Shown: positions 1-64,000, numbered from the stretch's first letter. The stretch is DNA of 64,000 nucleotides from Chitinophagales bacterium (GCA_038227505.1 JBBRPX010000001.1:1067-65066), one strand, 5' to 3'. Translations and numbers: made by a program. Notes: generated by a model not told the origin, from the letters alone.

Positions 1-104
1 ATAAACGACGAAGCCGGGCAGAGGCAGCCGCTTTAAAAAGGCTATTATTTCTCAATATTTTTTAATGATTATGTGTAAGTTCAATTAATAAGTGCAACAA
101 ATAG

Positions 105-148
105 GTTTCATCTTCTTTTGAGGGGTACCCCTCAAAAGAAGATGAAAC
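105..148. repeat. Perfect 44-bp palindrome inside the IS30 leader
   Basis: GTTTCATCTTCTTTTGAGGGGTACCCCTCAAAAGAAGATGAAAC is its own reverse complement. Confidence 0.95.
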
Positions 149-170
149 TGAAAAGCGAAATTTGTGTTGC

Positions 171-1178
171 ATGACAAAAAACTATTTCCAGCTCACCTTA
201 GCGCAAAGGTATCAAATTGAGGGTTTAAAAAAAGTGGGTTTAAAGCAATGTGAGATTGCAAAAGCTATAGGAGTTAATAATAGCACAATTAGCAGAGAGC
301 TGAAAAGAAACGTTCCAAAAAGGGGAACAGGAGCAAAATTATATGTAGCCCAAAAAGCTCAGGCAAAAACCGATAACAGGCACAAAATTAAACCCAAGCA
401 GATTTTATTTACTACATCATTAAAAGAAGTGGTTCATAAAAAAATGACTATTGAAAACTGGAGTCCTGAGCTTATAAGTGCGCAATGGAAAAAGGAAAAC
501 AAGCAGGGTGTAAGCCATGAAACTATTTATAAGTTTTTATGGCAAACTAAATTTGGCAATAAAAAAAAGGATGAGAAATTTAAGCCTCTATATAAGTTTT
601 TAAAACATGGTAAAAGACGCAGAAAGCGTGGTAATTATAAGGATAGCAGAGGCATGATACCCAACAGAATATCAATAGAAAAAAGGTCAGTAATAGTTGA
701 AAGAAGAAAAAGGTTAGGAGATATGGAGGTAGATTTAATTATTGGGAAAAACCATAAAAGCGGTTTGCTGGTAACCTTAGATAGAGCAACAATGATTACC
801 ACAATAGATAAAATAACATCTAAAAAACCAACGCATATAAAACGACTGATTTTAAAAAGAATGAAACATAATAAGCACCTTAAAACAATGACTTTTGATA
901 ATGACCAGGCTTTTAGTTTACATCAGGAAATTGCCAAAGAACTTAATATAAAAACTTTTTTTACCAGACCATACACTTCACAAGACAAGGGAAGTATTGA
1001 AAATAGAAATGGTGTGATAAGAAGATTTTATCCCAAGAAAACAGACTTTAATAATGTGACAAATAGTGATATAAAAAAAGTAGAAACAATGATTAATAAC
1101 AGACCCGTTAGAAAGTTTAATTATCAAACTCCTAATGAGGTATATTTACTAAAAGCAAAAATTGCACTTATTGCTTGA
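171..1178 (+). CDS. IS30-family DDE transposase
   Basis: N-terminal HTH (IAKAIGVNNSTISRELKRN); DDE residues in DMEVD, TFDND and GSIENRNG; typical IS30 C-terminus (NNRPVRKFNYQTPNE). ATG at 171 preferred over the TTG at 162. Confidence 0.95.
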   Translation: MTKNYFQLTLAQRYQIEGLKKVGLKQCEIAKAIGVNNSTISRELKRNVPKRGTGAKLYVAQKAQAKTDNRHKIKPKQILFTTSLKEVVHKKMTIENWSPELISAQWKKENKQGVSHETIYKFLWQTKFGNKKKDEKFKPLYKFLKHGKRRRKRGNYKDSRGMIPNRISIEKRSVIVERRKRLGDMEVDLIIGKNHKSGLLVTLDRATMITTIDKITSKKPTHIKRLILKRMKHNKHLKTMTFDNDQAFSLHQEIAKELNIKTFFTRPYTSQDKGSIENRNGVIRRFYPKKTDFNNVTNSDIKKVETMINNRPVRKFNYQTPNEVYLLKAKIALIA

Positions 1179-1281
1179 ACACAGAATGTAGTAACAACTA
1201 AAATTGTTAAAATAATTTTTGATTCCATGAAATTTTTAGAATTGTATCATCTAATACAAAAGAGAAATATAACTTTATAGC

Positions 1282-2106
1282 ATGGCAAATAATTTTGATA
1301 AAGAACGACACAGAAAAGCGCTGACCTACACCGCAATTATTTGTGGGGCTTTGCTGCTTATGTTTATTTTTATTAGTTGGACAGTATTGCCCCCTTCCCT
1401 TCCCGTAGTGCAAGATTTGATGGAAATTAATTTAGGCAACAACGATGAGGGTTTTGGCGAAACGCAACCACTCATTAAAGGCCCAGGCAAACCGGAAAAA
1501 GAAATTGCTGCACAACCACAGCCCTCTACCCAGAAAGAAGAAATAGTAGAAGAAAAAGTTACTCCTGATGATAATGCAGAGGAAGTTGCAGCACCTGTTT
1601 TAAAATCTGCTAAAAAAAAAGTCCCTGTAAAAACAACAACTGCTACACCTACAACGGCTGTAGTGCCTGCACCCAAACCTAAAACGCCAAAACTGGTTTA
1701 TAACGGACCAGGAACGAAAAACGGAAACAATGCCACGGAAGATAATGGCTACACCATGCAGGGAAATAACAAAAATGGAAAGGGAGATGCAGGTGACCCA
1801 ACGGGCAATAAAGATTCCTATGGCAACACACCTGGCGGCAAAGTGGGTGGGCCAAAAGTAATAAGTGGTAATAGAAAAGTAGTGCGTTATTATTCTTTTA
1901 CCGGCGAGTTGGCGAAAGCTACCATTAATGCGGTTATAAAAGTTTCACCTTCGGGTGTTGGTACATTTGTTCGAATAGGCCAAGGGAGTACAAGCTTTAG
2001 CAGAGATTATGCAAATGCAATTACCGGCTATCTTAGAACTATGCAATTTGATAAAGCCGATGATGAAAGTTTGGTGACGGTGCAGTTTAATTTTAATGTG
2101 CAGTAA
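1282..2106 (+). CDS. TonB-like energy transducer (N-terminal TM, Pro/Lys/Gly-rich linker, TonB C-terminal-like domain)
   Basis: Single N-terminal TM, low-complexity P/K/T and Gly-rich linker, C-terminal beta domain ending VQFNFNVQ; adjacent to folC. Confidence 0.7.
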   Translation: MANNFDKERHRKALTYTAIICGALLLMFIFISWTVLPPSLPVVQDLMEINLGNNDEGFGETQPLIKGPGKPEKEIAAQPQPSTQKEEIVEEKVTPDDNAEEVAAPVLKSAKKKVPVKTTTATPTTAVVPAPKPKTPKLVYNGPGTKNGNNATEDNGYTMQGNNKNGKGDAGDPTGNKDSYGNTPGGKVGGPKVISGNRKVVRYYSFTGELAKATINAVIKVSPSGVGTFVRIGQGSTSFSRDYANAITGYLRTMQFDKADDESLVTVQFNFNVQ

Positions 2107-2154
2107 ATTGTATTTAGTATAACCTACATTGTTTTAATATTTTAATTTTGAACA

Positions 2155-3453
2155 ATGATGACCTACAAAGAAACATTGGATTATTTGTATAGCCAATTGC
2201 CTATGTTTAGCAGAATTGGCAGCGCAGCCTACAAAACAGATTTACACAATACCTTAGCTCTTTGCAGGAGCATTGGTAATCCTCAAAACAGGTATAAAAC
2301 AATTCATATTGCCGGTACAAATGGCAAAGGCAGTACTTCGCACATGCTTGCTGCAATATTGCAGGAGTCCGGTTATAAAATCGGGCTTTATACATCTCCA
2401 CATATAAAAGATTTTAGAGAACGAATTCGGGTAAATGGCGAAATGGTTTCGGAGAAATTTGTGATTGATTTTACTGAAAGAACAACAATGATTAACAAAG
2501 AAATTGAGCCTTCTTTTTTTGAGGTTACTGTGGCAATGGCATTTGAATATTTTGCTGAACAACAGGTTGATTTTGCTGTGATAGAAACTGGACTTGGTGG
2601 GCTGCTGGATAGTACCAATATAATAATGCCTATACTTTCAATTATTACTAATATTGGCTACGACCATCAAAATATTTTAGGTAATACCCTTGAAGAAATT
2701 GCAACACAAAAAGCAGGTATTATAAAAGAAAAAGTACCAGTAGTGGTTGGTGAAACTTTGACAAACACAAAACCAATTTTTATTAAAACTGCTTTGGACA
2801 AAAAAACTTCCATACAATTTGCAGAAGAAAACTTTATTACGTCGTTTATTGATGTTGAAGGAGAATTGTTGCTTTGTAATGTAAAAGACTTGGCTGAAAA
2901 TGTTATTGAAAAGTTTAGATGTGGATTATCGGGGTTGTATCAGGCAAAAAATATTTGTACCGTGTTGGCTGCAGTAAAAGAACTCAGACAACTTGCAATC
3001 AAAATCCCGGAAGAAGCACTGCACAATGGAATTGAAAAGGTGAAAGAAATTACCGGCTTGCGTGGCAGGTGGGAAATTTTACAACAACGTCCAACTATCA
3101 TAGCTGACGTTGCTCACAACAAAGACGGGATACAGCAAGTAATTGACCAGTTAAATATAAATTACCCGACAGCTCAACTTCATTTTGTGCTCGGTTTTGT
3201 GAAAGACAAAGATGTAGAAAATGTGTTGACACTCTTTCCAGATAATGCCAGATATTATTTTACAAATGCCCATATACCAAGAGCAATGCTAAATATTGAC
3301 TTGCAAGAAAAAGCTGCAAAAGCAGGCTTGGTCGGAGAATATTTTGAAACAGTAGATGAGGCTGTAATTAGCGCAAAACAACATGCTACCGAAAAAGACG
3401 TCATTATGATTTGCGGCAGTTTTTTTATAATCGCCGAATCTGAACTTTTATAA
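2155..3453 (+). CDS. folC: Folylpolyglutamate synthase / dihydrofolate synthase
   Basis: HIAGTNGKGST P-loop, YTSPH, ETGLGGLLDSTN and DVAHN motifs. Confidence 0.95.
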   Translation: MMTYKETLDYLYSQLPMFSRIGSAAYKTDLHNTLALCRSIGNPQNRYKTIHIAGTNGKGSTSHMLAAILQESGYKIGLYTSPHIKDFRERIRVNGEMVSEKFVIDFTERTTMINKEIEPSFFEVTVAMAFEYFAEQQVDFAVIETGLGGLLDSTNIIMPILSIITNIGYDHQNILGNTLEEIATQKAGIIKEKVPVVVGETLTNTKPIFIKTALDKKTSIQFAEENFITSFIDVEGELLLCNVKDLAENVIEKFRCGLSGLYQAKNICTVLAAVKELRQLAIKIPEEALHNGIEKVKEITGLRGRWEILQQRPTIIADVAHNKDGIQQVIDQLNINYPTAQLHFVLGFVKDKDVENVLTLFPDNARYYFTNAHIPRAMLNIDLQEKAAKAGLVGEYFETVDEAVISAKQHATEKDVIMICGSFFIIAESELL

Positions 3454-3987
3454 GCTATTCAAGAATTTTGCAGCCCTGTAAAAACAAAGTTCGTGCATGC
3501 TTTGTTTAAATTGATAAGAATCGATCATTAGCTTTACTTCATCCAAAGGCTTCAACATAATTTTTATTTCTTCGTTGGCATCAAGCGATTGTTCCGATGT
3601 TTTTTCGCCGCCTGTTGCTAAAAATAAATGAGTAGCATTGGTTAATACGCCTGGGTTTGAATATGTTTTACCGAGGTAATGATAACCTGTAAAACTGTAA
3701 CCAGTTTCTTCCTGTAATTCACGCTTGATGGCAGTTTCAGGGGTTTCATCCTTATCAATAAAACCACCGGCAAATTCTATGGACTGTTGCTGAATAGGAT
3801 GTCTGTATTGCTCAACCACTAAAACTTGATTTTCTTGTGTGATGGCAACTGCCAAGACACATTCAGGTAGTTCAACTACGAAATAAGGGTCTACTATTTT
3901 TCCTGTGGGTGTTTGATAACTATCTTTTCGTGCAGTAAAATATTGATGGTTGCTAATGTATTCTTTGGTAAGTATTGTAAAAGGCAT
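3448..3987 (-). CDS. NUDIX hydrolase (ADP-ribose pyrophosphatase-like)
   Basis: Nudix box GGFIDKDETPETAIKRELQEETGY. Confidence 0.9.
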   Translation of the reverse strand: MPFTILTKEYISNHQYFTARKDSYQTPTGKIVDPYFVVELPECVLAVAITQENQVLVVEQYRHPIQQQSIEFAGGFIDKDETPETAIKRELQEETGYSFTGYHYLGKTYSNPGVLTNATHLFLATGGEKTSEQSLDANEEIKIMLKPLDEVKLMIDSYQFKQSMHELCFYRAAKFLNSL

Positions 3988-4063
3988 AAAAAATTATTAG
4001 GGGAAAAAGAAAATTATTTTCAATCTAATGCATAATAAAAGATGAAAATGTTACACTTTTGAA

Positions 4064-4134
4064 GGGCTGCGGGATAGAAGTGAAAATACTATTGTGAGGC
4101 ACGAACAATAGATTGCAACGAATATGAGCCCGAT
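4064..4134 (+). repeat. Structured intergenic repeat, copy 1 (candidate ncRNA or REP-like element)
   Basis: GGGCTGCGGGATAGAAGTGAAAAT...hairpin...GATTGCAACGAATATGAGCCCGAT; a second copy lies at 54237-54310 on the minus strand. Confidence 0.8.
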
Positions 4135-4176
4135 TATAAGTTGAAAATTGTAGTATGTTGAAAGCCCCAAAACATA

Positions 4177-4701
4177 TTACCAACCCTTTCGCTCTCGTAA
4201 TTTATTTATATGTGCTATGTGGTGTTTGCCGTGCCATGCGTACTGACCAAGTAAATACCAATTACTCATTTGTTTCCCATACTCAGGGTGCACTACGGTG
4301 CGGTGCCAATCATCGCCTTTTATATTTTTTAAAAGCTCTAGCATGCGTGCATGCAACGCATACAACAAAGTAATAGACACATTTATTGGGATGTTTTTTA
4401 CATCGCTTAATTGTGTAAATGCTTGTTGGTTATATGGCTTAATGGTTGGATTATTTTCAGTTAGTGCGAGTTTAAAACGCATGAAAGCGTTGATATGGCT
4501 GTCTGCAACATGGTGCACCACTTCCCTACTGTTCCAACCGCCCTGGCGGTAAGGTTCTTCTAATTGCGCAGCATCTAAATTTGTAATGGAGTATTCCAAA
4601 GCTTTTGGCAGCACTTCTATATCAAGCAACCACTCCTTTAATTGTTGTTCGGAAAATGGCTGTTCAATGTATTTGCCTATTGGATAACTTAAATCTTCCA
4701 T
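4177..4701 (-). CDS. YfiT/BstA-like DinB-family (bacillithiol-type) S-transferase
   Basis: LSYPIG start, YRQGGW...VVHHVADSH, YAWHGKHHIAHI metal-binding His motifs. Confidence 0.85.
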   Translation of the reverse strand: MEDLSYPIGKYIEQPFSEQQLKEWLLDIEVLPKALEYSITNLDAAQLEEPYRQGGWNSREVVHHVADSHINAFMRFKLALTENNPTIKPYNQQAFTQLSDVKNIPINVSITLLYALHARMLELLKNIKGDDWHRTVVHPEYGKQMSNWYLLGQYAWHGKHHIAHINKLRERKGW

Positions 4702-4704
4702 AAT

Positions 4705-5451
4705 TTATTTTGTTTCTGCAGTTTTTGCAGGTTTAATATCTTCTAAAGTCATATCAAAAATAAGCAAAGCATTTGGCGAAATTGGTGAACCTTGCGGAGG
4801 ATATTCACCATAAGCTAAATCGCCCGGGATATACACTTTCCAATGCGAGCCTTTTGTCATTAACTGTAAAATTTCTGTCCAACCTTTAATAACTCCGGTA
4901 AGTGGAAAAGAAATTGGTTTACCCCGTTTAAAAGAATTGTCAAACTCGGTTCCGTTAACCAGCGTGCCGATATAATTCACAACGACTGTATCAACTGTTT
5001 GCGGCTTTGGTCCGGTAGGCTCACCAGCTTTTATTACTTCATACTGTAACCCATTAGCTAAGGCAATAACACCATTGCGTTTTTTGTTTGCATCAAGATA
5101 TGTTTGACCTTCCTGCTTTTGGGCATCAGTTTTATTTTTTGTAAATTCCTGAAGTTTTTGTTGTAGTGTGATACCAGCTTGTTCTATGGTTAAATCTGTT
5201 TTCGATTTTGAATACACATCATTCAAAGCTTTTGCAAATAATGCTGAATTAATTTTTGTGGCACCTGCCTGCATAAGACTTGCGCCGATATTCATACCGG
5301 CTGCATAGCTAAAACTATCTACCGCATTTTTAAAGCCTACATTTGGTTTTACTGCAACTGTAGAAGTTTTTTTTACAGGCAATACTTTTTTTTGGGCATT
5401 TACATTCAATAAGAGAATAGCTGCAATCGCAGTCAACATTAATTTTTTCAT
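4705..5451 (-). CDS. FKBP-type peptidyl-prolyl cis-trans isomerase
   Basis: Signal peptide, FKBP_N domain (SYAAG, GLQYEVI), VIKGWTE and YIPGDLAYG motifs. Confidence 0.95.
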   Translation of the reverse strand: MKKLMLTAIAAILLLNVNAQKKVLPVKKTSTVAVKPNVGFKNAVDSFSYAAGMNIGASLMQAGATKINSALFAKALNDVYSKSKTDLTIEQAGITLQQKLQEFTKNKTDAQKQEGQTYLDANKKRNGVIALANGLQYEVIKAGEPTGPKPQTVDTVVVNYIGTLVNGTEFDNSFKRGKPISFPLTGVIKGWTEILQLMTKGSHWKVYIPGDLAYGEYPPQGSPISPNALLIFDMTLEDIKPAKTAETK

Positions 5452-5493
5452 TTTTATAGTTCCGTCATTTAAGTTTTTAATAATAGTATTTAT

Positions 5494-6255
5494 TTAATCT
5501 GGTCGCATTTCTTTTCCTGTTAATTGAATAAAAACATCTTCGAGGTTAGCAGCCTTTACCTGCTTAGGGCGCTCAAAACCTGTTGCCACCAATTCGTCTA
5601 TCATCTTATCGGGCGTATCTAGTTTTATAATTTTACCTTCATCCATAATGGCTATTCTATCACAAAGCTGCTCAGCTTCATCCATATAATGTGTAGTAAG
5701 AATAACGGTTGTACCTGCTGCCCTAATTTCCCTAATTAAGTCCCATAAATTTCTACGAGCTTGCGGATCTAAACCTGTTGTAGGCTCATCTAAAAATATA
5801 ATTTTGGGATTGTTTATTAAGGTGGTGGCTATTGAAAACCGTTGCTTTTGCCCACCGCTCAATTCTTTACTTTTATTTTTTGCCTTATCTACTAAATTCA
5901 CTTTTTCAAGCAGTTCCAAAGCATTTACATTTCTGTTGTAAAGGCCGCTAAAAAGTTTAATTAATTCGAGTAAATTTAAGCCCGGGTAAAATCCTGATGT
6001 TTGCAACTGAACGCCAATTATCTTTTTTATTTCGCTTTGCTCTTTGTCAAGATCAAAACCATTTACCCAAACTTTTCCTGAAGTTTTTGGGCGTAGGGTT
6101 TCAATGATCTCGAGGGTTGTACTTTTGCCGGCACCATTTGGACCTAACAAGCCAAAAATTTCACCCTCCTCAACATTAAATGAAACCGATTTTACAGCTT
6201 CAAACTGACCGTAATTTTTTACAAGGTTTTCAACCTTTATTATTGAATTTTGCAT
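5494..6255 (-). CDS. ABC transporter ATP-binding protein
   Basis: GPNGAGKS Walker A, LSGGQKQR signature, FLDEPT Walker B. Start taken as the ATG at 6255. Confidence 0.95.
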   Translation of the reverse strand: MQNSIIKVENLVKNYGQFEAVKSVSFNVEEGEIFGLLGPNGAGKSTTLEIIETLRPKTSGKVWVNGFDLDKEQSEIKKIIGVQLQTSGFYPGLNLLELIKLFSGLYNRNVNALELLEKVNLVDKAKNKSKELSGGQKQRFSIATTLINNPKIIFLDEPTTGLDPQARRNLWDLIREIRAAGTTVILTTHYMDEAEQLCDRIAIMDEGKIIKLDTPDKMIDELVATGFERPKQVKAANLEDVFIQLTGKEMRPD

Positions 6256-6300
6256 TGCTGTAAAGTTAGTCAATCAAACAACTAAAACTATTATTCAAAA

Positions 6301-7332
6301 TTAAACTGTATCCCCCTTTGCTGTTGCATATAAATAACTTTCTAATTCTTCCATCATATTTATGGATCCCACAAAAAAGGGTGTCCGCTGGTGTAGTTCA
6401 GTAGGAACAATATCTAAAATATTAATTTTTCCGTTGGTGGCTTTCCCTCCTGCTTTTTCAACTATAAACGCAAACGGATTACACTCATATAATAACCTTA
6501 GTTTACCACCCGGTTTGTCAGTTGTGCCAGGATACAAAAAAATCCCTCCTTTAATTAAATTTCTGTGAACATCAGATACCATGCTGCCGATATAACGCTG
6601 GGTATATGGACCGCCTGTCAATTTATCTTTTTTCTGACACGCTGTTATGTATTCTTTTACAGGTTGATCATATCGGAAAAAATTACCATGATTTACGGAA
6701 TACATTTTTCCATCCGGCGGACATTTTATATTAGGATGACTCATTAAATATTCTCCAATCTGCCTGTCAAGGGTAAACCCGTTTACGCCTCTTTTGGTCG
6801 CATAGACTAACATGGTTGATGAACCGAATACCACGTAACCAGCAGCTATTTGTTTATTGCCGGGCTGCAGAAAATCTTCTTTTGTAGCAGGCTTCCCCAA
6901 TTCACTAACACGTCTGTAAATACTAAAAATAGTGCCGATAGAAACATTAACGTCAATATTTGAACTTCCATCCAATGGATCAAAAAGACAAACGTATTTA
7001 GATTTATTGCTAGTCTCATCATCAAATATCACAATATCATCCAATTCTTCACTGCCAATTCCTGCACAGCTAATGCCATGACGCAACACACCCATCAATT
7101 GGTCATTTGCAAAAATATCGAGCTTTTTTACTTCTTCGCCCTGTACGTTAGTTGTACCATAATCACCTAAAATATCAACCAATCCTGCTTTGTTAACTTC
7201 GACGTTAACTCTTTTACATGCTAGGCCAATATCTCTTAACAACCCCGCAAACTCACCTGTGGCTAAAGGAAAGGCTCTCATTTCTTGAATTGTAAATTCA
7301 TCGAGTGTTAGAATGTTTCTGTTTGTAGGCAT
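6301..7332 (-). CDS. fbp: Class 1 fructose-1,6-bisphosphatase
   Basis: KKLD, DPLDGSSN, RYIGSMV and GKLRLLYECNP motifs. Confidence 0.97.
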   Translation of the reverse strand: MPTNRNILTLDEFTIQEMRAFPLATGEFAGLLRDIGLACKRVNVEVNKAGLVDILGDYGTTNVQGEEVKKLDIFANDQLMGVLRHGISCAGIGSEELDDIVIFDDETSNKSKYVCLFDPLDGSSNIDVNVSIGTIFSIYRRVSELGKPATKEDFLQPGNKQIAAGYVVFGSSTMLVYATKRGVNGFTLDRQIGEYLMSHPNIKCPPDGKMYSVNHGNFFRYDQPVKEYITACQKKDKLTGGPYTQRYIGSMVSDVHRNLIKGGIFLYPGTTDKPGGKLRLLYECNPFAFIVEKAGGKATNGKINILDIVPTELHQRTPFFVGSINMMEELESYLYATAKGDTV

Positions 7333-7524
7333 ATTTTATTATTAAGAATTAAAATGTTCTAATCAAGATGCAGGCAGATAAAATATCTAGATATTATTTT
7401 TTTGATAATAGATTTGCAATGTAAATATAATTAGAAAGAAAAAGTAGCACCGGAGAAAATGGTTACAAAATCCTCCTAACAAGTACACTCTTTTTTAATC
7501 TTACTAACAATATAATAGTAATAC

Positions 7525-8790
7525 ATGCGTGTTTTTAAATTTGGTGGTGCTTCAATAAATAGTATTGAGAGAATAAAGAATACAGGGAGCATAATAAAGG
7601 GTAATGCAGATCAAAAATTATTGGTCGTGGTATCAGCAATGGGTAAAACAACCAATGGCCTAGAAAAAATTGCTGAAGCTTATTTCTATAACAGAAAAGA
7701 CGATGCACTTGCACTTTTTGAGCAGATTAAAAAAAGCCACCTCGATTTGGTAAAATATTTATTGGTACATAATTGGAAAGCTGCCGAAGACCAACTAAAA
7801 GATTTTTTTACAGAAATAGAATGGATGCTGCACGATAAACCTGTGCGTAGTTACGATTATTACTATGACCAGATAGTTTGTTGTGGAGAGTTATTTAGCA
7901 CGTGTATTGTTGCCCATTATCTTGCAGAACAAAATGTAAGAATTAAATGGCTGGATGTTAGAGATATTTTTAGAACCGATAATAATTTTAGAGATGCCAG
8001 CATTGATTTCAATTTTACAGAGGGCAAAATAAAAGAAAATGTGGAGTCGCTTTTTAATGAGTTTGATGTTATAATGACTCAGGGGTTTATCGGGTCAACG
8101 GATGAAAATGAAAGTACTACACTCGGTCGTGAGGGAAGTGATTACTCTGCCGCCATTTTTGCAAATATTTTAAATGCAGATAACCTAACAATTTGGAAAG
8201 ATGTTCCTGCTGTAATGAATGCCGACCCAAACAAATTTAAAGAAGCAGTAAATATACCTTTACTGAATTATACCGAAGTTATAGAAATGGCTTATTACGG
8301 TGCTCAGGTGATTCACCCAAAAACGATTAAGCCGTTGCAAAATAAAAATATACCACTATATGTAAAAAGCTTCCTTGATACTGCGCTTCCGGGCACGATC
8401 ATTAACGCTGAAAAAGCAACAGAACTTCCGCCCATTATTGTATTAAAAAGCCAGCAGGTGCTTATACATTTTCGTTCAAAAGATTTCTCATTTATGGAAG
8501 GAAAGGCTTTGGGGCAGCTGCATAAGATATTTAATTCTGTGAAACTTCAGCCCAATCTTACTCAAAATACTGCCATTTCATTTGTTTGTTGTTTTGATGG
8601 ACATACAGAAAAAACAGGCAAAATCGCTGCTGATGCGTCTCTGCTTTTTGACGTAGATGTAGAAAGAGATTTATCTCTACTTACCATTCGCCACTACGAT
8701 AATGAAACAATTGAAAAATTAACGAAGGGTAAAAATATTATACTCCAACAGAGAACCCCTGAAACGATGCAGGCTGTTGTAAGAAACTAA
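7525..8790 (+). CDS. lysC: Aspartate kinase
   Basis: VFKFGGAS, TTLGREGSDYSA, WKDVPAVMNADP and GAQVIHPKT motifs. Confidence 0.9.
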   Translation: MRVFKFGGASINSIERIKNTGSIIKGNADQKLLVVVSAMGKTTNGLEKIAEAYFYNRKDDALALFEQIKKSHLDLVKYLLVHNWKAAEDQLKDFFTEIEWMLHDKPVRSYDYYYDQIVCCGELFSTCIVAHYLAEQNVRIKWLDVRDIFRTDNNFRDASIDFNFTEGKIKENVESLFNEFDVIMTQGFIGSTDENESTTLGREGSDYSAAIFANILNADNLTIWKDVPAVMNADPNKFKEAVNIPLLNYTEVIEMAYYGAQVIHPKTIKPLQNKNIPLYVKSFLDTALPGTIINAEKATELPPIIVLKSQQVLIHFRSKDFSFMEGKALGQLHKIFNSVKLQPNLTQNTAISFVCCFDGHTEKTGKIAADASLLFDVDVERDLSLLTIRHYDNETIEKLTKGKNIILQQRTPETMQAVVRN

Positions 8791-8791
8791 T

Positions 8792-8821
8792 AAAAATGCC
8801 GGAAATATTTCGGCATTTTTT
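8792..8821. terminator. Bidirectional intrinsic terminator
   Basis: AAAAATGCCG-loop-CGGCATTTTT between convergent genes. Confidence 0.8.
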
Positions 8822-8834
8822 ATAATCAATTATA

Positions 8835-9596
8835 CTAGTTTACTACATATTCTCCTTTTCTATTCACCATGATAATGGGCAACTCTTTCTTAAGTTCAAA
8901 ATAATCAAATACTTCTTTAATGTTGCTGTTAAACTGCTTCAGGTAATTATTGTCCTTCATTGTATTTTCTAAAAAATCCATTGACTTTTTTACATTGTAC
9001 TTAACAGGAAAAACATGAACTGGTATAAATTCTTGACCTTGGTTCCTAACATTGCTTGCCAAAAAATACAATTCCTCAATTGGTGCATCTGTAATAGGAA
9101 TACAGCCTGTAGAAACACAATCACCATGAATATAAATTGCGCTACCAGGTCTGTTGGCATCGCTTAAAATTCTATCAGATGCATTTGGATAATTAAGACC
9201 TAAAGAAAGGTGGTAACTGCTATTTGGATTAAACTCGTTTATGTAATAAAATCCTTCCGGCACCTGATAATCTCCCTCAACTCGTTTGGGGCCCATGGCA
9301 CCACTTTGCTGGCAAACCTTATAAGTTTTAAATAATTTATAGGGTCCTTTATCAGCTGATTTTACCCAAATTTCTAGCTGCCTGTCATATTTAAAAGATC
9401 GGAGATACATTGCTTGGGGAGGCCAAACAAGGTTTTGCTTTTCAAACTGCTTTTTTAATGAGTCTTCAAAACGGCTAGCTCCTTCAGTGGACTTTAAAAA
9501 ATATTTTGGTCCCGATACTGTTTGAGCAGAGGCGAAAAATGCAAAGCTCAGAAAAATAAAAAATAAACAGACTAGCCTGAACAATTTGTTATTCAT
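8835..9596 (-). CDS. L,D-transpeptidase family protein (YafK-like)
   Basis: GPKRVEGDYQVPEGFY, YHLSLGLNYPN and IYIHGDCVSTGC catalytic motif. Confidence 0.9.
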   Translation of the reverse strand: MNNKLFRLVCLFFIFLSFAFFASAQTVSGPKYFLKSTEGASRFEDSLKKQFEKQNLVWPPQAMYLRSFKYDRQLEIWVKSADKGPYKLFKTYKVCQQSGAMGPKRVEGDYQVPEGFYYINEFNPNSSYHLSLGLNYPNASDRILSDANRPGSAIYIHGDCVSTGCIPITDAPIEELYFLASNVRNQGQEFIPVHVFPVKYNVKKSMDFLENTMKDNNYLKQFNSNIKEVFDYFELKKELPIIMVNRKGEYVVN

Positions 9597-9695
9597 ATAA
9601 AATAAAAAATGTTTTTTAATATTGGTTAGGCTAAAGTATTGAAAATATTCAATTAAGTCTGTTAAAAATTACCCGAATAATTCTCATTTCCCTCC

Positions 9696-10829
9696 TTATA
9701 AATTACCTCTTGCATCTTGTTCCCTTTCTAAAGCCTCAAACAAAGCTTTAAAATTTCCTTTCCCAAAACTTTTTGCTCCTTTGCGTTGTATAATTTCAAA
9801 AAACAAAGTTGGCCTATCCTGCAAGGGTTTGCTGAAAATTTGTAGCAAATAACCTTCCTCATCTTTATCTATCAATATCCCTAATTCACTTAAAGGTGCA
9901 AGGTCTTCATCTATTTTACCAACCCTATCCAACACATCAACATAATAACTAGGCGGTATTTTTAAAAACTCAACACCACGACTTTGTAAATCTGTTACCG
10001 TGGCAACTATATCGTTGGTTGCTATCGCAACATGTTGTACACCTTCGCCATTATAAAAATCCAGATATTCTTCCACCTGGCTTTTTTTCTTTCCTTCGGC
10101 AGGTTCATTAATAGGAAATTTTACAAAACCGTTTCCGTTGCTCATAACTTTACTCATGAGAGCAGAATATTCAGTTGAGATATCGCTATCATCAAAACTT
10201 AAAATATTTTTAAAGCCCATGACCTCTTCGTAAAATTTAACCCAAGGGTTCATTTGGTTCCAGCCAACATTTCCCACACAATGATCAACATATAATAACC
10301 CTGTTGATGAAGGATTGTAAACACTTTCCATTTTTCTAAAACCAGGCATAAAAATACCTTTGTAATTTTTTCTTTCAATAAACAGATGTACGGTTTCACC
10401 ATAGGTATGAATGCCACTAATAACAACTTCGCCGTTTTCGTCGTTCAATTTTTGTGGCCTCAAGTAACTTTTACCACCTCTGCTAGTAGTTTGCTCCCAA
10501 GCATCCTTTGCATCTTCCACCATTAAAGCCAATACTTTTACACCATCCCCATGTTTGCTTACATGTGTTGCTATTTCATGGTCTTCCCGCAAGGCAGTCG
10601 TTAATACAAAAGTCAATTTATTTTGCCGAATAACATAGCTAACTCTGTCCATTAATCCAGTTTCAGGCCCTGCGTAGGCCAAACTTTGAAACCCAAAAGC
10701 GGTTTTATAAAAATGAGCTGACTGCTTTGCGTTTCCCACATAAAATTCCACATAATCTGTACCCATTAAAGGCAAAAAATCTGCTGATGAGGAAGTATTA
10801 TTTTGATTTATTGTTGTCGTATTTTCCAT
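9696..10829 (-). CDS. hppD: 4-hydroxyphenylpyruvate dioxygenase
   Basis: DHCVGN, GVQHVA and FFEIIQRKGAKSFGKGNFKALFE motifs. Start taken as MENTT at 10829. Confidence 0.97.
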   Translation of the reverse strand: MENTTTINQNNTSSSADFLPLMGTDYVEFYVGNAKQSAHFYKTAFGFQSLAYAGPETGLMDRVSYVIRQNKLTFVLTTALREDHEIATHVSKHGDGVKVLALMVEDAKDAWEQTTSRGGKSYLRPQKLNDENGEVVISGIHTYGETVHLFIERKNYKGIFMPGFRKMESVYNPSSTGLLYVDHCVGNVGWNQMNPWVKFYEEVMGFKNILSFDDSDISTEYSALMSKVMSNGNGFVKFPINEPAEGKKKSQVEEYLDFYNGEGVQHVAIATNDIVATVTDLQSRGVEFLKIPPSYYVDVLDRVGKIDEDLAPLSELGILIDKDEEGYLLQIFSKPLQDRPTLFFEIIQRKGAKSFGKGNFKALFEALEREQDARGNL

Positions 10830-11135
10830 TTCACTTTTTTTACTGAGAAGAAACAGCATTATACCCAGCATTTACGCCATTGCACATTTTGTAGTCAACT
10901 CCATATTAAATTTTGTTTAAAATATTGCACCATATCCGATGCGTATGAGATTTTATTTTACACCATCCATAGCCAGCACTTCCATCAACAAATTATAGTT
11001 GCAGCGCTTATCAGTAAAAATTTTATGGGCGTAATCAGGCGTCATTCTTCACAAATTTAATATTTTATTACCTAAAGAACAATGCAAAATTCTATCACAG
11101 CAAGACTTTCGTGAAAATATAAGCCACATAAAAAT

Positions 11136-11165
11136 AAAAAAGAGACCTTAACAGGTCTCTTTTTT
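11136..11165 (-). terminator. Intrinsic terminator
   Basis: AAAAAAGAGACCT-TAAC-AGGTCTCTTTTTT just downstream of the minus-strand metalloprotease gene. Confidence 0.8.
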
Positions 11166-11184
11166 AAATAGTAAATAGATAATA

Positions 11185-13725
11185 TTATTTTTTAGGATCA
11201 AGGGCTTTCTCAATCCTTCTGCTCATTTCCTTCAAATGAATTCTTGTCATTTGATCAGTAGAACCAAGTGCAGCAGCATTTATTTCAGCTTTTAATGAGG
11301 TAAGGTGAGCACGTACAGAAGCCTGTACATCCACGTAATCATTATCTACCGGGGGTGCAAATCCACGACCAAGATTAAGACCCGGAGGTAGCACCACAGG
11401 CGGTGGTGGATTTAGTACTGTATTCATTTTATCAACATACATCTGTTGTAATTGTCTGCGGTAAACGTCTATTGGCTTGCGTGCGGCGAGTTCACTCCAA
11501 ATACCTCTTTTTACATCAGTCAACAATTCAGGAATACTGTAGGCATAATCATTACCCGGAAGTGTAGAAGCTTCTACCAAATGATTTAAAGTACCAGCTC
11601 TAAATAAACTACCTATAATTCCTTCCTGCAAATCTCCAACTACTTTCAAACCATTTTGGCCTATTTTAGCATAAACATCGTTGTTAAAAAGCCAATCAGG
11701 AGTTTTGAAAAGGTTTTCGTTTAAATAATTAACAGCTTCTTTTTGCTTTGCTTTTGATACAGCTTCAAAAACAACGCCCGGCTCTTCGGTTACTTTTGGT
11801 GTTTTCATAATTCCGCCAATTATCCTTAATACATGGTTGTTGTATCTGTTAAACTGGCTTGTTACTTCACCATACATCATCTCAAGATTAGCATAATCTT
11901 CGTTTGGAACTTTTGTCCAGTCAGTTAAGTTTGGAATTATTCTTTTCAAGTTTTTAATACCATACAAACTACCTTTTACTGCATCATCTCCAACCTGCTC
12001 TGAAAGGTTACGTGGATCATCTCTGTTAGATTCTCCATCTCCAAAAAACAGGCGCTTATTCTTCATATTTTCCATCACCCATTTATTCATGGCAGTTTTT
12101 TCTGCATCAGCACTTTTGTATTCATCAAATCTGCGATAACCCCAATTAATTGCCCATTCATCATAATCGCCTATTCTTGGAAAGATACCTTTAGGCCCAA
12201 TTTTATCTTCAGGTTGTGCAACATAATTAAAACGTGCATAGTCCATAATTGATGGTGTATGCCCATTTGCTTCTACCCACGCTTTGTCTCTCAATTTTTC
12301 AACCGGCACCGTTGATGATGATCCAAAATTATGTCTCAACCCAAGTGTGTGTCCAACTTCGTGAGAAGATACAAAACGGATCAGTTGACCCATCAACTCA
12401 TCATCGAAAATCATTTTTCTTGCACGAACATCATTTGGTGCTGCCTGTACAAAATACCAATTATGAATAAGCGACATCACATTATGATACCAATTTATAT
12501 GGCTCTCCATAATTTCTCCACTGCGTGGGTCAGCAATACTTGGTCCGCTTGCATTAGGTATGGTAGATGGTTTGTAAACAATGGCTGAGAAACGTGCGTC
12601 TTCTAAACTCCACTCTGGATTTTCTGCTTTTGTTGGTGCTCTTTTTGCAACGATGGCATTTTTAAAACCTGCTTTTTCGAAAGCAGTTTGCCAGTCATTT
12701 ACACCCTGTATTAAATATGGAATCCATTTTTCTGGCGTTGCAGGATCGATGTAGAACACTATTGGTTTTTTTGGCTCCACTAACTCCCCTCTTTTATATT
12801 TATCCATGTCCTCTTCCTTTGGTTCCAAGCGCCAGCGCTTTGCCAAAGAAATTCTCTTAACACCTTGTGGGTTTACATCAAAATCAGTAAAGCCAACAGT
12901 AAAATATCCTACCCTTGGATCGTAATATCGTGATTGCATAGGAGTTTGCGGCAACAACACCATTGAGCTATTTAGCTCCAATGTTACGTTCCCTGAATTA
13001 GCTGCGGCAGGAGAACTCGAGTAAGTTTTTACAGTAACAACTTCTACGTTTATCGGAAAAGTTTTTACATTTACTACGTAAGATTTATCTTTTTGTATTG
13101 AGCTAAGATTTGCTCTTTTTTTAATGTCATTGTCTAAAAACAAAACACTATTGTCTCCATTTACAAGGTCTGTAACATCAATTACTACTGCAGATGAATC
13201 TTTTGAATATGCTTTAATATCAAATACAAATTCAATGGGCTGTATGTTTGAATTGTTTACGGAAGAAAACATTGGAGCGGTAGAATCTTTCGTGTATTCT
13301 GCGAATGAGATGGTGCGCAAAAAGATGTTATCGTTTGGTCCTCTTTCAAATGATATTACATTTGAGCCGATATCATCACCTGCATAAGAAAGACCGGAAT
13401 TACGACCGGTTGTAGGTGCTTTCGAAATTCTGTTTACTACAAGAATTTCCCTTTTTAATAAATTTTTAGGGATTTCAAAGAAATATTTATCGTCCAAAAA
13501 ATGAACTTTAAACATGCCTAATGTTGTCTTTGCTTTTGCGGTAATAATTTCCGAGTAAGGTCTCGGACCTTTTGAAGGTGGTTTTAATTTTGCGTTTTTA
13601 GATGTGTCAGCAACAGCCATAGCTGTGTCGCCGGGCGATTTGCCACCAGGACTTTGAGCTAAAACACTTCCAGTACAAAAAAGTAGGGCAATAACAAGCA
13701 GCCGGTTTTTGGTAGTTAATCTCAT
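11185..13725 (-). CDS. Secreted zinc-dependent metalloprotease (DUF5117/DUF5118/DUF4953, EcxA-like)
   Basis: Signal peptide; HEVGHTLGLRH metzincin motif and SIMDY Met-turn. Confidence 0.9.
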   Translation of the reverse strand: MRLTTKNRLLVIALLFCTGSVLAQSPGGKSPGDTAMAVADTSKNAKLKPPSKGPRPYSEIITAKAKTTLGMFKVHFLDDKYFFEIPKNLLKREILVVNRISKAPTTGRNSGLSYAGDDIGSNVISFERGPNDNIFLRTISFAEYTKDSTAPMFSSVNNSNIQPIEFVFDIKAYSKDSSAVVIDVTDLVNGDNSVLFLDNDIKKRANLSSIQKDKSYVVNVKTFPINVEVVTVKTYSSSPAAANSGNVTLELNSSMVLLPQTPMQSRYYDPRVGYFTVGFTDFDVNPQGVKRISLAKRWRLEPKEEDMDKYKRGELVEPKKPIVFYIDPATPEKWIPYLIQGVNDWQTAFEKAGFKNAIVAKRAPTKAENPEWSLEDARFSAIVYKPSTIPNASGPSIADPRSGEIMESHINWYHNVMSLIHNWYFVQAAPNDVRARKMIFDDELMGQLIRFVSSHEVGHTLGLRHNFGSSSTVPVEKLRDKAWVEANGHTPSIMDYARFNYVAQPEDKIGPKGIFPRIGDYDEWAINWGYRRFDEYKSADAEKTAMNKWVMENMKNKRLFFGDGESNRDDPRNLSEQVGDDAVKGSLYGIKNLKRIIPNLTDWTKVPNEDYANLEMMYGEVTSQFNRYNNHVLRIIGGIMKTPKVTEEPGVVFEAVSKAKQKEAVNYLNENLFKTPDWLFNNDVYAKIGQNGLKVVGDLQEGIIGSLFRAGTLNHLVEASTLPGNDYAYSIPELLTDVKRGIWSELAARKPIDVYRRQLQQMYVDKMNTVLNPPPPVVLPPGLNLGRGFAPPVDNDYVDVQASVRAHLTSLKAEINAAALGSTDQMTRIHLKEMSRRIEKALDPKK

Positions 13726-13825
13726 TGAAGTTTTATTTATGAATGAATTGTTAAGACTTAGACTACAATAATAATCAAAAACATGTCGGTATATCAGAGT
13801 TTTTTAAAACAAATTTTTACTGCCT

Positions 13826-13833
13826 TATCTTTG
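13826..13833 (+). promoter_or_regulatory. Bacteroidota -7 promoter element of purK
   Basis: TATCTTTG matches TAnnTTTG, 5 nt before the ATG. Confidence 0.6.
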
Positions 13834-13838
13834 AGGCT

Positions 13839-14969
13839 ATGATAAAAGCTGGAATTTTGGGTGGCGGGCAATTAGGCAGAATGTTGTTGCAAGCTGCAGC
13901 AAATTACCCTGTCGAGACTTATATTTTAGAGAATGATTCCACATGCCCATCTGCTCATCTTTGCCACCATTTTACTAAGGGAGATATTACAAACTTTGAC
14001 GATGTTTACAATTTTGGAAAAGGACTTGATGTTGTTACCATAGAAATTGAAAATGTAAATGAAGATGCATTACAGCAATTAGAAAATGAGGGAATAAAAA
14101 TTTTTCCAAATGTAGCTGCATTAAAAATTATAAAAAGTAAGATTTTACAAAAAGAATTTTACAAAGCAATTGAAGTTCCGTCCGGCGAATTCGTTGTTAC
14201 AAACTCAAAAACTGACCTTCATCAACACAAACATTTTTTACCTGCTGTGCACAAACTTGCAAAGGGTGGTTATGACGGCAAGGGGGTTGAATTGATGCAT
14301 ACAGAAGTAGATCTTGGAAAAGGTTTTGATGCGCCAGCTGTGTTAGAAAAAATGGTGGACATAAAAAAGGAACTCTCCATGATTATTGCAGTAAGCCAAA
14401 CCGGTGAGACTGTAATTTATGAACCGGTGGATATGGTGGTAGATCAACGACTAAATTTATTGAGTTACCAGATTTGCCCTGCTATAATACCTGAAAAAAT
14501 AATGTGGAAAGCTGAGGCAGTAGCTTTAAAAGTGGTAAAGGAATTAAAAAGTGCAGGCATTTTTGCGGTAGAACTTTTCACTGATCAGAATGATAATATT
14601 TTTGTAAATGAAACTGCGCCACGTGTACATAACAGTGGCCATCACAGCATTGAAGCATGCTACAGCAGTCAGTTTGATATGTTATGGCGGGTAATGCTTG
14701 GTTATCCCCTGGGCAATACAGATCATATTTTACCTGCCGCCATCGTGAACCTTGTTGGAGAAGAAAATCATACAGGCGATGCTGTATATGAAGGTTTAAA
14801 AGAAGTACTTGCAATGGATAATGTTTTCGTCCACATTTACGGAAAAAAAACAACCAGGCCCGGCCGAAAAATGGGACATGTTACCATTTTAAGCAATGAA
14901 CCACAAGAATTGTTGCATAAGGCCAATCAAATAAAACAGTTATTGAAAGTGGTTGCAAAGAATGCTTAA
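13839..14969 (+). CDS. purK: N5-carboxyaminoimidazole ribonucleotide synthase
   Basis: GILGGGQLGRM, GYDGKG, NETAPRVHNSGH and GRKMGHVT motifs. Confidence 0.97.
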   Translation: MIKAGILGGGQLGRMLLQAAANYPVETYILENDSTCPSAHLCHHFTKGDITNFDDVYNFGKGLDVVTIEIENVNEDALQQLENEGIKIFPNVAALKIIKSKILQKEFYKAIEVPSGEFVVTNSKTDLHQHKHFLPAVHKLAKGGYDGKGVELMHTEVDLGKGFDAPAVLEKMVDIKKELSMIIAVSQTGETVIYEPVDMVVDQRLNLLSYQICPAIIPEKIMWKAEAVALKVVKELKSAGIFAVELFTDQNDNIFVNETAPRVHNSGHHSIEACYSSQFDMLWRVMLGYPLGNTDHILPAAIVNLVGEENHTGDAVYEGLKEVLAMDNVFVHIYGKKTTRPGRKMGHVTILSNEPQELLHKANQIKQLLKVVAKNA

Positions 14970-15083
14970 TTAATTAGGCTTGACATGTCATCATTATTTC
15001 ATCCTTACCATAACTATTTTTTTGTTGAAGGTTCTCGTAAAAATATTCCTCCTCACTAATTTTTCTACTTGTTTAAATCTTAA

Positions 15084-15647
15084 ATGATGAGTGCAAATCT
15101 TTACCAGCTTTTCAATAATATTTTCCCAATATCTATTGAGTTACAAAATGAGTTAACAAATTTATTAAAAGAAGAGAAAGTAGCTAAGAAGGAATTTATT
15201 TTAAAGGAAGGTGAGGTATGCAAAAACATATACTTTATAGAAAGTGGTTATTTTAAATCTTTTCACTTGCGTGACGGAAAAGAGATTGTACAATGGTTTA
15301 TGAAAACCAACGATGTAATAATTTCTGTAAATAGTTTTTATAACCAGGTGCTCAGTTATGAGTTTATTCAGGCTACGGAAGATTCGATAGTACATTTTAT
15401 CAGTTATGAAAATCTTGAGTATCTCTACAAAAATTTTATGGAGCTAAATTTTATAGGGAGGCATTTAACGCAACATTACTATGCCTTAAGTGAGCAAAGG
15501 TTGTTTAGTATGCGAAAGCAAAAAGCAGAAGACCGCTATCTTTTTTTATTAAATACGCATCCTGAAATTATCCAAAACGCCTCACGCACCGATATCGCAT
15601 CCTACCTTGGTATATCTTTAGAAACATTGAGCAGAATTAGAAAATAA
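15084..15647 (+). CDS. Crp/Fnr family transcriptional regulator
   Basis: cNMP-binding-like domain (KEGEVCKNIYFIESG) and C-terminal HTH IASYLGISLETLSRIR. Confidence 0.92.
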   Translation: MMSANLYQLFNNIFPISIELQNELTNLLKEEKVAKKEFILKEGEVCKNIYFIESGYFKSFHLRDGKEIVQWFMKTNDVIISVNSFYNQVLSYEFIQATEDSIVHFISYENLEYLYKNFMELNFIGRHLTQHYYALSEQRLFSMRKQKAEDRYLFLLNTHPEIIQNASRTDIASYLGISLETLSRIRK

Positions 15648-15651
15648 AATT

Positions 15652-15669
15652 ATTTGACAAATGTCAAAT
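15652..15669. promoter_or_regulatory. FNR-like palindromic box
   Basis: ATTTGAC-AAAT-GTCAAAT (core TTGAC-N4-GTCAA) between the Crp stop and the lipoprotein start. Confidence 0.65.
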
Positions 15670-15716
15670 TTTATATCAACAACGATTTGTTATTTTGGTC
15701 ACTAAAATTGACAAAT

Positions 15717-17279
15717 ATGAAAAAAGGATTTTTATTTTATTTGCTTACCATTTTATTAATTGTATTTATTTTAAATTCCTGTAAAAAAGAAATTGATAAT
15801 ATTGACCAGCCTCGTTCAATACAAAACACACAATTAATTGAAAACTTCTTAAAAGTACCTGCTACAGCTCCATCTGTTGTTAAAAGAATTGCAGAAGAAT
15901 TTAGAAACCAAGATAAGATTCGTCCCGGATTTATTGCTGAATTTGCATCTAAAAACGGTTCTGTCCTTTGGGGACAAGCAGAAATTTCATTTCGTGATAA
16001 AACTATGTTTAGAAATGGCTTTGCAGCAGAAGGTGATACTACCGTACTGCTCCCCTTTAGTACAATAGCAGATAGTTCGTTGACAGGGTTTATTCAAGCT
16101 GAAGTTTACGACTCGGTAAAACTGTTCATGTACAATGCTAATGATTATGGCACTTTACCTTCAAGCCAAGATTATAATGATACTGTATTTACACAACAAA
16201 AATTCGCCTTAGTAATGATGCAGCTTCAAAAAGAAGTGACAGGAGATAGTCTTTTTGCTATGACAGATACCACACTTTTTCAGCAAAGTGGACAAGCTGT
16301 TACAAAGGTAAAAATAAACGAAGTAAATAAAGCAATGGCAACAATAGTAACACCTTCATGGTGCTTTGCTGTTACCTTTCAAATCATGCCTTTTGTTGAT
16401 ATCAATATTTGGCTTTGCTTTCCTTTTGGCGATGGTTCAAACCTCCCCAATTATCCTCCCTATAATCATGGCAGTGGTGGTACCGGTAGTGGAACTGGCG
16501 GTACAGGTAGTCCAACTGGTGATACTGGCGGTTCACCAACGGGTGATCCTTGCATGGGAAGGCAGATAGTCGATGGCAATTTACCTTCAGGTTGTGGTGG
16601 AGGACCTGTTGGATGGGAGCCAATTGAAGCCAACGAACCTGTTACATTAGTTGACAGCAATGCGGGTGATCCACCAGTCGACATAGTAAAAATCTTTAAT
16701 TGCTTTAATTTATTACCTGACGCAGGAGCTACATATTCCGTTAAACTTTGTGTTGATATTCCAGTTAATGGAAATCCAAATTGGCCAATTGCAAGTGTGG
16801 GAGATGTAGGTCATACTTTTTTAACTGTCACAAAAACAAATGGTAGTAACTCTATAACTTAATCTTTTGGGTTTTATCCCACATCAATTTTAAATTTAAC
16901 TGGTTTATACGTTAATAGTAAAATGGTCAACAACGGTGCACTTTTAAATGAGCATGAATTTAATGCTAAAATAATAATGAATCTTACTCAAGCACAATTC
17001 GATTTACTCAAACAGAATGCAATTTCAAAATCTTTAAAACGGTATTCCTTAATATATAATAATTGTACAGACTATGCATTAGACTTATTTAATTCAGTAA
17101 GAGCAACACCAATCGCTTCCGAACCAATTATAGTACCTATATACAATGTTATTTATTCTAGTCCTCCAGGTTTATACAATACTTTGAATACGCTAAAATC
17201 TCAAGGAGGAAGTGAAAGTCAAAATATAGAAGTTAATGTATTATTCAAACCAATGATAAGCCATGGAGAATGCCCTTAA
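15717..17279 (+). pseudogene. Lipoprotein with Gly/Thr/Pro linker and C-terminal His...Asn-Cys papain-like putative toxin domain, interrupted by an in-frame TAA
   Basis: Lipobox ILNS-C22. ORFs 15654-16862 and 16923-17279 share one frame, separated only by TAA at 16860-16862 (…NSIT*SFGFYP…). GHTF (His codon 16812) and YNNCTDY (Cys codon 17064). Function is inferred. Confidence 0.7.
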
Positions 17280-17679
17280 TGTAAAACAAAAAATCAAATA
17301 TTTATTGTATATCATTTTATCTATTACTATATCCAATACTTGGCTTTTTAAAAACGTTACCCAATTGGATGATAATTATTACAGATACTCTAATACATCT
17401 GGATTAATAACTGTTAAGGAATATCCAGTAGATAGAATTTATATAAATAATGTTTTTAAATTAGAAAAAGGGTATTGGGCATTGTATCAAAAACAGTTTA
17501 CTTCAAATGCAAATGATACGATCATTTTTCGTTTATACAAAAAGTCTCCATTTAAATTTTGGAGATGGTATGAATACATGTACAACTGGAGATATGACAT
17601 GCCATACAAGGATTGGGATGAAATAAAAAAGAACCGTCCTGTAAACTTTGTTAGAAATAAAAGTTTTCAAGCATTTTAA
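17263..17679 (+). CDS. Small membrane/secreted protein, array member A (putative immunity)
   Basis: N-terminal hydrophobic helix; family motif YYRYSN..G…DTIIFRLY…PFKFWRW…PYKDWDEI…QAF; start overlaps the upstream gene by 17 nt. Confidence 0.75.
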   Translation: MENALNVKQKIKYLLYIILSITISNTWLFKNVTQLDDNYYRYSNTSGLITVKEYPVDRIYINNVFKLEKGYWALYQKQFTSNANDTIIFRLYKKSPFKFWRWYEYMYNWRYDMPYKDWDEIKKNRPVNFVRNKSFQAF

Positions 17680-17733
17680 AATTAATCCGCTGTAAACATT
17701 TTTAATTTTTTCCAACGCAGAAGTAAAAGATTT

Positions 17734-18096
17734 ATGAAATTTATAATATTATTTGTATTGGTTGGTTTAGTGTCTAATATTTCACCGGTTCATGAAATAT
17801 TCTCTCTGTTTGGCGATAGTGATCATTTTAAATATTCAAATGCTAACGGTGAATTCACATTTGTTGAATTCAAGGGAAGGGATACTGTTATGCTTAAAAA
17901 AGTATTTAATCTATATTCAGAAAAAACCAATGATACAATTTTATATCGATTGTTTTCAAAAAATCCTTTAGCCTTCTGGCGAATAAAAAAATACTTTACT
18001 GACCCAAAATATAATTTGCCTTATAAAAACTGGGATGAAATAAAAAGTAAAAGAACGTATGAACTTAAAAATTCCAACAACTGGCAGGACTTTTAA
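17734..18096 (+). CDS. Array member B (putative immunity)
   Basis: Signal-like N-terminus; HFKYSN.NG…DTILYRLF…FWR…PYKNWDEI…QDF. Confidence 0.75.
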   Translation: MKFIILFVLVGLVSNISPVHEIFSLFGDSDHFKYSNANGEFTFVEFKGRDTVMLKKVFNLYSEKTNDTILYRLFSKNPLAFWRIKKYFTDPKYNLPYKNWDEIKSKRTYELKNSNNWQDF

Positions 18097-18481
18097 AAAT
18101 AGTTTTATCCTATTTCTTTTTTTGATGACTATTACAAATATACCTGGGATCAAAGAAATTTCCGGGGCTAATAAAGCGTATTATAGATATAGTAATTACA
18201 ATGGCACAATCACTTCATGGGAAATTTTATCCCAAGGCAGGGAGATTGATAAGGAATATGTAAAAACAATAAGCCAAAATGAGCAATTTAAAAAAATGCA
18301 TCCAGATACTAAGGATACTACAATTTATAGGCTATTTGAGATAAATCCATTTCATTTTTGGCGATGGGGCGAATATATTTTTAATTGGCGTTATAGGCTT
18401 CCTTATAAAAATTGGAAAGAAATAAAAAAAAGAAGAGGTTATGGTGAATTAAAGTATGCGAACAGTTTTCAAGAGTTTTAG
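18059..18481 (+). CDS. Array member C (putative immunity)
   Basis: YYRYSNYNG…DTTIYRLF…FWRW…PYKNWKEI…QEF; start uncertain, overlaps member B. Confidence 0.7.
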   Translation: MNLKIPTTGRTFKNSFILFLFLMTITNIPGIKEISGANKAYYRYSNYNGTITSWEILSQGREIDKEYVKTISQNEQFKKMHPDTKDTTIYRLFEINPFHFWRWGEYIFNWRYRLPYKNWKEIKKRRGYGELKYANSFQEF

Positions 18482-18896
18482 TATTATGAAACTGAACTTC
18501 AATATCTGCAGATATGTTATTTTATTTATCACAATAATTTTGATATCCAACACTTGGCTCATTAAAAATGTTACACAACTGGATGATAATTATTACAGAT
18601 ATTCTAATATAAGTGGTTTGAGAACAGTCAAAGAATACCCAATAGATAGAAGCTATATTCATATAAATATAATGAAGAGGCACAAAGAAGACTGGGATGA
18701 GTATGCTAGAACATTTCCTAATAATTCAAATGATACAATTATATATCGTTTATATAAAAAATCACCTTTTAAATTTTGGAGATGGTATGAATATATGTAC
18801 AACTGGCGATATGAGATGCCCTACAAAGATTGGGATGAAATAAAAAAGAACCGTCCTGTAAATTTTGTTAGAAATAAAAGATACCAGGCATTTTAA
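18456..18896 (+). CDS. Array member A' (paralog of 17263-17679)
   Basis: 107/113 nt identical to A over 18768-18880 vs 17551-17663; start at 18456 or 18486. Confidence 0.75.
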   Translation: MRTVFKSFSIMKLNFNICRYVILFITIILISNTWLIKNVTQLDDNYYRYSNISGLRTVKEYPIDRSYIHINIMKRHKEDWDEYARTFPNNSNDTIIYRLYKKSPFKFWRWYEYMYNWRYEMPYKDWDEIKKNRPVNFVRNKRYQAF

Positions 18897-18951
18897 AAAG
18901 TTAATCCGCTTGAAAGATTTTTATATTTTGAAAACCAGCACTAAGAGATGT

Positions 18952-19311
18952 ATGAAATTTATATTTTTTTTTGTTTTGATTGTTCTAGGATCTAATATTT
19001 CGCCTGTTCATGAAATTTTTTCTCTTTTTGGCGATAGTAATCATTTTAAATATTCAAATGATAACGGTGAATTCACATTTGTTGAATTCAAGGGAAGGGA
19101 TACTGCAATGATGAACAGATGGCTTACGGCATATAAGCAACAAAGTAAGGATACTGTTTTATATAGATTATTTTCTAAAAACCCATTCGCTTTTTGGCGT
19201 ATAAAAAGTTATTTTATTGATCCCAAATATAATTTGCCATATAAAAATTGGGAAGAAATTGAAAAGACAAGAGGTACGATTACAGATTTGGCAAGATTTC
19301 AAAATTTTTAA
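18952..19311 (+). CDS. Array member B' (paralog of 17734-18096)
   Basis: MKFIFFFV start at 18952 aligns with B; SNISPVHEIFSLFGDS and GEFTFVEFKGRDT are shared. Confidence 0.75.
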   Translation: MKFIFFFVLIVLGSNISPVHEIFSLFGDSNHFKYSNDNGEFTFVEFKGRDTAMMNRWLTAYKQQSKDTVLYRLFSKNPFAFWRIKSYFIDPKYNLPYKNWEEIEKTRGTITDLARFQNF

Positions 19312-19359
19312 GGACTATAAAAATTTCAAAGCTTTTTTTAAAAATTCATCAATTTTAAT

Positions 19360-19390
19360 AAAACACTTTTCTAATTGGGAAAGTGTTTTT
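19360..19390 (+). terminator. Probable intrinsic terminator closing the array
   Basis: AAAACACTTT(T)C…GAAAGTGTTTT followed by a T-run. Confidence 0.6.
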
Positions 19391-19548
19391 TGTTTTATAA
19401 GTTTGTTCAATAAATGCAGAATTATCTTTAAGCAAAAAATTTGACGGACTCTTCTAAAAAAAATAATACTTTGTTATACTTTTATTTTTGACAACAATAT
19501 TTTGTTCTCGTATTTACTATTTCTTGTCATCACCATTAATAAACCAAC

Positions 19549-21072
19549 ATGAATTTCTTACAAACATTAAATATATCAGCAACTAACAAGGGCGTTTCTA
19601 CCGGCCTGCAATGGGTAAAATCAAAAGGAGAAAAAATTTCTTCTTACTCCCCCGTTGACGCAGTTTTAATTGGAACTGTAACCGGAGCAGATAAACAGGC
19701 TTACGATACCGTCGTTGAAAAAGCGCAGCAAGCATTTGCAGAATGGCGCTTGTGGCCTGCACCAAAACGTGGTGAAATTGTAAGACTAGTTGGAATGGAA
19801 CTAAGAAAATTTAAAACAGAACTTGGTACACTTGTGAGTTATGAAATGGGCAAAAGCCTGCAGGAAGGTATGGGAGAAGTACAGGAGATGATTGACATCT
19901 GTGATTTTGCAGTTGGCCTTTCTCGCCAATTACACGGTACCACAATGCACAGCGAAAGACCAGGACATAGAATGTACGATCAGTATCATCCGCTCGGAAT
20001 TGTTGGTATTATTTCAGCATTTAATTTCCCTGTAGCTGTATGGGCTTGGAACAGCATGTTGGCTTGGGTTTGCGGAGATGTAACCGTTTGGAAGCCTAGT
20101 GAAAAAACGCCTTTATGCGGCGTTGCCTGTCAGCAAATAATACAAAGTGTATTTAAGAAAAACAATGTACCCGAAGGTGTTTGCGGACTCATAAGTGGTG
20201 GTAGAAATGTTGGTGAATGGATGAGTGCAGATAAAAGAGTTCCACTCGTTAGTGCAACAGGCAGTACAAGAATGGGCAAAGCCGTGGGAGCCGTTGTTGG
20301 CGAAAGGCTCGGCAGAAGTTTATTGGAATTAGGCGGTAACAATGCCATTATTATTTCCAGCGAAGCTGATATAAATATTGCCATAACCGCAGCAGTTTTT
20401 GGGGCTGTAGGTACTGCAGGGCAAAGATGCACAACAACCCGCAGATTGATCATCCACGAAAAAATATACAATAAGTTTAAAGAGCGTTTGGTAAACGCCT
20501 ACAGTCAATTAAAAATTGGAAATCCTTTAAATGAAAAAATGCACGTCGGGCCATTGATTGACAAAGATGCTGTTACCAATTACTTAAACGCAGTAGAAAA
20601 ATGCAAAGAACAAGGCGGTAATTTTATTGTTGAACCCGGTGTTTTAAAAGGGAAAGCTTTTGAAAGCGGTTGTTATGTAAAGCCTTGCGTTGCAGAAGCA
20701 AAAAACAGTTTCGAAATTGTACAGCATGAAACCTTTGCGCCAATTCTTTATATAATGAAATACAAAACGATGGATGAAGCAATTGCCATGCAGAATGGCG
20801 TGCCACAAGGGCTCTCATCATCTATCATCACAAATAATTTAAGGGAGGCTGAATTGTTTTTATCGCAGGCGGGAAGTGATTGTGGAATTGCCAATGTAAA
20901 TATTGGAACGTCGGGAGCCGAAATTGGTGGTGCGTTTGGTGGCGAAAAAGAAACCGGCGGTGGCCGTGAAAGTGGCAGTGATGCTTGGAAAGTTTACATG
21001 CGCAGACAAACAAACACGATTAATTACACGGATAAATTGCCGCTAGCACAAGGGATAAGATTTGATTTGTGA
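19549..21072 (+). CDS. Aldehyde dehydrogenase family 7 (AmaB / piperideine-6-carboxylate dehydrogenase-like)
   Basis: SAFNFPVAVW, LELGGNN, GQRCTT catalytic Cys and GGEKETGGGRESGS motifs. Confidence 0.9.
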   Translation: MNFLQTLNISATNKGVSTGLQWVKSKGEKISSYSPVDAVLIGTVTGADKQAYDTVVEKAQQAFAEWRLWPAPKRGEIVRLVGMELRKFKTELGTLVSYEMGKSLQEGMGEVQEMIDICDFAVGLSRQLHGTTMHSERPGHRMYDQYHPLGIVGIISAFNFPVAVWAWNSMLAWVCGDVTVWKPSEKTPLCGVACQQIIQSVFKKNNVPEGVCGLISGGRNVGEWMSADKRVPLVSATGSTRMGKAVGAVVGERLGRSLLELGGNNAIIISSEADINIAITAAVFGAVGTAGQRCTTTRRLIIHEKIYNKFKERLVNAYSQLKIGNPLNEKMHVGPLIDKDAVTNYLNAVEKCKEQGGNFIVEPGVLKGKAFESGCYVKPCVAEAKNSFEIVQHETFAPILYIMKYKTMDEAIAMQNGVPQGLSSSIITNNLREAELFLSQAGSDCGIANVNIGTSGAEIGGAFGGEKETGGGRESGSDAWKVYMRRQTNTINYTDKLPLAQGIRFDL

Positions 21073-21336
21073 ATGTTGTGAAAAGTGAATGGTGAATGGT
21101 GAGATGTGTATTTGGGCGCAAGTAATGCAGTCTGTTTTTATTAACAATCTAGCAAAACTATGTGTATTGTCCTTGAAGAACCTCTTATCGTCATGGGTTC
21201 TGTCCATGGTCTGTAGTCTATGGTCCTTCGTCTTCTCCCCAAAACAACTTCACAAAATTTCCTCAAAATATACGAAAGCTAACATTTACTTATCGGTATG
21301 TGCTATTTTCGTTTTATAAAAAATTCAATTAAAAAT

Positions 21337-22983
21337 ATGATTAAAATTACTACAATAGCCTTTGCTGCCATACTTTTTGGAGTATCAGCATTTGCCCAAA
21401 AAAATAAACAGGAAGTACCAAAGAACTGGTACCTGCTTGATCCGGCAACAACCGGGTACAATGGTATTAGTTTGCAAAAAGCATATGATTTGGTAAAATC
21501 AAAAAAGCTTAAGAGTAAGAGAGTAATTGTTGCTGTAATTGACAGCGGGATTGATACTACACATGAAGACCTTAAACCTATACTTTGGATAAACCCCAAT
21601 GAGATTCCCGGAAATGGAATTGACGATGATAAAAATGGTTATATAGATGACGTGCATGGATGGAATTTTTTAGGTGGTAAGGATGGCAGAAATGTAAAAG
21701 AAGATAGTTATGAAGCAGGAAGAGTGTACCATAAATTAAAAACAAAATGGGCAGGTAAAACCTCCGCTGATGCAATATCTGCAGCAGATAAAAAAGAATT
21801 TGCAGACTTTGAAAGAGCTAAACAAAATACTGTCGGAGATGCAGATCCTGAGCAGATTAAACAGGTAGCGTCAATGTATGCAAAATTGATACAAGGAGAT
21901 TCAACTATAAAGAAAGATATAGGCAAAACTAGTTATACTATTATTGATATGGAAGCATACAAACCAACAAATGCCGAAGCAGAAATTGCAAAAGCAATAC
22001 TGGTAAACATCTCCAAAGGCAATAACTCTACCGAGATCACAAATGAACAGTTAATTGAACAATTCAGTAGCGAAGTACGTAAAACTGAGGCTCCTAAAGA
22101 ATACAGAAAAGATATTGTGAAAGACGATGAGAAAAACATCAACGATCGCAATTACGGCAACAACGATTTGTTAGCAAACACGCCCATGCATGGTACACAT
22201 TGCGCAGGTATAATTGCTGCTGTAAGAAACAATGGCAAGGGGATGAATGGAATTGCAGACAATGTTAGAATTATGGCTGTGCGTGCTGTACCCGATGGTG
22301 ATGAACATGACAAGGACATTGCAAATGCAATTCGTTATGCTGTTGACAATGGCGCACAAATAATAAGCATGAGTTTTGGTAAAGATTTCTCACCGGAAAA
22401 AGAATGGGTTGATGATGCATTTAGATATGCTGCAAGTAAAAACGTTTTACTTGTGCATGCCGCCGGCAATGATTCTAAAAATGTAGATACGACATATAAT
22501 TTTCCTAATCCATTTTATTTAGATGGAAAAGGAAGAGCAGACAATATTATCACCGTTGGTGCATCGGGTGATTTAAAAAATGGAGGGCTTACTGCTTCTT
22601 TTAGCAATTATGGTAAAAAAGAAGTTGATGTGTTTGCACCTGGTGTAAATATTTATTCCACCTTGCCCGGTGGCAATAATTATGGAAACTTAAGCGGTAC
22701 TTCCATGGCTTGTCCTGTTGTGGCGGGCACAGCCGCATTGTTGTTGGAATATTATCCCAACCTAACTGCTGTACAATTAAAAGAAGCTATTGAAAAATCA
22801 GCAGTAGCACCTAAAGAAAAAGTAAATAATCCTGAAACAAAAGAGAAGGTTTCTTTAAGTGAACTTTCAAAGAGTGGTGGTTTTTTAAATGCATACGAAG
22901 CAATGAAATATGCCGGAAATATGCAGACAAAGAAAATGATAAAAATTCCTGAAACTAAAATCAAAGTATCAAAAAAAGGATAA
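21337..22983 (+). CDS. S8 (subtilisin-like) serine peptidase
   Basis: VAVIDSG (Asp), HGTHCAG (His), SGTSMACP (Ser); signal peptide from ATG 21337. Confidence 0.95.
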   Translation: MIKITTIAFAAILFGVSAFAQKNKQEVPKNWYLLDPATTGYNGISLQKAYDLVKSKKLKSKRVIVAVIDSGIDTTHEDLKPILWINPNEIPGNGIDDDKNGYIDDVHGWNFLGGKDGRNVKEDSYEAGRVYHKLKTKWAGKTSADAISAADKKEFADFERAKQNTVGDADPEQIKQVASMYAKLIQGDSTIKKDIGKTSYTIIDMEAYKPTNAEAEIAKAILVNISKGNNSTEITNEQLIEQFSSEVRKTEAPKEYRKDIVKDDEKNINDRNYGNNDLLANTPMHGTHCAGIIAAVRNNGKGMNGIADNVRIMAVRAVPDGDEHDKDIANAIRYAVDNGAQIISMSFGKDFSPEKEWVDDAFRYAASKNVLLVHAAGNDSKNVDTTYNFPNPFYLDGKGRADNIITVGASGDLKNGGLTASFSNYGKKEVDVFAPGVNIYSTLPGGNNYGNLSGTSMACPVVAGTAALLLEYYPNLTAVQLKEAIEKSAVAPKEKVNNPETKEKVSLSELSKSGGFLNAYEAMKYAGNMQTKKMIKIPETKIKVSKKG

Positions 22984-23005
22984 AGAATTATTCATTTTGA
23001 ATTAT

Positions 23006-23038
23006 AAGCCGCTTTAATATTTATTGAAGCGGTTTTTT
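23006..23038 (+). terminator. Intrinsic terminator
   Basis: AAGCCGCTT…AAGCGGTTTTTT after the S8 gene. Confidence 0.65.
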
Positions 23039-23077
23039 ATTTGCTTAAACGGTACATTTGAAAAAAAAATTAATTAT

Positions 23078-23584
23078 ATGAACGAAATTGATGTGTATAA
23101 AAATTATTTTGAAAACTATACTTCATTAGTGAATGAAAAAAATATTCAAACTGCATTTGCAAACCAAAGCCAAACGATGGATGATTTTTTCATCTCTATC
23201 TCTGAGGAAAAAGCTGATTATGCTTACGCTGAAGGCAAATGGACTTTAAAAGAAATGCTTCAACACATGATCGATACTGAACGAATATTTGCATTTAGAG
23301 CCTTATGTATTTCAAGAAAAGAAACTGCTGTTCTTCCCGGGTTTGATGAGAATTCTTATGCAGCAAATTCAACCGCAAACAGAAGAACATGGGCCGATCT
23401 TGTACACGAAATGAAAATAGTAAGAGAAAGTACAACCGCTTTGTTTAGTTCTTTTACTGAAGATATGTTCGCTAGTGAAGGTCGTTTTAGCGCTGCAACT
23501 GCTTCTCCCAATACAATTGGTAATATTATTATTGGTCATTTTTACCATCATGTAAAAATTGTAAACGAAAGATATTTAAACTAA
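23078..23584 (+). CDS. DinB family protein
   Basis: YAEGKWTLKEMLQHMIDTERIF and GHFYHH motifs; start taken as ATG 23078. Confidence 0.85.
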   Translation: MNEIDVYKNYFENYTSLVNEKNIQTAFANQSQTMDDFFISISEEKADYAYAEGKWTLKEMLQHMIDTERIFAFRALCISRKETAVLPGFDENSYAANSTANRRTWADLVHEMKIVRESTTALFSSFTEDMFASEGRFSAATASPNTIGNIIIGHFYHHVKIVNERYLN

Positions 23585-23622
23585 AAAAAGCCGCCATGTA
23601 AAAAAGTACATGGCGGCTTTTT
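23583..23622. terminator. Bidirectional intrinsic terminator
   Basis: AAAAAGCCGCCATGTA…TACATGGCGGCTTTTT between convergent genes. Confidence 0.85.
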
Positions 23623-23636
23623 AAATGCAAACCAAT

Positions 23637-25808
23637 TTAATTTCTCTTTGCCGTTTTATCATTCACAATCATTTTGTTTAAGATTTTTACAGATTCATCA
23701 ATGTAAATATCCTCACCCACTCTTTTTACAAATTGCTTGTTTCTGTCAATCTTCTCCTTTGTTTTATTAATGTCAGTAGTATCTGCTCCGATGTTTTTTA
23801 CTTCTAACGCCTTTGTTAATTTGTAAGCTTCTTCTAATTGTTTGTAAACAGTTTTTAGTTGCTTTTTCTCTTCCTCAAACTGTTTTAAATTTAGGCTAAA
23901 AGGCTTGTCAGCGTTGTTTTCTAATATCTTTACGCTATTTTTAATTTTCATAAAATTAGGACTTATCGCAGTTTGCGCATTAGCAGAACTAATAACTGCA
24001 TCAAGGTTCGTATAATTTTCCCAAGGCTTAAAATCTACCTTTTCAATTTCGTCCCACTTCAATGCGTACTTGTTATCCTTCTCTCTAAATTTGAGGTATT
24101 CAAGTCTGTCGGGTAAAACAACATCAGGTGTAACACCTTTAAGTTGTGTGGCACCTCCATTTATTCTATAAAATTTTTGAAGTGTTAATTTCAAAGATCC
24201 AAGATCTTCCACTTTGTTACTACTAATTAACTTGTTTTCACTTTCAGGATTTAACGGGATAGTTCTTTGCACTGTTCCTTTACCATATGTGCTTGTACTG
24301 CCAATAATGATTCCTCGCTTATAATCCTGTATTGCTGCTGCAAAAATTTCAGATGCAGATGCGCTGGTTTCATCAACCATTACAGCAAAGGGACCTGTAT
24401 ACTGCACTGATCTGTCTCTGTCTCTTAAAATAGATGGTTTCTCGTCCCTACTTTTTACCTGCACAATTGGGCCATCCTCAATAAATAATCCCGCCATTTG
24501 TACCACATCATACAAAGAACCACCACCATTATTTCTTAGATCGAGCACTATCCCTTCTACATTTTCTTTTTTGAGTTTTTCTATCTCTTTTGCTACATCT
24601 GCGGCACATCTTGGCTGAGATGGATCCTGAAAATCTGCATAAAACTCAGGTAGATATATGTATCCAATTTTGTGATCACTGTTTATGATAACAGACCTGG
24701 CATATGTCTCATCAATATTTATTTTATCTCTCAACAATGAAACTACTTTTGTGCTGCCATCAACTCTTCTTATTGTTAACCTAACTTCGGATCCTCTTTC
24801 TGAACCTCTAATAATCTTAACAGCGTCTGTTACCGAATAACCGGTTACGTCAATTGGTTCAGCCGCTCCCTGCCCTATTTTAATAATTTCATCGTTTTCT
24901 TTTAATTCTCCACTTCTCCAGGCAGGCATTCCACTTACTAGACTTGTAATTTTAATTTTTCCATCTTCTTCTTTAAGCTGAGCACCAATTCCATAAAAAC
25001 TTCCTTTCATTGATTCATTAAAACCGCGTAAATCCACAGGGGCAAAATAATCTGTATGAGGATCCATACTACCTGCAATATCATTTACGAAAGTGCTGAA
25101 ATTTTCGTCAATAGTTTCTCGGCTTTTTTTGGTTGTAAAATAGCGCTCAATCTGTTTTCTGACAAAATCTCTTGACTCTCTTTCAAGGGTAGAATCTGCC
25201 TTAAATTTAAAATCCTTTTTATCCTTATTTTTTGTCCGCTCTTCAAGTAAATCAGAGTATTTTCCAAGTGACATATACTTCATTCTCCTTCTCCATAAGT
25301 CAGTGCGTTCTGCGTCGTTTTTTGGGAATGAAAGTTTCTCAGGATTCGATTCTACAGATTCATTCACTGTAAAATCAAAAGGCTTTGCCAAAATCTTTTG
25401 ATACAACAATGAAACTTCATTTTGTCTTTTAAGGTAAATGGCATTTACTGCATAAAAAGATTCAATTTCTGCACCATGTATTTCATCGTCTATTCTATTG
25501 TTGTATTTGCTTAGTTCGTTGACATCTGATTGAAAGAAAATATTTTTTTCTCCATCAAGATCTTCTTCAAATCTCTTTAATACAGCTTTACTGAATTCAT
25601 CATCAATTTTTTTTGGGTTAAAATGTCCTTCCTCCAACAATATACCTACGTTTCGTAAAATTTTAGCGTAACGTAATTTGGGATTTTCTTCATTGTTGCT
25701 CTCGGAGTTACCCATCGATTTAAAACCAATAAACAAACCAACGCTCATTAATACGAGCATTACAGGGATAAATTTTTTACTCATCATAAATGATGCAATT
25801 TTTTGCAT
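23637..25808 (-). CDS. prc: Carboxy-terminal processing (tail-specific) protease
   Basis: DPHTDY, PDZ domain, DLRNNGGG, SASASEI, GKGTVQ and TQLKGVTPD motifs. Confidence 0.92.
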   Translation of the reverse strand: MQKIASFMMSKKFIPVMLVLMSVGLFIGFKSMGNSESNNEENPKLRYAKILRNVGILLEEGHFNPKKIDDEFSKAVLKRFEEDLDGEKNIFFQSDVNELSKYNNRIDDEIHGAEIESFYAVNAIYLKRQNEVSLLYQKILAKPFDFTVNESVESNPEKLSFPKNDAERTDLWRRRMKYMSLGKYSDLLEERTKNKDKKDFKFKADSTLERESRDFVRKQIERYFTTKKSRETIDENFSTFVNDIAGSMDPHTDYFAPVDLRGFNESMKGSFYGIGAQLKEEDGKIKITSLVSGMPAWRSGELKENDEIIKIGQGAAEPIDVTGYSVTDAVKIIRGSERGSEVRLTIRRVDGSTKVVSLLRDKINIDETYARSVIINSDHKIGYIYLPEFYADFQDPSQPRCAADVAKEIEKLKKENVEGIVLDLRNNGGGSLYDVVQMAGLFIEDGPIVQVKSRDEKPSILRDRDRSVQYTGPFAVMVDETSASASEIFAAAIQDYKRGIIIGSTSTYGKGTVQRTIPLNPESENKLISSNKVEDLGSLKLTLQKFYRINGGATQLKGVTPDVVLPDRLEYLKFREKDNKYALKWDEIEKVDFKPWENYTNLDAVISSANAQTAISPNFMKIKNSVKILENNADKPFSLNLKQFEEEKKQLKTVYKQLEEAYKLTKALEVKNIGADTTDINKTKEKIDRNKQFVKRVGEDIYIDESVKILNKMIVNDKTAKRN

Positions 25809-25930
25809 GTAGTAAAATTAACGTAAAAATGAAGTTACAAGATTATTTGAAAGGCTGAATGGTAATAATGTTTTGTTAAACGGAATTACTTTTTTTACGC
25901 CCATGTTGGATCTTTCTGAATACGCTGTAA

Positions 25931-26938
25931 TTATTTTTTTAGAAAACTAATGAGGCCTTTAAAATAGTTCGGCTGGTCATCCCACATGCTGCAATGGCTG
26001 CCATCAGGACACGTAACTAGTTGTCCGTTGCCTAATTTTTCACTCATCATTTTCATAAATTCCGGATCCATGGTATCGTGCATTCCTCTAATAACAAGGG
26101 TTGGAACTTTAATTTTATAAAGATCTGCTGTACGGTCCCAAAAAGTCAAACGTCCACTAACTCCAAATTCAGAAGGTCCCTGCATAATGGTATAAATCTG
26201 GTTATTGGTATGCCCAAACATTCTATTGAGCGGCTCAGGGAATGGGTAAACCCTACAAACATGTTCATTATAATAATGATTCATTAACAAGTTCATGTAT
26301 AATGGATCTGCAGTTTTATTTTCTTTTTCAAAATTTAAAATACTGTCAACAACCTTTGGATCCATTTGCTTTTGAAGTACGTTTTTATTGTATGCAGCGT
26401 AAGCAGGACAGCTGCTCATCATGTTGCTAATTATCAATCCTTTTAAATTTTGTTGGTATTTCATTGCATATTCCATTGCCAATATCCCACCCCAACTATG
26501 ACCCAATAAATAAAAATTAGAACTGTCTAAATGCAGTGCCTGCCTCACTTGCTCTACCTCTTCAACAAAACGTTCAGTTACCCACAGGCTCGTGTCTGTT
26601 GGTTTATCACTTAAATAACTACCCAGTTGATCATAATAAATAAATTCAATTCCTTCCTTGGGCAAAAAACTTTCAAAACTTTCAAAGTACTCATGGCTGC
26701 TTCCCGGACCACCATGCAACAACAAAACTTTTATTGTAGGATTATTACCGATTTTTTTTGTCCACACATTAAATTTCCCTTTGGGTGTGTTTATAGAAAC
26801 CATTTTAATGCCGCCAGTTTTTACTGCAGCCGTATCAGTATCTAAAAAGTAGCTACTCTTTGCATTACTGGAAGTTTCAGTTTTGCAGGATGTAAAAAAA
26901 ACGATTGTTAGAAGGAATAAAATGTTGAAAAATTTCAT
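25931..26938 (-). CDS. Proline iminopeptidase-family alpha/beta hydrolase (lipoprotein)
   Basis: LHGGPG, YDQLG, GHSWGG nucleophile and GSHCSMWD; lipobox FTSC; start taken as ATG 26938. Confidence 0.9.
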   Translation of the reverse strand: MKFFNILFLLTIVFFTSCKTETSSNAKSSYFLDTDTAAVKTGGIKMVSINTPKGKFNVWTKKIGNNPTIKVLLLHGGPGSSHEYFESFESFLPKEGIEFIYYDQLGSYLSDKPTDTSLWVTERFVEEVEQVRQALHLDSSNFYLLGHSWGGILAMEYAMKYQQNLKGLIISNMMSSCPAYAAYNKNVLQKQMDPKVVDSILNFEKENKTADPLYMNLLMNHYYNEHVCRVYPFPEPLNRMFGHTNNQIYTIMQGPSEFGVSGRLTFWDRTADLYKIKVPTLVIRGMHDTMDPEFMKMMSEKLGNGQLVTCPDGSHCSMWDDQPNYFKGLISFLKK

Positions 26939-27155
26939 AGTTAGTTTTTTAAGTATTGTCAATTTACGTTTTAACCGATGTATATTTCAGTTACTGTTGA
27001 AAATAATTTTACCACAAGCGCAAAAGTATATTTTAAAAGATTTTCAAATAATTCTTATCACAAACAACTTTGTAATTTTTAAGATACTTTCGTTCTTTAA
27101 CCATGTTGGTATCTTTTAAAGATTAATACTTTATTGGTATTACAAATAAAATAAA

Positions 27156-27581
27156 ATGATTTTAAAAATATTAACTGTAGCAAGTTTAGCAACATTCGAA
27201 ATATATGTAGCAATACCTACCGGTTTTGCAATGGGACTTTCAGCCTGGATAATATTTTTTGCAAGTGTAATTGGTGGTCTTACAGGTGTATTTGTAGCTG
27301 CTTTTTTGGGAGATAAAATAAGAGACTTTGTTGCCAAGTATAGAAAACCAAAAGTGAAAGAAGTAAAAACAGACACATTAGCTCACAGAATATGGAATAA
27401 GTTTGGAATAATTGGACTCGGCTTTTTTGGAACTTTTACAGTTGGTGCGCCAATTAGTATTGCAGTTGGTGTTGGCTTAAATGCTTCTTTAAATAAACTT
27501 GTTTTTTGGTGTTGTATGGGCGTGATTGCAAGGTGTATCGTATTTACTTTGGCGGGGCATTATGGTATGAAATTAATTTAG
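27156..27581 (+). CDS. Small multidrug-export-like membrane protein
   Basis: Several TM helices; FEIYVAIPTG…GAPISIAVG pattern. Confidence 0.6.
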   Translation: MILKILTVASLATFEIYVAIPTGFAMGLSAWIIFFASVIGGLTGVFVAAFLGDKIRDFVAKYRKPKVKEVKTDTLAHRIWNKFGIIGLGFFGTFTVGAPISIAVGVGLNASLNKLVFWCCMGVIARCIVFTLAGHYGMKLI

Positions 27582-28122
27582 ATCTAAATTTCTTTCAGCA
27601 ACTATAAATAACGACAAAAGTTACTGTTTAACATTGTTTGTGCGCATTAATTTAAAAAACTTCTTTTGCGATCAGTCCGTTGTAAACTCCCGCTAATTTT
27701 AAATACATTTTGTATTTATTTTAAACTTCAAATATTTTCATAAAATTGTTTTATGCTAAAAGTCCCCGATACTCAATTTTGAAAAACTTCAACAATGCCT
27801 CGATAAATGGCGAATTTTGGAGAGACCCAAAGTTTTTCTTTTGGCTTAAAAACTTCGAGTAGTTCCTTTAAATAAATGTCTGAGTAAATACTTGTTAAAA
27901 CTTTCCCGATAATTTTGAGTTGCTTATTACCATATCATTTTTTTACACAATTTAAACCCCTCAATATTTTTAAAATGTTGCATACTTTTTATCCAAAAAA
28001 TAAAATCTTCTTTTGCTGAATATCTGTTTTCAATTACAACTTTTTTTTACAATTTAAGCAATAATCTTAGACTGTATATTCCTTCTTACCCCTAAAAAAA
28101 CTCATTTCTCCGTTCAATTCCC

Positions 28123-28130
28123 TATTTTTG
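28123..28130 (+). promoter_or_regulatory. Bacteroidota -7 element upstream of the mPPase gene
   Basis: TATTTTTG matches TAnnTTTG, 23 nt before the ORF start. Confidence 0.55.
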
Positions 28131-28153
28131 CCCACCAAAAAACACAATTTGAT

Positions 28154-30937
28154 ATGATGGAAAATTTGATTTATGTGGTACCTGCAATGGGCATTGTAGG
28201 CTTGTTGTACACTTTTGTAAAGTATGCTTGGGTATCTAAACAAGATGCAGGTAACGAACGAATGAAAGAAATAAGCACTTACATAGCAGAAGGTGCTATG
28301 GCTTTTTTAAAGGCTGAGTATAAAATTCTGACTTACTTCGTCATCATTGGTGCATTGTTGTTGGGTGTTATGGGCTATACAAATTCAAATAGCCATTGGA
28401 GTATTGCTGTAGCATTTATATTAGGTGCTTTTTTTAGTGCATTGGCCGGTTTTGTGGGTATGAAGATTGCCACTAAAGCCAACGTGCGTACTGCGCAGGC
28501 GGCTCGTACAAGTTTAAGCAAAGCTTTATCTGTTTCGTTTACCGGTGGTAGCGTAATGGGTATGGGTGTGGCAGGTTTGGCAGTACTTGGTTTAGGTGGA
28601 TTATACATCATTTTAAAAATGGTTTTTGCTCCGGGTGCAGCGGTTAATAGTGTAGAGATGGAGCGTACCATAGAAATATTAACGGGCTTTTCTTTAGGTG
28701 CAGAGTCTATTGCATTGTTTGCTAGAGTTGGTGGTGGTATTTACACAAAAGCGGCAGATGTGGGTGCGGATCTTGTAGGAAAAGTTGAAGCAGGTATACC
28801 GGAAGATGATCCTCGTAACCCTGCAACAATTGCTGATAATGTTGGAGACAACGTAGGTGATGTGGCAGGAATGGGTGCAGATTTATTTGGTAGTTATGTG
28901 GCAACGGTTTTGGCCACGATGGTTTTGGGTAGAGAAGTTTTAGGAACTGATGGAAACCCTGTCATTGATATGTTTGGTGGATTTTCTCCTATTTTATTAC
29001 CCATGATGATAGCAGCAATGGGAATTATATTTTCTATTATTGGTACATTTTTCGTTCGTATAAGTGAGACTGCAGGTTTGAGTACGCACAAAGTTCAAAA
29101 TGCTTTGAATATGGGTAACTGGGGTAGCATGGTTTTAACGGCAATTGGTTGTTACTTTTTAGTGCAATTTTTAATGCCGGATGTATCGATGACATTACGC
29201 AATGTTCCCTTCACAAAAAACCAGGTATTTGGTGCCATTATGGTGGGGCTTGCAGTAGGTGCATTAATGAGTATTATAACAGAATATTACACAGCAATGG
29301 GTAAGCGTCCGGTGATGAGTATCATTCGCCAGAGCGCAACAGGACACGCAACAAATATTATTGGTGGATTAGCAGTTGGTATGGAAAGTACTTTGCTTCC
29401 CATATTGGTTTTAGCTGCGGGTATTTACGGTTCATATTATTGTGCAGGGTTGTACGGTGTTGCAATAGCTGCAGCAGGTATGATGGCTACAACAGCTATG
29501 CAGTTGGCTATTGATGCATTTGGACCAATTGCAGATAATGCGGGCGGTATTGCTGAAATGAGTGAACTACCAGCTGATGTACGTGAGAAAACAGATATTT
29601 TAGATGCCGTTGGTAATACGACTGCAGCTAGTGGTAAAGGATTTGCGATTGCTTCTGCGGCATTAACGGCGTTGGCATTGTTTGCAGCTTTTGTTGGTAT
29701 TGCAAAAATTGATGGTATTGATATTTATCATGCTGATGTGCTTGCAGGTTTGTTTGTGGGTGGCATGATTCCGTTTATATTTTCATCGTTGGCTATTAAA
29801 GCTGTAGGTGAAGCTGCGATGGCAATGGTGGAAGAAGTTCGTCGCCAGTTCCGTACCATTCCAGGTATTATGGAAGGTACAGGAAAACCGGAGTATGATA
29901 AGTGTGTGGCTATTTCTACTGAAGCGTCTTTAAAGAAGATGATGTTGCCCGGTGCAATTGCTATTTTATCGCCACTTATTATTGGTTTCGTTTTTGGTCC
30001 TGAAGTGTTGGGTGGTTTTCTTGCAGGTGCTACAGTTTGTGGTGTGTTGATGGGAATATTTCAAAACAACGCAGGTGGTGCATGGGATAACGCTAAAAAA
30101 TCTTTTGAAAAAGGTGTTGATATAAATGGTACGATGTATTACAAAAAATCAGAACCACACAAGGCTTCTGTAACGGGTGATACAGTTGGTGATCCTTTTA
30201 AAGATACATCTGGTCCATCAATGAATATCTTAATTAAATTGATGAGTATTGTTAGCTTGGTGATAGCTCCTACCCTAGCAAAATTACATCATGATAAAAT
30301 AGAATTGAGAAGGAAAGAAACTCTGGATATGCTAATGAAAAAAACTGCTGTGACTGTTGCCGTTCCGCTTGAAGAAAAAGGATTGGTGAGAGACGCTAAT
30401 ACTATAGAAGGAAATACTGCCACTGGTGTTGTTGCCGGCACAGTAAATGCAGCAGGCGATTACGTTTACAATACTGGGGCCGTAAAAGTTATCGACTTGC
30501 CAAACGACGCAAGAATATCTTTAGGTGTGGGGAGTGATTTATATAAAATGCACGAAAAGATTAAGGTTAATGATGCTACGTTGTTAGATAAAAATTCATG
30601 GTTTACTTTAGAAGATCTTTACTTTCAGAGTGGAAGTAACAAATTAAAAGCTTCATCTGAAACAGGATTAAAAAATTTATATGAGATTGCTACCTGTTAC
30701 AACCTAAACGTAAAACTTGGTGGTTATACAGATAATAGTGGTGACAGCATAAAAAATGTTACTTTAAGCCAGCAACGGGCAGAAACTGCAAAAGCGTCTT
30801 TAGTAAAAATGGGTTTAGCTGCAGAAAGAATTGAAACGGAAGGCTACGGACCAATGCACCCAAAATGTGTTACTGATAATTCCGCAGAGTGTTTGGCTCA
30901 AAACAGAAGAATTGATGTAAGGATTACAAAGAAATAA
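28154..30937 (+). CDS. hppA: K+-dependent membrane-bound ion-translocating pyrophosphatase fused to a C-terminal OmpA-like domain
   Basis: [41 protein letters not shown] and [10 protein letters not shown] motifs; C-terminal GYTDNSG…N..LSQQRA…NRRIDV OmpA motif. Confidence 0.93.
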
Positions 30938-30955
30938 GCGTAGAAAATAATTTGG

Positions 30956-30989
30956 AAAAACCTCCGGAATTGATTTTTGGAGGTTTTTT
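30956..30989. terminator. Bidirectional intrinsic terminator
   Basis: AAAAACCTCC…GGAGGTTTTT between convergent genes. Confidence 0.75.
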
Positions 30990-31086
30990 ATGCAATATCT
31001 TTTTTAAAGAACAATTTTAATTTGCAGATTATTGCGAGCTGCGAATACCTAACGGGACTTTTAGAAGAGGTAATTATTGTATGCAA

Positions 31087-31635
31087 CTACCCTATAACTT
31101 TTTTCGCCTGCTTAACATGCCTTTCAATATGATACACATAAAAACGAAGTGTATCGCCTAAGCGTAATTTTATAAATTTAGATAGTGAGATTGCCGTTTT
31201 TATTTTAGTAAGATCGGTAGTTGAAGCCTGTTGTAGTATGGATTGCAGCAGTTGTTCCTGTTTTAAAAATCGATCGAGCGTGGTAATCGACAATGTAGAA
31301 TTTACCGGATTTTTATCTTTCGGAGATTTCATTTTTTTTATTTTTCCGTTTTTTATTTTTATTAAACCGACAAAATAATCTCCCATCATACCTGGTTTAA
31401 AAACCTTAGAATCCTCTAGGTTTATCGAATCTAATAATTGCTTTTGCATTTCAGGTAAATAAAAATCACCGTAAAGGTTCAGGTGTTCTACACATTCTAA
31501 TATACTCCATTGCTCAGCGGTCTTTTTAAAGTTTAATTTATCGATGTCTAAATTTTTAAATTCTGTTACAGCAATAGTTGCTTGCTCCGTTAAACTTAAC
31601 AGTTCGGCAATGAGTTGTTCTTTGTTAATTATCAT
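31087..31635 (-). CDS. DinB family protein
   Basis: QWSILECVEHLNLY and HIERHVKQA motifs. Confidence 0.85.
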   Translation of the reverse strand: MIINKEQLIAELLSLTEQATIAVTEFKNLDIDKLNFKKTAEQWSILECVEHLNLYGDFYLPEMQKQLLDSINLEDSKVFKPGMMGDYFVGLIKIKNGKIKKMKSPKDKNPVNSTLSITTLDRFLKQEQLLQSILQQASTTDLTKIKTAISLSKFIKLRLGDTLRFYVYHIERHVKQAKKVIG

Positions 31636-31680
31636 AATAAATATTTTCTACAAAGATTGTTTAACCTAATTCAAACAGTT

Positions 31681-31694
31681 TTGATCCAAATCAA
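31681..31694. promoter_or_regulatory. FNR consensus box
   Basis: TTGAT-CCAA-ATCAA is an exact FNR consensus, overlapping the Crp stop codon and upstream of the DinB gene. Confidence 0.65.
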
Positions 31695-32228
31695 GATTTA
31701 CGTATTCGGCTAAGTGTTTCAGGTTTCATTCTAAGATAAGATGCAATGTATTTTAAAGGGATTTCTTGAAACAGATTAGGACTTGTAGCCAATGCCCTTT
31801 TCAGTCTTTCGATAGGTGAGGTAATGAGTAGATCTATTTCTCGATCTGTTTGTTGAGTTACCAAATTTTCTATCAAATATATATTGTTTTAAGCTATCGA
31901 TGCTTTCATGCAGCATTCTTTGAAGCTGCTCTTTCGAAAATCAACTTAACCTTGGCTTTTCTTATTGCTTCTATAAAAAAATCAGAGGGCGCCTGCTTAA
32001 TAAACGATGATAAAGAATTGATGAAAGAATCTTTATATCCCAATCGAATTACATGCTCTTCAAATTCATCAAATAAAAAATCCTTACTGCACCGGATTAT
32101 ACCCAATAAAGATTTTTCTCTATTTCCCCTTCTTTAATTAAAAAGTCATCTTTTGGAATGGTTCTAATTTCACCGATTTCGGTTAAAGAATCAATTAACT
32201 TATTAATAAACGGGAGTTCGTTTGACAT
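31691..32228 (-). pseudogene. Crp/Fnr family regulator pseudogene
   Basis: ATG 32228 gives MSNELPF…KEGEIEKNLYWV then TAA (32097-32099); the remainder is in other frames (…DEFEEHVIRLGY…; …IASYLRMKPETLSRIRKS), so it has a nonsense mutation plus at least two frameshifts. Confidence 0.85.
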
Positions 32229-32383
32229 GGTGATTATAAAAATACTGATTGTACTTCTTTTGGTAGAACCTACAGTGCTTCTTAAAAAACTACATTTTAA
32301 TATTTATAAAATTGACTAAATGCAATAATTTTTGAAACTTACAATTTCCTTTACGCTAATCATTTTCTAAAATATCTTTGCGA

Positions 32384-33319
32384 ATGACCAACTTGCAAAT
32401 CCTTTCAGTTACTAAATTATATTCTGAACCCTTACTCGGTAACTTCTCTTTAGAAAATATAAATTTTACCCAAGAGAAAATGGAGAAAATAGCTTTGATT
32501 GGTGAAACCGGTTCAGGTAAATCAACCCTATTGAAAACTATTGCAGGATTAATTCAACCAAAAAGTGGAACCATACTTTTTGAAGGCTACAAAGTAAAAG
32601 GACCAAACTGGCAATTGGTAGGAGGACAAAAGGGAATTGCTTACCTATCTCAACATTTTGAATTGCTCAACAATTATAGAATGGAAGAATTGTTGGGTTA
32701 TGCCAATGAATTAACAAGTGATGAAGCAAATGAATTGTTTAAGATGTGCAGAATAGATCATTTGATGAAAAGAAATTCATATGAACTTTCAGGTGGCGAA
32801 AAACAAAGAATTGCGCTTGCACGTTTACTTATAACTAAACCTAAACTTTTAATTTTAGATGAACCATATTCTAACCTCGATTTAATTCATAGAAATATTT
32901 TAAAGCAAGTAGTTGAAGACGTTTGCAATAAATATCAAATTTCTTGCATCCTTACATCTCACGAGCCTGCAGATGTGTTGCCTTGGGCAAATAAAATTCT
33001 CGTTTTAAAAAATGGAAAAATTATACAGGAAGGCACTGCCAAAAACATTTACAAAAAAGCAGTGAATGAGTATACTGCAGCATTGCTGGGAAGTTACAAC
33101 TTGCTTGATGCCAAGATATTTGGTGAAAGTTTGTTGATTAGACCTGAGGCTATTTTAATAACCGATGATATATCTGAAGAATTTAATGGTACAGTTATAG
33201 ACGTACACTTTATGGGCAGTTATTACGAGATATACATCAAAATAAAAACGCAAATAATTAGGGTGAAAACAACCAATGGTCAAATATATATTAATGATAA
33301 AGTCGGTATATACTTTTAA
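32384..33319 (+). CDS. ABC transporter ATP-binding protein
   Basis: GETGSGKS, LSGGEKQR and LDEP motifs; TATCTTTG -7 element at 32373-32380 supports ATG 32384. Confidence 0.92.
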   Translation: MTNLQILSVTKLYSEPLLGNFSLENINFTQEKMEKIALIGETGSGKSTLLKTIAGLIQPKSGTILFEGYKVKGPNWQLVGGQKGIAYLSQHFELLNNYRMEELLGYANELTSDEANELFKMCRIDHLMKRNSYELSGGEKQRIALARLLITKPKLLILDEPYSNLDLIHRNILKQVVEDVCNKYQISCILTSHEPADVLPWANKILVLKNGKIIQEGTAKNIYKKAVNEYTAALLGSYNLLDAKIFGESLLIRPEAILITDDISEEFNGTVIDVHFMGSYYEIYIKIKTQIIRVKTTNGQIYINDKVGIYF

Positions 33320-33374
33320 GGTGATTTAACTAACCGCCTGGCAAACCTCCATTTTTAAAAATTAATTTTTCATT

Positions 33375-33415
33375 TGCGAACAAAATCGTAACGTTGTTAT
33401 ACGAATTAAATCGTA
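33375..33415. promoter_or_regulatory. Two putative BlaI-type operators
   Basis: TGCGA-N6-TCGTA (33375-33390) and TACGA-N6-TCGTA (33400-33415) directly before the BlaI-family start codon. Confidence 0.65.
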
Positions 33416-33418
33416 ATA

Positions 33419-33805
33419 ATGAAAAAAAGTAAAAATTTTAAACCAACAGGAAGCGAGTTAGAAATACTTGCCGTGCTTTGGGCAAATAAATCAGCCACTG
33501 TAAGGACCGTGCACGAAGAGCTTACAAAAACAAAAGAAGCCGGATACACTACTACCCTAAAATTGATGCAGATAATGCACGAAAAAGGATTGGTTACAAG
33601 AAATACGGAAAGTAAAACACATATTTATATTCCTGCCATTGACAAACAAAAAACCCAACTGCAAATTGTAAATAAAATGATCAGCAGTTTATTTGCCGGG
33701 TCTTCTGCCGATATGGTGATGCAGGCTTTGGGTGGTAACAAAAACACTGACGCAGAGTTAAAACAAATTGAGGCACTAATAGAAACTTTAAAAGCAAAAA
33801 AATAA
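33419..33805 (+). CDS. BlaI/MecI/CopY family repressor
   Basis: PTGSELEILAVLW…TVRTV…YTTTLKLMQIMHEKG winged helix. Confidence 0.95.
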   Translation: MKKSKNFKPTGSELEILAVLWANKSATVRTVHEELTKTKEAGYTTTLKLMQIMHEKGLVTRNTESKTHIYIPAIDKQKTQLQIVNKMISSLFAGSSADMVMQALGGNKNTDAELKQIEALIETLKAKK

Positions 33806-33817
33806 AAGTTTGAAAAA

Positions 33818-35206
33818 ATGACTTTCTTTTACTCATTTTTAGAAACCTTATTACACAGCATTTGGCAGACTGCTTTACTTTTGTGCGTCTATCTATTCGT
33901 AATTAACATTGCAAGAAATTACCATCCTTTACAAAAAAGAAATTTTTTATACCTCTTATTACTCTCCCAGTTTTGTGTTTCAGTTGTTACATTTATAAGT
34001 TTTTTTTACGGTTACAATTTTGCAGTAACAATTGGATTTACAACTCCCTTTCAAAACACTCAATTATTACTTTTTAATAGTTACGATGGAGTGATTTTCA
34101 CGTTCTATTTATTTGTAGTTCTAGTCAAAATTTTACAGACAGGAATCCAGTGGTCAGTTTTTAAAAAAGGCTATTTGCAAGAAGTAGTCAGACCTACGGC
34201 CTGCCTAAAAGTATTTACTGAGTTTCATTCACATCAATTAAACTTAAAGAAAAAGGTTACGCTATGGTTTAGCCATGCAATAAAAACGCCTGTGACTTTT
34301 GGTTTTTTTAAGCCTGTTATTTTACTACCAATATCTTTGTTAAATAATATTACAACCCTGCAGGCAGAAATTATAATTCTTCATGAACTTATACATATTA
34401 AAAGCCGAGATTATTTATTCAATTGGTTTTTACTGTTTATGGAAACGATTTATTTCTTTAATCCATTTATAAAAATAGCAGCAGAGATGCTTAAATTAGA
34501 AAGGGAAAAAAACTGCGATATACAAGTATTAAATTATCAGTATAGCAATATTAAATATGCAGAAACCTTGTATGAAATAGCCCAAAACAATACTTTCTTA
34601 AAAAGATTTCATTTAGGTGTTTTTAAAAACAGTTCACAGCTATATAAGCGTATAAGCTTTTTTTCGGAACATAGAAATAGAGGCTTTAAAAACTTGAATT
34701 ATTTCTCTTTAATTTTTTTCGCATTTTTATTAACAGGGTCTATTTGTTTTTTTATGTTAGCAAAAACTTCATCCACAAATACCTTGTTCACAAATGCACC
34801 CACAAACGCTTTTGAAGAACTGTATCAAAAAAATAAAATAATTACACTCCCTCTTTATGAAGAAGAAATGAGTATATCTAAGAAAAATAAATATTTATCC
34901 GTTAGAAAAGCGAAAAGGAATATTGCTAAAGATTTAACTAAAACATCAGTTCTAGATTTTGCAAAAGATGAGAATCAAACATCCTACATACCGGTATCTT
35001 TACAGGAAACAACAGATAGTAGCAAAGAGGTTATTTACTATATAGAAGGTAATAAAACTACCATTACCCAATCCTACAAGGTGATAAGACGAAATGGCAT
35101 TTTGGTTTTTGAACCTCAATGGATGATTAAAGTAACAAGGGACAGTACTTCTCCGAAAATGAAGATTGATTCTACTGTTTTAATTCAAATTAAAGAAATT
35201 CAATAA
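33818..35206 (+). CDS. M56 (BlaR1-like) membrane metallopeptidase
   Basis: LHSIWQ start, PVTFGFFKPVILLP, HELIHIK zinc motif, EREKNCD. Confidence 0.9.
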   Translation: MTFFYSFLETLLHSIWQTALLLCVYLFVINIARNYHPLQKRNFLYLLLLSQFCVSVVTFISFFYGYNFAVTIGFTTPFQNTQLLLFNSYDGVIFTFYLFVVLVKILQTGIQWSVFKKGYLQEVVRPTACLKVFTEFHSHQLNLKKKVTLWFSHAIKTPVTFGFFKPVILLPISLLNNITTLQAEIIILHELIHIKSRDYLFNWFLLFMETIYFFNPFIKIAAEMLKLEREKNCDIQVLNYQYSNIKYAETLYEIAQNNTFLKRFHLGVFKNSSQLYKRISFFSEHRNRGFKNLNYFSLIFFAFLLTGSICFFMLAKTSSTNTLFTNAPTNAFEELYQKNKIITLPLYEEEMSISKKNKYLSVRKAKRNIAKDLTKTSVLDFAKDENQTSYIPVSLQETTDSSKEVIYYIEGNKTTITQSYKVIRRNGILVFEPQWMIKVTRDSTSPKMKIDSTVLIQIKEIQ

Positions 35207-35274
35207 AAAGATTATCCTAATTATTTGTAAGGCTCCCCTAAATAATCGTCGCAAACCGAATTAAGGAAATTGTT

Positions 35275-35301
35275 TGTACTTCGTATACTCAGCGAAGTAC
35301 A
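35275..35301. promoter_or_regulatory. Palindrome next to the -7 element of the photolyase operon
   Basis: TGTACTTCG-N9-CGAAGTACA, followed by TAAATTTG at 35308-35315. Confidence 0.5.
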
Positions 35302-35359
35302 TATATGTAAATTTGTAAAATAACAATGCTAATAAATTAAAAACAGTTGCAACTTTAAA

Positions 35360-35659
35360 ATGAAACCAACACCCTCTTCCTCAGAACTTTCGCTCATTGA
35401 TATTGACCGTGTAATAGAAATGGCATGGGAGGATCGCACTCCTTTTGAAGCTATTGAATTTCAGTTTGGCTTAAGCGAGATGGAGACAGTAGCGCTCATG
35501 AGGAAGAATTTAAAGCGAAGCAGTTTTAATCTATGGCGCAAGCGCACACACAGTGGAGTGAGCCAAAAACATCTTGCAAAAAGAGTAGATGGAATAAACA
35601 GGTTTAAATGCACGTTGCAAAAAACCATCAGTATGAATAAAATAAGTAAAAGGCGATGA
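35360..35659 (+). CDS. TIGR03643 family protein
   Basis: DRVIEMAWEDRTPFEAIEFQFGL…WRKR motif; overlaps the next gene (ATGA). Confidence 0.85.
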   Translation: MKPTPSSSELSLIDIDRVIEMAWEDRTPFEAIEFQFGLSEMETVALMRKNLKRSSFNLWRKRTHSGVSQKHLAKRVDGINRFKCTLQKTISMNKISKRR

Positions 35660-36774
35660 GTAAAAGGGTTGAATACGATTTTCCAACTGAATGGGAAAGT
35701 ATTTTAAAAAGAATAGATGAAATAGATCCAGTAAAATACGCTAGAAGCCGCAACTTTATCGATGGTGATGTTACCTACTTATCACCATACATTTCCCGTG
35801 GTGTAATTAGTATAAAAATGGTGAAAGACCTCATTTTTAAGCGAGGTTATAAATTGTACGAAATAGAAAAATTTATACAAGAGTTAGCGTGGCGTGAGTA
35901 TTGGCAGCGTATCTGGCAAAGCAAAGGAGATGACATTTTACTTGACCTTAAACAAACCCAGCCCGATTTTTTACACAAAAAATTACCCGTTGCAGTTTTA
36001 AATCATCAGACCCGAATTGATGCTGTAGACAATTATATTGAACAGCTTTATGAGCAAGGCTACATGCACAATCATATAAGAATGTATTTGGCAAGTATAG
36101 TTTGCAATATTGGCAAATCACATTGGCTATTGCCTGCTCAGTGGTTGTATTTTAATTTGCTGGATGGTGATATTGCGAGCAACCACCTTAGCTGGCAATG
36201 GACTTGTGGAAGCGCCTCATCAAAAAAATATTATTGTGATCAGGCAAACATCAGCAAGTATACCGGCAGCAACCAGAGAAAATCTTTTTTGGCTGAAGAC
36301 TATGAAACACTAGCAGAGATGGCTGTGCCGGAAGTCTTAAAAGAAACTATTGTTCCAGATTTTATTACAACCTTACCTGAAACAACTATTTTAGATATTG
36401 ACTGTACTAAACCAACTTGTATTTATAACAGTTATAATTTAGATCCGCTTTGGAGAAAAGACGAAGATGTTAATCGCATACTTCTTTTAGAACCATCGCA
36501 TTTTAAGAAATATCCTGTAAGTGAAAAAGTAATAGATTTTATTTTACAACTTTCAAAAAACATCCCCAACTTAATAATTTTTAAGGGAGAGTTTAAAGAA
36601 ATTAGTGCGCTTTACGACAATAAAAAAGATGAAATAATTTATAAAGAGCACCCAGCGTTCATTCACTATAAAGGTAAATGTGATAGTAGAGAGTGGCTTG
36701 CACCATCGGTAACAGGGAATTTCAATTCATTTTTTTCATTCTGGAAAAAAGCGGAGAAGGAAATAAGCAGATAG
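35656..36774 (+). CDS. Photolyase/cryptochrome-family protein with N-terminal FAD-binding domain (NewPHL-like inverted domain order)
   Basis: LSPYISRG, ELAWREYW, GYMHNHIRMY, LLDGDIASNHLSWQW in the N-terminal half; short alpha/beta C-terminal domain. Confidence 0.8.
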   Translation: MSKRVEYDFPTEWESILKRIDEIDPVKYARSRNFIDGDVTYLSPYISRGVISIKMVKDLIFKRGYKLYEIEKFIQELAWREYWQRIWQSKGDDILLDLKQTQPDFLHKKLPVAVLNHQTRIDAVDNYIEQLYEQGYMHNHIRMYLASIVCNIGKSHWLLPAQWLYFNLLDGDIASNHLSWQWTCGSASSKKYYCDQANISKYTGSNQRKSFLAEDYETLAEMAVPEVLKETIVPDFITTLPETTILDIDCTKPTCIYNSYNLDPLWRKDEDVNRILLLEPSHFKKYPVSEKVIDFILQLSKNIPNLIIFKGEFKEISALYDNKKDEIIYKEHPAFIHYKGKCDSREWLAPSVTGNFNSFFSFWKKAEKEISR

Positions 36775-36996
36775 AATTAGATGTTCTTAGAAAGTCTAAA
36801 CTCATGTATTTCTACATATGGTCAATATTAATTAGTAACCTCATTTTAGGTTTTCTAACTAGAAATATTAACTTTAAATGGTTAATATTATACCCAAGAT
36901 GATGATAAATTCTTCATTATATAACGTAGATAGGTGGTTAGATAATTTTGGCACTTTTTTTTAATTATAGAAGGTTTTCAACCTAAATTCATTTCT

Positions 36997-37215
36997 ATGT
37001 TTAAGATTATCAAAGCAAATTCAAAATAGTTTTCATTACTTTTTTCTTCTCTCGTTCTATCTGTTTTATCTTTTGCGCAGGATAAAAAGATTGATGTAAG
37101 TATAAATACAAAAAGCGATAGTTCTAATGTGTTTATGCAACCATGGGTGTGGGTTGTTAGTGTAGCCCTTTTTATATTACTGTTAGTAGCTTCACTTAGA
37201 GGAAAGAAAGACTAA
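36997..37215 (+). pseudogene. Small secreted/membrane protein with an in-frame TAG (absent from the ORF track)
   Basis: MFKIIKANSK*FSLLFSSLVLSVLSFAQDKKIDVSINTKSDSSNVFMQPWVWVVSVALFILLLVASLRGKKD; TAG at 37027-37029; terminator follows. Confidence 0.65.
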
Positions 37216-37223
37216 ATATTTAC

Positions 37224-37253
37224 AAAAAACTGCTCTATTTAGAGCAGTTTTTT
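37224..37253. terminator. Bidirectional intrinsic terminator
   Basis: AAAAAACTGCTCT…AGAGCAGTTTTTT. Confidence 0.8.
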
Positions 37254-37279
37254 TAAGCAATTGAAGAAGTGCCGCTCCA

Positions 37280-38308
37280 CTAAAATACATTTCTAGGACA
37301 TGCATCGCTGTACTTGTTGCCCAAAGTAAATCCAACCATAATCTCATGGGTGTTGCCTGTGTAAGTTCTTAATCTACCGGTTGTGGCAACTTCGTAAGAA
37401 TAACCAACATTTAAGGTATTGGAAATATTAAAACCTGCGAGTGCTGAATAACCTGCAAGGAAATCTGAATATCGATAGCTACCGCCTACCCAGGCTTTAT
37501 CCATGTATTGTAGTTTTGCATTAAAATGGGCACCTAATAATTGTGGTTGCCAATACTGAAGCATGATAGAAGGAATGACAGTAAAATTTTCTCCTGCAGA
37601 AAAACGATAGCCTATCGTAGCAAAATAGTTAGGTGTATAATAGGTGCCGTACCTATTATTGGCAGTAAACTTGGCTTTGCCAGGAACAATGTTTAAAACT
37701 GAGATACCTGCAAAATACCTTGCAGAATACAACCACAGACCTACACCAATTTCAGGTTTTATTTTTCTCAGGTCACCGTTGGCTACACCAAAGGCTGGGT
37801 CGTTGTTTGGGTCTGAAAAGGTGGCTTTAGATGCATCTAAATTTATCCCGGAAATACCTAGGTTAAAACCGGCAGCAAGTGTCGTTTTAACACTTATTGG
37901 TATGTGGTAAGCATAAGAACCTGCAACTGACCATCTGTTTATGTAACCCGCTTTATCATTCATTGCATAAAAACCAATACCATGATGAGGTTTAGGCGCA
38001 GTATAGTCTTGCCAATATTGTTTACCACGGGGGTTTTGCCCAGGTACAGAAAAAGATGTCGCACTTGTTCTGTAGTCAGACTTGCCAATTGGTCCTTGAA
38101 CACTTATGTAAGATGTAACAGGTGCACCATTTATACCTGTCCATTGGTTCCTAAAACTTGCTTTTATATCTGTATAATTTTCTATGCCTGCAAGCGCAGG
38201 GTTAAGAATGTAATTATTTAAAACATATTGTGTGTACGCAGGTTTACCTTGAGCATCTGCAGCAATGGCATTTAAACTATACAGCATAGCCAACAATAAT
38301 TTCTTCAT
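37280..38308 (-). CDS. PorP/SprF family T9SS outer-membrane protein
   Basis: YTQYVLNNYILNPALAG…RNQWTG, GYSYE…GNTHEI and C-terminal CP motif; directly follows a type B CTD protein. Confidence 0.9.
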   Translation of the reverse strand: MKKLLLAMLYSLNAIAADAQGKPAYTQYVLNNYILNPALAGIENYTDIKASFRNQWTGINGAPVTSYISVQGPIGKSDYRTSATSFSVPGQNPRGKQYWQDYTAPKPHHGIGFYAMNDKAGYINRWSVAGSYAYHIPISVKTTLAAGFNLGISGINLDASKATFSDPNNDPAFGVANGDLRKIKPEIGVGLWLYSARYFAGISVLNIVPGKAKFTANNRYGTYYTPNYFATIGYRFSAGENFTVIPSIMLQYWQPQLLGAHFNAKLQYMDKAWVGGSYRYSDFLAGYSALAGFNISNTLNVGYSYEVATTGRLRTYTGNTHEIMVGFTLGNKYSDACPRNVF

Positions 38309-38385
38309 ACCAATTTTTCTTTAACAACGCCCCAAATTACCTACGCTGAATTTTAAGTTTCAAAAACAGTTTTATTATCATCCAC

Positions 38386-41300
38386 CTATTTAACTATTGT
38401 TACATAACCGGTAATTGGCTTTCTACCACTGCCAGGCTCAATTATATAATAGTATGTATCAAATGGCAAAGATTTTCCATTCATATTACCATCCCAAGGT
38501 TTTGCATATCCGTTGCTTTCAAAAACTTTTTGGCCGGTACGGGTAAATACTTGAACCTTGTTACCTGGGTAAGTAAACAAATATTTAATTTCCCAAAAAT
38601 CATGAATACCGTCATTGTTCGGCGTAAAAGTATTTGGTATTTCAGGGAACCTAAGCACTTTTATAAATACACTATCTGCTTTAACGCAACCACCTTGTGC
38701 AGTTACTGTTAGTTTATAAGTAATATCTACAAGCGGTTTTGCAAAGGGATTTAAGATTGTAGTAGAACTTAAATATGTTGGCGAAGGGTTTGACGTCCAC
38801 AAATAAGTTAGATTATTACCTGTAGCAGTTGCAGCAATATTAAAAGTTCCTCCTTCTAACACAACATCATCTGGCCCAGCATCAACTACCGGATAAGGAT
38901 AAACTACAAAAGACCGAGTAGTATCGTCTACACAACCAAAACTATTAGTGAAGGTGAGCTTTACGTTGAATGTTTTAGCTGTGCCGAATGAATATGGTGG
39001 TTGTATTTGTCCACTACTGCTAACAGAAGTTTCTCCATAATTCCACAACCACGCTAATGGGCTTCCATCTGCAGGTATGCTATTATCAATTACAGTAACA
39101 CTTTGGCCAAGACAAACGCTTGCTTTGTTAAAATTAAAACTGGCAACAGGTGCTGGGTGGATGGTATTTACTACTTTTATTATGGAATTTGTACAACCTG
39201 TAATTGCTGAAGTAGCCACTAATTTTACACTATGCGGTGCTTTTGTAAAGTAAGTATGCGAAACGGGTTGCTGCTGCGTACTAAGGTCGGTAACGATTGT
39301 AGACGGAAAATCAAAATTCCAATTAAATGCCCAGTCGTTTATTGTAGAAGTTGTATTATTAAATAAAACTTTTGCATTTGGCAAACACGCCGTGTCACTA
39401 AATGTAAAGTTTGTTAATGGCAGAGGGTTCACAGTAAAGGAAACTTGAAAAGGAATATTTCTGCAACCAAAGCCTGTTTCTAAGGTGAGGCTCGCCATTT
39501 GAGTTCCCTGCGTTGTATAAACGTGCGTTACATCTGCCCCCGTATTCATTATCTGCAAAGGAGATCCATCATTCCAATTATAAATCCATTTCGTTACTGT
39601 TCCATCACCATCCGTATAAGTGTTGCGAAAATTAATAGTATTATTTAAACATTTATTTCCAACCGGTGCAAAAGTATTTACAATTGGTGGCGCCAACACT
39701 TTTACCTGTTGCATTTTTGCTGAATCGCACCCTGCTGAAGAAGTTACTGTATAAACTACAAGGTTATTGTTACCAACCACAACCCCTGTTGCTAATGGGT
39801 TGAAGGTATAAACGCCTGCAGAAAAAGTTACACCCGGTCCGGTGTAAACTCCTGCACCACCTGAAGCTGTCCCCTGGTTAAGCATAACTTGCCCGCCATT
39901 TAAACATACATTCGGCACTGTTGAAAACGTTGCAACCGGCGATGCATGCACCAACACGTCTATTAACGTATCTTTTTGGCAAACTCCATTAAAACCGGAG
40001 TATGCGTAGTAGCGGACTTTGTAAACTTTATCTATTGGAAGATTTTGGTAATTGTGGGTATAAATTTTATTTGTAATTGGGTTATTATCCTGGTCAAAAA
40101 CAGTTGGCGCACCCACATAATCCCAGTATATATCTGTTCTTATTAATCCACCAACATTTACAATACTATTGTCTTTAATTTGTACAGGTCTGTTAGAGCA
40201 AAGATTGGCAACATTTAATGTAGTAAACGAAGCACGAGTAACTTCTCCATTAATAAAAAATTGTTGGGTAGTATCAGCTATGCATCCGCTGTTGCTCGTA
40301 ACTATTAATTTTACAGTTTTTTGCCCAACGGCTAAATAAGTGTGTGTTGGATTTTTATGAGCTGATGTATTGCCTGCATAAACTGGCGTGCCATCACCAA
40401 AAGCCCATTCCCAGTAAACCGCACTGCCACCTGGTATTTTACTTGTGTCAAAAAATTGTGCCTTAGCGTCTGCAAGGCAAGCTGCAGGATTAATAAAACC
40501 TGCTTTCGGTTTGCTAAAAATAGTTGTTGGCAAAGTAAATAAATCACTTACACACCAATTATCAGATACTGTTTTAAAAGTAATTATTTTGATGCCTGCC
40601 ACTGCATAAGTTAATGTAAATGGATTACCATCAGTTCTTACATGAACCCCCGTTCCATCTCCGTAATCCCAAACCCACGATACCACAGTTCCAATTGGCG
40701 CAATTCCAAATGCCGGTGTAATAAGTAAAGATTTTAATTCGCAAAATGGTCCTGTTGTAGTAAAACTTGCCGTGGGTTTTGGTTGTACAATCACAGATAC
40801 TGTACCTGTCTGATTATTGCTGCATATTAAAATACTTGACTCTTTTACACTTACTAAATTATAGATAAATGTTCCGGGAGTTAAAGTGGATACAGCAACC
40901 GATACAGTATTTGTTGCGGCTGTTGTTGAAATTGTAAATGGAGAACCGTTTATTGTATATAAAAAAGTGTACGGTGCCAAGCCGCCCGCACCCGTAAAAG
41001 TTATTAGGGGCAATGTTGTGCCAGCTTGACAAATAGTTGTTGAATTCGTACTAATTGTTGCAGTTGGCAGCTGCTTTACAATAATAGTGGCGTTAATATT
41101 TGTATAATTTTTTATACAACTTGCTGCATCTTGCACGGAAACCAGGGAATAAATATAAGTGCCGGTAGTTGACGTTGGAGCAGTTACTGAAACACTATTA
41201 CTCGTTGTTGTTGTTGCTGTCTGGTTTGATCCACCGTTTATACTGTAAGTAAATGTATAAGGTGCTGCACCATTTGAGCCGGTAAAAGTAATATTTGGAG

Positions 41301-43674
41301 GGGTAGAATTTTGGCAAACAGTATTGGATCCGGCAATTGTAGCAGTTGGCAAAGGGTTTACAGTAACCGTAGCTGTTTGTCCTGCTATGGGCCTTGTGCA
41401 AAAGGTCGCATTGGCATTTTCGATACTGGTTATACTATACACAAAAGTACCAACTGTGGCGGTTACTACACTAATTGTGTTAGATGATGTACTTGTTGTA
41501 ACAGGAGTTTGTGCAACAGCTGCGCCTCCATTTACAGCGAGTGTGTAATTTAGTTTATAAGGCGGCAAGCCATCGGTTATGGTAAAACTGATTATTGGTT
41601 GAGGTGCATTTTGACAAACTGCCGTTGTACCTGAAATAGTTGCATTTGCCACTGCGGGTATATTTATTACTTTGGAGGCGACACCACTTAAGCATCCAAC
41701 AATAGTAGTGGTGGTTAGCGTTACCGAGTGAGGTCCCGATGATGAGAATACGTGCACAGGATTTTGTTGAATAGAGGTATTTGCGACACCACTGCCAGGG
41801 TCATCAAAATTCCAAGCCCATCTATAATTTGGTTTAAGGGTTATAGTCGTATCTGTAAACTGAACAGGATCATTCACACATCCAGGTTTTGTATTTGTAA
41901 AACCTGCAATAGGCGGATCAAAAACACCCAACTCAAAATCAATATCCTGTGCAGAGCCGCATTGTGTTGCACCAGTGTTGTAAGCTGTTATTGTTACTGG
42001 GTATAATCCTGCAGTCGGAAATGTGTAAATTTTTGGCAAAGAATACCAGTAAATCGTTTTTCCACTCACAGATGTTGTTGAGTCAGGCCCGCCCACTCCC
42101 GGACTACACGAAGAATAATAAATTTTAGGATTAGCGGGTAAAGGTGGACCAGGTAAATTACTTAAATCCCACTGGATCGAATCTGCACAATAAGGTAATG
42201 ATACCCTAAAGCGAAACGGAGAATTGGTACAAACCGAAGGCGAACTTTCGATACCATATTGTGATTGTACACTTATCTGCTGAAATAAATCTTTCAAATT
42301 AGTTCCTGCGGAATAACCGTATGACTCAGCAGATCCAAAACCATATGCAATGGCGTTAAAACCTGAATCACTACTCAATCGATGTGCACCTGGTGAAAGT
42401 GGGCTTGTTGAGGTGCTATTTGTGTAAATTCGGAGATATGCATAATTATTATCCTGCGGCAAAACATTAATAAGACTTGGTGCAGGTGCCACACCATCAA
42501 TTTTAAAAGAACTAACACCAGTACCACTATTACGCAGCACTACGTTAATAAAATGTTGCGTGATAGCTGTATTTGATGAGGGCTGCATGGAGTTTACCGT
42601 AACATCACTAACAGTTTGTTCCACCGGGTTCAAATAAATCATATCAGGATCATGTGGGTTGCTGTTGCCGCCGCAGCCTGCAGTTGTAAAATATTGCGCA
42701 ACAAGAATAGATTTATCAGCTTCCACTAGGTTAGTTTGGTTACTACTAAACTGGTAGATATTGTTCACAAAATTAGAAGATGGTATCAAAGTACCATTTA
42801 AGTTTACTATTGAAGTTGCATCTGGACGATAAACCCGAAAATAATTTGTATTTACAACGGGGGGCAGAGTCACGTTAGATCTGTTGCCGGTAGGTATTAA
42901 AACATATTTTTTACCCCATGTGCTCGCAGGATACATTTGTTGGTACAGATTATCCGATGAACCTGCGCCTGAGCAGCCTATGGAAATTTTACCGCTTCCA
43001 CAGAAAACTGCAATTTTTTTACATCCTCCTGTTCCGGAAGCAATAGATTTTATGGTGCTTCCAGTTAAATCTGTTGTAGATAGAACTTGGTAAATCTGCC
43101 CTTGGGTTAAAGTAATAGTTTGGGTAACATTGGCTGGCCACCCCCCTTTAGTAGTTTGACTGGGTGTAATTTCTATGACCGTTGAACCGGTTTCCACTGC
43201 TTCCACAAAAAAATAGGAATAAGAATTTGGCTCGTTTGAAACTTGGGTGTAGTTTAAACCATAATATTCTTTGCCCAAAGTATTTGTTGGTAAAAACACA
43301 GTTGCGCCAGAAATAGCATTTACATAAATAAAACCATATGCAACAATTGGTTTTAATGCAGTTATATGAATGCCATGATTATATAGCCCCTCGTCTAGCA
43401 GAGCTGCTGCCCTTGGAATATTCACTACAGTAATCTGGTTTGCAGTTACCGAGAATGTCTGGGAGAATGCGATACTAGCAATCGCAACTGTACCAGTTGT
43501 GCTCACATCAGATGTCAAATAAATTTGCATTGTTTCAGCAGTCCCAGAATTAAACATTCTAACATGGTTGCCATAACCCACCCAAAAATCTTTCCCTTTA
43601 TTAGAAAAATCCTGACCATTAACATTAAAAAAAGAAACTAATAGAAGAAATAAGGAAAGTAAATTTTTTATCAT
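38386..43674 (-). CDS. Large T9SS type B cargo (IgGFc-binding-like N-terminal region, PKD/Ig-like repeats, gliding-motility CTD)
   Basis: FSNKGKDFW start, multiple WNFDD/WDYGDG PKD motifs, C-terminal IPNTFTPNNDGIHDFW…WDG…YYYII…GYVTIVK. Confidence 0.9.
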   Translation of the reverse strand: MIKNLLSLFLLLVSFFNVNGQDFSNKGKDFWVGYGNHVRMFNSGTAETMQIYLTSDVSTTGTVAIASIAFSQTFSVTANQITVVNIPRAAALLDEGLYNHGIHITALKPIVAYGFIYVNAISGATVFLPTNTLGKEYYGLNYTQVSNEPNSYSYFFVEAVETGSTVIEITPSQTTKGGWPANVTQTITLTQGQIYQVLSTTDLTGSTIKSIASGTGGCKKIAVFCGSGKISIGCSGAGSSDNLYQQMYPASTWGKKYVLIPTGNRSNVTLPPVVNTNYFRVYRPDATSIVNLNGTLIPSSNFVNNIYQFSSNQTNLVEADKSILVAQYFTTAGCGGNSNPHDPDMIYLNPVEQTVSDVTVNSMQPSSNTAITQHFINVVLRNSGTGVSSFKIDGVAPAPSLINVLPQDNNYAYLRIYTNSTSTSPLSPGAHRLSSDSGFNAIAYGFGSAESYGYSAGTNLKDLFQQISVQSQYGIESSPSVCTNSPFRFRVSLPYCADSIQWDLSNLPGPPLPANPKIYYSSCSPGVGGPDSTTSVSGKTIYWYSLPKIYTFPTAGLYPVTITAYNTGATQCGSAQDIDFELGVFDPPIAGFTNTKPGCVNDPVQFTDTTITLKPNYRWAWNFDDPGSGVANTSIQQNPVHVFSSSGPHSVTLTTTTIVGCLSGVASKVINIPAVANATISGTTAVCQNAPQPIISFTITDGLPPYKLNYTLAVNGGAAVAQTPVTTSTSSNTISVVTATVGTFVYSITSIENANATFCTRPIAGQTATVTVNPLPTATIAGSNTVCQNSTPPNITFTGSNGAAPYTFTYSINGGSNQTATTTTSNSVSVTAPTSTTGTYIYSLVSVQDAASCIKNYTNINATIIVKQLPTATISTNSTTICQAGTTLPLITFTGAGGLAPYTFLYTINGSPFTISTTAATNTVSVAVSTLTPGTFIYNLVSVKESSILICSNNQTGTVSVIVQPKPTASFTTTGPFCELKSLLITPAFGIAPIGTVVSWVWDYGDGTGVHVRTDGNPFTLTYAVAGIKIITFKTVSDNWCVSDLFTLPTTIFSKPKAGFINPAACLADAKAQFFDTSKIPGGSAVYWEWAFGDGTPVYAGNTSAHKNPTHTYLAVGQKTVKLIVTSNSGCIADTTQQFFINGEVTRASFTTLNVANLCSNRPVQIKDNSIVNVGGLIRTDIYWDYVGAPTVFDQDNNPITNKIYTHNYQNLPIDKVYKVRYYAYSGFNGVCQKDTLIDVLVHASPVATFSTVPNVCLNGGQVMLNQGTASGGAGVYTGPGVTFSAGVYTFNPLATGVVVGNNNLVVYTVTSSAGCDSAKMQQVKVLAPPIVNTFAPVGNKCLNNTINFRNTYTDGDGTVTKWIYNWNDGSPLQIMNTGADVTHVYTTQGTQMASLTLETGFGCRNIPFQVSFTVNPLPLTNFTFSDTACLPNAKVLFNNTTSTINDWAFNWNFDFPSTIVTDLSTQQQPVSHTYFTKAPHSVKLVATSAITGCTNSIIKVVNTIHPAPVASFNFNKASVCLGQSVTVIDNSIPADGSPLAWLWNYGETSVSSSGQIQPPYSFGTAKTFNVKLTFTNSFGCVDDTTRSFVVYPYPVVDAGPDDVVLEGGTFNIAATATGNNLTYLWTSNPSPTYLSSTTILNPFAKPLVDITYKLTVTAQGGCVKADSVFIKVLRFPEIPNTFTPNNDGIHDFWEIKYLFTYPGNKVQVFTRTGQKVFESNGYAKPWDGNMNGKSLPFDTYYYIIEPGSGRKPITGYVTIVK

Positions 43675-44353
43675 CCTGTTGAATAATTGTAAGAGAAAAC
43701 CAAAATGAAAACATAAGAATTGCCAATTTAATATTTTATCTACAAATTTTGACTAAAAACATTTACCTCGGTTTAATACCGGGAAATAACAATCCGGAAA
43801 AACTTTTATGATGCGAAACCTTTTTTTAGAATCGAGGCTGATCATTGGTTTTTAAATCATCGATATTAGGCATAATGTCATTTTAAAAATGCCAATATTA
43901 TTCACAATTAAGCTTAATGCTTGAACTAATTCCGAAAATGGATAGATGTGTTCACCTACTTAAAAAGTCTCAAAATTTCAAAGGTTTGTAAACCTAAATA
44001 TACTAAACAATAAAATATGAATATTTATCTACAATAATAATATTAATAAACACCACAAAATATTATTAATCATTTATTTGTATCAATATTTTATTAAATA
44101 TTAAAACAAATAAAAAAATTTAATAAGATAAAAAAATATAATTATTTTAAATATTTAATTTATTTATTAAAAATTTATAAAATAATGTTAGACAATATTT
44201 TATAAAAATTTTTAAAAAATTATTTTATTAGTAAAATATTTTTAAATGTGCTTTCACAAATGTTTCTCAATAACTAATAATTGTAGTTTAAATTAAGTTC
44301 TATTTAAAAACTAATTCAGCATTCGAACGGATATTGCTTAAATTTGCGTTTAA

Positions 44354-44827
44354 ATGAAATCAATGAAAACTGTTTATACCCTTCCTCTATTCATTTCAAC
44401 ATTTCTTTTACTTTTTATGACATCATGTCATGAGCCAAAATCTTTAGAGTTTAGAGAATTTAATAATTTGAAAGTCGATAAATTATCGTTTGCTGGGGCG
44501 GCCTTAACGGTAGATCTGGTTTATTATAACCCTAACAATTTCGGGTTACAACTCAACAGAACAGATTTAGATGTTTTTATCGACAGCACTTTTTTAGGGC
44601 ATTCATCACAGGATATTCAGGTAAACATTCCTAAACTAAATACTTTTACAATCCCCTTAAAGTTGGATTTAGATGTAAAAAATTTATTGAAAAATGGAAT
44701 TACGTCGCTATTTAATAAAAATGTTGCAGTAAGAGTTTTGGGATCGGTAAAGGTTGGGAAGGCCGGTATTTATAAAAGTTTTCCTGTCGATTACACAAGT
44801 ATTCAAAAATTTTCTATGTTTAAATAA
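44354..44827 (+). CDS. LEA type 2 family lipoprotein
   Basis: Lipobox MTSC; NPNNFGLQL motif; TAAATTTG -7 element at 44339-44346. Confidence 0.8.
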   Translation: MKSMKTVYTLPLFISTFLLLFMTSCHEPKSLEFREFNNLKVDKLSFAGAALTVDLVYYNPNNFGLQLNRTDLDVFIDSTFLGHSSQDIQVNIPKLNTFTIPLKLDLDVKNLLKNGITSLFNKNVAVRVLGSVKVGKAGIYKSFPVDYTSIQKFSMFK

Positions 44828-44874
44828 CGCAGAATTTTTAAAATATTTTTTAATAAATGACTTTTCAATGCATA

Positions 44875-44905
44875 AAAAAAGCGACCATTTTACGATCGCT
44901 TTTTT
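44875..44905. terminator. Bidirectional intrinsic terminator
   Basis: AAAAAAGCGA…TCGCTTTTTT between convergent genes. Confidence 0.65.
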
Positions 44906-44922
44906 AGTAAGAGTTATAAAAA

Positions 44923-45282
44923 TTAGGGTTTCTTTGCTTCTTCTACCTTAATTGTTTTACATGAGGGAGAAAGTTTTTTATAAGCAAATTCATCTGCTGT
45001 CACGTCGTCTGCATCAAAACCAACATTAGCAATCATTGTTTTTATTTGTTCAATATCCGTTCTATCTGCTAACCAGGTAACTGTTACGTTTTTCTTCTTT
45101 AAATCAGCCTTATAGGCTATAATGCCATATTGTTTAAAAAGGGATTGTTCAATTTTGGATTTGCACTCTTCTGAAAGCATTCCCGGTGTACTTATAATAG
45201 CTTTTGCAGATGTTTTTTGTTGTGCTATTGCCGTGAAACAAAGGAGAAACAAACCAACAATCGTTAACTGAGCGTATTTCAT
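44923..45282 (-). CDS. Heavy-metal-associated (HMA) domain protein
   Basis: Signal peptide, GMLSEEC (degenerate GMxCxxC), IANVGFDAD and LSPSCK. Confidence 0.7.
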   Translation of the reverse strand: MKYAQLTIVGLFLLCFTAIAQQKTSAKAIISTPGMLSEECKSKIEQSLFKQYGIIAYKADLKKKNVTVTWLADRTDIEQIKTMIANVGFDADDVTADEFAYKKLSPSCKTIKVEEAKKP

Positions 45283-45319
45283 ATTTAATAATTTCTTTTG
45301 AATTTCTATTAAAATTATT

Positions 45320-45955
45320 TTATTTCCCCCATCCTGATGGATTTTCTCGCCAGTTTAACAAAGAATTCAGTTGTTCTTCCGATATGGAGTTGCGTTCCTG
45401 TGCATGTTTAATTAGCGCCTCATAATTACTTAGTGAATGTAGTTTTATCCCCGCAGTTTCAAATGCAACAGTGGCTTGGTTGAAGCCATAGTTAAAAATA
45501 GATACCATGCCTTCAATAAAAACGCCTTCGTTTTGCAAAACTTCACACACTTGTAAACTGCTTTTGCCTGTAGAAATTAAATCTTCCACAACAACCACAC
45601 GTTGTCCCTTTTCGTAAACGCCTTCAATTTGGTTTCCCATTCCATGCTCCTTTGCTTTGGGTCTTACGTACATAAATGGAAGCTTAAGTTGGTCAGCAGC
45701 CATTGCACCCCACGAAACCCCTGCAGTGGCCACGCCAGCTACTGCATCAGCCCCTGCAAAATGTTCGAAGATTACAGCACTTAACTCACTCTTAATAAAG
45801 TCTCTCACATAAGGGTAGCCAAGTGCTCTGCGGTTGTCGCAATAAATAGGACTTTTCCATCCGCTTGCCCAAGTAAAAGGTTGGTCAATATTTAATTTTA
45901 CAGCATTTATCTGTAATAATTTTTCTGCAATAGCTTCCGCTGCGGTATTATTCAT
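45320..45955 (-). CDS. pyrE: Orotate phosphoribosyltransferase
   Basis: FTWASGWKSPIYCDNR and VVVEDLISTGKS motifs. Confidence 0.97.
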   Translation of the reverse strand: MNNTAAEAIAEKLLQINAVKLNIDQPFTWASGWKSPIYCDNRRALGYPYVRDFIKSELSAVIFEHFAGADAVAGVATAGVSWGAMAADQLKLPFMYVRPKAKEHGMGNQIEGVYEKGQRVVVVEDLISTGKSSLQVCEVLQNEGVFIEGMVSIFNYGFNQATVAFETAGIKLHSLSNYEALIKHAQERNSISEEQLNSLLNWRENPSGWGK

Positions 45956-46041
45956 GCTTAATTATTTATAATAAGACAAAGATAACAGGTTGATAAATCA
46001 TTGTAAGCCAGAAGCTTTATTTTTACCTCTTAAATGTAGCT

Positions 46042-46668
46042 ATGCAAATAAAAATTTATGTAGATGAGTCTCCCATTTACATTACTGATAATTTATCAGC
46101 CGACCTCAAAATAAAATCAACACAAAAGAATGTACTCTTTATTGAGAATGAAAACTTGATAAATGTTGAAAGCATCTTAAATGGCATAATAGAAGATAAA
46201 AAAGAAGTAATTGTTTTGGTAGATAATATTGAAAAAGCAAAAAGCATCTTCATGGCTCGCTTTACAAATATTGAAGCTGCAGGTGGCATTGTGCAAAATG
46301 AAAAAAAGGAATTACTTTTTATTTTTAGAAGGGGAAAATGGGATTTGCCAAAAGGGAAATTAGAAAAAAATGAAAGTCCCGAAATTTGTGCCGTAAGGGA
46401 AATTGAAGAAGAAACAGGTGTGAAAGCTTTACTTCTTAAAAATAAAATAGGCGAGACTTATCATATTTACGAGGAGAATAAAATGCACATATTAAAGACA
46501 AGCCATTGGTTTTATTTTGTAAGCAGAGGAAAACAAAATATAGCTGCGCAAACAGAAGAAGATATATCTGAAGTAAGGTGGATAAATACCCGCAATATCA
46601 AAGAGCCTATGGCAAATACCTACCAAAACATTAAAGATATTTTAAGTGTATTTTTTGATACTCCTTGA
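46042..46668 (+). CDS. NUDIX hydrolase
   Basis: WDLPKGKLEKNESPEICAVREIEEETG Nudix box. Confidence 0.9.
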   Translation: MQIKIYVDESPIYITDNLSADLKIKSTQKNVLFIENENLINVESILNGIIEDKKEVIVLVDNIEKAKSIFMARFTNIEAAGGIVQNEKKELLFIFRRGKWDLPKGKLEKNESPEICAVREIEEETGVKALLLKNKIGETYHIYEENKMHILKTSHWFYFVSRGKQNIAAQTEEDISEVRWINTRNIKEPMANTYQNIKDILSVFFDTP

Positions 46669-46679
46669 TCATTCAATTA

Positions 46680-47117
46680 TTAAGCTGGCTTTCTTAAAAT
46701 CGCAACGGTCAGCCTACTAATACAAATCAATTTGCTGTTTTCATCGTGTATTTTAATGTCCCATACATGGGTTGTACTTCCTAGATGAAGTCGGGTTGCA
46801 GTTGCAATTACCAAACCTTGCTTTGCTCTCCTAACGTGATTTGCATTTATTTCAAGCCCTACACAAATAGATTTTGAAGGGTCTAAAACGTAGTAAGAAG
46901 CAACACTACCAATAGTTTCAGCTAAGGCACAACTTGCTCCACCATGTAACAATCCATAAGGCTGTTTCGTTCTTTCATCTACAGGCATGCTCATTTTTAG
47001 GTAATCATCTCCCATTTCCACCCATTGCATGCCAAGATGCGTGCCCATTGTATTTTGAGTGATATGAAGATCTGCAATGGTTAAATTCTTATTAAACCAA
47101 ATATTATTGTTTGCCAA
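46680..47117 (-). CDS. Hotdog-fold thioesterase (PaaI/MenI-like)
   Basis: QPYGLLHGGASCALAET and GLEINANH motifs; probable TTG start at 47117. Confidence 0.85.
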   Translation of the reverse strand: MANNNIWFNKNLTIADLHITQNTMGTHLGMQWVEMGDDYLKMSMPVDERTKQPYGLLHGGASCALAETIGSVASYYVLDPSKSICVGLEINANHVRRAKQGLVIATATRLHLGSTTHVWDIKIHDENSKLICISRLTVAILRKPA

Positions 47118-47592
47118 CTTTATAAATTTTCTTGATTGATTTATTAACTGCTTTTGGTAAAAATCTTGATACATCTCCCCCGTTTCTAAGTACATCTCTA
47201 ACCAATGTAGATGCTACTGAGGTGAATTGTGGAAGACAAGTAAGGAACACCGTTTCAATATTATCTGCAAGGCTGCGATTCATATCAGCTATTGCTTTTT
47301 CGTATTCAAAATCATTTACGTATCTAATACCTCTCAGTATAAACTTAGCACCTATTTCGTTGCAGCAACTTACTGTTAGCCCGTCATACAACACAGCCTC
47401 TACATTATCATTATCAGCATAAATTTCATTCAACCAATCAATTCTTTGCTGGTCGCTAAACATGGGCGTTTTATTGATGTTTCTACCAATGCCAATAACA
47501 ATCTTATCAAACAAAGGCAATGCTCTATCTATTATATCGGTGTGGCCGAGCGTAACGGGATCAAATGTTCCGGGGAAGAGGCAAATTCTCAC
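47104..47592 (-). CDS. coaD: Pantetheine-phosphate adenylyltransferase
   Basis: FPGTFDPVTLGH, ILRGIR and ASTLVRD motifs. Confidence 0.97.
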   Translation of the reverse strand: MRICLFPGTFDPVTLGHTDIIDRALPLFDKIVIGIGRNINKTPMFSDQQRIDWLNEIYADNDNVEAVLYDGLTVSCCNEIGAKFILRGIRYVNDFEYEKAIADMNRSLADNIETVFLTCLPQFTSVASTLVRDVLRNGGDVSRFLPKAVNKSIKKIYKVGKQ

Positions 47593-47689
47593 TTTTTGTA
47601 AATTTTATTGGGTTTGATAGATCTTAAACGGACAGTTTAATACTGGACTTTTAATAAAATAAATAAATATAAATGTTGAAGTAAGTAAA

Positions 47690-48616
47690 TTATTTTCTCT
47701 CAGCCAATAAATACAATGCGGCCATTCTAACGGCTACACCGTTTTCAACCTGTTGCAAAATGATCGAATTATTTCCATCAGCTACATCACTATCAATTTC
47801 AACCCCACGGTTAATTGGACCCGGGTGCATAATCACTATTTCTTTACCAATACTATCTAACATTTTTTTTGTAACGCCGTAAGCTAGGTTGTATTCCCTT
47901 AAAGTAGAGAATAATACCTTTTTTTGCCTTTCGAGTTGTATGCGCAACACATTTGCCACATCGCACCACTCTAATGCTTTCTTAAGATCATACTCCACTT
48001 TTACACCCAGTGCTTCTTTAATGTACTTTGGTATCAGCGTTGGTGGACCGGCTACCATCACTTCAGCCCCCATTTTTTTCAACAAATAAATATTACTCAG
48101 TGCAACTCTTGAGTGCATAATATCACCTACCAAAACAATCTTTTTTCCTGCAAGCTCCCCTATTTTTTCGTTAATTGAAAACGCATCTAACAATGCTTGT
48201 GTCGGATGTTCATTTGTGCCATCTCCGGCATTAATAATTGCTGTGTTACGTAAATGCTTGGCAAGAAAATGTGCCGCTCCGCTTGCTTGATGACGCATTA
48301 CTACCATATCCACTTTCATACTAAGGATATTATTTACAGTATCAAGCAAGGTTTCTCCTTTTGATACTGACGAGGCTGATGCGCTGAAGTTTATAGAATC
48401 TGCACCCAATCTTTTTTCAGCTAACTCAAAAGAAATACGTGTTCGGGTACTGTTTTCGTAAAATAAATTTACAATAGTTACATCTCTAAGTGATGGAACT
48501 TTTTTTACAGGACGTTGTAAAACTTCTTTAAATTGAATCGCAGTTTGTAAAATGAGGGTTATATCTTCCGCAGAAAGTTCTTTAATGCCTATTAAATGTT
48601 TTGTAGATAGTTGCAT
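47690..48616 (-). CDS. pyrB: Aspartate carbamoyltransferase catalytic subunit
   Basis: FYENSTRT, HPTQALLD and MHPGPINRG motifs. Confidence 0.97.
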   Translation of the reverse strand: MQLSTKHLIGIKELSAEDITLILQTAIQFKEVLQRPVKKVPSLRDVTIVNLFYENSTRTRISFELAEKRLGADSINFSASASSVSKGETLLDTVNNILSMKVDMVVMRHQASGAAHFLAKHLRNTAIINAGDGTNEHPTQALLDAFSINEKIGELAGKKIVLVGDIMHSRVALSNIYLLKKMGAEVMVAGPPTLIPKYIKEALGVKVEYDLKKALEWCDVANVLRIQLERQKKVLFSTLREYNLAYGVTKKMLDSIGKEIVIMHPGPINRGVEIDSDVADGNNSIILQQVENGVAVRMAALYLLAERK

Positions 48617-48765
48617 TAAGCATCGAAGCTATTGTAAAAAAATGAAATTGAGAAAAAATAAGGGAATGGGTAATTTTTGCTGTTACTAAAAATTATAAAC
48701 AAAAGCTTTTTAAGAAAGAAATTAAAAAATAGAACTCAAATGACATTATTCTTTAATTAATTTCA

Positions 48766-49281
48766 CTACTCATTCTCCAGTATTACTTCTCCACTCGTTT
48801 TAATAACTTTTACTTTTTGGTGAAATTGTCCATCAATTGTTTTTCCACAATAATCTGGTTGTATGGGAAGTTCTCGGTCAAACCTTCTGTTTACCAGTAC
48901 GCAAAGCTCTACTTTTTTTGGCCTTCCAAAATCTTGCAGCGCATCTAAAGCTGCACGTATTGTTCTTCCAGTATATAGCACATCATCAATTAAGATTACT
49001 TTTTTACCATCAATGTTAAAAGGTATTTCAGTTTTGTTTGAAACATGAATTTCTGATCTTACATCATCTCTGTAAAATGTAATATCTAGAATACCATATT
49101 TTATCTCTTTGCCTTGGCAAAGTAATTTTATTTGCTCAATAATTTTATCACTTATATATACACCTCGAGGCTGTAAGCCAATAAAAATTGTGTCAACTAC
49201 ATCATCATCATTTTCTATTAACTGCTGGGCAAGCCTGTTAATGATTAGGATAAACTGTTGTGAAGTAAGAAGAGTGTTCAT
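48766..49281 (-). CDS. pyrR: PyrR-like phosphoribosyltransferase / pyr regulator
   Basis: LDITFYRDD, LIDDVLYTGRTIRAA and LPIQPDYCG motifs; upstream of pyrB. Confidence 0.9.
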   Translation of the reverse strand: MNTLLTSQQFILIINRLAQQLIENDDDVVDTIFIGLQPRGVYISDKIIEQIKLLCQGKEIKYGILDITFYRDDVRSEIHVSNKTEIPFNIDGKKVILIDDVLYTGRTIRAALDALQDFGRPKKVELCVLVNRRFDRELPIQPDYCGKTIDGQFHQKVKVIKTSGEVILENE

Positions 49282-49416
49282 TTTTTATTTTTTTCTAAAA
49301 AGAAATTAATTACAAATCTTTCGAAAATCTTAATACAGATATTGAAAAATATAAACCGCAAAGATGGCAAGCACAAATAGTTAAAATAGAGCTCAGCGTT
49401 TTTGCGGTTAAATACT

Positions 49417-51051
49417 TTATGCCTCTTCCATAAAACTATACCTGTAATCTACCACAGGCACAAATGTTTCTTTAATTGTACGTGCACTTAACCAACGGTA
49501 TAAATTTAACTGCGAACCGGCTTTATCATTTGTTCCACTTGCTCTTGCACCACCAAATGGTTGCTGCCCTACCACTGCACCGGTTGGTTTATCATTTATA
49601 TAAAAATTTCCTGCACTGTTTCGCAGTTTGTTAACCGCTAATTCAACTGCATACCTGTCTTGTGCCAAAACTGCCCCTGTAAGTGCGTATGGCGAAGTGC
49701 TGTCAACCAGTTTCAATGTTTCTTCATATTTATTTTCATCGTAAATATAAATGGTCAATACGGGGCCAAATAATTCTTCACACATAGTTACATAATACGG
49801 ATCTGTTGCTTCAATTATGGTTGGCTCAATAAAATATCCTTCTGTTTTATCGCACTTACCTCCTACCCATATTTTTGCACCGCTGTCTTTTTTACGAACA
49901 TTTTTTATATAACCTTCGAGCTTATCAAAACTCTTTTCATCTATAACCGCATTTATAAAATTGGTAAAGTTTTCTACCGTTCCCATTTTCATGGTCTTCA
50001 CCATTTCTACCAGTTTCTTTTTTATTTCCGCAGCAAGGTTGCTTGGAATATATGCACGGGATGCTGCTGAACATTTTTGTCCCTGGTATTCAAAAGCTCC
50101 TCTTGCAAGTGCTGTCACTACTGCATCTACATTGGCACTCTTGTGTGCAATCACAAAATCTTTACCACCGGTTTCGCCGACAATTCGTGGGTAAGATTTA
50201 TAGATTGGTGTGTTTTTACCAATAGTCTCCCACATTTTATTAAAAACTCCTGTGCTGCCTGTAAAATGTAATCCGGCAAATTCAGGATGGTTAAAAATTA
50301 CATCTCCGATTGTCTGGCCATCAACAAAAACAAGGTTTATAACACCATCTGGTAAACCTGCTTCTTTTAAAATATTCATAAACATCTGTGCGCTGTACAC
50401 CTGTGTATTGGCACATTTCCAAACAACCACATTACCGCACATAGCGGCACTTGTAGGTAAATTGCCGCCAATAGCTGTAAAATTAAATGGCGTCAAAGCA
50501 AATACAAATCCTTCCAGCGGACGATACTCTAAACGGTTATGAATACCAGGACTGCTAATTGGTTGCTTTTGATAAATATCACTTAAAAAGTGAACGTTAA
50601 AACGAAGGAAATCTATCAACTCGCAGCTTGCATCTATTTCAGCCTGCATGGCATTTTTACTTTGCCCGAGCATGGTGGTTGCATTAATATGCGGACGGTA
50701 TTTGGTAGCCAATAAATCAGCGGCTTTCAAAAATATATTTGCCCGGTTTTCCCAGCTCATATTTGCCCATTTATCTTTTGCTTTTAAGGCAGCGGCAATT
50801 GCTTTTTTTACATGGCCAGCATCACCGATATGATATTGCCCAAGCACGTGTTTGTGTTCGTGCGGCGGACGTATACTTACTGTTTTTCCTGTACGTACTT
50901 CATCAGCACCAATGTACATTGGCACATCTATTTTTGTACTTTTAAATTCTTTTAATGCTGCTTTTAGCGCAAGTTTTTCTTTAGACCCTTTTGCATAATT
51001 AAGCACGGGTTCGTTGATTGGTAGCGGGTAATAAAATGAGCCGTATTGCAT
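49417..51051 (-). CDS. pruA: L-glutamate gamma-semialdehyde (P5C) dehydrogenase
   Basis: PFNFTAIGGNL, GETGGKDF, FEYQGQKCSA and RASGTNDKAGS motifs. Confidence 0.95.
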   Translation of the reverse strand: MQYGSFYYPLPINEPVLNYAKGSKEKLALKAALKEFKSTKIDVPMYIGADEVRTGKTVSIRPPHEHKHVLGQYHIGDAGHVKKAIAAALKAKDKWANMSWENRANIFLKAADLLATKYRPHINATTMLGQSKNAMQAEIDASCELIDFLRFNVHFLSDIYQKQPISSPGIHNRLEYRPLEGFVFALTPFNFTAIGGNLPTSAAMCGNVVVWKCANTQVYSAQMFMNILKEAGLPDGVINLVFVDGQTIGDVIFNHPEFAGLHFTGSTGVFNKMWETIGKNTPIYKSYPRIVGETGGKDFVIAHKSANVDAVVTALARGAFEYQGQKCSAASRAYIPSNLAAEIKKKLVEMVKTMKMGTVENFTNFINAVIDEKSFDKLEGYIKNVRKKDSGAKIWVGGKCDKTEGYFIEPTIIEATDPYYVTMCEELFGPVLTIYIYDENKYEETLKLVDSTSPYALTGAVLAQDRYAVELAVNKLRNSAGNFYINDKPTGAVVGQQPFGGARASGTNDKAGSQLNLYRWLSARTIKETFVPVVDYRYSFMEEA

Positions 51052-51055
51052 AGGT

Positions 51056-51682
51056 TTATTTAAATTGAAGGTTTATTTTCTTAAAAATTTCTTTTTTTAC
51101 TTTCGACCAGGTTTTCTTTTTTAAACAATTTGGTGTTTCCGAATCTTCAGCATCCGCATAATAGGTAATCATTTTTGCAACAGCAATTGCAAGCATCGGA
51201 TTGTATTTTTCTCTATAAAATTTTGCTATTTCTTCTATACCGAAAATGTCCAGCAGCTCATTTATATCCCAAAAATCTTTTTTGGTTGCTCTTTTCGATA
51301 TCGCATTTACCTTAGAAGCAGCAATATCTTTTAAACCCCACATCCTTATCCCGTCCTCTTCAAAAACTTCATCTATCAGAATTCCATTATGCCTGCAAAT
51401 ATCAATTTTCACTTCATCAATAAAAGAAAAAACTCCAAGCTTATTGTTGGGGTTAGAAATTAATTGAAGGCTTTTTCCGAAATTTGTTTTTAAACTTTCA
51501 ATGACTTGTTCATTATCAAAGTGGTTATGAGAAAACAAATCCAAATCAATTGAAATTCTGTGACCAAAACGCAGAGACAAAGCTGTGCCACCGACCAAAT
51601 TGAAATGTTGTAATTCCTTTATGAGCATCAATTTTTTCAGTAAAGAGAAGGTATCGGGTTTAACTGTTTTAATATATAGCAT
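51056..51682 (-). CDS. AbiEii/AbiGii-family nucleotidyltransferase (putative toxin)
   Basis: LVGGTALSLRFGHRISIDLDLF NTase motif; DIAASKVNAI…R…KDFWD. Confidence 0.85.
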   Translation of the reverse strand: MLYIKTVKPDTFSLLKKLMLIKELQHFNLVGGTALSLRFGHRISIDLDLFSHNHFDNEQVIESLKTNFGKSLQLISNPNNKLGVFSFIDEVKIDICRHNGILIDEVFEEDGIRMWGLKDIAASKVNAISKRATKKDFWDINELLDIFGIEEIAKFYREKYNPMLAIAVAKMITYYADAEDSETPNCLKKKTWSKVKKEIFKKINLQFK

Positions 51683-51936
51683 CTAAATTTTTCTTTAGGA
51701 ATATCAAAAAGACCTGAACAAAATTCAATTGTTTCATCAAACAAATATCTTGCAGTAATAAGCGCTTCTATTACTTTTTCATCTCCGTAATATCTTCTCA
51801 CTTGTCTTATATCATCAATATCACCTCTCTCAAATGTTCTTTCTATAACAAATTTATATTTTTTATCGTAGTCAATTTTTTCAAAATCAACGTCCCAAAA
51901 AATCCTTTTTGCCAATATAGGTTTAGTCATTTTCAT
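51637..51936 (-). CDS. DUF6922-like small protein (putative antitoxin)
   Basis: IFWDVDFEKIDY…FVIERTFERG…YYG motif; overlaps the NTase gene. Confidence 0.75.
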   Translation of the reverse strand: MKMTKPILAKRIFWDVDFEKIDYDKKYKFVIERTFERGDIDDIRQVRRYYGDEKVIEALITARYLFDETIEFCSGLFDIPKEKFRCYILKQLNPIPSLY

Positions 51937-51971
51937 ACGGAAAGTTACTATAAATTAATTACTAATTACAT

Positions 51972-53061
51972 CTACACCTCCTCCTTCTCCGCCATCAAAT
52001 ATGCTTTTATAAATCCATCAATTTCACCATCCATTATTGGTCCTACATTGCCTACTTCATAATCGGTACGGTGGTCTTTTATCATTTTGTAGGGGTGAAA
52101 AACATAGGAACGTATCTGGCTGCCCCACTCTATTTTCTTCTTCTTACTATTGGCGGCATCTTTTATCTCGTTGCGCTTTTGTAGTTCTATCTCATACAAT
52201 CTGCTCTTTAGCATTTGCATGGCAAGCTCTCTGTTTCCCAACTGGCTCCTATCCTGCTGGCAGACAACCACAATACCTGTTGGAATGTGCGTCAGCATTA
52301 CTTTTGTTTCAACTTTATTTACGTTCTGCCCACCTGCTCCTCCACTTCGGGAAGTTTCCATTTTCACATCCGCAGGGTTAATATCTATTACAATTGAATC
52401 GTCAACCAGTGGATAAACATTTACACTTACAAAACTGGTATGCCGGCGAGCTGCACTGTCAAAAGGCGAAATTCGTACTAAGCGATGCACACCACTTTCG
52501 CTTTTTAAAAAACCATAAGCAAACGCCCCTTCAAATTTATAAGTACAGGTTTTTATACCGGCACCATCGCCCCATTGCCAGTCCATTTCTGTAACGGTCC
52601 AACCTTGTTTTTCACCATACATTCTAAACATACGGGCAAGCATTTCTGCCCAGTCCTGGCTTTCTGTTCCCCCTGCGCCACTGTTAATCTGCAGCATGGC
52701 AGGCAGTTCATCTTCGGGCTCATTTAATGTACTTTTAAATTCTGCTTCTTCCACCTTGTTTACTGCATCGTCAAAAGCTTCTCTCACTTCTTCTTCCGTG
52801 GTATCACCTGCTTTCCAAAACTCAAAAAGTACCGCAAAATCTTCTACAGCAGTACTTACAGCGTAAAACATGTTTACCCAGTACTCATTTACTTTGGTTT
52901 CTTTTAAAATGGAAGTTGCCCTGGCATTGTCATCCCAAAAGCCCGGCGAAAGGGAAAGTTGTTTATCGTTTGCAATCTTTGATTCTCGGTTTTCTACGTC
53001 AAAGAAATCTCCTCAAAACCATTGTACGGTCTCGAAGAGCCTTTATTTGTTCTATTGTCAT
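51972..53061 (-). CDS. prfB: Peptide chain release factor 2 (programmed +1 frameshift)
   Basis: ATG 53061, CTT-TGA-C slippery site at 53004-52998 with upstream AGGAG; GGQ and SPF motifs downstream. Confidence 0.97.
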
Positions 53062-53171
53062 GGCGCAAAAATAATGGAAAATTTTTAGTATCATAATCTT
53101 CCAGTTCCTTCTCCTTTGGAGTAGGGTTGGGATGAGGTTTTTTTTGTACATTGCCAAACTAAAATAACATC

Positions 53172-54194
53172 ATGATTTTTCGCAGCAAAGCGCCCCTGCG
53201 CATTGGTCTTGCAGGTGGTGGTACAGATGTAAGTCCTTATGCAGATTTATTTGGCGGTGCCATATTAAATGCTACCATTTCATTGTCCGCACATGCATCA
53301 ATTGAAATGTTAGCCGAAAAAATAATCATAGTAGAAGCACCTGACAGAAACGAAATGGAACAATACCATTTTACAAATAATTTACCTTTAAACGGAACTT
53401 TAGATTTATTAAAAGGTGTTTACAACCGAATACAAAAAGACTACCCATTTCCTGAGCAAGGGTTAAGGCTTACAACTTTTGTAGATGCGCCGGCAGGGTC
53501 AGGACTTGGCACTTCTTCAACCCTTGTGGTTGCTATTATTGGCGCTTTTGTTGAAATGCTTAAACTGCCACTTGGCGATTACGATATTGCACATTACGCA
53601 TTTGATATTGAGAGGAACGATTTGCAACTCTCGGGCGGCAGGCAGGATCAATATGCTGCTACATTTGGCGGCGTAAATTTTATGGAGTTTTATAAAGAAG
53701 ACAAAGTAATTGTAAACCCTTTGCGCATTCGCCCGCAATACATGCACGAGCTGGAAAATAATTTGTTGTTGTTTTTTACAGCCACCTCAAGAGAGAGCGC
53801 TACCATCATTAACGAACAGGTAAAAAATGTAAAAGCCAACAACGAAAAAAGTATTGATGCTATGCATAATTTAAAAGAACAGGCTCAATTAATGAAGGAG
53901 GCTTTACTGAGAGGTAAAGTAAACGATATCGGTTCCATACTCGATTATGGTTTTACGCAAAAAAGAAATATGGCAGCAAATATTAGCAACAACAATATTG
54001 AGGCAATTTATGACGCTGCAAAAAAAGCCGGTGCATCAGGTGGAAAAATAAGCGGAGCAGGTGGCGGTGGCTTTATGATTTTTTATTGCCCGGGTAATAC
54101 CAGATACGCTGTTAAAAATGCTTTAGAGCAATTTGGTGGAGAAATAAAAAAGTATTCGTTCACAAAATATGGACTTACAACCTGGTCAGCTTAA
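53172..54194 (+). CDS. hddA: D-glycero-D-manno-heptose 7-phosphate kinase (GHMP)
   Basis: APLRIGLAGGGTD, PAGSGLGTSS, GGRQDQY and KISGAGGGG motifs; operon context. Confidence 0.85.
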   Translation: MIFRSKAPLRIGLAGGGTDVSPYADLFGGAILNATISLSAHASIEMLAEKIIIVEAPDRNEMEQYHFTNNLPLNGTLDLLKGVYNRIQKDYPFPEQGLRLTTFVDAPAGSGLGTSSTLVVAIIGAFVEMLKLPLGDYDIAHYAFDIERNDLQLSGGRQDQYAATFGGVNFMEFYKEDKVIVNPLRIRPQYMHELENNLLLFFTATSRESATIINEQVKNVKANNEKSIDAMHNLKEQAQLMKEALLRGKVNDIGSILDYGFTQKRNMAANISNNNIEAIYDAAKKAGASGGKISGAGGGGFMIFYCPGNTRYAVKNALEQFGGEIKKYSFTKYGLTTWSA

Positions 54195-54236
54195 AAGGTT
54201 TGGGGCTTTGAACATTGGAACTATTTTCAACATTTG

Positions 54237-54310
54237 ATCGGGCTATGCGTTACAATCTTTTTATTCGCTAAAGCGATATAAAAAGGATTTCCACTTCTAT
54301 CCCGCAGCCC
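54237..54310 (-). repeat. Structured intergenic repeat, copy 2
   Basis: Reverse complement GGGCTGCGGGATAGAAGTGGAAATCC…hairpin…GATTGTAACGCATAGCCCGAT matches 4064-4134. Confidence 0.8.
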
Positions 54311-54403
54311 TTTGTTGTTAACTCTTTTTTCAACTTTTTAACTACTCTGTTTCATATTATATAGTCATTCACAATCCATAAATTTGCCGAACAAATATTT
54401 TAA

Positions 54404-54976
54404 ATGAAACAAACCATCCGTTCCATCATTCAGGCTTCTATAGATACCAAGTTATCAATTTTAGCAGATGAAAAAATGATTGATAGTATTCATTCCGCAG
54501 TTGACGTTATAACAGCCGCCTTTAAAAACGGTAATAAAATATTGTTTTGTGGCAACGGTGGCAGCGCTGCAGATGCACAACATTTGGCAGCTGAATTTAG
54601 CGGTCGTTTTTACAAAGACAGAGATGCTCTTCCAGCTGAAGCATTGCACGTAAATACATCTTACATGACTGCGGTAGCAAACGATTATAGTTTTGATGTG
54701 GTATACTCCCGCATGATTAATGGCATTGGCAAAAAAGGCGATGTTCTTGTTGGGCTTAGCACATCTGGCAACAGCGTTAATATTTTAAAAGCTATAGAAA
54801 CTGCCAAGCAGAAAGGCATGACTAATATAGGGTTCACAGGTGCATCCGGTGGTAAAATGAAAGACGAATGCGATATTTTGTTAAACGTACCTTCAACAGA
54901 TACGCCCCGAATTCAAGAAAGCCATATACTTCTCGGTCATATTATTTGCCAGCTTGTTGAGGAACAATATTTTTAA
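54404..54976 (+). CDS. gmhA: Sedoheptulose 7-phosphate isomerase
   Basis: CGNGGSAADAQHLAAE, STSGNS and RIQESH motifs; TAAATTTG at 54379-54386. Confidence 0.95.
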   Translation: MKQTIRSIIQASIDTKLSILADEKMIDSIHSAVDVITAAFKNGNKILFCGNGGSAADAQHLAAEFSGRFYKDRDALPAEALHVNTSYMTAVANDYSFDVVYSRMINGIGKKGDVLVGLSTSGNSVNILKAIETAKQKGMTNIGFTGASGGKMKDECDILLNVPSTDTPRIQESHILLGHIICQLVEEQYF

Positions 54977-55003
54977 TCCACATCATATTTTAAAACTCAT
55001 TTC

Positions 55004-55714
55004 TTGCCAATAAAAGAATGTATCATACTTGCGGGTGGTCTTGGCACACGTTTACGCAGCGAAGTGGCAGACTTACCAAAATGCATGGCGCCCGTAGCCG
55101 GTAAACCTTTTCTGCATTGGGTTATCACCTATTTGCAATCGCAAGGAATAAAATCTTTGGTTTTCTCTCTTGGCTATATGCACGAAGTAATAAACCAGTA
55201 TATAAACGAAAATTATTCATTTTTACATGTACAATTTTCTGTAGAAAAAGAACCGCTTGGAACAGGTGGTGCTATTAAACTTGCCATGCAATTGTGTAAG
55301 GACGAAAATGTACTTATAGTAAATGGCGACACTTTATTTGAAGTAAATATTAAACATCTATTTACTGAACATATTAATAAAAATAGTACCTGTACCCTCG
55401 CATTAAAACCAATGCAAAACTTTGATAGATATGGTGCTGTTACTGTTAATAAAAATAATGTAATAACAGGTTTTACAGAAAAAAAATATATGCAACCAGG
55501 ATTAATTAATGGTGGTGTTTATGTAATGAATCGATTCCATTTTAACCAAATAATTCTACCCCAAAAATTTTCTTTTGAAAAAGATTTTTTAGAAAAATAT
55601 TTAGATACACTTACCATGATTGGCATAGCCGACGATGGCTATTTTATAGATATTGGAGTACCAGAAGATTTTAAAAAAGCCAATAAGGAAATTAAAGAAA
55701 AATATAATGCTTAA
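55004..55714 (+). CDS. hddC: D-glycero-alpha-D-manno-heptose 1-phosphate guanylyltransferase-like
   Basis: LAGGLGTRLR, PKCMAPV, EPLGTGGA and FIDIGVPED motifs; operon context. Confidence 0.8.
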   Translation: MPIKECIILAGGLGTRLRSEVADLPKCMAPVAGKPFLHWVITYLQSQGIKSLVFSLGYMHEVINQYINENYSFLHVQFSVEKEPLGTGGAIKLAMQLCKDENVLIVNGDTLFEVNIKHLFTEHINKNSTCTLALKPMQNFDRYGAVTVNKNNVITGFTEKKYMQPGLINGGVYVMNRFHFNQIILPQKFSFEKDFLEKYLDTLTMIGIADDGYFIDIGVPEDFKKANKEIKEKYNA

Positions 55715-56258
55715 CATAAAAGAAATTAATACAGAATGGACCTTGTTTTTAGATAGAGATGGTGTTATAAACCACGAAAAAGCCAACGATTATATTCATA
55801 CTTGGAGTGAGTTTCAGTTTTATGATGGTGTGTTAGAGGCAATGGCAATCTTCTCAAAAAAATTTAAATATATTATTGTTGTTACCAACCAAAGAGGCAT
55901 TGGCAAAGGCGTTACCAAGGAGGAAGATCTTTTATTTCTTCACAAAAAAATGAAAGCAGCCGTTGAAGAAAATGGCGGGAGGATTGATGCCATTTATTAT
56001 TGTAAAGACGTAGACAGCATCAGCCCTTGCAGGAAACCAAATATTGGAATGGGATTACAAGCTGTGAAAGATTTACCGGAAATATATCTTACAAAAGCCC
56101 TCATGGTTGGCAATACTTTGAGTGATATGCAGTTTGGCAAAAACTTGGGTGCTTCTACTATTTTTTTGCCAACTACAAGACCTGAGGTTGATTTAAAAGA
56201 TGAAAATATTGATGCAGTTTTTCCATCATTAATTGCATTTGCCAACAATCTGTTGTAA
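55707..56258 (+). CDS. gmhB: Heptose-1,7-bisphosphate phosphatase (HAD)
   Basis: FLDRDGVIN, VTNQRG and CRKPNIGM motifs; ATG 55707 overlaps the hddC end. Confidence 0.9.
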   Translation: MLNIKEINTEWTLFLDRDGVINHEKANDYIHTWSEFQFYDGVLEAMAIFSKKFKYIIVVTNQRGIGKGVTKEEDLLFLHKKMKAAVEENGGRIDAIYYCKDVDSISPCRKPNIGMGLQAVKDLPEIYLTKALMVGNTLSDMQFGKNLGASTIFLPTTRPEVDLKDENIDAVFPSLIAFANNLL

Positions 56259-56329
56259 GTTTTCGTTAAAGAATTGAATATGTTCATCAAGTAAAGATGC
56301 AATAGTATTTGATTTAATATATTTACCCA

Positions 56330-57274
56330 ATGAAAATTTGGGTAACGCTTTTAATGATACTTTTTGCTACTTCTACACTTTCTGCGCAACAGATATCTAC
56401 TGCCGACAAATTATTTTTGCTTAAAAAAGAAGACTCTCTAAAAACCGTCGGGTTAAAAATAGTACAGGGCAGAGATGCGGCAGATCGCTTTTTTGCAGAC
56501 AGTGCTTTTACCAGAATTTTTGTTCGTGCATTAAGAACAAAAAATTCTTTTAATCATCCCTTCGATTCTATCGTCAACATTTCAAAATTGTATGCGCCAG
56601 ATAGTTCTTTTAAAATATTTACATGGCAATTAATGATCAATGAAAATACCATCAGGCAGCATGGTGCTATTCAAATGAAAACAGCTGATGGTTCGTTAAA
56701 AGCTTTCCCACTAATTGATAGGTCAGATATTACAATAAACCAAGCCGATACTATTGCAGATAACAATGGTTGGATGGGCGCAGTTTATTATAAAATCATT
56801 CAAAAAGAATATAAGGGAGAAACTTTTTATACCCTGCTAGGCTTTGATGAAAACAACATAAAAAGTGACAAAAAAATAATGGATGTTTTACAATTTGTGA
56901 ATGGCAAACCAGTTTTTGGGAATAAGCTTTTTGTAATAGAAAACAGCAACGAATATCAAAAGCAAATGGCTCGTTACATTTTAGAATATAAAAAAGAAGC
57001 AGCTGCAAGGCTAACATTTGATGAAGATTTGGGAGCAGTGGTTTTCGATGAGTTATCTTCAGAAAGTAATACCCCAAACAAAAAGTGGACATTGGTACCC
57101 GATGGTGAATACAACGGATTTCTATGGAAAAATGGAAAATGGGTTATGACAACCAACCTTTTCGCAGGTGCATCACCAAAAAAATATTCTGCAGAAAAAA
57201 CAATTAGAGATGCAAACGGGAATTTTGATCCAACTAAAATGAAAGGTGGAGAACCTGAAATAAAAGTTCCCTAA
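56330..57274 (+). CDS. Secreted hypothetical protein
   Basis: Long ORF with signal peptide; no family recognised with confidence. Confidence 0.7.
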   Translation: MKIWVTLLMILFATSTLSAQQISTADKLFLLKKEDSLKTVGLKIVQGRDAADRFFADSAFTRIFVRALRTKNSFNHPFDSIVNISKLYAPDSSFKIFTWQLMINENTIRQHGAIQMKTADGSLKAFPLIDRSDITINQADTIADNNGWMGAVYYKIIQKEYKGETFYTLLGFDENNIKSDKKIMDVLQFVNGKPVFGNKLFVIENSNEYQKQMARYILEYKKEAAARLTFDEDLGAVVFDELSSESNTPNKKWTLVPDGEYNGFLWKNGKWVMTTNLFAGASPKKYSAEKTIRDANGNFDPTKMKGGEPEIKVP

Positions 57275-57316
57275 TACTGATTGAAATGAGAATTTATTAA
57301 TACAAAAAACCAAATT

Positions 57317-57844
57317 ATGGCAGAAAATATAGAAGTTTCAATTTTAGGAAACGGTTGTTTTTGGTGTACCGAAGCGGTTTTTCAATTGGTAAAAGGAGTT
57401 ACAAGAGTCGAAAGTGGTTATAGCGGAGGCGATACCGAAAATCCAACATACAAAGATATTTGCACCGGTACAACCAACCACGCCGAATGTCTAAGGATAT
57501 CTTTTGACAGTAGTATAATTTCCTACGATGATGTTTTAAAAGTTTTTTGGGAATCACATGATCCAACAACAGTGAACAGACAAGGAAATGATGTAGGCAC
57601 ACAATACAGAAGCATTATCTTTTATGCCAACAATTATCAGCAGAAAATTGCGGAAGATTATAAAAAACAATTAAATGAATCTGGCAAATTTAAGAACCCT
57701 ATCGTAACGTTGATTGAATCCGCAACAATTTTTTATGTAGCAGAAGATTATCACCAAAATTATTACAACAACAACGGGAGTGCAGCCTATTGCCAGTTTG
57801 TTGTTAGGCCTAAAGTTGAAAAATATCTGAAGCACCTCGCTTAA
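57317..57844 (+). CDS. msrA: Peptide methionine sulfoxide reductase A
   Basis: GCFWC, HDPT…NRQGNDVGTQYRS and AEDYHQNY motifs. Confidence 0.97.
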   Translation: MAENIEVSILGNGCFWCTEAVFQLVKGVTRVESGYSGGDTENPTYKDICTGTTNHAECLRISFDSSIISYDDVLKVFWESHDPTTVNRQGNDVGTQYRSIIFYANNYQQKIAEDYKKQLNESGKFKNPIVTLIESATIFYVAEDYHQNYYNNNGSAAYCQFVVRPKVEKYLKHLA

Positions 57845-58004
57845 ATTAATAATTATTTTATCCATGTTACAACATTTTGTTATCTTCAAGACTTAACTGG
57901 GTAGCAATCCGTTACAATCCACAAAAAAATATTCCGACTTTCCTTTTAAAAAATCATTCCTCTCAACCTGTGAGCCTTTTTTTTGATCTAAAAAATAAAA
58001 AAAG

Positions 58005-60185
58005 ATGCTTACGCACAAAAAGTACTTCGCTATATTAATAGGGCTATCAATGTTATTGTGCCCCGTAGTAAAAGGGCAAAATATAAGACCATTTACCCAA
58101 ATATTCTCTCAGAATATAAAAGGGGGTACTGCCATTTTCGGAAACACAAGTATGCAGATTATTGACAACTCAACTGCCAATCTTCTCAAAATGAATGAAA
58201 GTGGTAATCCTGCAAATGGAGTAGGTGGAGTAGGTTTTAGTCAATACGGGAACGATGAGGAAAATATGCAGCCGGTAATAACAGACTTTCAAATTCCAAT
58301 TTTAAACGTAATTCAAGCTGGAGAAAGCTGGAATTACAATTTTCCTAATACTGATTTGGGGTCCAGTTGGCAAACTTTAAATAATCCCACAGATAATTGG
58401 GTAAATTCAAACGCAAGTTTTGGATATAATCGAAATCAAAATACTACCTTATTACCTGCTGCTACTAATTACTTTTTAAAAACCATATCCCTCGCAACGC
58501 CGGCTTTATATAGCACGTTCAATTTTTCTATAAGTTATGATGATGCTGCCATCATTTACGTAAATGGTGTGGAAGTTAAAAGGCTTAATATGCCGGCGGG
58601 AGTTATAAATTATAACAGCCCGGCCATCAATGCAAATTTTTCTACCTGGGAAAGTTTCTCTATCCCTTCCTCGTATTTCAATGTTGGCAATAATATAATT
58701 GCTGTAGAAATTCACCAAATTACACCAAATAGCAACACTTGTTTTTTTGATTTGAGGCTTTCCGCTACACCCGCATATACTTCAAATTCTTCCACGGCTG
58801 ATCTTGTTTTACCTGCAGGTACGAATACTATTAAATATGCCCGATTATACTGGGGAGGTAAAATTGCCAATTCCATATTAAATAGTTATCCCGACACCCT
58901 CAAAAAAATTAAAATAAGAAAAGGAACATCAGGAATATACACTGATTTGATTTCAGCTAATGATGCTGATACTTACATTGTGAATGGCTCAACAACAGTA
59001 TACCAAGCTTATGTAGATGTAAAAAGTTTTATTCTAAATAATGGTACAGGAACTTACAGCATTGCACAAATACCGATGACGGAAGGCTCTGCAAGTTATG
59101 GCGGAAATTATGCGGGCTGGTGCATTGTAGTTGCTTTTGAAAATAACTTATTGCCGCTTAATAGTGTGCGGATTTATGATGGATTTTCGCAGGTCTATAA
59201 TAATGGTAATTCTATTAGTCAAACTGTAACGCTTACCGGACTCAATGTCCCAAACAATACACTTGCTTTAAGTGACGCAAGTCTAAGTCTGATGGCTTGG
59301 GAGGGTGATGCAAACATTTCTTCTTCTGCGGCAAGCCCGTCCGGTGATTATTTAAAAATTAATGGTGTAACTGTCAGCAACGGTGCAAACCCTGCAACCA
59401 ATTTTTTTAACGGGAGCATTTCTAAAAACGGTGTTTTTGTAAATGCTAAAAATTCAGATTTTACAAATCAAATGGGAATTGATATAGATGAAGTCGAAGT
59501 AGGAACTGGTTATGATATATTACCAAATGCAACAGAAATACAATTAGAATTTGGAACTGAAGCTGACAAATATTTCCCGGGTGTTTTTGCATTTACGGTC
59601 AAGACGGCAACACCAGGTAGTGGTCCACTTCCTGTAAAATTAATCTCCTTTTCCGCTGTTTTAAAAAACAAGTCTGCTTATTTAACCTGGAGTACAGAAA
59701 ATGAATTCAACAATAAGTATTTTGATGTCGAAAGAAGTGAAGATGGTATAAACTTTAAAAAAATAGCATCAGTTAATGGTAACGGAACGACGTCACTTAC
59801 GCAGTATTATCAGTACAAAGATTACGTGAATACTACTGCATCAATCATTTATTATCGTTTAAAAATTGTTGATTTAAACGAAAAGTTCACTTACTCTAAA
59901 ATTGTTCCTTTAAAATTAATGGGAACACTAACTGGGCAGATTTTAGTTTATCCAAATCCATTTATTGACAATTTAAAAATGTCCATAAATATTTCTCAAG
60001 ATGGAAATGCTCAGTATCGTCTATTATCATTTGATGGAAAAGAAATCTTTACGAGAAAAACTTTTGTGCAAAAAGGATTAAATATTATTATGGCAAACGA
60101 TCTTGGTAATATTTCATCGGGCAATTATATTTTAGAAATCGTTGCAGGAAAAGAAACGTACATCAAGACTATAACAAAAAAATAA
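58005..60185 (+). CDS. T9SS type A sorting-domain protein
   Basis: Signal peptide; PLPVKLISF…W.TENE.NN..F.VERS.DG…YYRLK.VD module; VYPNPF…G.YIL CTD. Confidence 0.88.
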   Translation: MLTHKKYFAILIGLSMLLCPVVKGQNIRPFTQIFSQNIKGGTAIFGNTSMQIIDNSTANLLKMNESGNPANGVGGVGFSQYGNDEENMQPVITDFQIPILNVIQAGESWNYNFPNTDLGSSWQTLNNPTDNWVNSNASFGYNRNQNTTLLPAATNYFLKTISLATPALYSTFNFSISYDDAAIIYVNGVEVKRLNMPAGVINYNSPAINANFSTWESFSIPSSYFNVGNNIIAVEIHQITPNSNTCFFDLRLSATPAYTSNSSTADLVLPAGTNTIKYARLYWGGKIANSILNSYPDTLKKIKIRKGTSGIYTDLISANDADTYIVNGSTTVYQAYVDVKSFILNNGTGTYSIAQIPMTEGSASYGGNYAGWCIVVAFENNLLPLNSVRIYDGFSQVYNNGNSISQTVTLTGLNVPNNTLALSDASLSLMAWEGDANISSSAASPSGDYLKINGVTVSNGANPATNFFNGSISKNGVFVNAKNSDFTNQMGIDIDEVEVGTGYDILPNATEIQLEFGTEADKYFPGVFAFTVKTATPGSGPLPVKLISFSAVLKNKSAYLTWSTENEFNNKYFDVERSEDGINFKKIASVNGNGTTSLTQYYQYKDYVNTTASIIYYRLKIVDLNEKFTYSKIVPLKLMGTLTGQILVYPNPFIDNLKMSINISQDGNAQYRLLSFDGKEIFTRKTFVQKGLNIIMANDLGNISSGNYILEIVAGKETYIKTITKK

Positions 60186-60242
60186 GCTATTGACTTGCTA
60201 GTTAATCACCGATGCTCACCGGTATCGCTATTTTTTATGCTT

Positions 60243-61871
60243 TTATTTAGTTACCCTTCTCAACTCCAACATATTTAAACTGTTCGGCACAAAGTTTTTT
60301 ATATTTTTTTGAACAAGATGAATTGCCTCGTCATACCATAGTGGCACAACGGGCGCATTTGCAATAATAATTTTATCCATTTGTTGGTATGTTTCGTAAC
60401 GTAAGCTGTCATTCGTCTGTGATAATGCACGCTCATACAATTCATCAAATGCAACGTTATTAAACCGAGTATAATTAGGTGGCGCCGGGTTCTTACTATA
60501 AAAAACACTTAGATAATTTTCAGCATCGGGGTAATCGGCAATCCAGCTGCCTCTAAAAAACACCGCCTGCGATTTTGATGTTTGTTCAAGCAACAAGCTT
60601 TTTTGCATGGCTTCTACTTTTACTGTAATCCCAATTTGCTTTAATTCGTTTGCAACATAACTAGCAAGGTTTGCATAAATGGGTATGGTTAGTAATTTTA
60701 TTTCAGGTAAGTTTCTACCATCTGCAAAACCAGCATCCGCCAATAACTGTTTTGCTTTTATTGGATCGTAACTATAACCTTTTACTTTCTCATTATTAAA
60801 GGAAGGTAATCCCTGAGGTACAAAACCACTTTCTGCCGCTGTGCCGATAGAATTTCTTACATACAGCATCATCTTTTTTCTATCAATTCCATAATTAATT
60901 GCCTTCCTTATTTTTAGTAATTTTAAAGGCGATTTTTTTACAAGAACATTGTTGCTATCTGCTAATATGCCAAAAAATTCTATGTTTAAATAAGGATGTT
61001 TTTGCAGCTCAATTTTATCTTTCCATTCTGCCTTTAAGTTACCAGTCTTAGAAAGTATTTCATCTTTAAATGAAGGATCTATATCATTTATAAAATCAAG
61101 TCTACCTTGCTGAAATTCTAAAAACTCTGTTGCCTTACTGTCGTAAAAATTTATTTTTATGCCGTCAATGTATGGTAAAGACTTCCCGTCAATGTCTTTT
61201 TCAAAATAACGATCGTTTCTCTTTAATATTAGTGCCTGTCCTTCTTCCCAAGCAACAAATGCAAATGGGCCTGTACCAACCGGGTGTCGCCTAAAATCGT
61301 TTCCATATTTTTCAAAAGCTTCGTAAGGAATAATAGAACAATACTGCATACTTAGAATACCTAAAATTGGCTGAAAAGGTACTTGCAGTTTTATTTGGAA
61401 AGTAGAATCGTTGATTGCTGTAAAAGCATTATCTTCTGCAACTCTGTTGTTAAAAATCCATGAGCCCGGGCTTGCTGTACTTTTATCTATAATTCTATTA
61501 AAACTAAAGGCAACATCTGCTGCAACAAGCTTACGCCCTCTCCCATTTTTAAAACATTCATCATTTTGAAAATAAATATCGTTGCGAAGTTGAAAAGTAA
61601 TCGTTTTATTGCTATCACTAAATTGCCAAGATGAGGCTATGGAAGGCTTTAACTGCATATTACTGTCAACTTCGATTAAAGTGTTGTATAGCTGGTGTAT
61701 GGCCCACATAATGGATTGGTTTTTTGCGAAAGCTGGATCTAAAGATGCAATACCACTTGTTTCGTTGTACCTGAATATTTTTTTATCAGTATGGTTATGG
61801 TCATTACATGAAAGAAAAAAAAGAATAAAAGAAAAAATACAACATCCGGAAAAAAAAATCTTTCCTCTCAT
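60243..61871 (-). CDS. ABC transporter substrate-binding lipoprotein (family 5, peptide/nickel)
   Basis: Lipobox FLSC; SLDPAFA, PVGTGPF and WIADYPDAENY motifs; start taken as ATG 61871. Confidence 0.9.
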   Translation of the reverse strand: MRGKIFFSGCCIFSFILFFLSCNDHNHTDKKIFRYNETSGIASLDPAFAKNQSIMWAIHQLYNTLIEVDSNMQLKPSIASSWQFSDSNKTITFQLRNDIYFQNDECFKNGRGRKLVAADVAFSFNRIIDKSTASPGSWIFNNRVAEDNAFTAINDSTFQIKLQVPFQPILGILSMQYCSIIPYEAFEKYGNDFRRHPVGTGPFAFVAWEEGQALILKRNDRYFEKDIDGKSLPYIDGIKINFYDSKATEFLEFQQGRLDFINDIDPSFKDEILSKTGNLKAEWKDKIELQKHPYLNIEFFGILADSNNVLVKKSPLKLLKIRKAINYGIDRKKMMLYVRNSIGTAAESGFVPQGLPSFNNEKVKGYSYDPIKAKQLLADAGFADGRNLPEIKLLTIPIYANLASYVANELKQIGITVKVEAMQKSLLLEQTSKSQAVFFRGSWIADYPDAENYLSVFYSKNPAPPNYTRFNNVAFDELYERALSQTNDSLRYETYQQMDKIIIANAPVVPLWYDEAIHLVQKNIKNFVPNSLNMLELRRVTK

Positions 61872-61967
61872 GTATAAATTCATTTCATATTTGCGGTATA
61901 CCATTAAAACAAATTTATACTTTCGGCTGCTTTAAACATCATAAATTAGATTATTAAAATATTCAGC

Positions 61968-63665
61968 ATGATCAGCGAAAAAAAAAAGGCTTTTGTATTT
62001 ATAATATTTTGTACTTTTTTTATTCAGGCCTTTTCTCAATTGGGTGAAAATAAAAAAGTTTTTACTCATGCTGATACTTTACGTGGTAGCAATGGTATTT
62101 TTAGGCAGCAATGGAATGTTTTACATTATGATATTACTGTTGAGCCAAACTATTCCACTAAAACTATTGAAGGAAAAAATACGATGTTATTTTTTGATGA
62201 GGGCGCAAAAATGATGCAAATCGATTTACAGGAGCCGATGGTATTAGATAGCGTGAAAGACAACAATGCTTCTTACCAATTTTCAAGAGAAGGAAATGTA
62301 TATTGGTTGGAATACCGAGATACTGCCACCCACTACAAAATAAAACCAGGCATTCGTTCCATCACATTTTATTTTCACGGCAAGCCGAGAGAAGCTGTGC
62401 GCCCACCGTGGGATGGTGGTTGGATTTGGAAGAAAGATAAGAACAATAATCCCTGGATGACCGTGGCATGCCAAGGGCTCGGAGCAAGCGTGTGGTACCC
62501 CTGTAAAGATATACAAAGCGATAAACCTGATAGTGGCGCTACCCTGCGGATGATTGTACCTGATAGTCTAATAGCAATAGGCAACGGTAAACTTTTTGAG
62601 AAAAAAATACTCTCCAACAGTAAAATGTTGTACTCATATAAAGTTATCAATTCTATTAATAATTATTGTATTGTTCCATACATTGGCAAATATGTAAATT
62701 TCTCTGAAAAATATCCTGGGCTTAACGGCAATTTAGACATGAATTATTGGGTGATGGAATATAACCTTGAAAAAGCTAAAAAACAATTTACTGATGCGCC
62801 AAAAATGATGAAAGCTTTTGAGTATTGGTTTGGTCCCTACCCTTTTTATGAAGATGGATACCAGCTTATTGAAGCACCACATTTAGGCATGGAACACCAG
62901 AGCGCAGTTGCATACGGAAACGGTTTTAAAATGGGTTATGCCGGCAGAGATTTATCTGGAACCGGAGAAGGGTTAAAATGGGATTTTATTATAGTGCACG
63001 AAAGTGGACATGAATGGTTTGCAAACAGTATTTGCACAAAAGATATAGCAGATATGTGGGTTCACGAAGGATTTACAAATTACAGCGAAACACTTTTTAC
63101 TGAATATTACTGGGGCATAAGCGCAGGAGAAACTTATGTGGAAGGCATAAGAAAAAATATTGAGAATGACATCCCTATAATTGGTCCTTATGGCGTTAAC
63201 AAAGAAGGCAGTAGCGATATGTATTACAAAGGGGCGAATATGATTCACCTCATCAGGCAACTCACAAGTAATGATGCAAAGTTTAGAAAGATGTTGTTAG
63301 GGTTAAACAAAACATTTTACCATAAAACAGTTACCAGCACAGAAATTGAAAATTACATAAGTTCATTTCTTAGGCTTAACCTTAAAGGAATATTTGATCA
63401 ATATCTGCGTACGACAAAAATACCTTTGCTGCAATATAAAATAAAAGAAAAAAGAATTGATTACAGGTGGATAAACAATGTAGCCAATCTTATTCTTCCG
63501 GTAAAAGTGTTTTTGGGGAAAGCAGATAGTTCTGAGCAATGGATTAAACCTACAGCAAAATGGAAAAAATTAAAAACCGAAAAATGGTATGACGGCAAAA
63601 CATTTAAGGTTGATAAAAATTTTTATGTGTTCACTCAAAATGACTCAATTGAATTAGCTAAATAG
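61968..63665 (+). CDS. M1 family metallopeptidase
   Basis: GMEHQS (GAMEN-like) and HESGHEW…HEG zinc motif. Confidence 0.92.
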   Translation: MISEKKKAFVFIIFCTFFIQAFSQLGENKKVFTHADTLRGSNGIFRQQWNVLHYDITVEPNYSTKTIEGKNTMLFFDEGAKMMQIDLQEPMVLDSVKDNNASYQFSREGNVYWLEYRDTATHYKIKPGIRSITFYFHGKPREAVRPPWDGGWIWKKDKNNNPWMTVACQGLGASVWYPCKDIQSDKPDSGATLRMIVPDSLIAIGNGKLFEKKILSNSKMLYSYKVINSINNYCIVPYIGKYVNFSEKYPGLNGNLDMNYWVMEYNLEKAKKQFTDAPKMMKAFEYWFGPYPFYEDGYQLIEAPHLGMEHQSAVAYGNGFKMGYAGRDLSGTGEGLKWDFIIVHESGHEWFANSICTKDIADMWVHEGFTNYSETLFTEYYWGISAGETYVEGIRKNIENDIPIIGPYGVNKEGSSDMYYKGANMIHLIRQLTSNDAKFRKMLLGLNKTFYHKTVTSTEIENYISSFLRLNLKGIFDQYLRTTKIPLLQYKIKEKRIDYRWINNVANLILPVKVFLGKADSSEQWIKPTAKWKKLKTEKWYDGKTFKVDKNFYVFTQNDSIELAK

Positions 63666-63696
63666 TGTTGCCGTTCTCAGAGCCTAAATAATAAAC

Positions 63697-63736
63697 AAAA
63701 AATACCCCCGAAGAAAAATTTCGGGGGTGTTTTTTT
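63697..63736. terminator. Bidirectional intrinsic terminator
   Basis: AAAAAATACCCCCGAA…TTCGGGGGTGTTTTTT between convergent genes. Confidence 0.8.
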
Positions 63737-63749
63737 ATCAAAAGAAATA

Positions 63750-64000
63750 TTAATTCATTTTCCCATATTGTTCTCCTTCAACTCTACCACCACCAATAAA
63801 TTTTCTGAGATAATAGCTATCAGCCAAATTGCTAATCGTAACGCCTGCACTGCTGCTTGAGTGTACAAAAAAACCATCTCCCAAATAAACGCCCACATGG
63901 CTAACCCCTCCTCTTGTATTAAAAAACACAAGATCACCTTCCAACATGTCGTCCTTTTTTAATTTAGAACAAACTGCGTATTGTTCCCTCGCTGTTCGAG
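63750..64000 (-). CDS. NlpC/P60 (C40) peptidase, 3' part (truncated by window end)
   Basis: RTAREQY…EGDLVFFNTRGGVSHVGVYLG…FVHSSSS motif. Confidence 0.88.
   Translation of the reverse strand, partial: RTAREQYAVCSKLKKDDMLEGDLVFFNTRGGVSHVGVYLGDGFFVHSSSSAGVTISNLADSYYLRKFIGGGRVEGEQYGKMN

Follow-up and report, generated by a model that had tools for sequence, protein, structure and literature searches.

A candidate lipoprotein-borne toxin–immunity cassette with a Crp/Fnr regulator in a Chitinophagales bacterium

We describe a locus of a Chitinophagales bacterium that is probably a chromosomal toxin–immunity cassette of the Bacteroidota, of a kind independent of T6SS, CDI or Rhs carriers. It lies at positions 15084–19390 of the 64,000-nucleotide stretch of DNA analysed here (the window) and comprises a crp/fnr gene, a palindromic box, a lipoprotein gene interrupted by an in-frame TAA, a set of five small paralogs and a hairpin. 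The polymorphic-toxin reading offered by the initial annotation is supported, and each element it had listed was found where it had been placed. There is direct evidence for the anatomy and conservation of the cassette, the fold class and C-terminal polymorphism of the lipoprotein, its co-variation with the families encoded downstream and the two alleles at the stop codon; we infer toxicity, lipid target, immunity, topology, regulation and delivery. Since we found no published experiments on any member of the toxin family, the arguments for toxicity, immunity and substrate are made by analogy. The cassette appears to represent an undescribed carrier mode for recently recognised lipid-attacking antibacterial toxins.

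The locus occupies an AT-rich islet, as had been proposed. GC content falls to 0.24–0.31 over about 16800–19600 and to 0.28–0.33 over the crp gene, against 0.38–0.44 in the flanks, which carry purK (13839–14969, exceeding its NCBIfam cut-off) and, at 19549–21072, a gene for an aldehyde dehydrogenase (L-piperidine-6-carboxylate dehydrogenase, scoring 823 bits where the cut-off is 730). All genes of the cassette are on the plus strand. The run closes, on the same strand, with a terminator-like element at 19360–19399, where the initial annotation had placed one; the hairpin itself (19360–19389) has a 13-bp stem with just 3 G-C pairs and a 4-nt loop, and a T run follows. From its sequence, this AT-rich stem may be the terminator that ends the operon.

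The lipoprotein gene (15717–17279) is a single reading frame of 520 codons broken by one TAA, which bears out the earlier reconstruction. The product starts with a signal peptide and lipobox (15717–15782, M1–C22, ending ILNS-C), followed by KKEIDNID. Resemblance to the known surface-export signal C-X-K-(D/E)2 (PMC5080379) had been suggested; the lipobox stands, and the export motif is matched only in part, as the 78 homologs with a recognisable lipobox have Lys at +3 in 74 cases and Asp or Glu at +4 in 45. Residues 23–250 (15783–16466) form an N-terminal ‘type 1’ scaffold domain; its profile matches 32 of the 244 proteins collected, and no Pfam model matched the scaffold domains. The predicted Gly-rich linker is present from residue 251 (16467–16673), rich in Gly, Ser, Thr and Pro, with two Cys and a junction motif, GWEPIE (16611–16628). 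The first gene of the operon would encode a Sec/Lol lipoprotein in which a lipid anchor, a lineage-specific scaffold and a flexible linker present an exchangeable C-terminal toxin.

That C-terminal domain (16674–17279, interrupted by the stop) was recognised from conserved motifs and an AlphaFold2 model of an intact homolog. GHTF (residues 365–368) contains His366 (codon 16812–16814), and NNCTDYA (448–454) contains Asn449-Cys450 (17061–17066). The invariant residues of the family are His, K, G-x-Y-P and then Asn-Cys, so the His-before-Cys order noted earlier holds throughout. The homolog's domain folds confidently (pLDDT 89.4), with the His at the start of a beta-strand and the Cys at the N-terminus of a helix. 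Foldseek returned Vibrio cholerae TseH (6v98, E=4e-5, probability 1.00, 207 aligned columns) and, second, human CLN5 (6r99, E=6.6e-3, probability 0.99), with no other match in the PDB below E=0.1; the permuted papain-like fold that had been postulated is therefore upheld. The match to TseH is moderate in extent (TM 0.43–0.46, rmsd 8 Å, identity 15%). At the sequence level, Pfam Lnb_N (DUF4105) matches 4 of 16 family members, and two full-length relatives lie just above the gathering score; Peptidase_C97 gives weak matches around the N-C motif in 5 of 16, below the cut-off; DUF6695 matches none, even at E<=10; and the window's own toxin sequence is below every Pfam threshold. Because of the TseH and CLN5 fold matches, the position of H before N-C and the Lnb_N hits in relatives, we assign the domain to the lipid-acting group of permuted NlpC/P60 enzymes, the same group as the phospholipase Tox-Act1.

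Tox-Act1 is a periplasm-acting phospholipase toxin, a Salmonella SPI-6 T6SS effector, with a membrane immunity protein, Imm-Act1 (PMC12994826). Like the window domain it is a permuted NlpC/P60 enzyme, C-terminal in its carrier, in which the catalytic His precedes the Cys, and Imm-Act1 resembles the first small gene of the window in being a membrane protein encoded immediately downstream. The Tox-Act1 clade (S3A, PMC12994826) and the window family have the same weak Pfam signature (DUF4105/Lnb_N, Peptidase_C97 or none). Tox-Act1 differs in its carriers, which belong to the T6SS (PAAR, Rhs) or are T5SS filaments, where the window toxin is borne by a Sec lipoprotein whose scaffold is lineage-specific. 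Two TM helices make up the membrane part of Imm-Act1, whereas members of the small family have a single anchor joined to a basic domain of some 100 aa, and in sister subclades the downstream proteins have four or three TM segments; the Crp/Fnr regulator is a further difference. TseH, a permuted papain-like antibacterial effector (Pfam DUF6695) and the best and only strong structural match, has phospholipase activity on liposomes (PMC12994826) and, unlike the window lipoprotein, is delivered by a T6SS and lacks a lipid anchor. The closest sequence family is Lnb/DUF4105, the Bacteroides lipoprotein N-acyltransferase with an Asn-His-Cys triad (PMC11573676). Its conserved His and N-C-T motif are found in the window family too, and it performs Cys acyl-enzyme chemistry on lipids in the Bacteroidota periplasm. 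Lnb, however, is a housekeeping inner-membrane protein with five TM helices and no immunity partner, whilst the window domain is soluble and forms the C-terminal module of a lipoprotein encoded in a polymorphic, patchily distributed cassette. The order His then Asn-Cys is also common to CLN5 and PPPDE/DeSI (Peptidase_C97), which are eukaryotic permuted papain-like enzymes, all sequence matches to them being below threshold. The canonical Tox-NlpC/P60 of an earlier catalogue has Cys before His, and the permuted type is absent from it (Zhang et al. 2012, PMC3482391). The analogy with Tox-Act1, TseH and Lnb makes the acyl chains of lipoproteins or membrane lipids a likelier substrate than peptidoglycan, which refines the previous proposal of an envelope-targeting effector. 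The window toxin, an enzyme of the TseH/Tox-Act1/DUF4105 group with its His on a beta-strand and Asn-Cys at a helix start, would cleave or transfer fatty-acyl chains of membrane phospholipids or lipoproteins on the periplasmic side.

The five genes that follow (17263–19311) are paralogs of 119–146 aa, each with a single N-terminal hydrophobic segment, in agreement with the initial annotation. They have 26 invariant columns and 31–72% identity, and their scores against the family profile (E=1e-38 to 1e-51) mean that the resemblance is not due to chance; no Pfam model matched the family. Gene A (17263–17679, 138 aa, E=2.8e-38) overlaps the lipoprotein stop by the 17 nt previously reported (17263–17279) and is translationally coupled to it. 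Protein A has its hydrophobic segment at residues 11–29 and is otherwise basic (pI 9.6). Gene B (17734–18096, 120 aa) matches the profile at E=3e-51. Gene C (18059–18481) encodes 140 aa from ATG 18059; the gene caller's ATG at 18125 (P0030, 118 aa) loses the hydrophobic segment. Gene D (18456–18896, 146 aa) is 72% identical to A. Gene E (18952–19311, 119 aa from ATG 18952, P0031) is a close copy of B in an ORF that opens at TTG 18865. The pair D-E arose from A-B by a tandem duplication of about 1.2 kb (period 1214–1218 nt, 79–88% identity). Hydropathy and charge predict a membrane anchor with the basic domain of about 100 aa facing the periplasm, where protein A would be the likely cognate immunity protein and proteins B–E, as tandem-duplication paralogs, may guard against related toxins of neighbours.

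Dozens of loci in Chitinophagales, Sphingobacteriales and Flavobacteriales have the same succession of crp, lipoprotein and small membrane gene(s), and three independently chosen toxin homologs show it too. In the 32 genome loci found via the small family alone, the full order is present in 13. The small gene immediately follows a toxin domain in about 19/32 genome loci and 43/87 metagenome loci, so the small family is indeed linked to such lipoproteins elsewhere. A downstream membrane family is present in 87 of 108 metagenome loci of the toxin family: the small family in 43, a four-TM family in 39 and a three-TM family in 5. In 85 of 93 cases a toxin domain shares its downstream family with its nearest neighbour below 80% identity. 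Toxin subclades thus pair with three different families of downstream membrane proteins, the window's small family being one of them. Variable C-termini on a shared scaffold, another expectation of the initial annotation, were also found: the type-1 profile matches ORFs in four loci (L005, L006, L011, L023) that end in a DUF6973 (E=5e-21), an HExxH-like or an unknown domain, each then followed by other small genes, and a GW-x-P-I/V...E motif precedes these alternative domains as well. Classical serial displacement of toxin tips is documented in a few loci only. Tandem expansion and orphans are both common among the small genes: arrays run from 1 to 5 copies per locus, and orphan small genes without a toxin occur in 13/32 genome loci, matching the layout of effector, immunity gene and orphan paralogs recognised at the outset. 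Presence among genomes is patchy, and one cassette adjoins conjugative-transposon genes.

The in-frame TAA (16860–16862) replaces a conserved Gln codon (CAA) in the motif (I/V)TQSFGFYP. Position 16860 is T in the contigs of run X1 and C in those of run X2, and the X2 contig is otherwise identical to the X1 contigs over the 4.7 kb compared. A sequencing slip was considered and rejected on these grounds, and the TAA is a real nonsense allele. Because a near-identical strain from another metagenome has CAA, we regard it as a recent toxin-null allele in which the immunity array has been kept. A toxin truncated at this point would keep the His strand and lose the catalytic Cys, leaving a strain that probably makes no toxin and retains immunity. 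The toxin gene is also broken beside intact small genes at L004, L005, L009, L012, L021 and L026. The premature stop, the broken homologous loci and the AT-rich composition might be taken to mean that the islet is a decaying, non-functional remnant whose ORFs persist by chance. We consider this most improbable, given that the regulator and all five small genes are intact and match family profiles with E=1e-38 or better, that an intact toxin allele exists in a near-identical strain and that the cassette is conserved over three orders.

The gene heading the locus (15084–15647, 187 aa) encodes a Crp/Fnr-family regulator, as stated initially, with a Pfam cNMP_binding match above threshold (E=3.9e-10) and weak, sub-threshold matches to Crp HTH models. 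In 13 genome loci the gene immediately preceding the toxin gene is an ortholog (E=1e-38 to 1e-60); a crp gene has this position in 36/54 metagenome loci with enough upstream flank and in all of L033–L036. One Bacteroidetes DUF6695 locus also has a Crp/Fnr gene directly upstream (S4 table, PMC12994826). The FNR-type box TTGACAAATGTCAA (15654–15667), read directly, is the core of an 18-nt perfect palindrome (15652–15669), 6 nt past the crp stop and 50 nt ahead of the lipoprotein ATG. In the window alone it is not significant (2 matches against 0.56 expected; 13/100 shuffles reach 2). Across homologous loci its position is kept, the exact TTGAY-N4-RTCAA occurring at the crp stop in 25/61 junctions against about 0.3 expected from its density across the rest of the same loci, and the FNR-like box first pointed out in this sequence is thus substantiated. 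The box may be the operator of the adjacent regulator, which would bind TTGAC-N4-GTCAA just past its own gene and control the downstream operon.

Polymorphic toxin loci do not usually have a dedicated transcription factor and conserved operator of their own. Such an arrangement is typical of metabolic or stress operons and would also fit a physiological enzyme. The lipoprotein could accordingly be imagined as an Lnb-like outer-membrane acyl-hydrolase or acyltransferase under Crp/Fnr control, remodelling the cell's own lipids or lipoproteins in housekeeping or stress, with the small inner-membrane proteins as its partners or regulators. The physiological role of the closest Pfam family, Lnb_N/DUF4105, as a lipoprotein N-acyltransferase, the lack of secretion or delivery genes near the cassette and the good conservation of the C-terminal domain over about 2000 clusters (1988 representatives) all speak for such a role, the last also counting against a toxin. 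We nevertheless think it unlikely. It sits poorly with unrelated C-terminal domains on the same scaffold, with three alternative downstream families co-varying with the toxin subclade, with the tandem expansion and orphan copies of the small genes and with the frequent decay of the enzyme gene beside them. Nor does it fit the AT-rich islet, the conjugative-transposon neighbours of one cassette or the patchy distribution, and strains so nearly identical would not differ by a null allele of an enzyme that they needed.

The cyclic-nucleotide-binding domain of the regulator and the membrane-damaging activity predicted for the enzyme could suggest a different role, in which a signal sensed by the cNMP-binding regulator triggers a lipoprotein phospholipase for regulated autolysis, abortive infection, vesicle production or attack on eukaryotic grazers, the small proteins restraining it in the producer; lipobox-anchored eukaryote-directed effectors are known in Bacteroidota (Amoebophilus APD1/APD2, PMC3482391). 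This seems to us improbable: none of the components matches a PADLOC defence model, the three cassettes with Pfam-annotated neighbours have no cyclase or phage-sensing gene beside them, and multiple paralogous protectors and orphans fit defence against neighbours' toxins better.

For a toxin–immunity cassette, the route to the target cell would be surface exposure, vesicles or lipoprotein exchange. As the initial annotation had observed, the window contains no T6SS, CDI or Rhs delivery genes; that no delivery mechanism is evident, and that the toxin is non-functional in the window, weigh against a toxin. SitA/SitI offers a close parallel in design: a lipobox-anchored toxin with a conserved N-terminal part and a polymorphic C-terminal toxin domain is followed at once by its cognate immunity gene, and no injection machine is dedicated to it. 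SitA has no sequence relationship to the window toxin, its tested toxin domains are cytoplasm-acting nucleases, it is delivered via TraA/B outer-membrane exchange, SitI is cytoplasmic and SitA cassettes lack a Crp/Fnr regulator. The window scaffold domains belong to other families than the MafB-N, Microscilla-N and Amoebophilus APD1/APD2 toxins (Zhang et al. 2012, PMC3482391), which are built on the same principle: a signal peptide, with a lipobox in the case of APD1/2, then an N-domain that is conserved and lineage-specific, and C-terminal effector domains that vary.

The islet is flanked on one side by purK (13839-14969) and on the other by an aldehyde dehydrogenase gene (19549-21072), each of which scores above its NCBIfam cut-off. 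It covers 4.4 kb on the plus strand, and its G+C content falls to 0.24–0.31, with flanks at 0.38–0.44. Every element of the anatomy described in the initial annotation is present in the window: a gene for a 187-aa Crp/Fnr-type regulator (15084-15647, plus strand), a palindromic box (15654-15667, core TTGACAAATGTCAA) that has FNR-box spacing and lies within a perfect 18-nt palindrome, a lipoprotein reading frame of 520 codons (15717-17279, plus strand) with one TAA at 16860-16862, five paralogous genes of about 120–146 codons each, here called A–E (17263-19311, plus strand), and a hairpin plus T run (19360-19399, plus strand). The lipoprotein frame encodes, in order, a signal (…ILNS-C22), a domain of ~230 aa, a Gly/Ser/Thr/Pro-rich linker ending in GWEPIE, and a C-terminal domain of ~200 aa that holds GHTF and NNCTDYA; its end overlaps the first small gene by 17 nt. 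A scan for sigma-70 promoters, a consensus not applicable to Bacteroidota, found sites no more numerous than in shuffled sequence. Among homologous loci, the cassette of L033 also abuts an aldehyde dehydrogenase gene.

An exhaustive profile search with the C-terminal domain returned 1988 representative clusters at E≤1e-3, and in the best 150 of the 1988 the domain is always C-terminal, in proteins of 208–608 aa; a tblastn search of the plasmid collection with the domain gave no match. Invariant in the homologs are a cysteine near the start (FNCF), G-H, K, G-x-Y-P, N-C and a penultimate cysteine. The invariant histidine (GHTF) stands 84–85 residues ahead of the invariant Asn-Cys in 25 of 25 homologs, the equivalent residues in the window being H366 and C450. 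A predicted catalytic histidine that precedes the cysteine in sequence is the mark of circular permutation in the permuted NlpC/P60 superfamily. An AlphaFold2 model built from the domain alone of an intact homolog, 48% identical to the window, reached a pLDDT of 89.4 and a pTM of 0.89. In this model the histidine is the first residue of a strand (47-56) and the cysteine, 85 residues on, the first residue of a helix (132-143); the full-length AlphaFold2 model agrees in placing the histidine at a strand and the cysteine at a helix start. As predicted, this is the permuted papain/NlpC-P60 arrangement. In a Foldseek search of the PDB, the best match to the domain model was Vibrio cholerae TseH (6v98; E=4e-5, probability 1.00); human CLN5 (6r99; E=6.6e-3, probability 0.99) came second, and no further match fell below E=0.1. 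The earlier call of a permuted NlpC/P60 domain is thus borne out by the residue order, the predicted fold and the two structural matches. The full-length model, which includes the disordered linker, gave no significant Foldseek match; since the domain-only model did find matches, this failure is probably due to the low-confidence linker. Neither the full-length nor the domain-only profile returned anything but noise from the PDB sequences.

The relation of the domain to TseH is one of predicted structure only: none of 16 members matches Pfam DUF6695, the TseH family, even at E≤10. Four of the 16 match Lnb_N (PF13387, formerly DUF4105; best E=6e-6), for which the gathering threshold is 22.2 bits; the full-length relatives P0005 (22.7 bits) and P0014 (23.5 bits) lie just above it and P0013 and P0017 below, and the window's read-through protein has no match. 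Peptidase_C97 (PPPDE) is matched by five of the 16, below its cut-off. At 16–17 residues after the histidine the domain has Gln, Lys or Arg followed by a variable residue, whereas TseH has Glu81 and Lnb has Asn66 there. In PMC12994826, Tox-Act1, a Salmonella SPI-6 T6SS effector, is shown to be a phospholipase toxin that acts in the periplasm and is neutralised by a membrane immunity protein, and TseH is credited with phospholipase activity. The homologs of Tox-Act1 tabulated there carry the Pfam labels DUF4105, Peptidase_C97 or none, so that members of this clade, as far as that table goes, have the same weak Pfam signature as the domain studied here. DUF4105 (Lnb) is a Bacteroides lipoprotein N-acyltransferase with an Asn-His-Cys triad (PMC11573676). 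The literature on Tox-Act1, TseH and Lnb fits the placement of the domain. The domain might instead act as a peptidoglycan amidase, and we consider this less likely because lipids, cleaved at acyl-ester or amide bonds, are the substrates of those permuted members that have been characterised.

Intact homologs all read (I/V)-T-Q-S-F-G-F-Y-P where the window reads I-T-stop-S-F-G-F-Y-P, and the change is therefore from CAA to TAA. Truncation at this codon takes away everything after the histidine-bearing strand, including the predicted catalytic cysteine. We compared Logan contigs from two independent metagenomes, runs X1 and X2 (the latter from 2019), with window positions 14900-19600. Over these 4.7 kb the two runs differ from each other only at position 16860, which is T in X1 and C in X2; thus the nonsense and intact alleles coexist among strains about 99.9% identical. 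The window represents a third, very close source, since X1 and X2 share six differences from it (16170, 16468, 18260, 18268, 18561 and 18941). The premature stop in the window is genuine and recent, and no contig on record encodes the window's truncated protein. Broken toxin genes next to intact small genes are frequent among the loci (L004, L005, L009, L012, L021, L026 and the window). Toxin-immunity loci usually end up in this state, with a decayed toxin gene beside intact immunity genes.

We considered that the TAA might be subject to programmed read-through or recoding, because one homologous locus, L021 (5872-5874; Chitinophagales MAG JBBQLL010000008.1), has a TAA at the very same conserved Gln codon in a homolog only about 45% identical, and another, L026, has a frameshift in a T run 4–5 codons after the position of this codon. 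Metagenome contigs were scanned for both the CAA and the TAA version of the motif around this codon. CAA was present in all of about 110 family loci, whereas the only three matches to the TAA version came from unrelated sequences, and we reject recoding as a feature of the family. In the window and L021 the same CAA codon may have been prone to nonsense mutation, or the shared TAA may be a coincidence; two independent mutations at one codon remain a curiosity.

Modular architecture, in which an N-terminal domain is combined with alternative C-termini, is the defining trait of polymorphic toxins (PMC3482391). Homologs that share the C-terminal domain carry at least two unrelated N-terminal domains. 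Used by itself as a query for homologs, the window's N-terminal domain retrieved no protein other than that of the window, and the scaffold was surveyed instead by a local profile search over the homologous loci. The profile of the type 1 scaffold, the N-terminal lipoprotein domain of the window, matched reading frames that end in other domains in four loci (L011:7762-9339 and 10637-12565; L023:7795-9339 and 10331-12262; L005:6840-8204; L006:4267-5649). These share with the window's lipoprotein the lipobox, scaffold, Gly-rich linker and GW-x-P-I/V junction, and their C-termini comprise DUF6973 (E=5e-21), a HEVAH zincin-like/HExxH-like metallopeptidase domain and two unknown domains. Each is followed by other small genes, and two of the loci, L011 and L023, have an orphan gene of the small family, to which A–E belong, between two such scaffold genes. 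The survey of homolog neighbourhoods thus bears out the variable C-termini suggested in the initial annotation, and a conserved N-terminal part joined to alternative C-terminal domains appears to place the lipoprotein among polymorphic toxins, with few swaps documented. All of the alternative domains are preceded by a conserved junction motif, GW-x-P-(I/V)-x-x-(E/D), and by two conserved cysteines in the linker (DPC… GCGGG); many scaffold proteins with alternative C-termini end in Cys-(Asn/Pro/Gln).

Proteins A–E each have a single hydrophobic segment near the N-terminus, preceded by net positive charge in A, C and D, and a remainder of about 100 aa that forms a basic (pI 9.2–9.6), aromatic-rich domain. 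From this we infer that the N-terminus lies inside and that the domain faces the periplasm. The family motifs are Y-R-Y-S-N…G…T and D…Y-R-L-F…N-P…F-W-R…Y…L-P-Y…W, and there is no match to A–E in the Pfam, NCBIfam or PADLOC models. In the order A-B-C-D-E, D and E copy A and B through a recent duplication of about 1.2 kb (period 1214–1218 nt, 79–88% identity). Across loci the arrays hold 1–5 copies.

A profile of the five small proteins found about 70 relatives, all unnamed, in Chitinophagales, Pedobacter and one Flavobacteriaceae genome. Culturable carriers include Ferruginibacter yonginensis CECT 8289 (L007) and Pedobacter sp. One genome per species was then scanned, giving 32 small-family loci, whose six-frame reading frames were searched with the small-family profile, the C-terminal-domain profile and, as a third query, the regulator sequence. 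In about 19 of the 32 the small gene or genes lie directly 3′ of, and often overlap, a reading frame that ends in the same C-terminal domain, which upholds the proposed genomic linkage of the small family to such lipoproteins elsewhere; a regulator ortholog (E=1e-38 to 1e-60) lies directly upstream in 13 of these. The remaining 13 of the 32 genome loci have small genes without the toxin. Reverse lookup of three toxin homologs, picked for divergence or long contigs, gave in all three a cNMP_binding gene, then the lipoprotein, then a small gene. A further 108 family loci came from metagenome contigs, through a pattern scan, and the regulator is upstream in 36 of the 54 that have enough upstream sequence.

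The gene downstream of the toxin varies with it. Across the 108 metagenome loci it belongs to the small family in 43, to a family with four TM segments (about 145 aa, distinct from the small family) in 39 and to a family with three TM segments in five, together 87 of 108. When each toxin domain was paired with its nearest relative below 80% identity, the downstream family was the same in 85 of 93 cases. Such tracking of toxin relatedness is the pattern expected of cognate toxin-immunity pairs, and a downstream gene that varies with the toxin is a further trait of polymorphic toxins, with a putative immunity role for its product. Tandem arrays and orphan copies of the putative immunity genes are another such trait. 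Together, these features match the layout proposed in the initial annotation, namely an effector, a coupled gene and orphan paralogs.

The four-TM family (motifs HP…ISGE…GGFY…LPHG…H…NDK…YN…TF) follows one toxin subclade, marked by …QQNIGFY, in the 39 metagenome loci, which include L042, L052, L084 and L093. The third family (105–115 aa, three TM segments) follows a few other toxins. Two multi-TM proteins in other loci (L036:5161-5640 and L015:11058-11543) resemble each other and were without a match in the four-TM profile search. In L035 the cassette of the homolog P0018 (6355-9422) adjoins conjugative-transposon genes (DUF4134, DUF4133, TraG-like) and a Vsr/DNA-methylase pair, a neighbourhood that hints at mobility.

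The interpretation in the initial annotation is supported as a whole. It is probable, in our judgement, that the cassette encodes a Crp/Fnr-gated, lipoprotein-borne polymorphic toxin whose tip is an acyl-targeting cysteine enzyme like TseH, Tox-Act1 and DUF4105, followed by an array of membrane-anchored immunity proteins, and that the window strain carries a toxin-null, immunity-retaining allele; this assessment applies to the reading in its entirety. The main rival holds that the cassette is a physiological operon for lipid remodelling. We regard this as unlikely, since the C-termini are modular, the downstream families co-vary with the toxin, the small genes occur as arrays and orphans, and a null allele is segregating. 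An anti-phage defence system was rejected because no component has a PADLOC match.

The regulator scores 40 bits against Pfam cNMP_binding (cut-off 27.5; E=3.9e-10). The Crp helix-turn-helix models are weak, with HTH_Crp_2 (E=8e-4) and Crp (E=1e-3) both below their cut-offs at the expected C-terminal position. The match to the NCBIfam Fnr subfamily (E=6e-11) is far below cut-off and the protein is therefore not an FNR ortholog. A cNMP-binding-type sensor followed by a C-terminal Crp-type HTH makes it, as judged from these profiles, a member of the Crp/Fnr group. The box TTGAC-N4-GTCAA (15654-15667) fits the Crp/Fnr operator pattern TTGAT-N4-ATCAA and is a putative operator. A single box within 64 kb is not statistically significant, but 25 of 61 cassettes have an exact TTGAY-N4-RTCAA in the 200 nt that surround the regulator stop codon, and the density of boxes elsewhere in the same loci predicts only about 0.3. 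This count is a lower bound, as the exact boxes of L012 and L028 fall outside the counting window; L013 and L032 have one-mismatch variants (GTGAC…). A dedicated regulator is unusual in toxin loci. The pairing of regulator and toxin may extend beyond the family studied, because a Bacteroidetes TseH (DUF6695) locus (RFGW01000078.1, 3941-5565) listed in table S4 of PMC12994826 has a Crp/Fnr gene directly upstream of the toxin-like gene; Crp is not mentioned in the main-text passages of that paper that were consulted. The window has one other exact TTGAY-N4-RTCAA (TTGATCCAAATCAA, 31681-31694). It is flanked by an unannotated 182-aa ORF (31087-31635, minus strand) and by a short ORF (32100-32303, minus strand) with weak similarity to the regulator (E=5e-4), and may belong to a second Crp/Fnr-type module.

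No T6SS, Rhs or CDI components occur among the window's ten largest ORFs, which are ordinary chromosomal genes and include one for T9SS cargo with a CHU_C domain, or in the homologous loci; to that extent the absence of such genes stated in the initial annotation holds. None of the recognisable delivery routes (T5SS, T6SS, T7SS, PVC, Rhs) is represented and the only signal is Sec/lipobox, so that in the scheme of Zhang et al. (2012) the cassette toxin would be of the Sec-dependent class with a lineage-specific N-domain. The window has C-K-K-E-I-D-N-I-D from the lipidated cysteine, with K at +3, E at +4 and Ile at +5. Across the family +2 is K, R or Q, +3 is K in 74 of 78 and +4 is D or E in 45 of 78; +5 is rarely acidic, and a second acidic residue is usually absent. 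The surface export signal of Bacteroidota lipoproteins is C-X-K-(D/E)2-X or an equivalent net-negative motif; the second acidic residue mattered in export experiments, and the MucG signal KKEVEEE was exported poorly when shortened to KKEVE (PMC5080379). Exposure on the surface or in vesicles is thus possible, given that the family motif overlaps C-X-K-(D/E)2 and resembles that of MucG, though in most members without the second acidic residue. SitA-type lipoprotein transfer (PMC5562445) is a further precedent for delivery. A 1762-aa protein (38389-43674, minus strand) has IgGFc_binding, PKD and CHU_C domains, the last a type IX secretion signal, and the organism therefore has a T9SS; the T9SS C-terminal domain is absent from the toxin lipoprotein.

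A broader reading, which we advance tentatively and with rather less than even confidence as a whole, is that Bacteroidota of soil, freshwater and sludge share in these cassettes a widespread polymorphic-toxin platform that works without a secretion machine. Its toxin domains would be exchangeable, borne on Lol-sorted lipoproteins behind the Gly-rich linker and GW-x-P-I junction, and would reach competitors via the cell surface, outer-membrane vesicles or lipoprotein exchange. A dedicated Crp/Fnr-type sensor, co-evolved with the cassette, would gate expression, the NlpC/P60-type tip would attack acyl chains of lipids or lipoproteins in the target membrane, and it would be countered by small immunity proteins of the inner membrane that belong to three or more unrelated families.

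The enzyme class and the toxin-immunity logic are already established; for the lipoprotein carrier, the immunity families and the regulator coupling we found no description in the literature searched. The first direct characterisation of permuted NlpC/P60 toxins that target lipids dates from 2026 and concerned enterobacterial T6SS cargo, and our data suggest that environmental Bacteroidota carry a related enzyme class on another vehicle, a lipoprotein. With the cassette come previously unannotated candidate immunity families, and its own Crp/Fnr-type regulator and conserved putative operator offer a way to ask when the toxin is expressed. The TAA and CAA alleles in near-identical strains provide a natural comparison of offence lost with defence kept. 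The toxin domain comprises about 2000 protein clusters at 50% identity, and a provisional functional label becomes possible for these 'hypothetical protein' clusters and for the downstream membrane-protein families.

Elsewhere in the window, a single 927-aa ORF (28154-30934) joins a full-length H+-translocating pyrophosphatase (Pfam H_PPase) to a C-terminal OmpA-family domain, an unusual pairing of a polytopic inner-membrane pump with a peptidoglycan-binding module.
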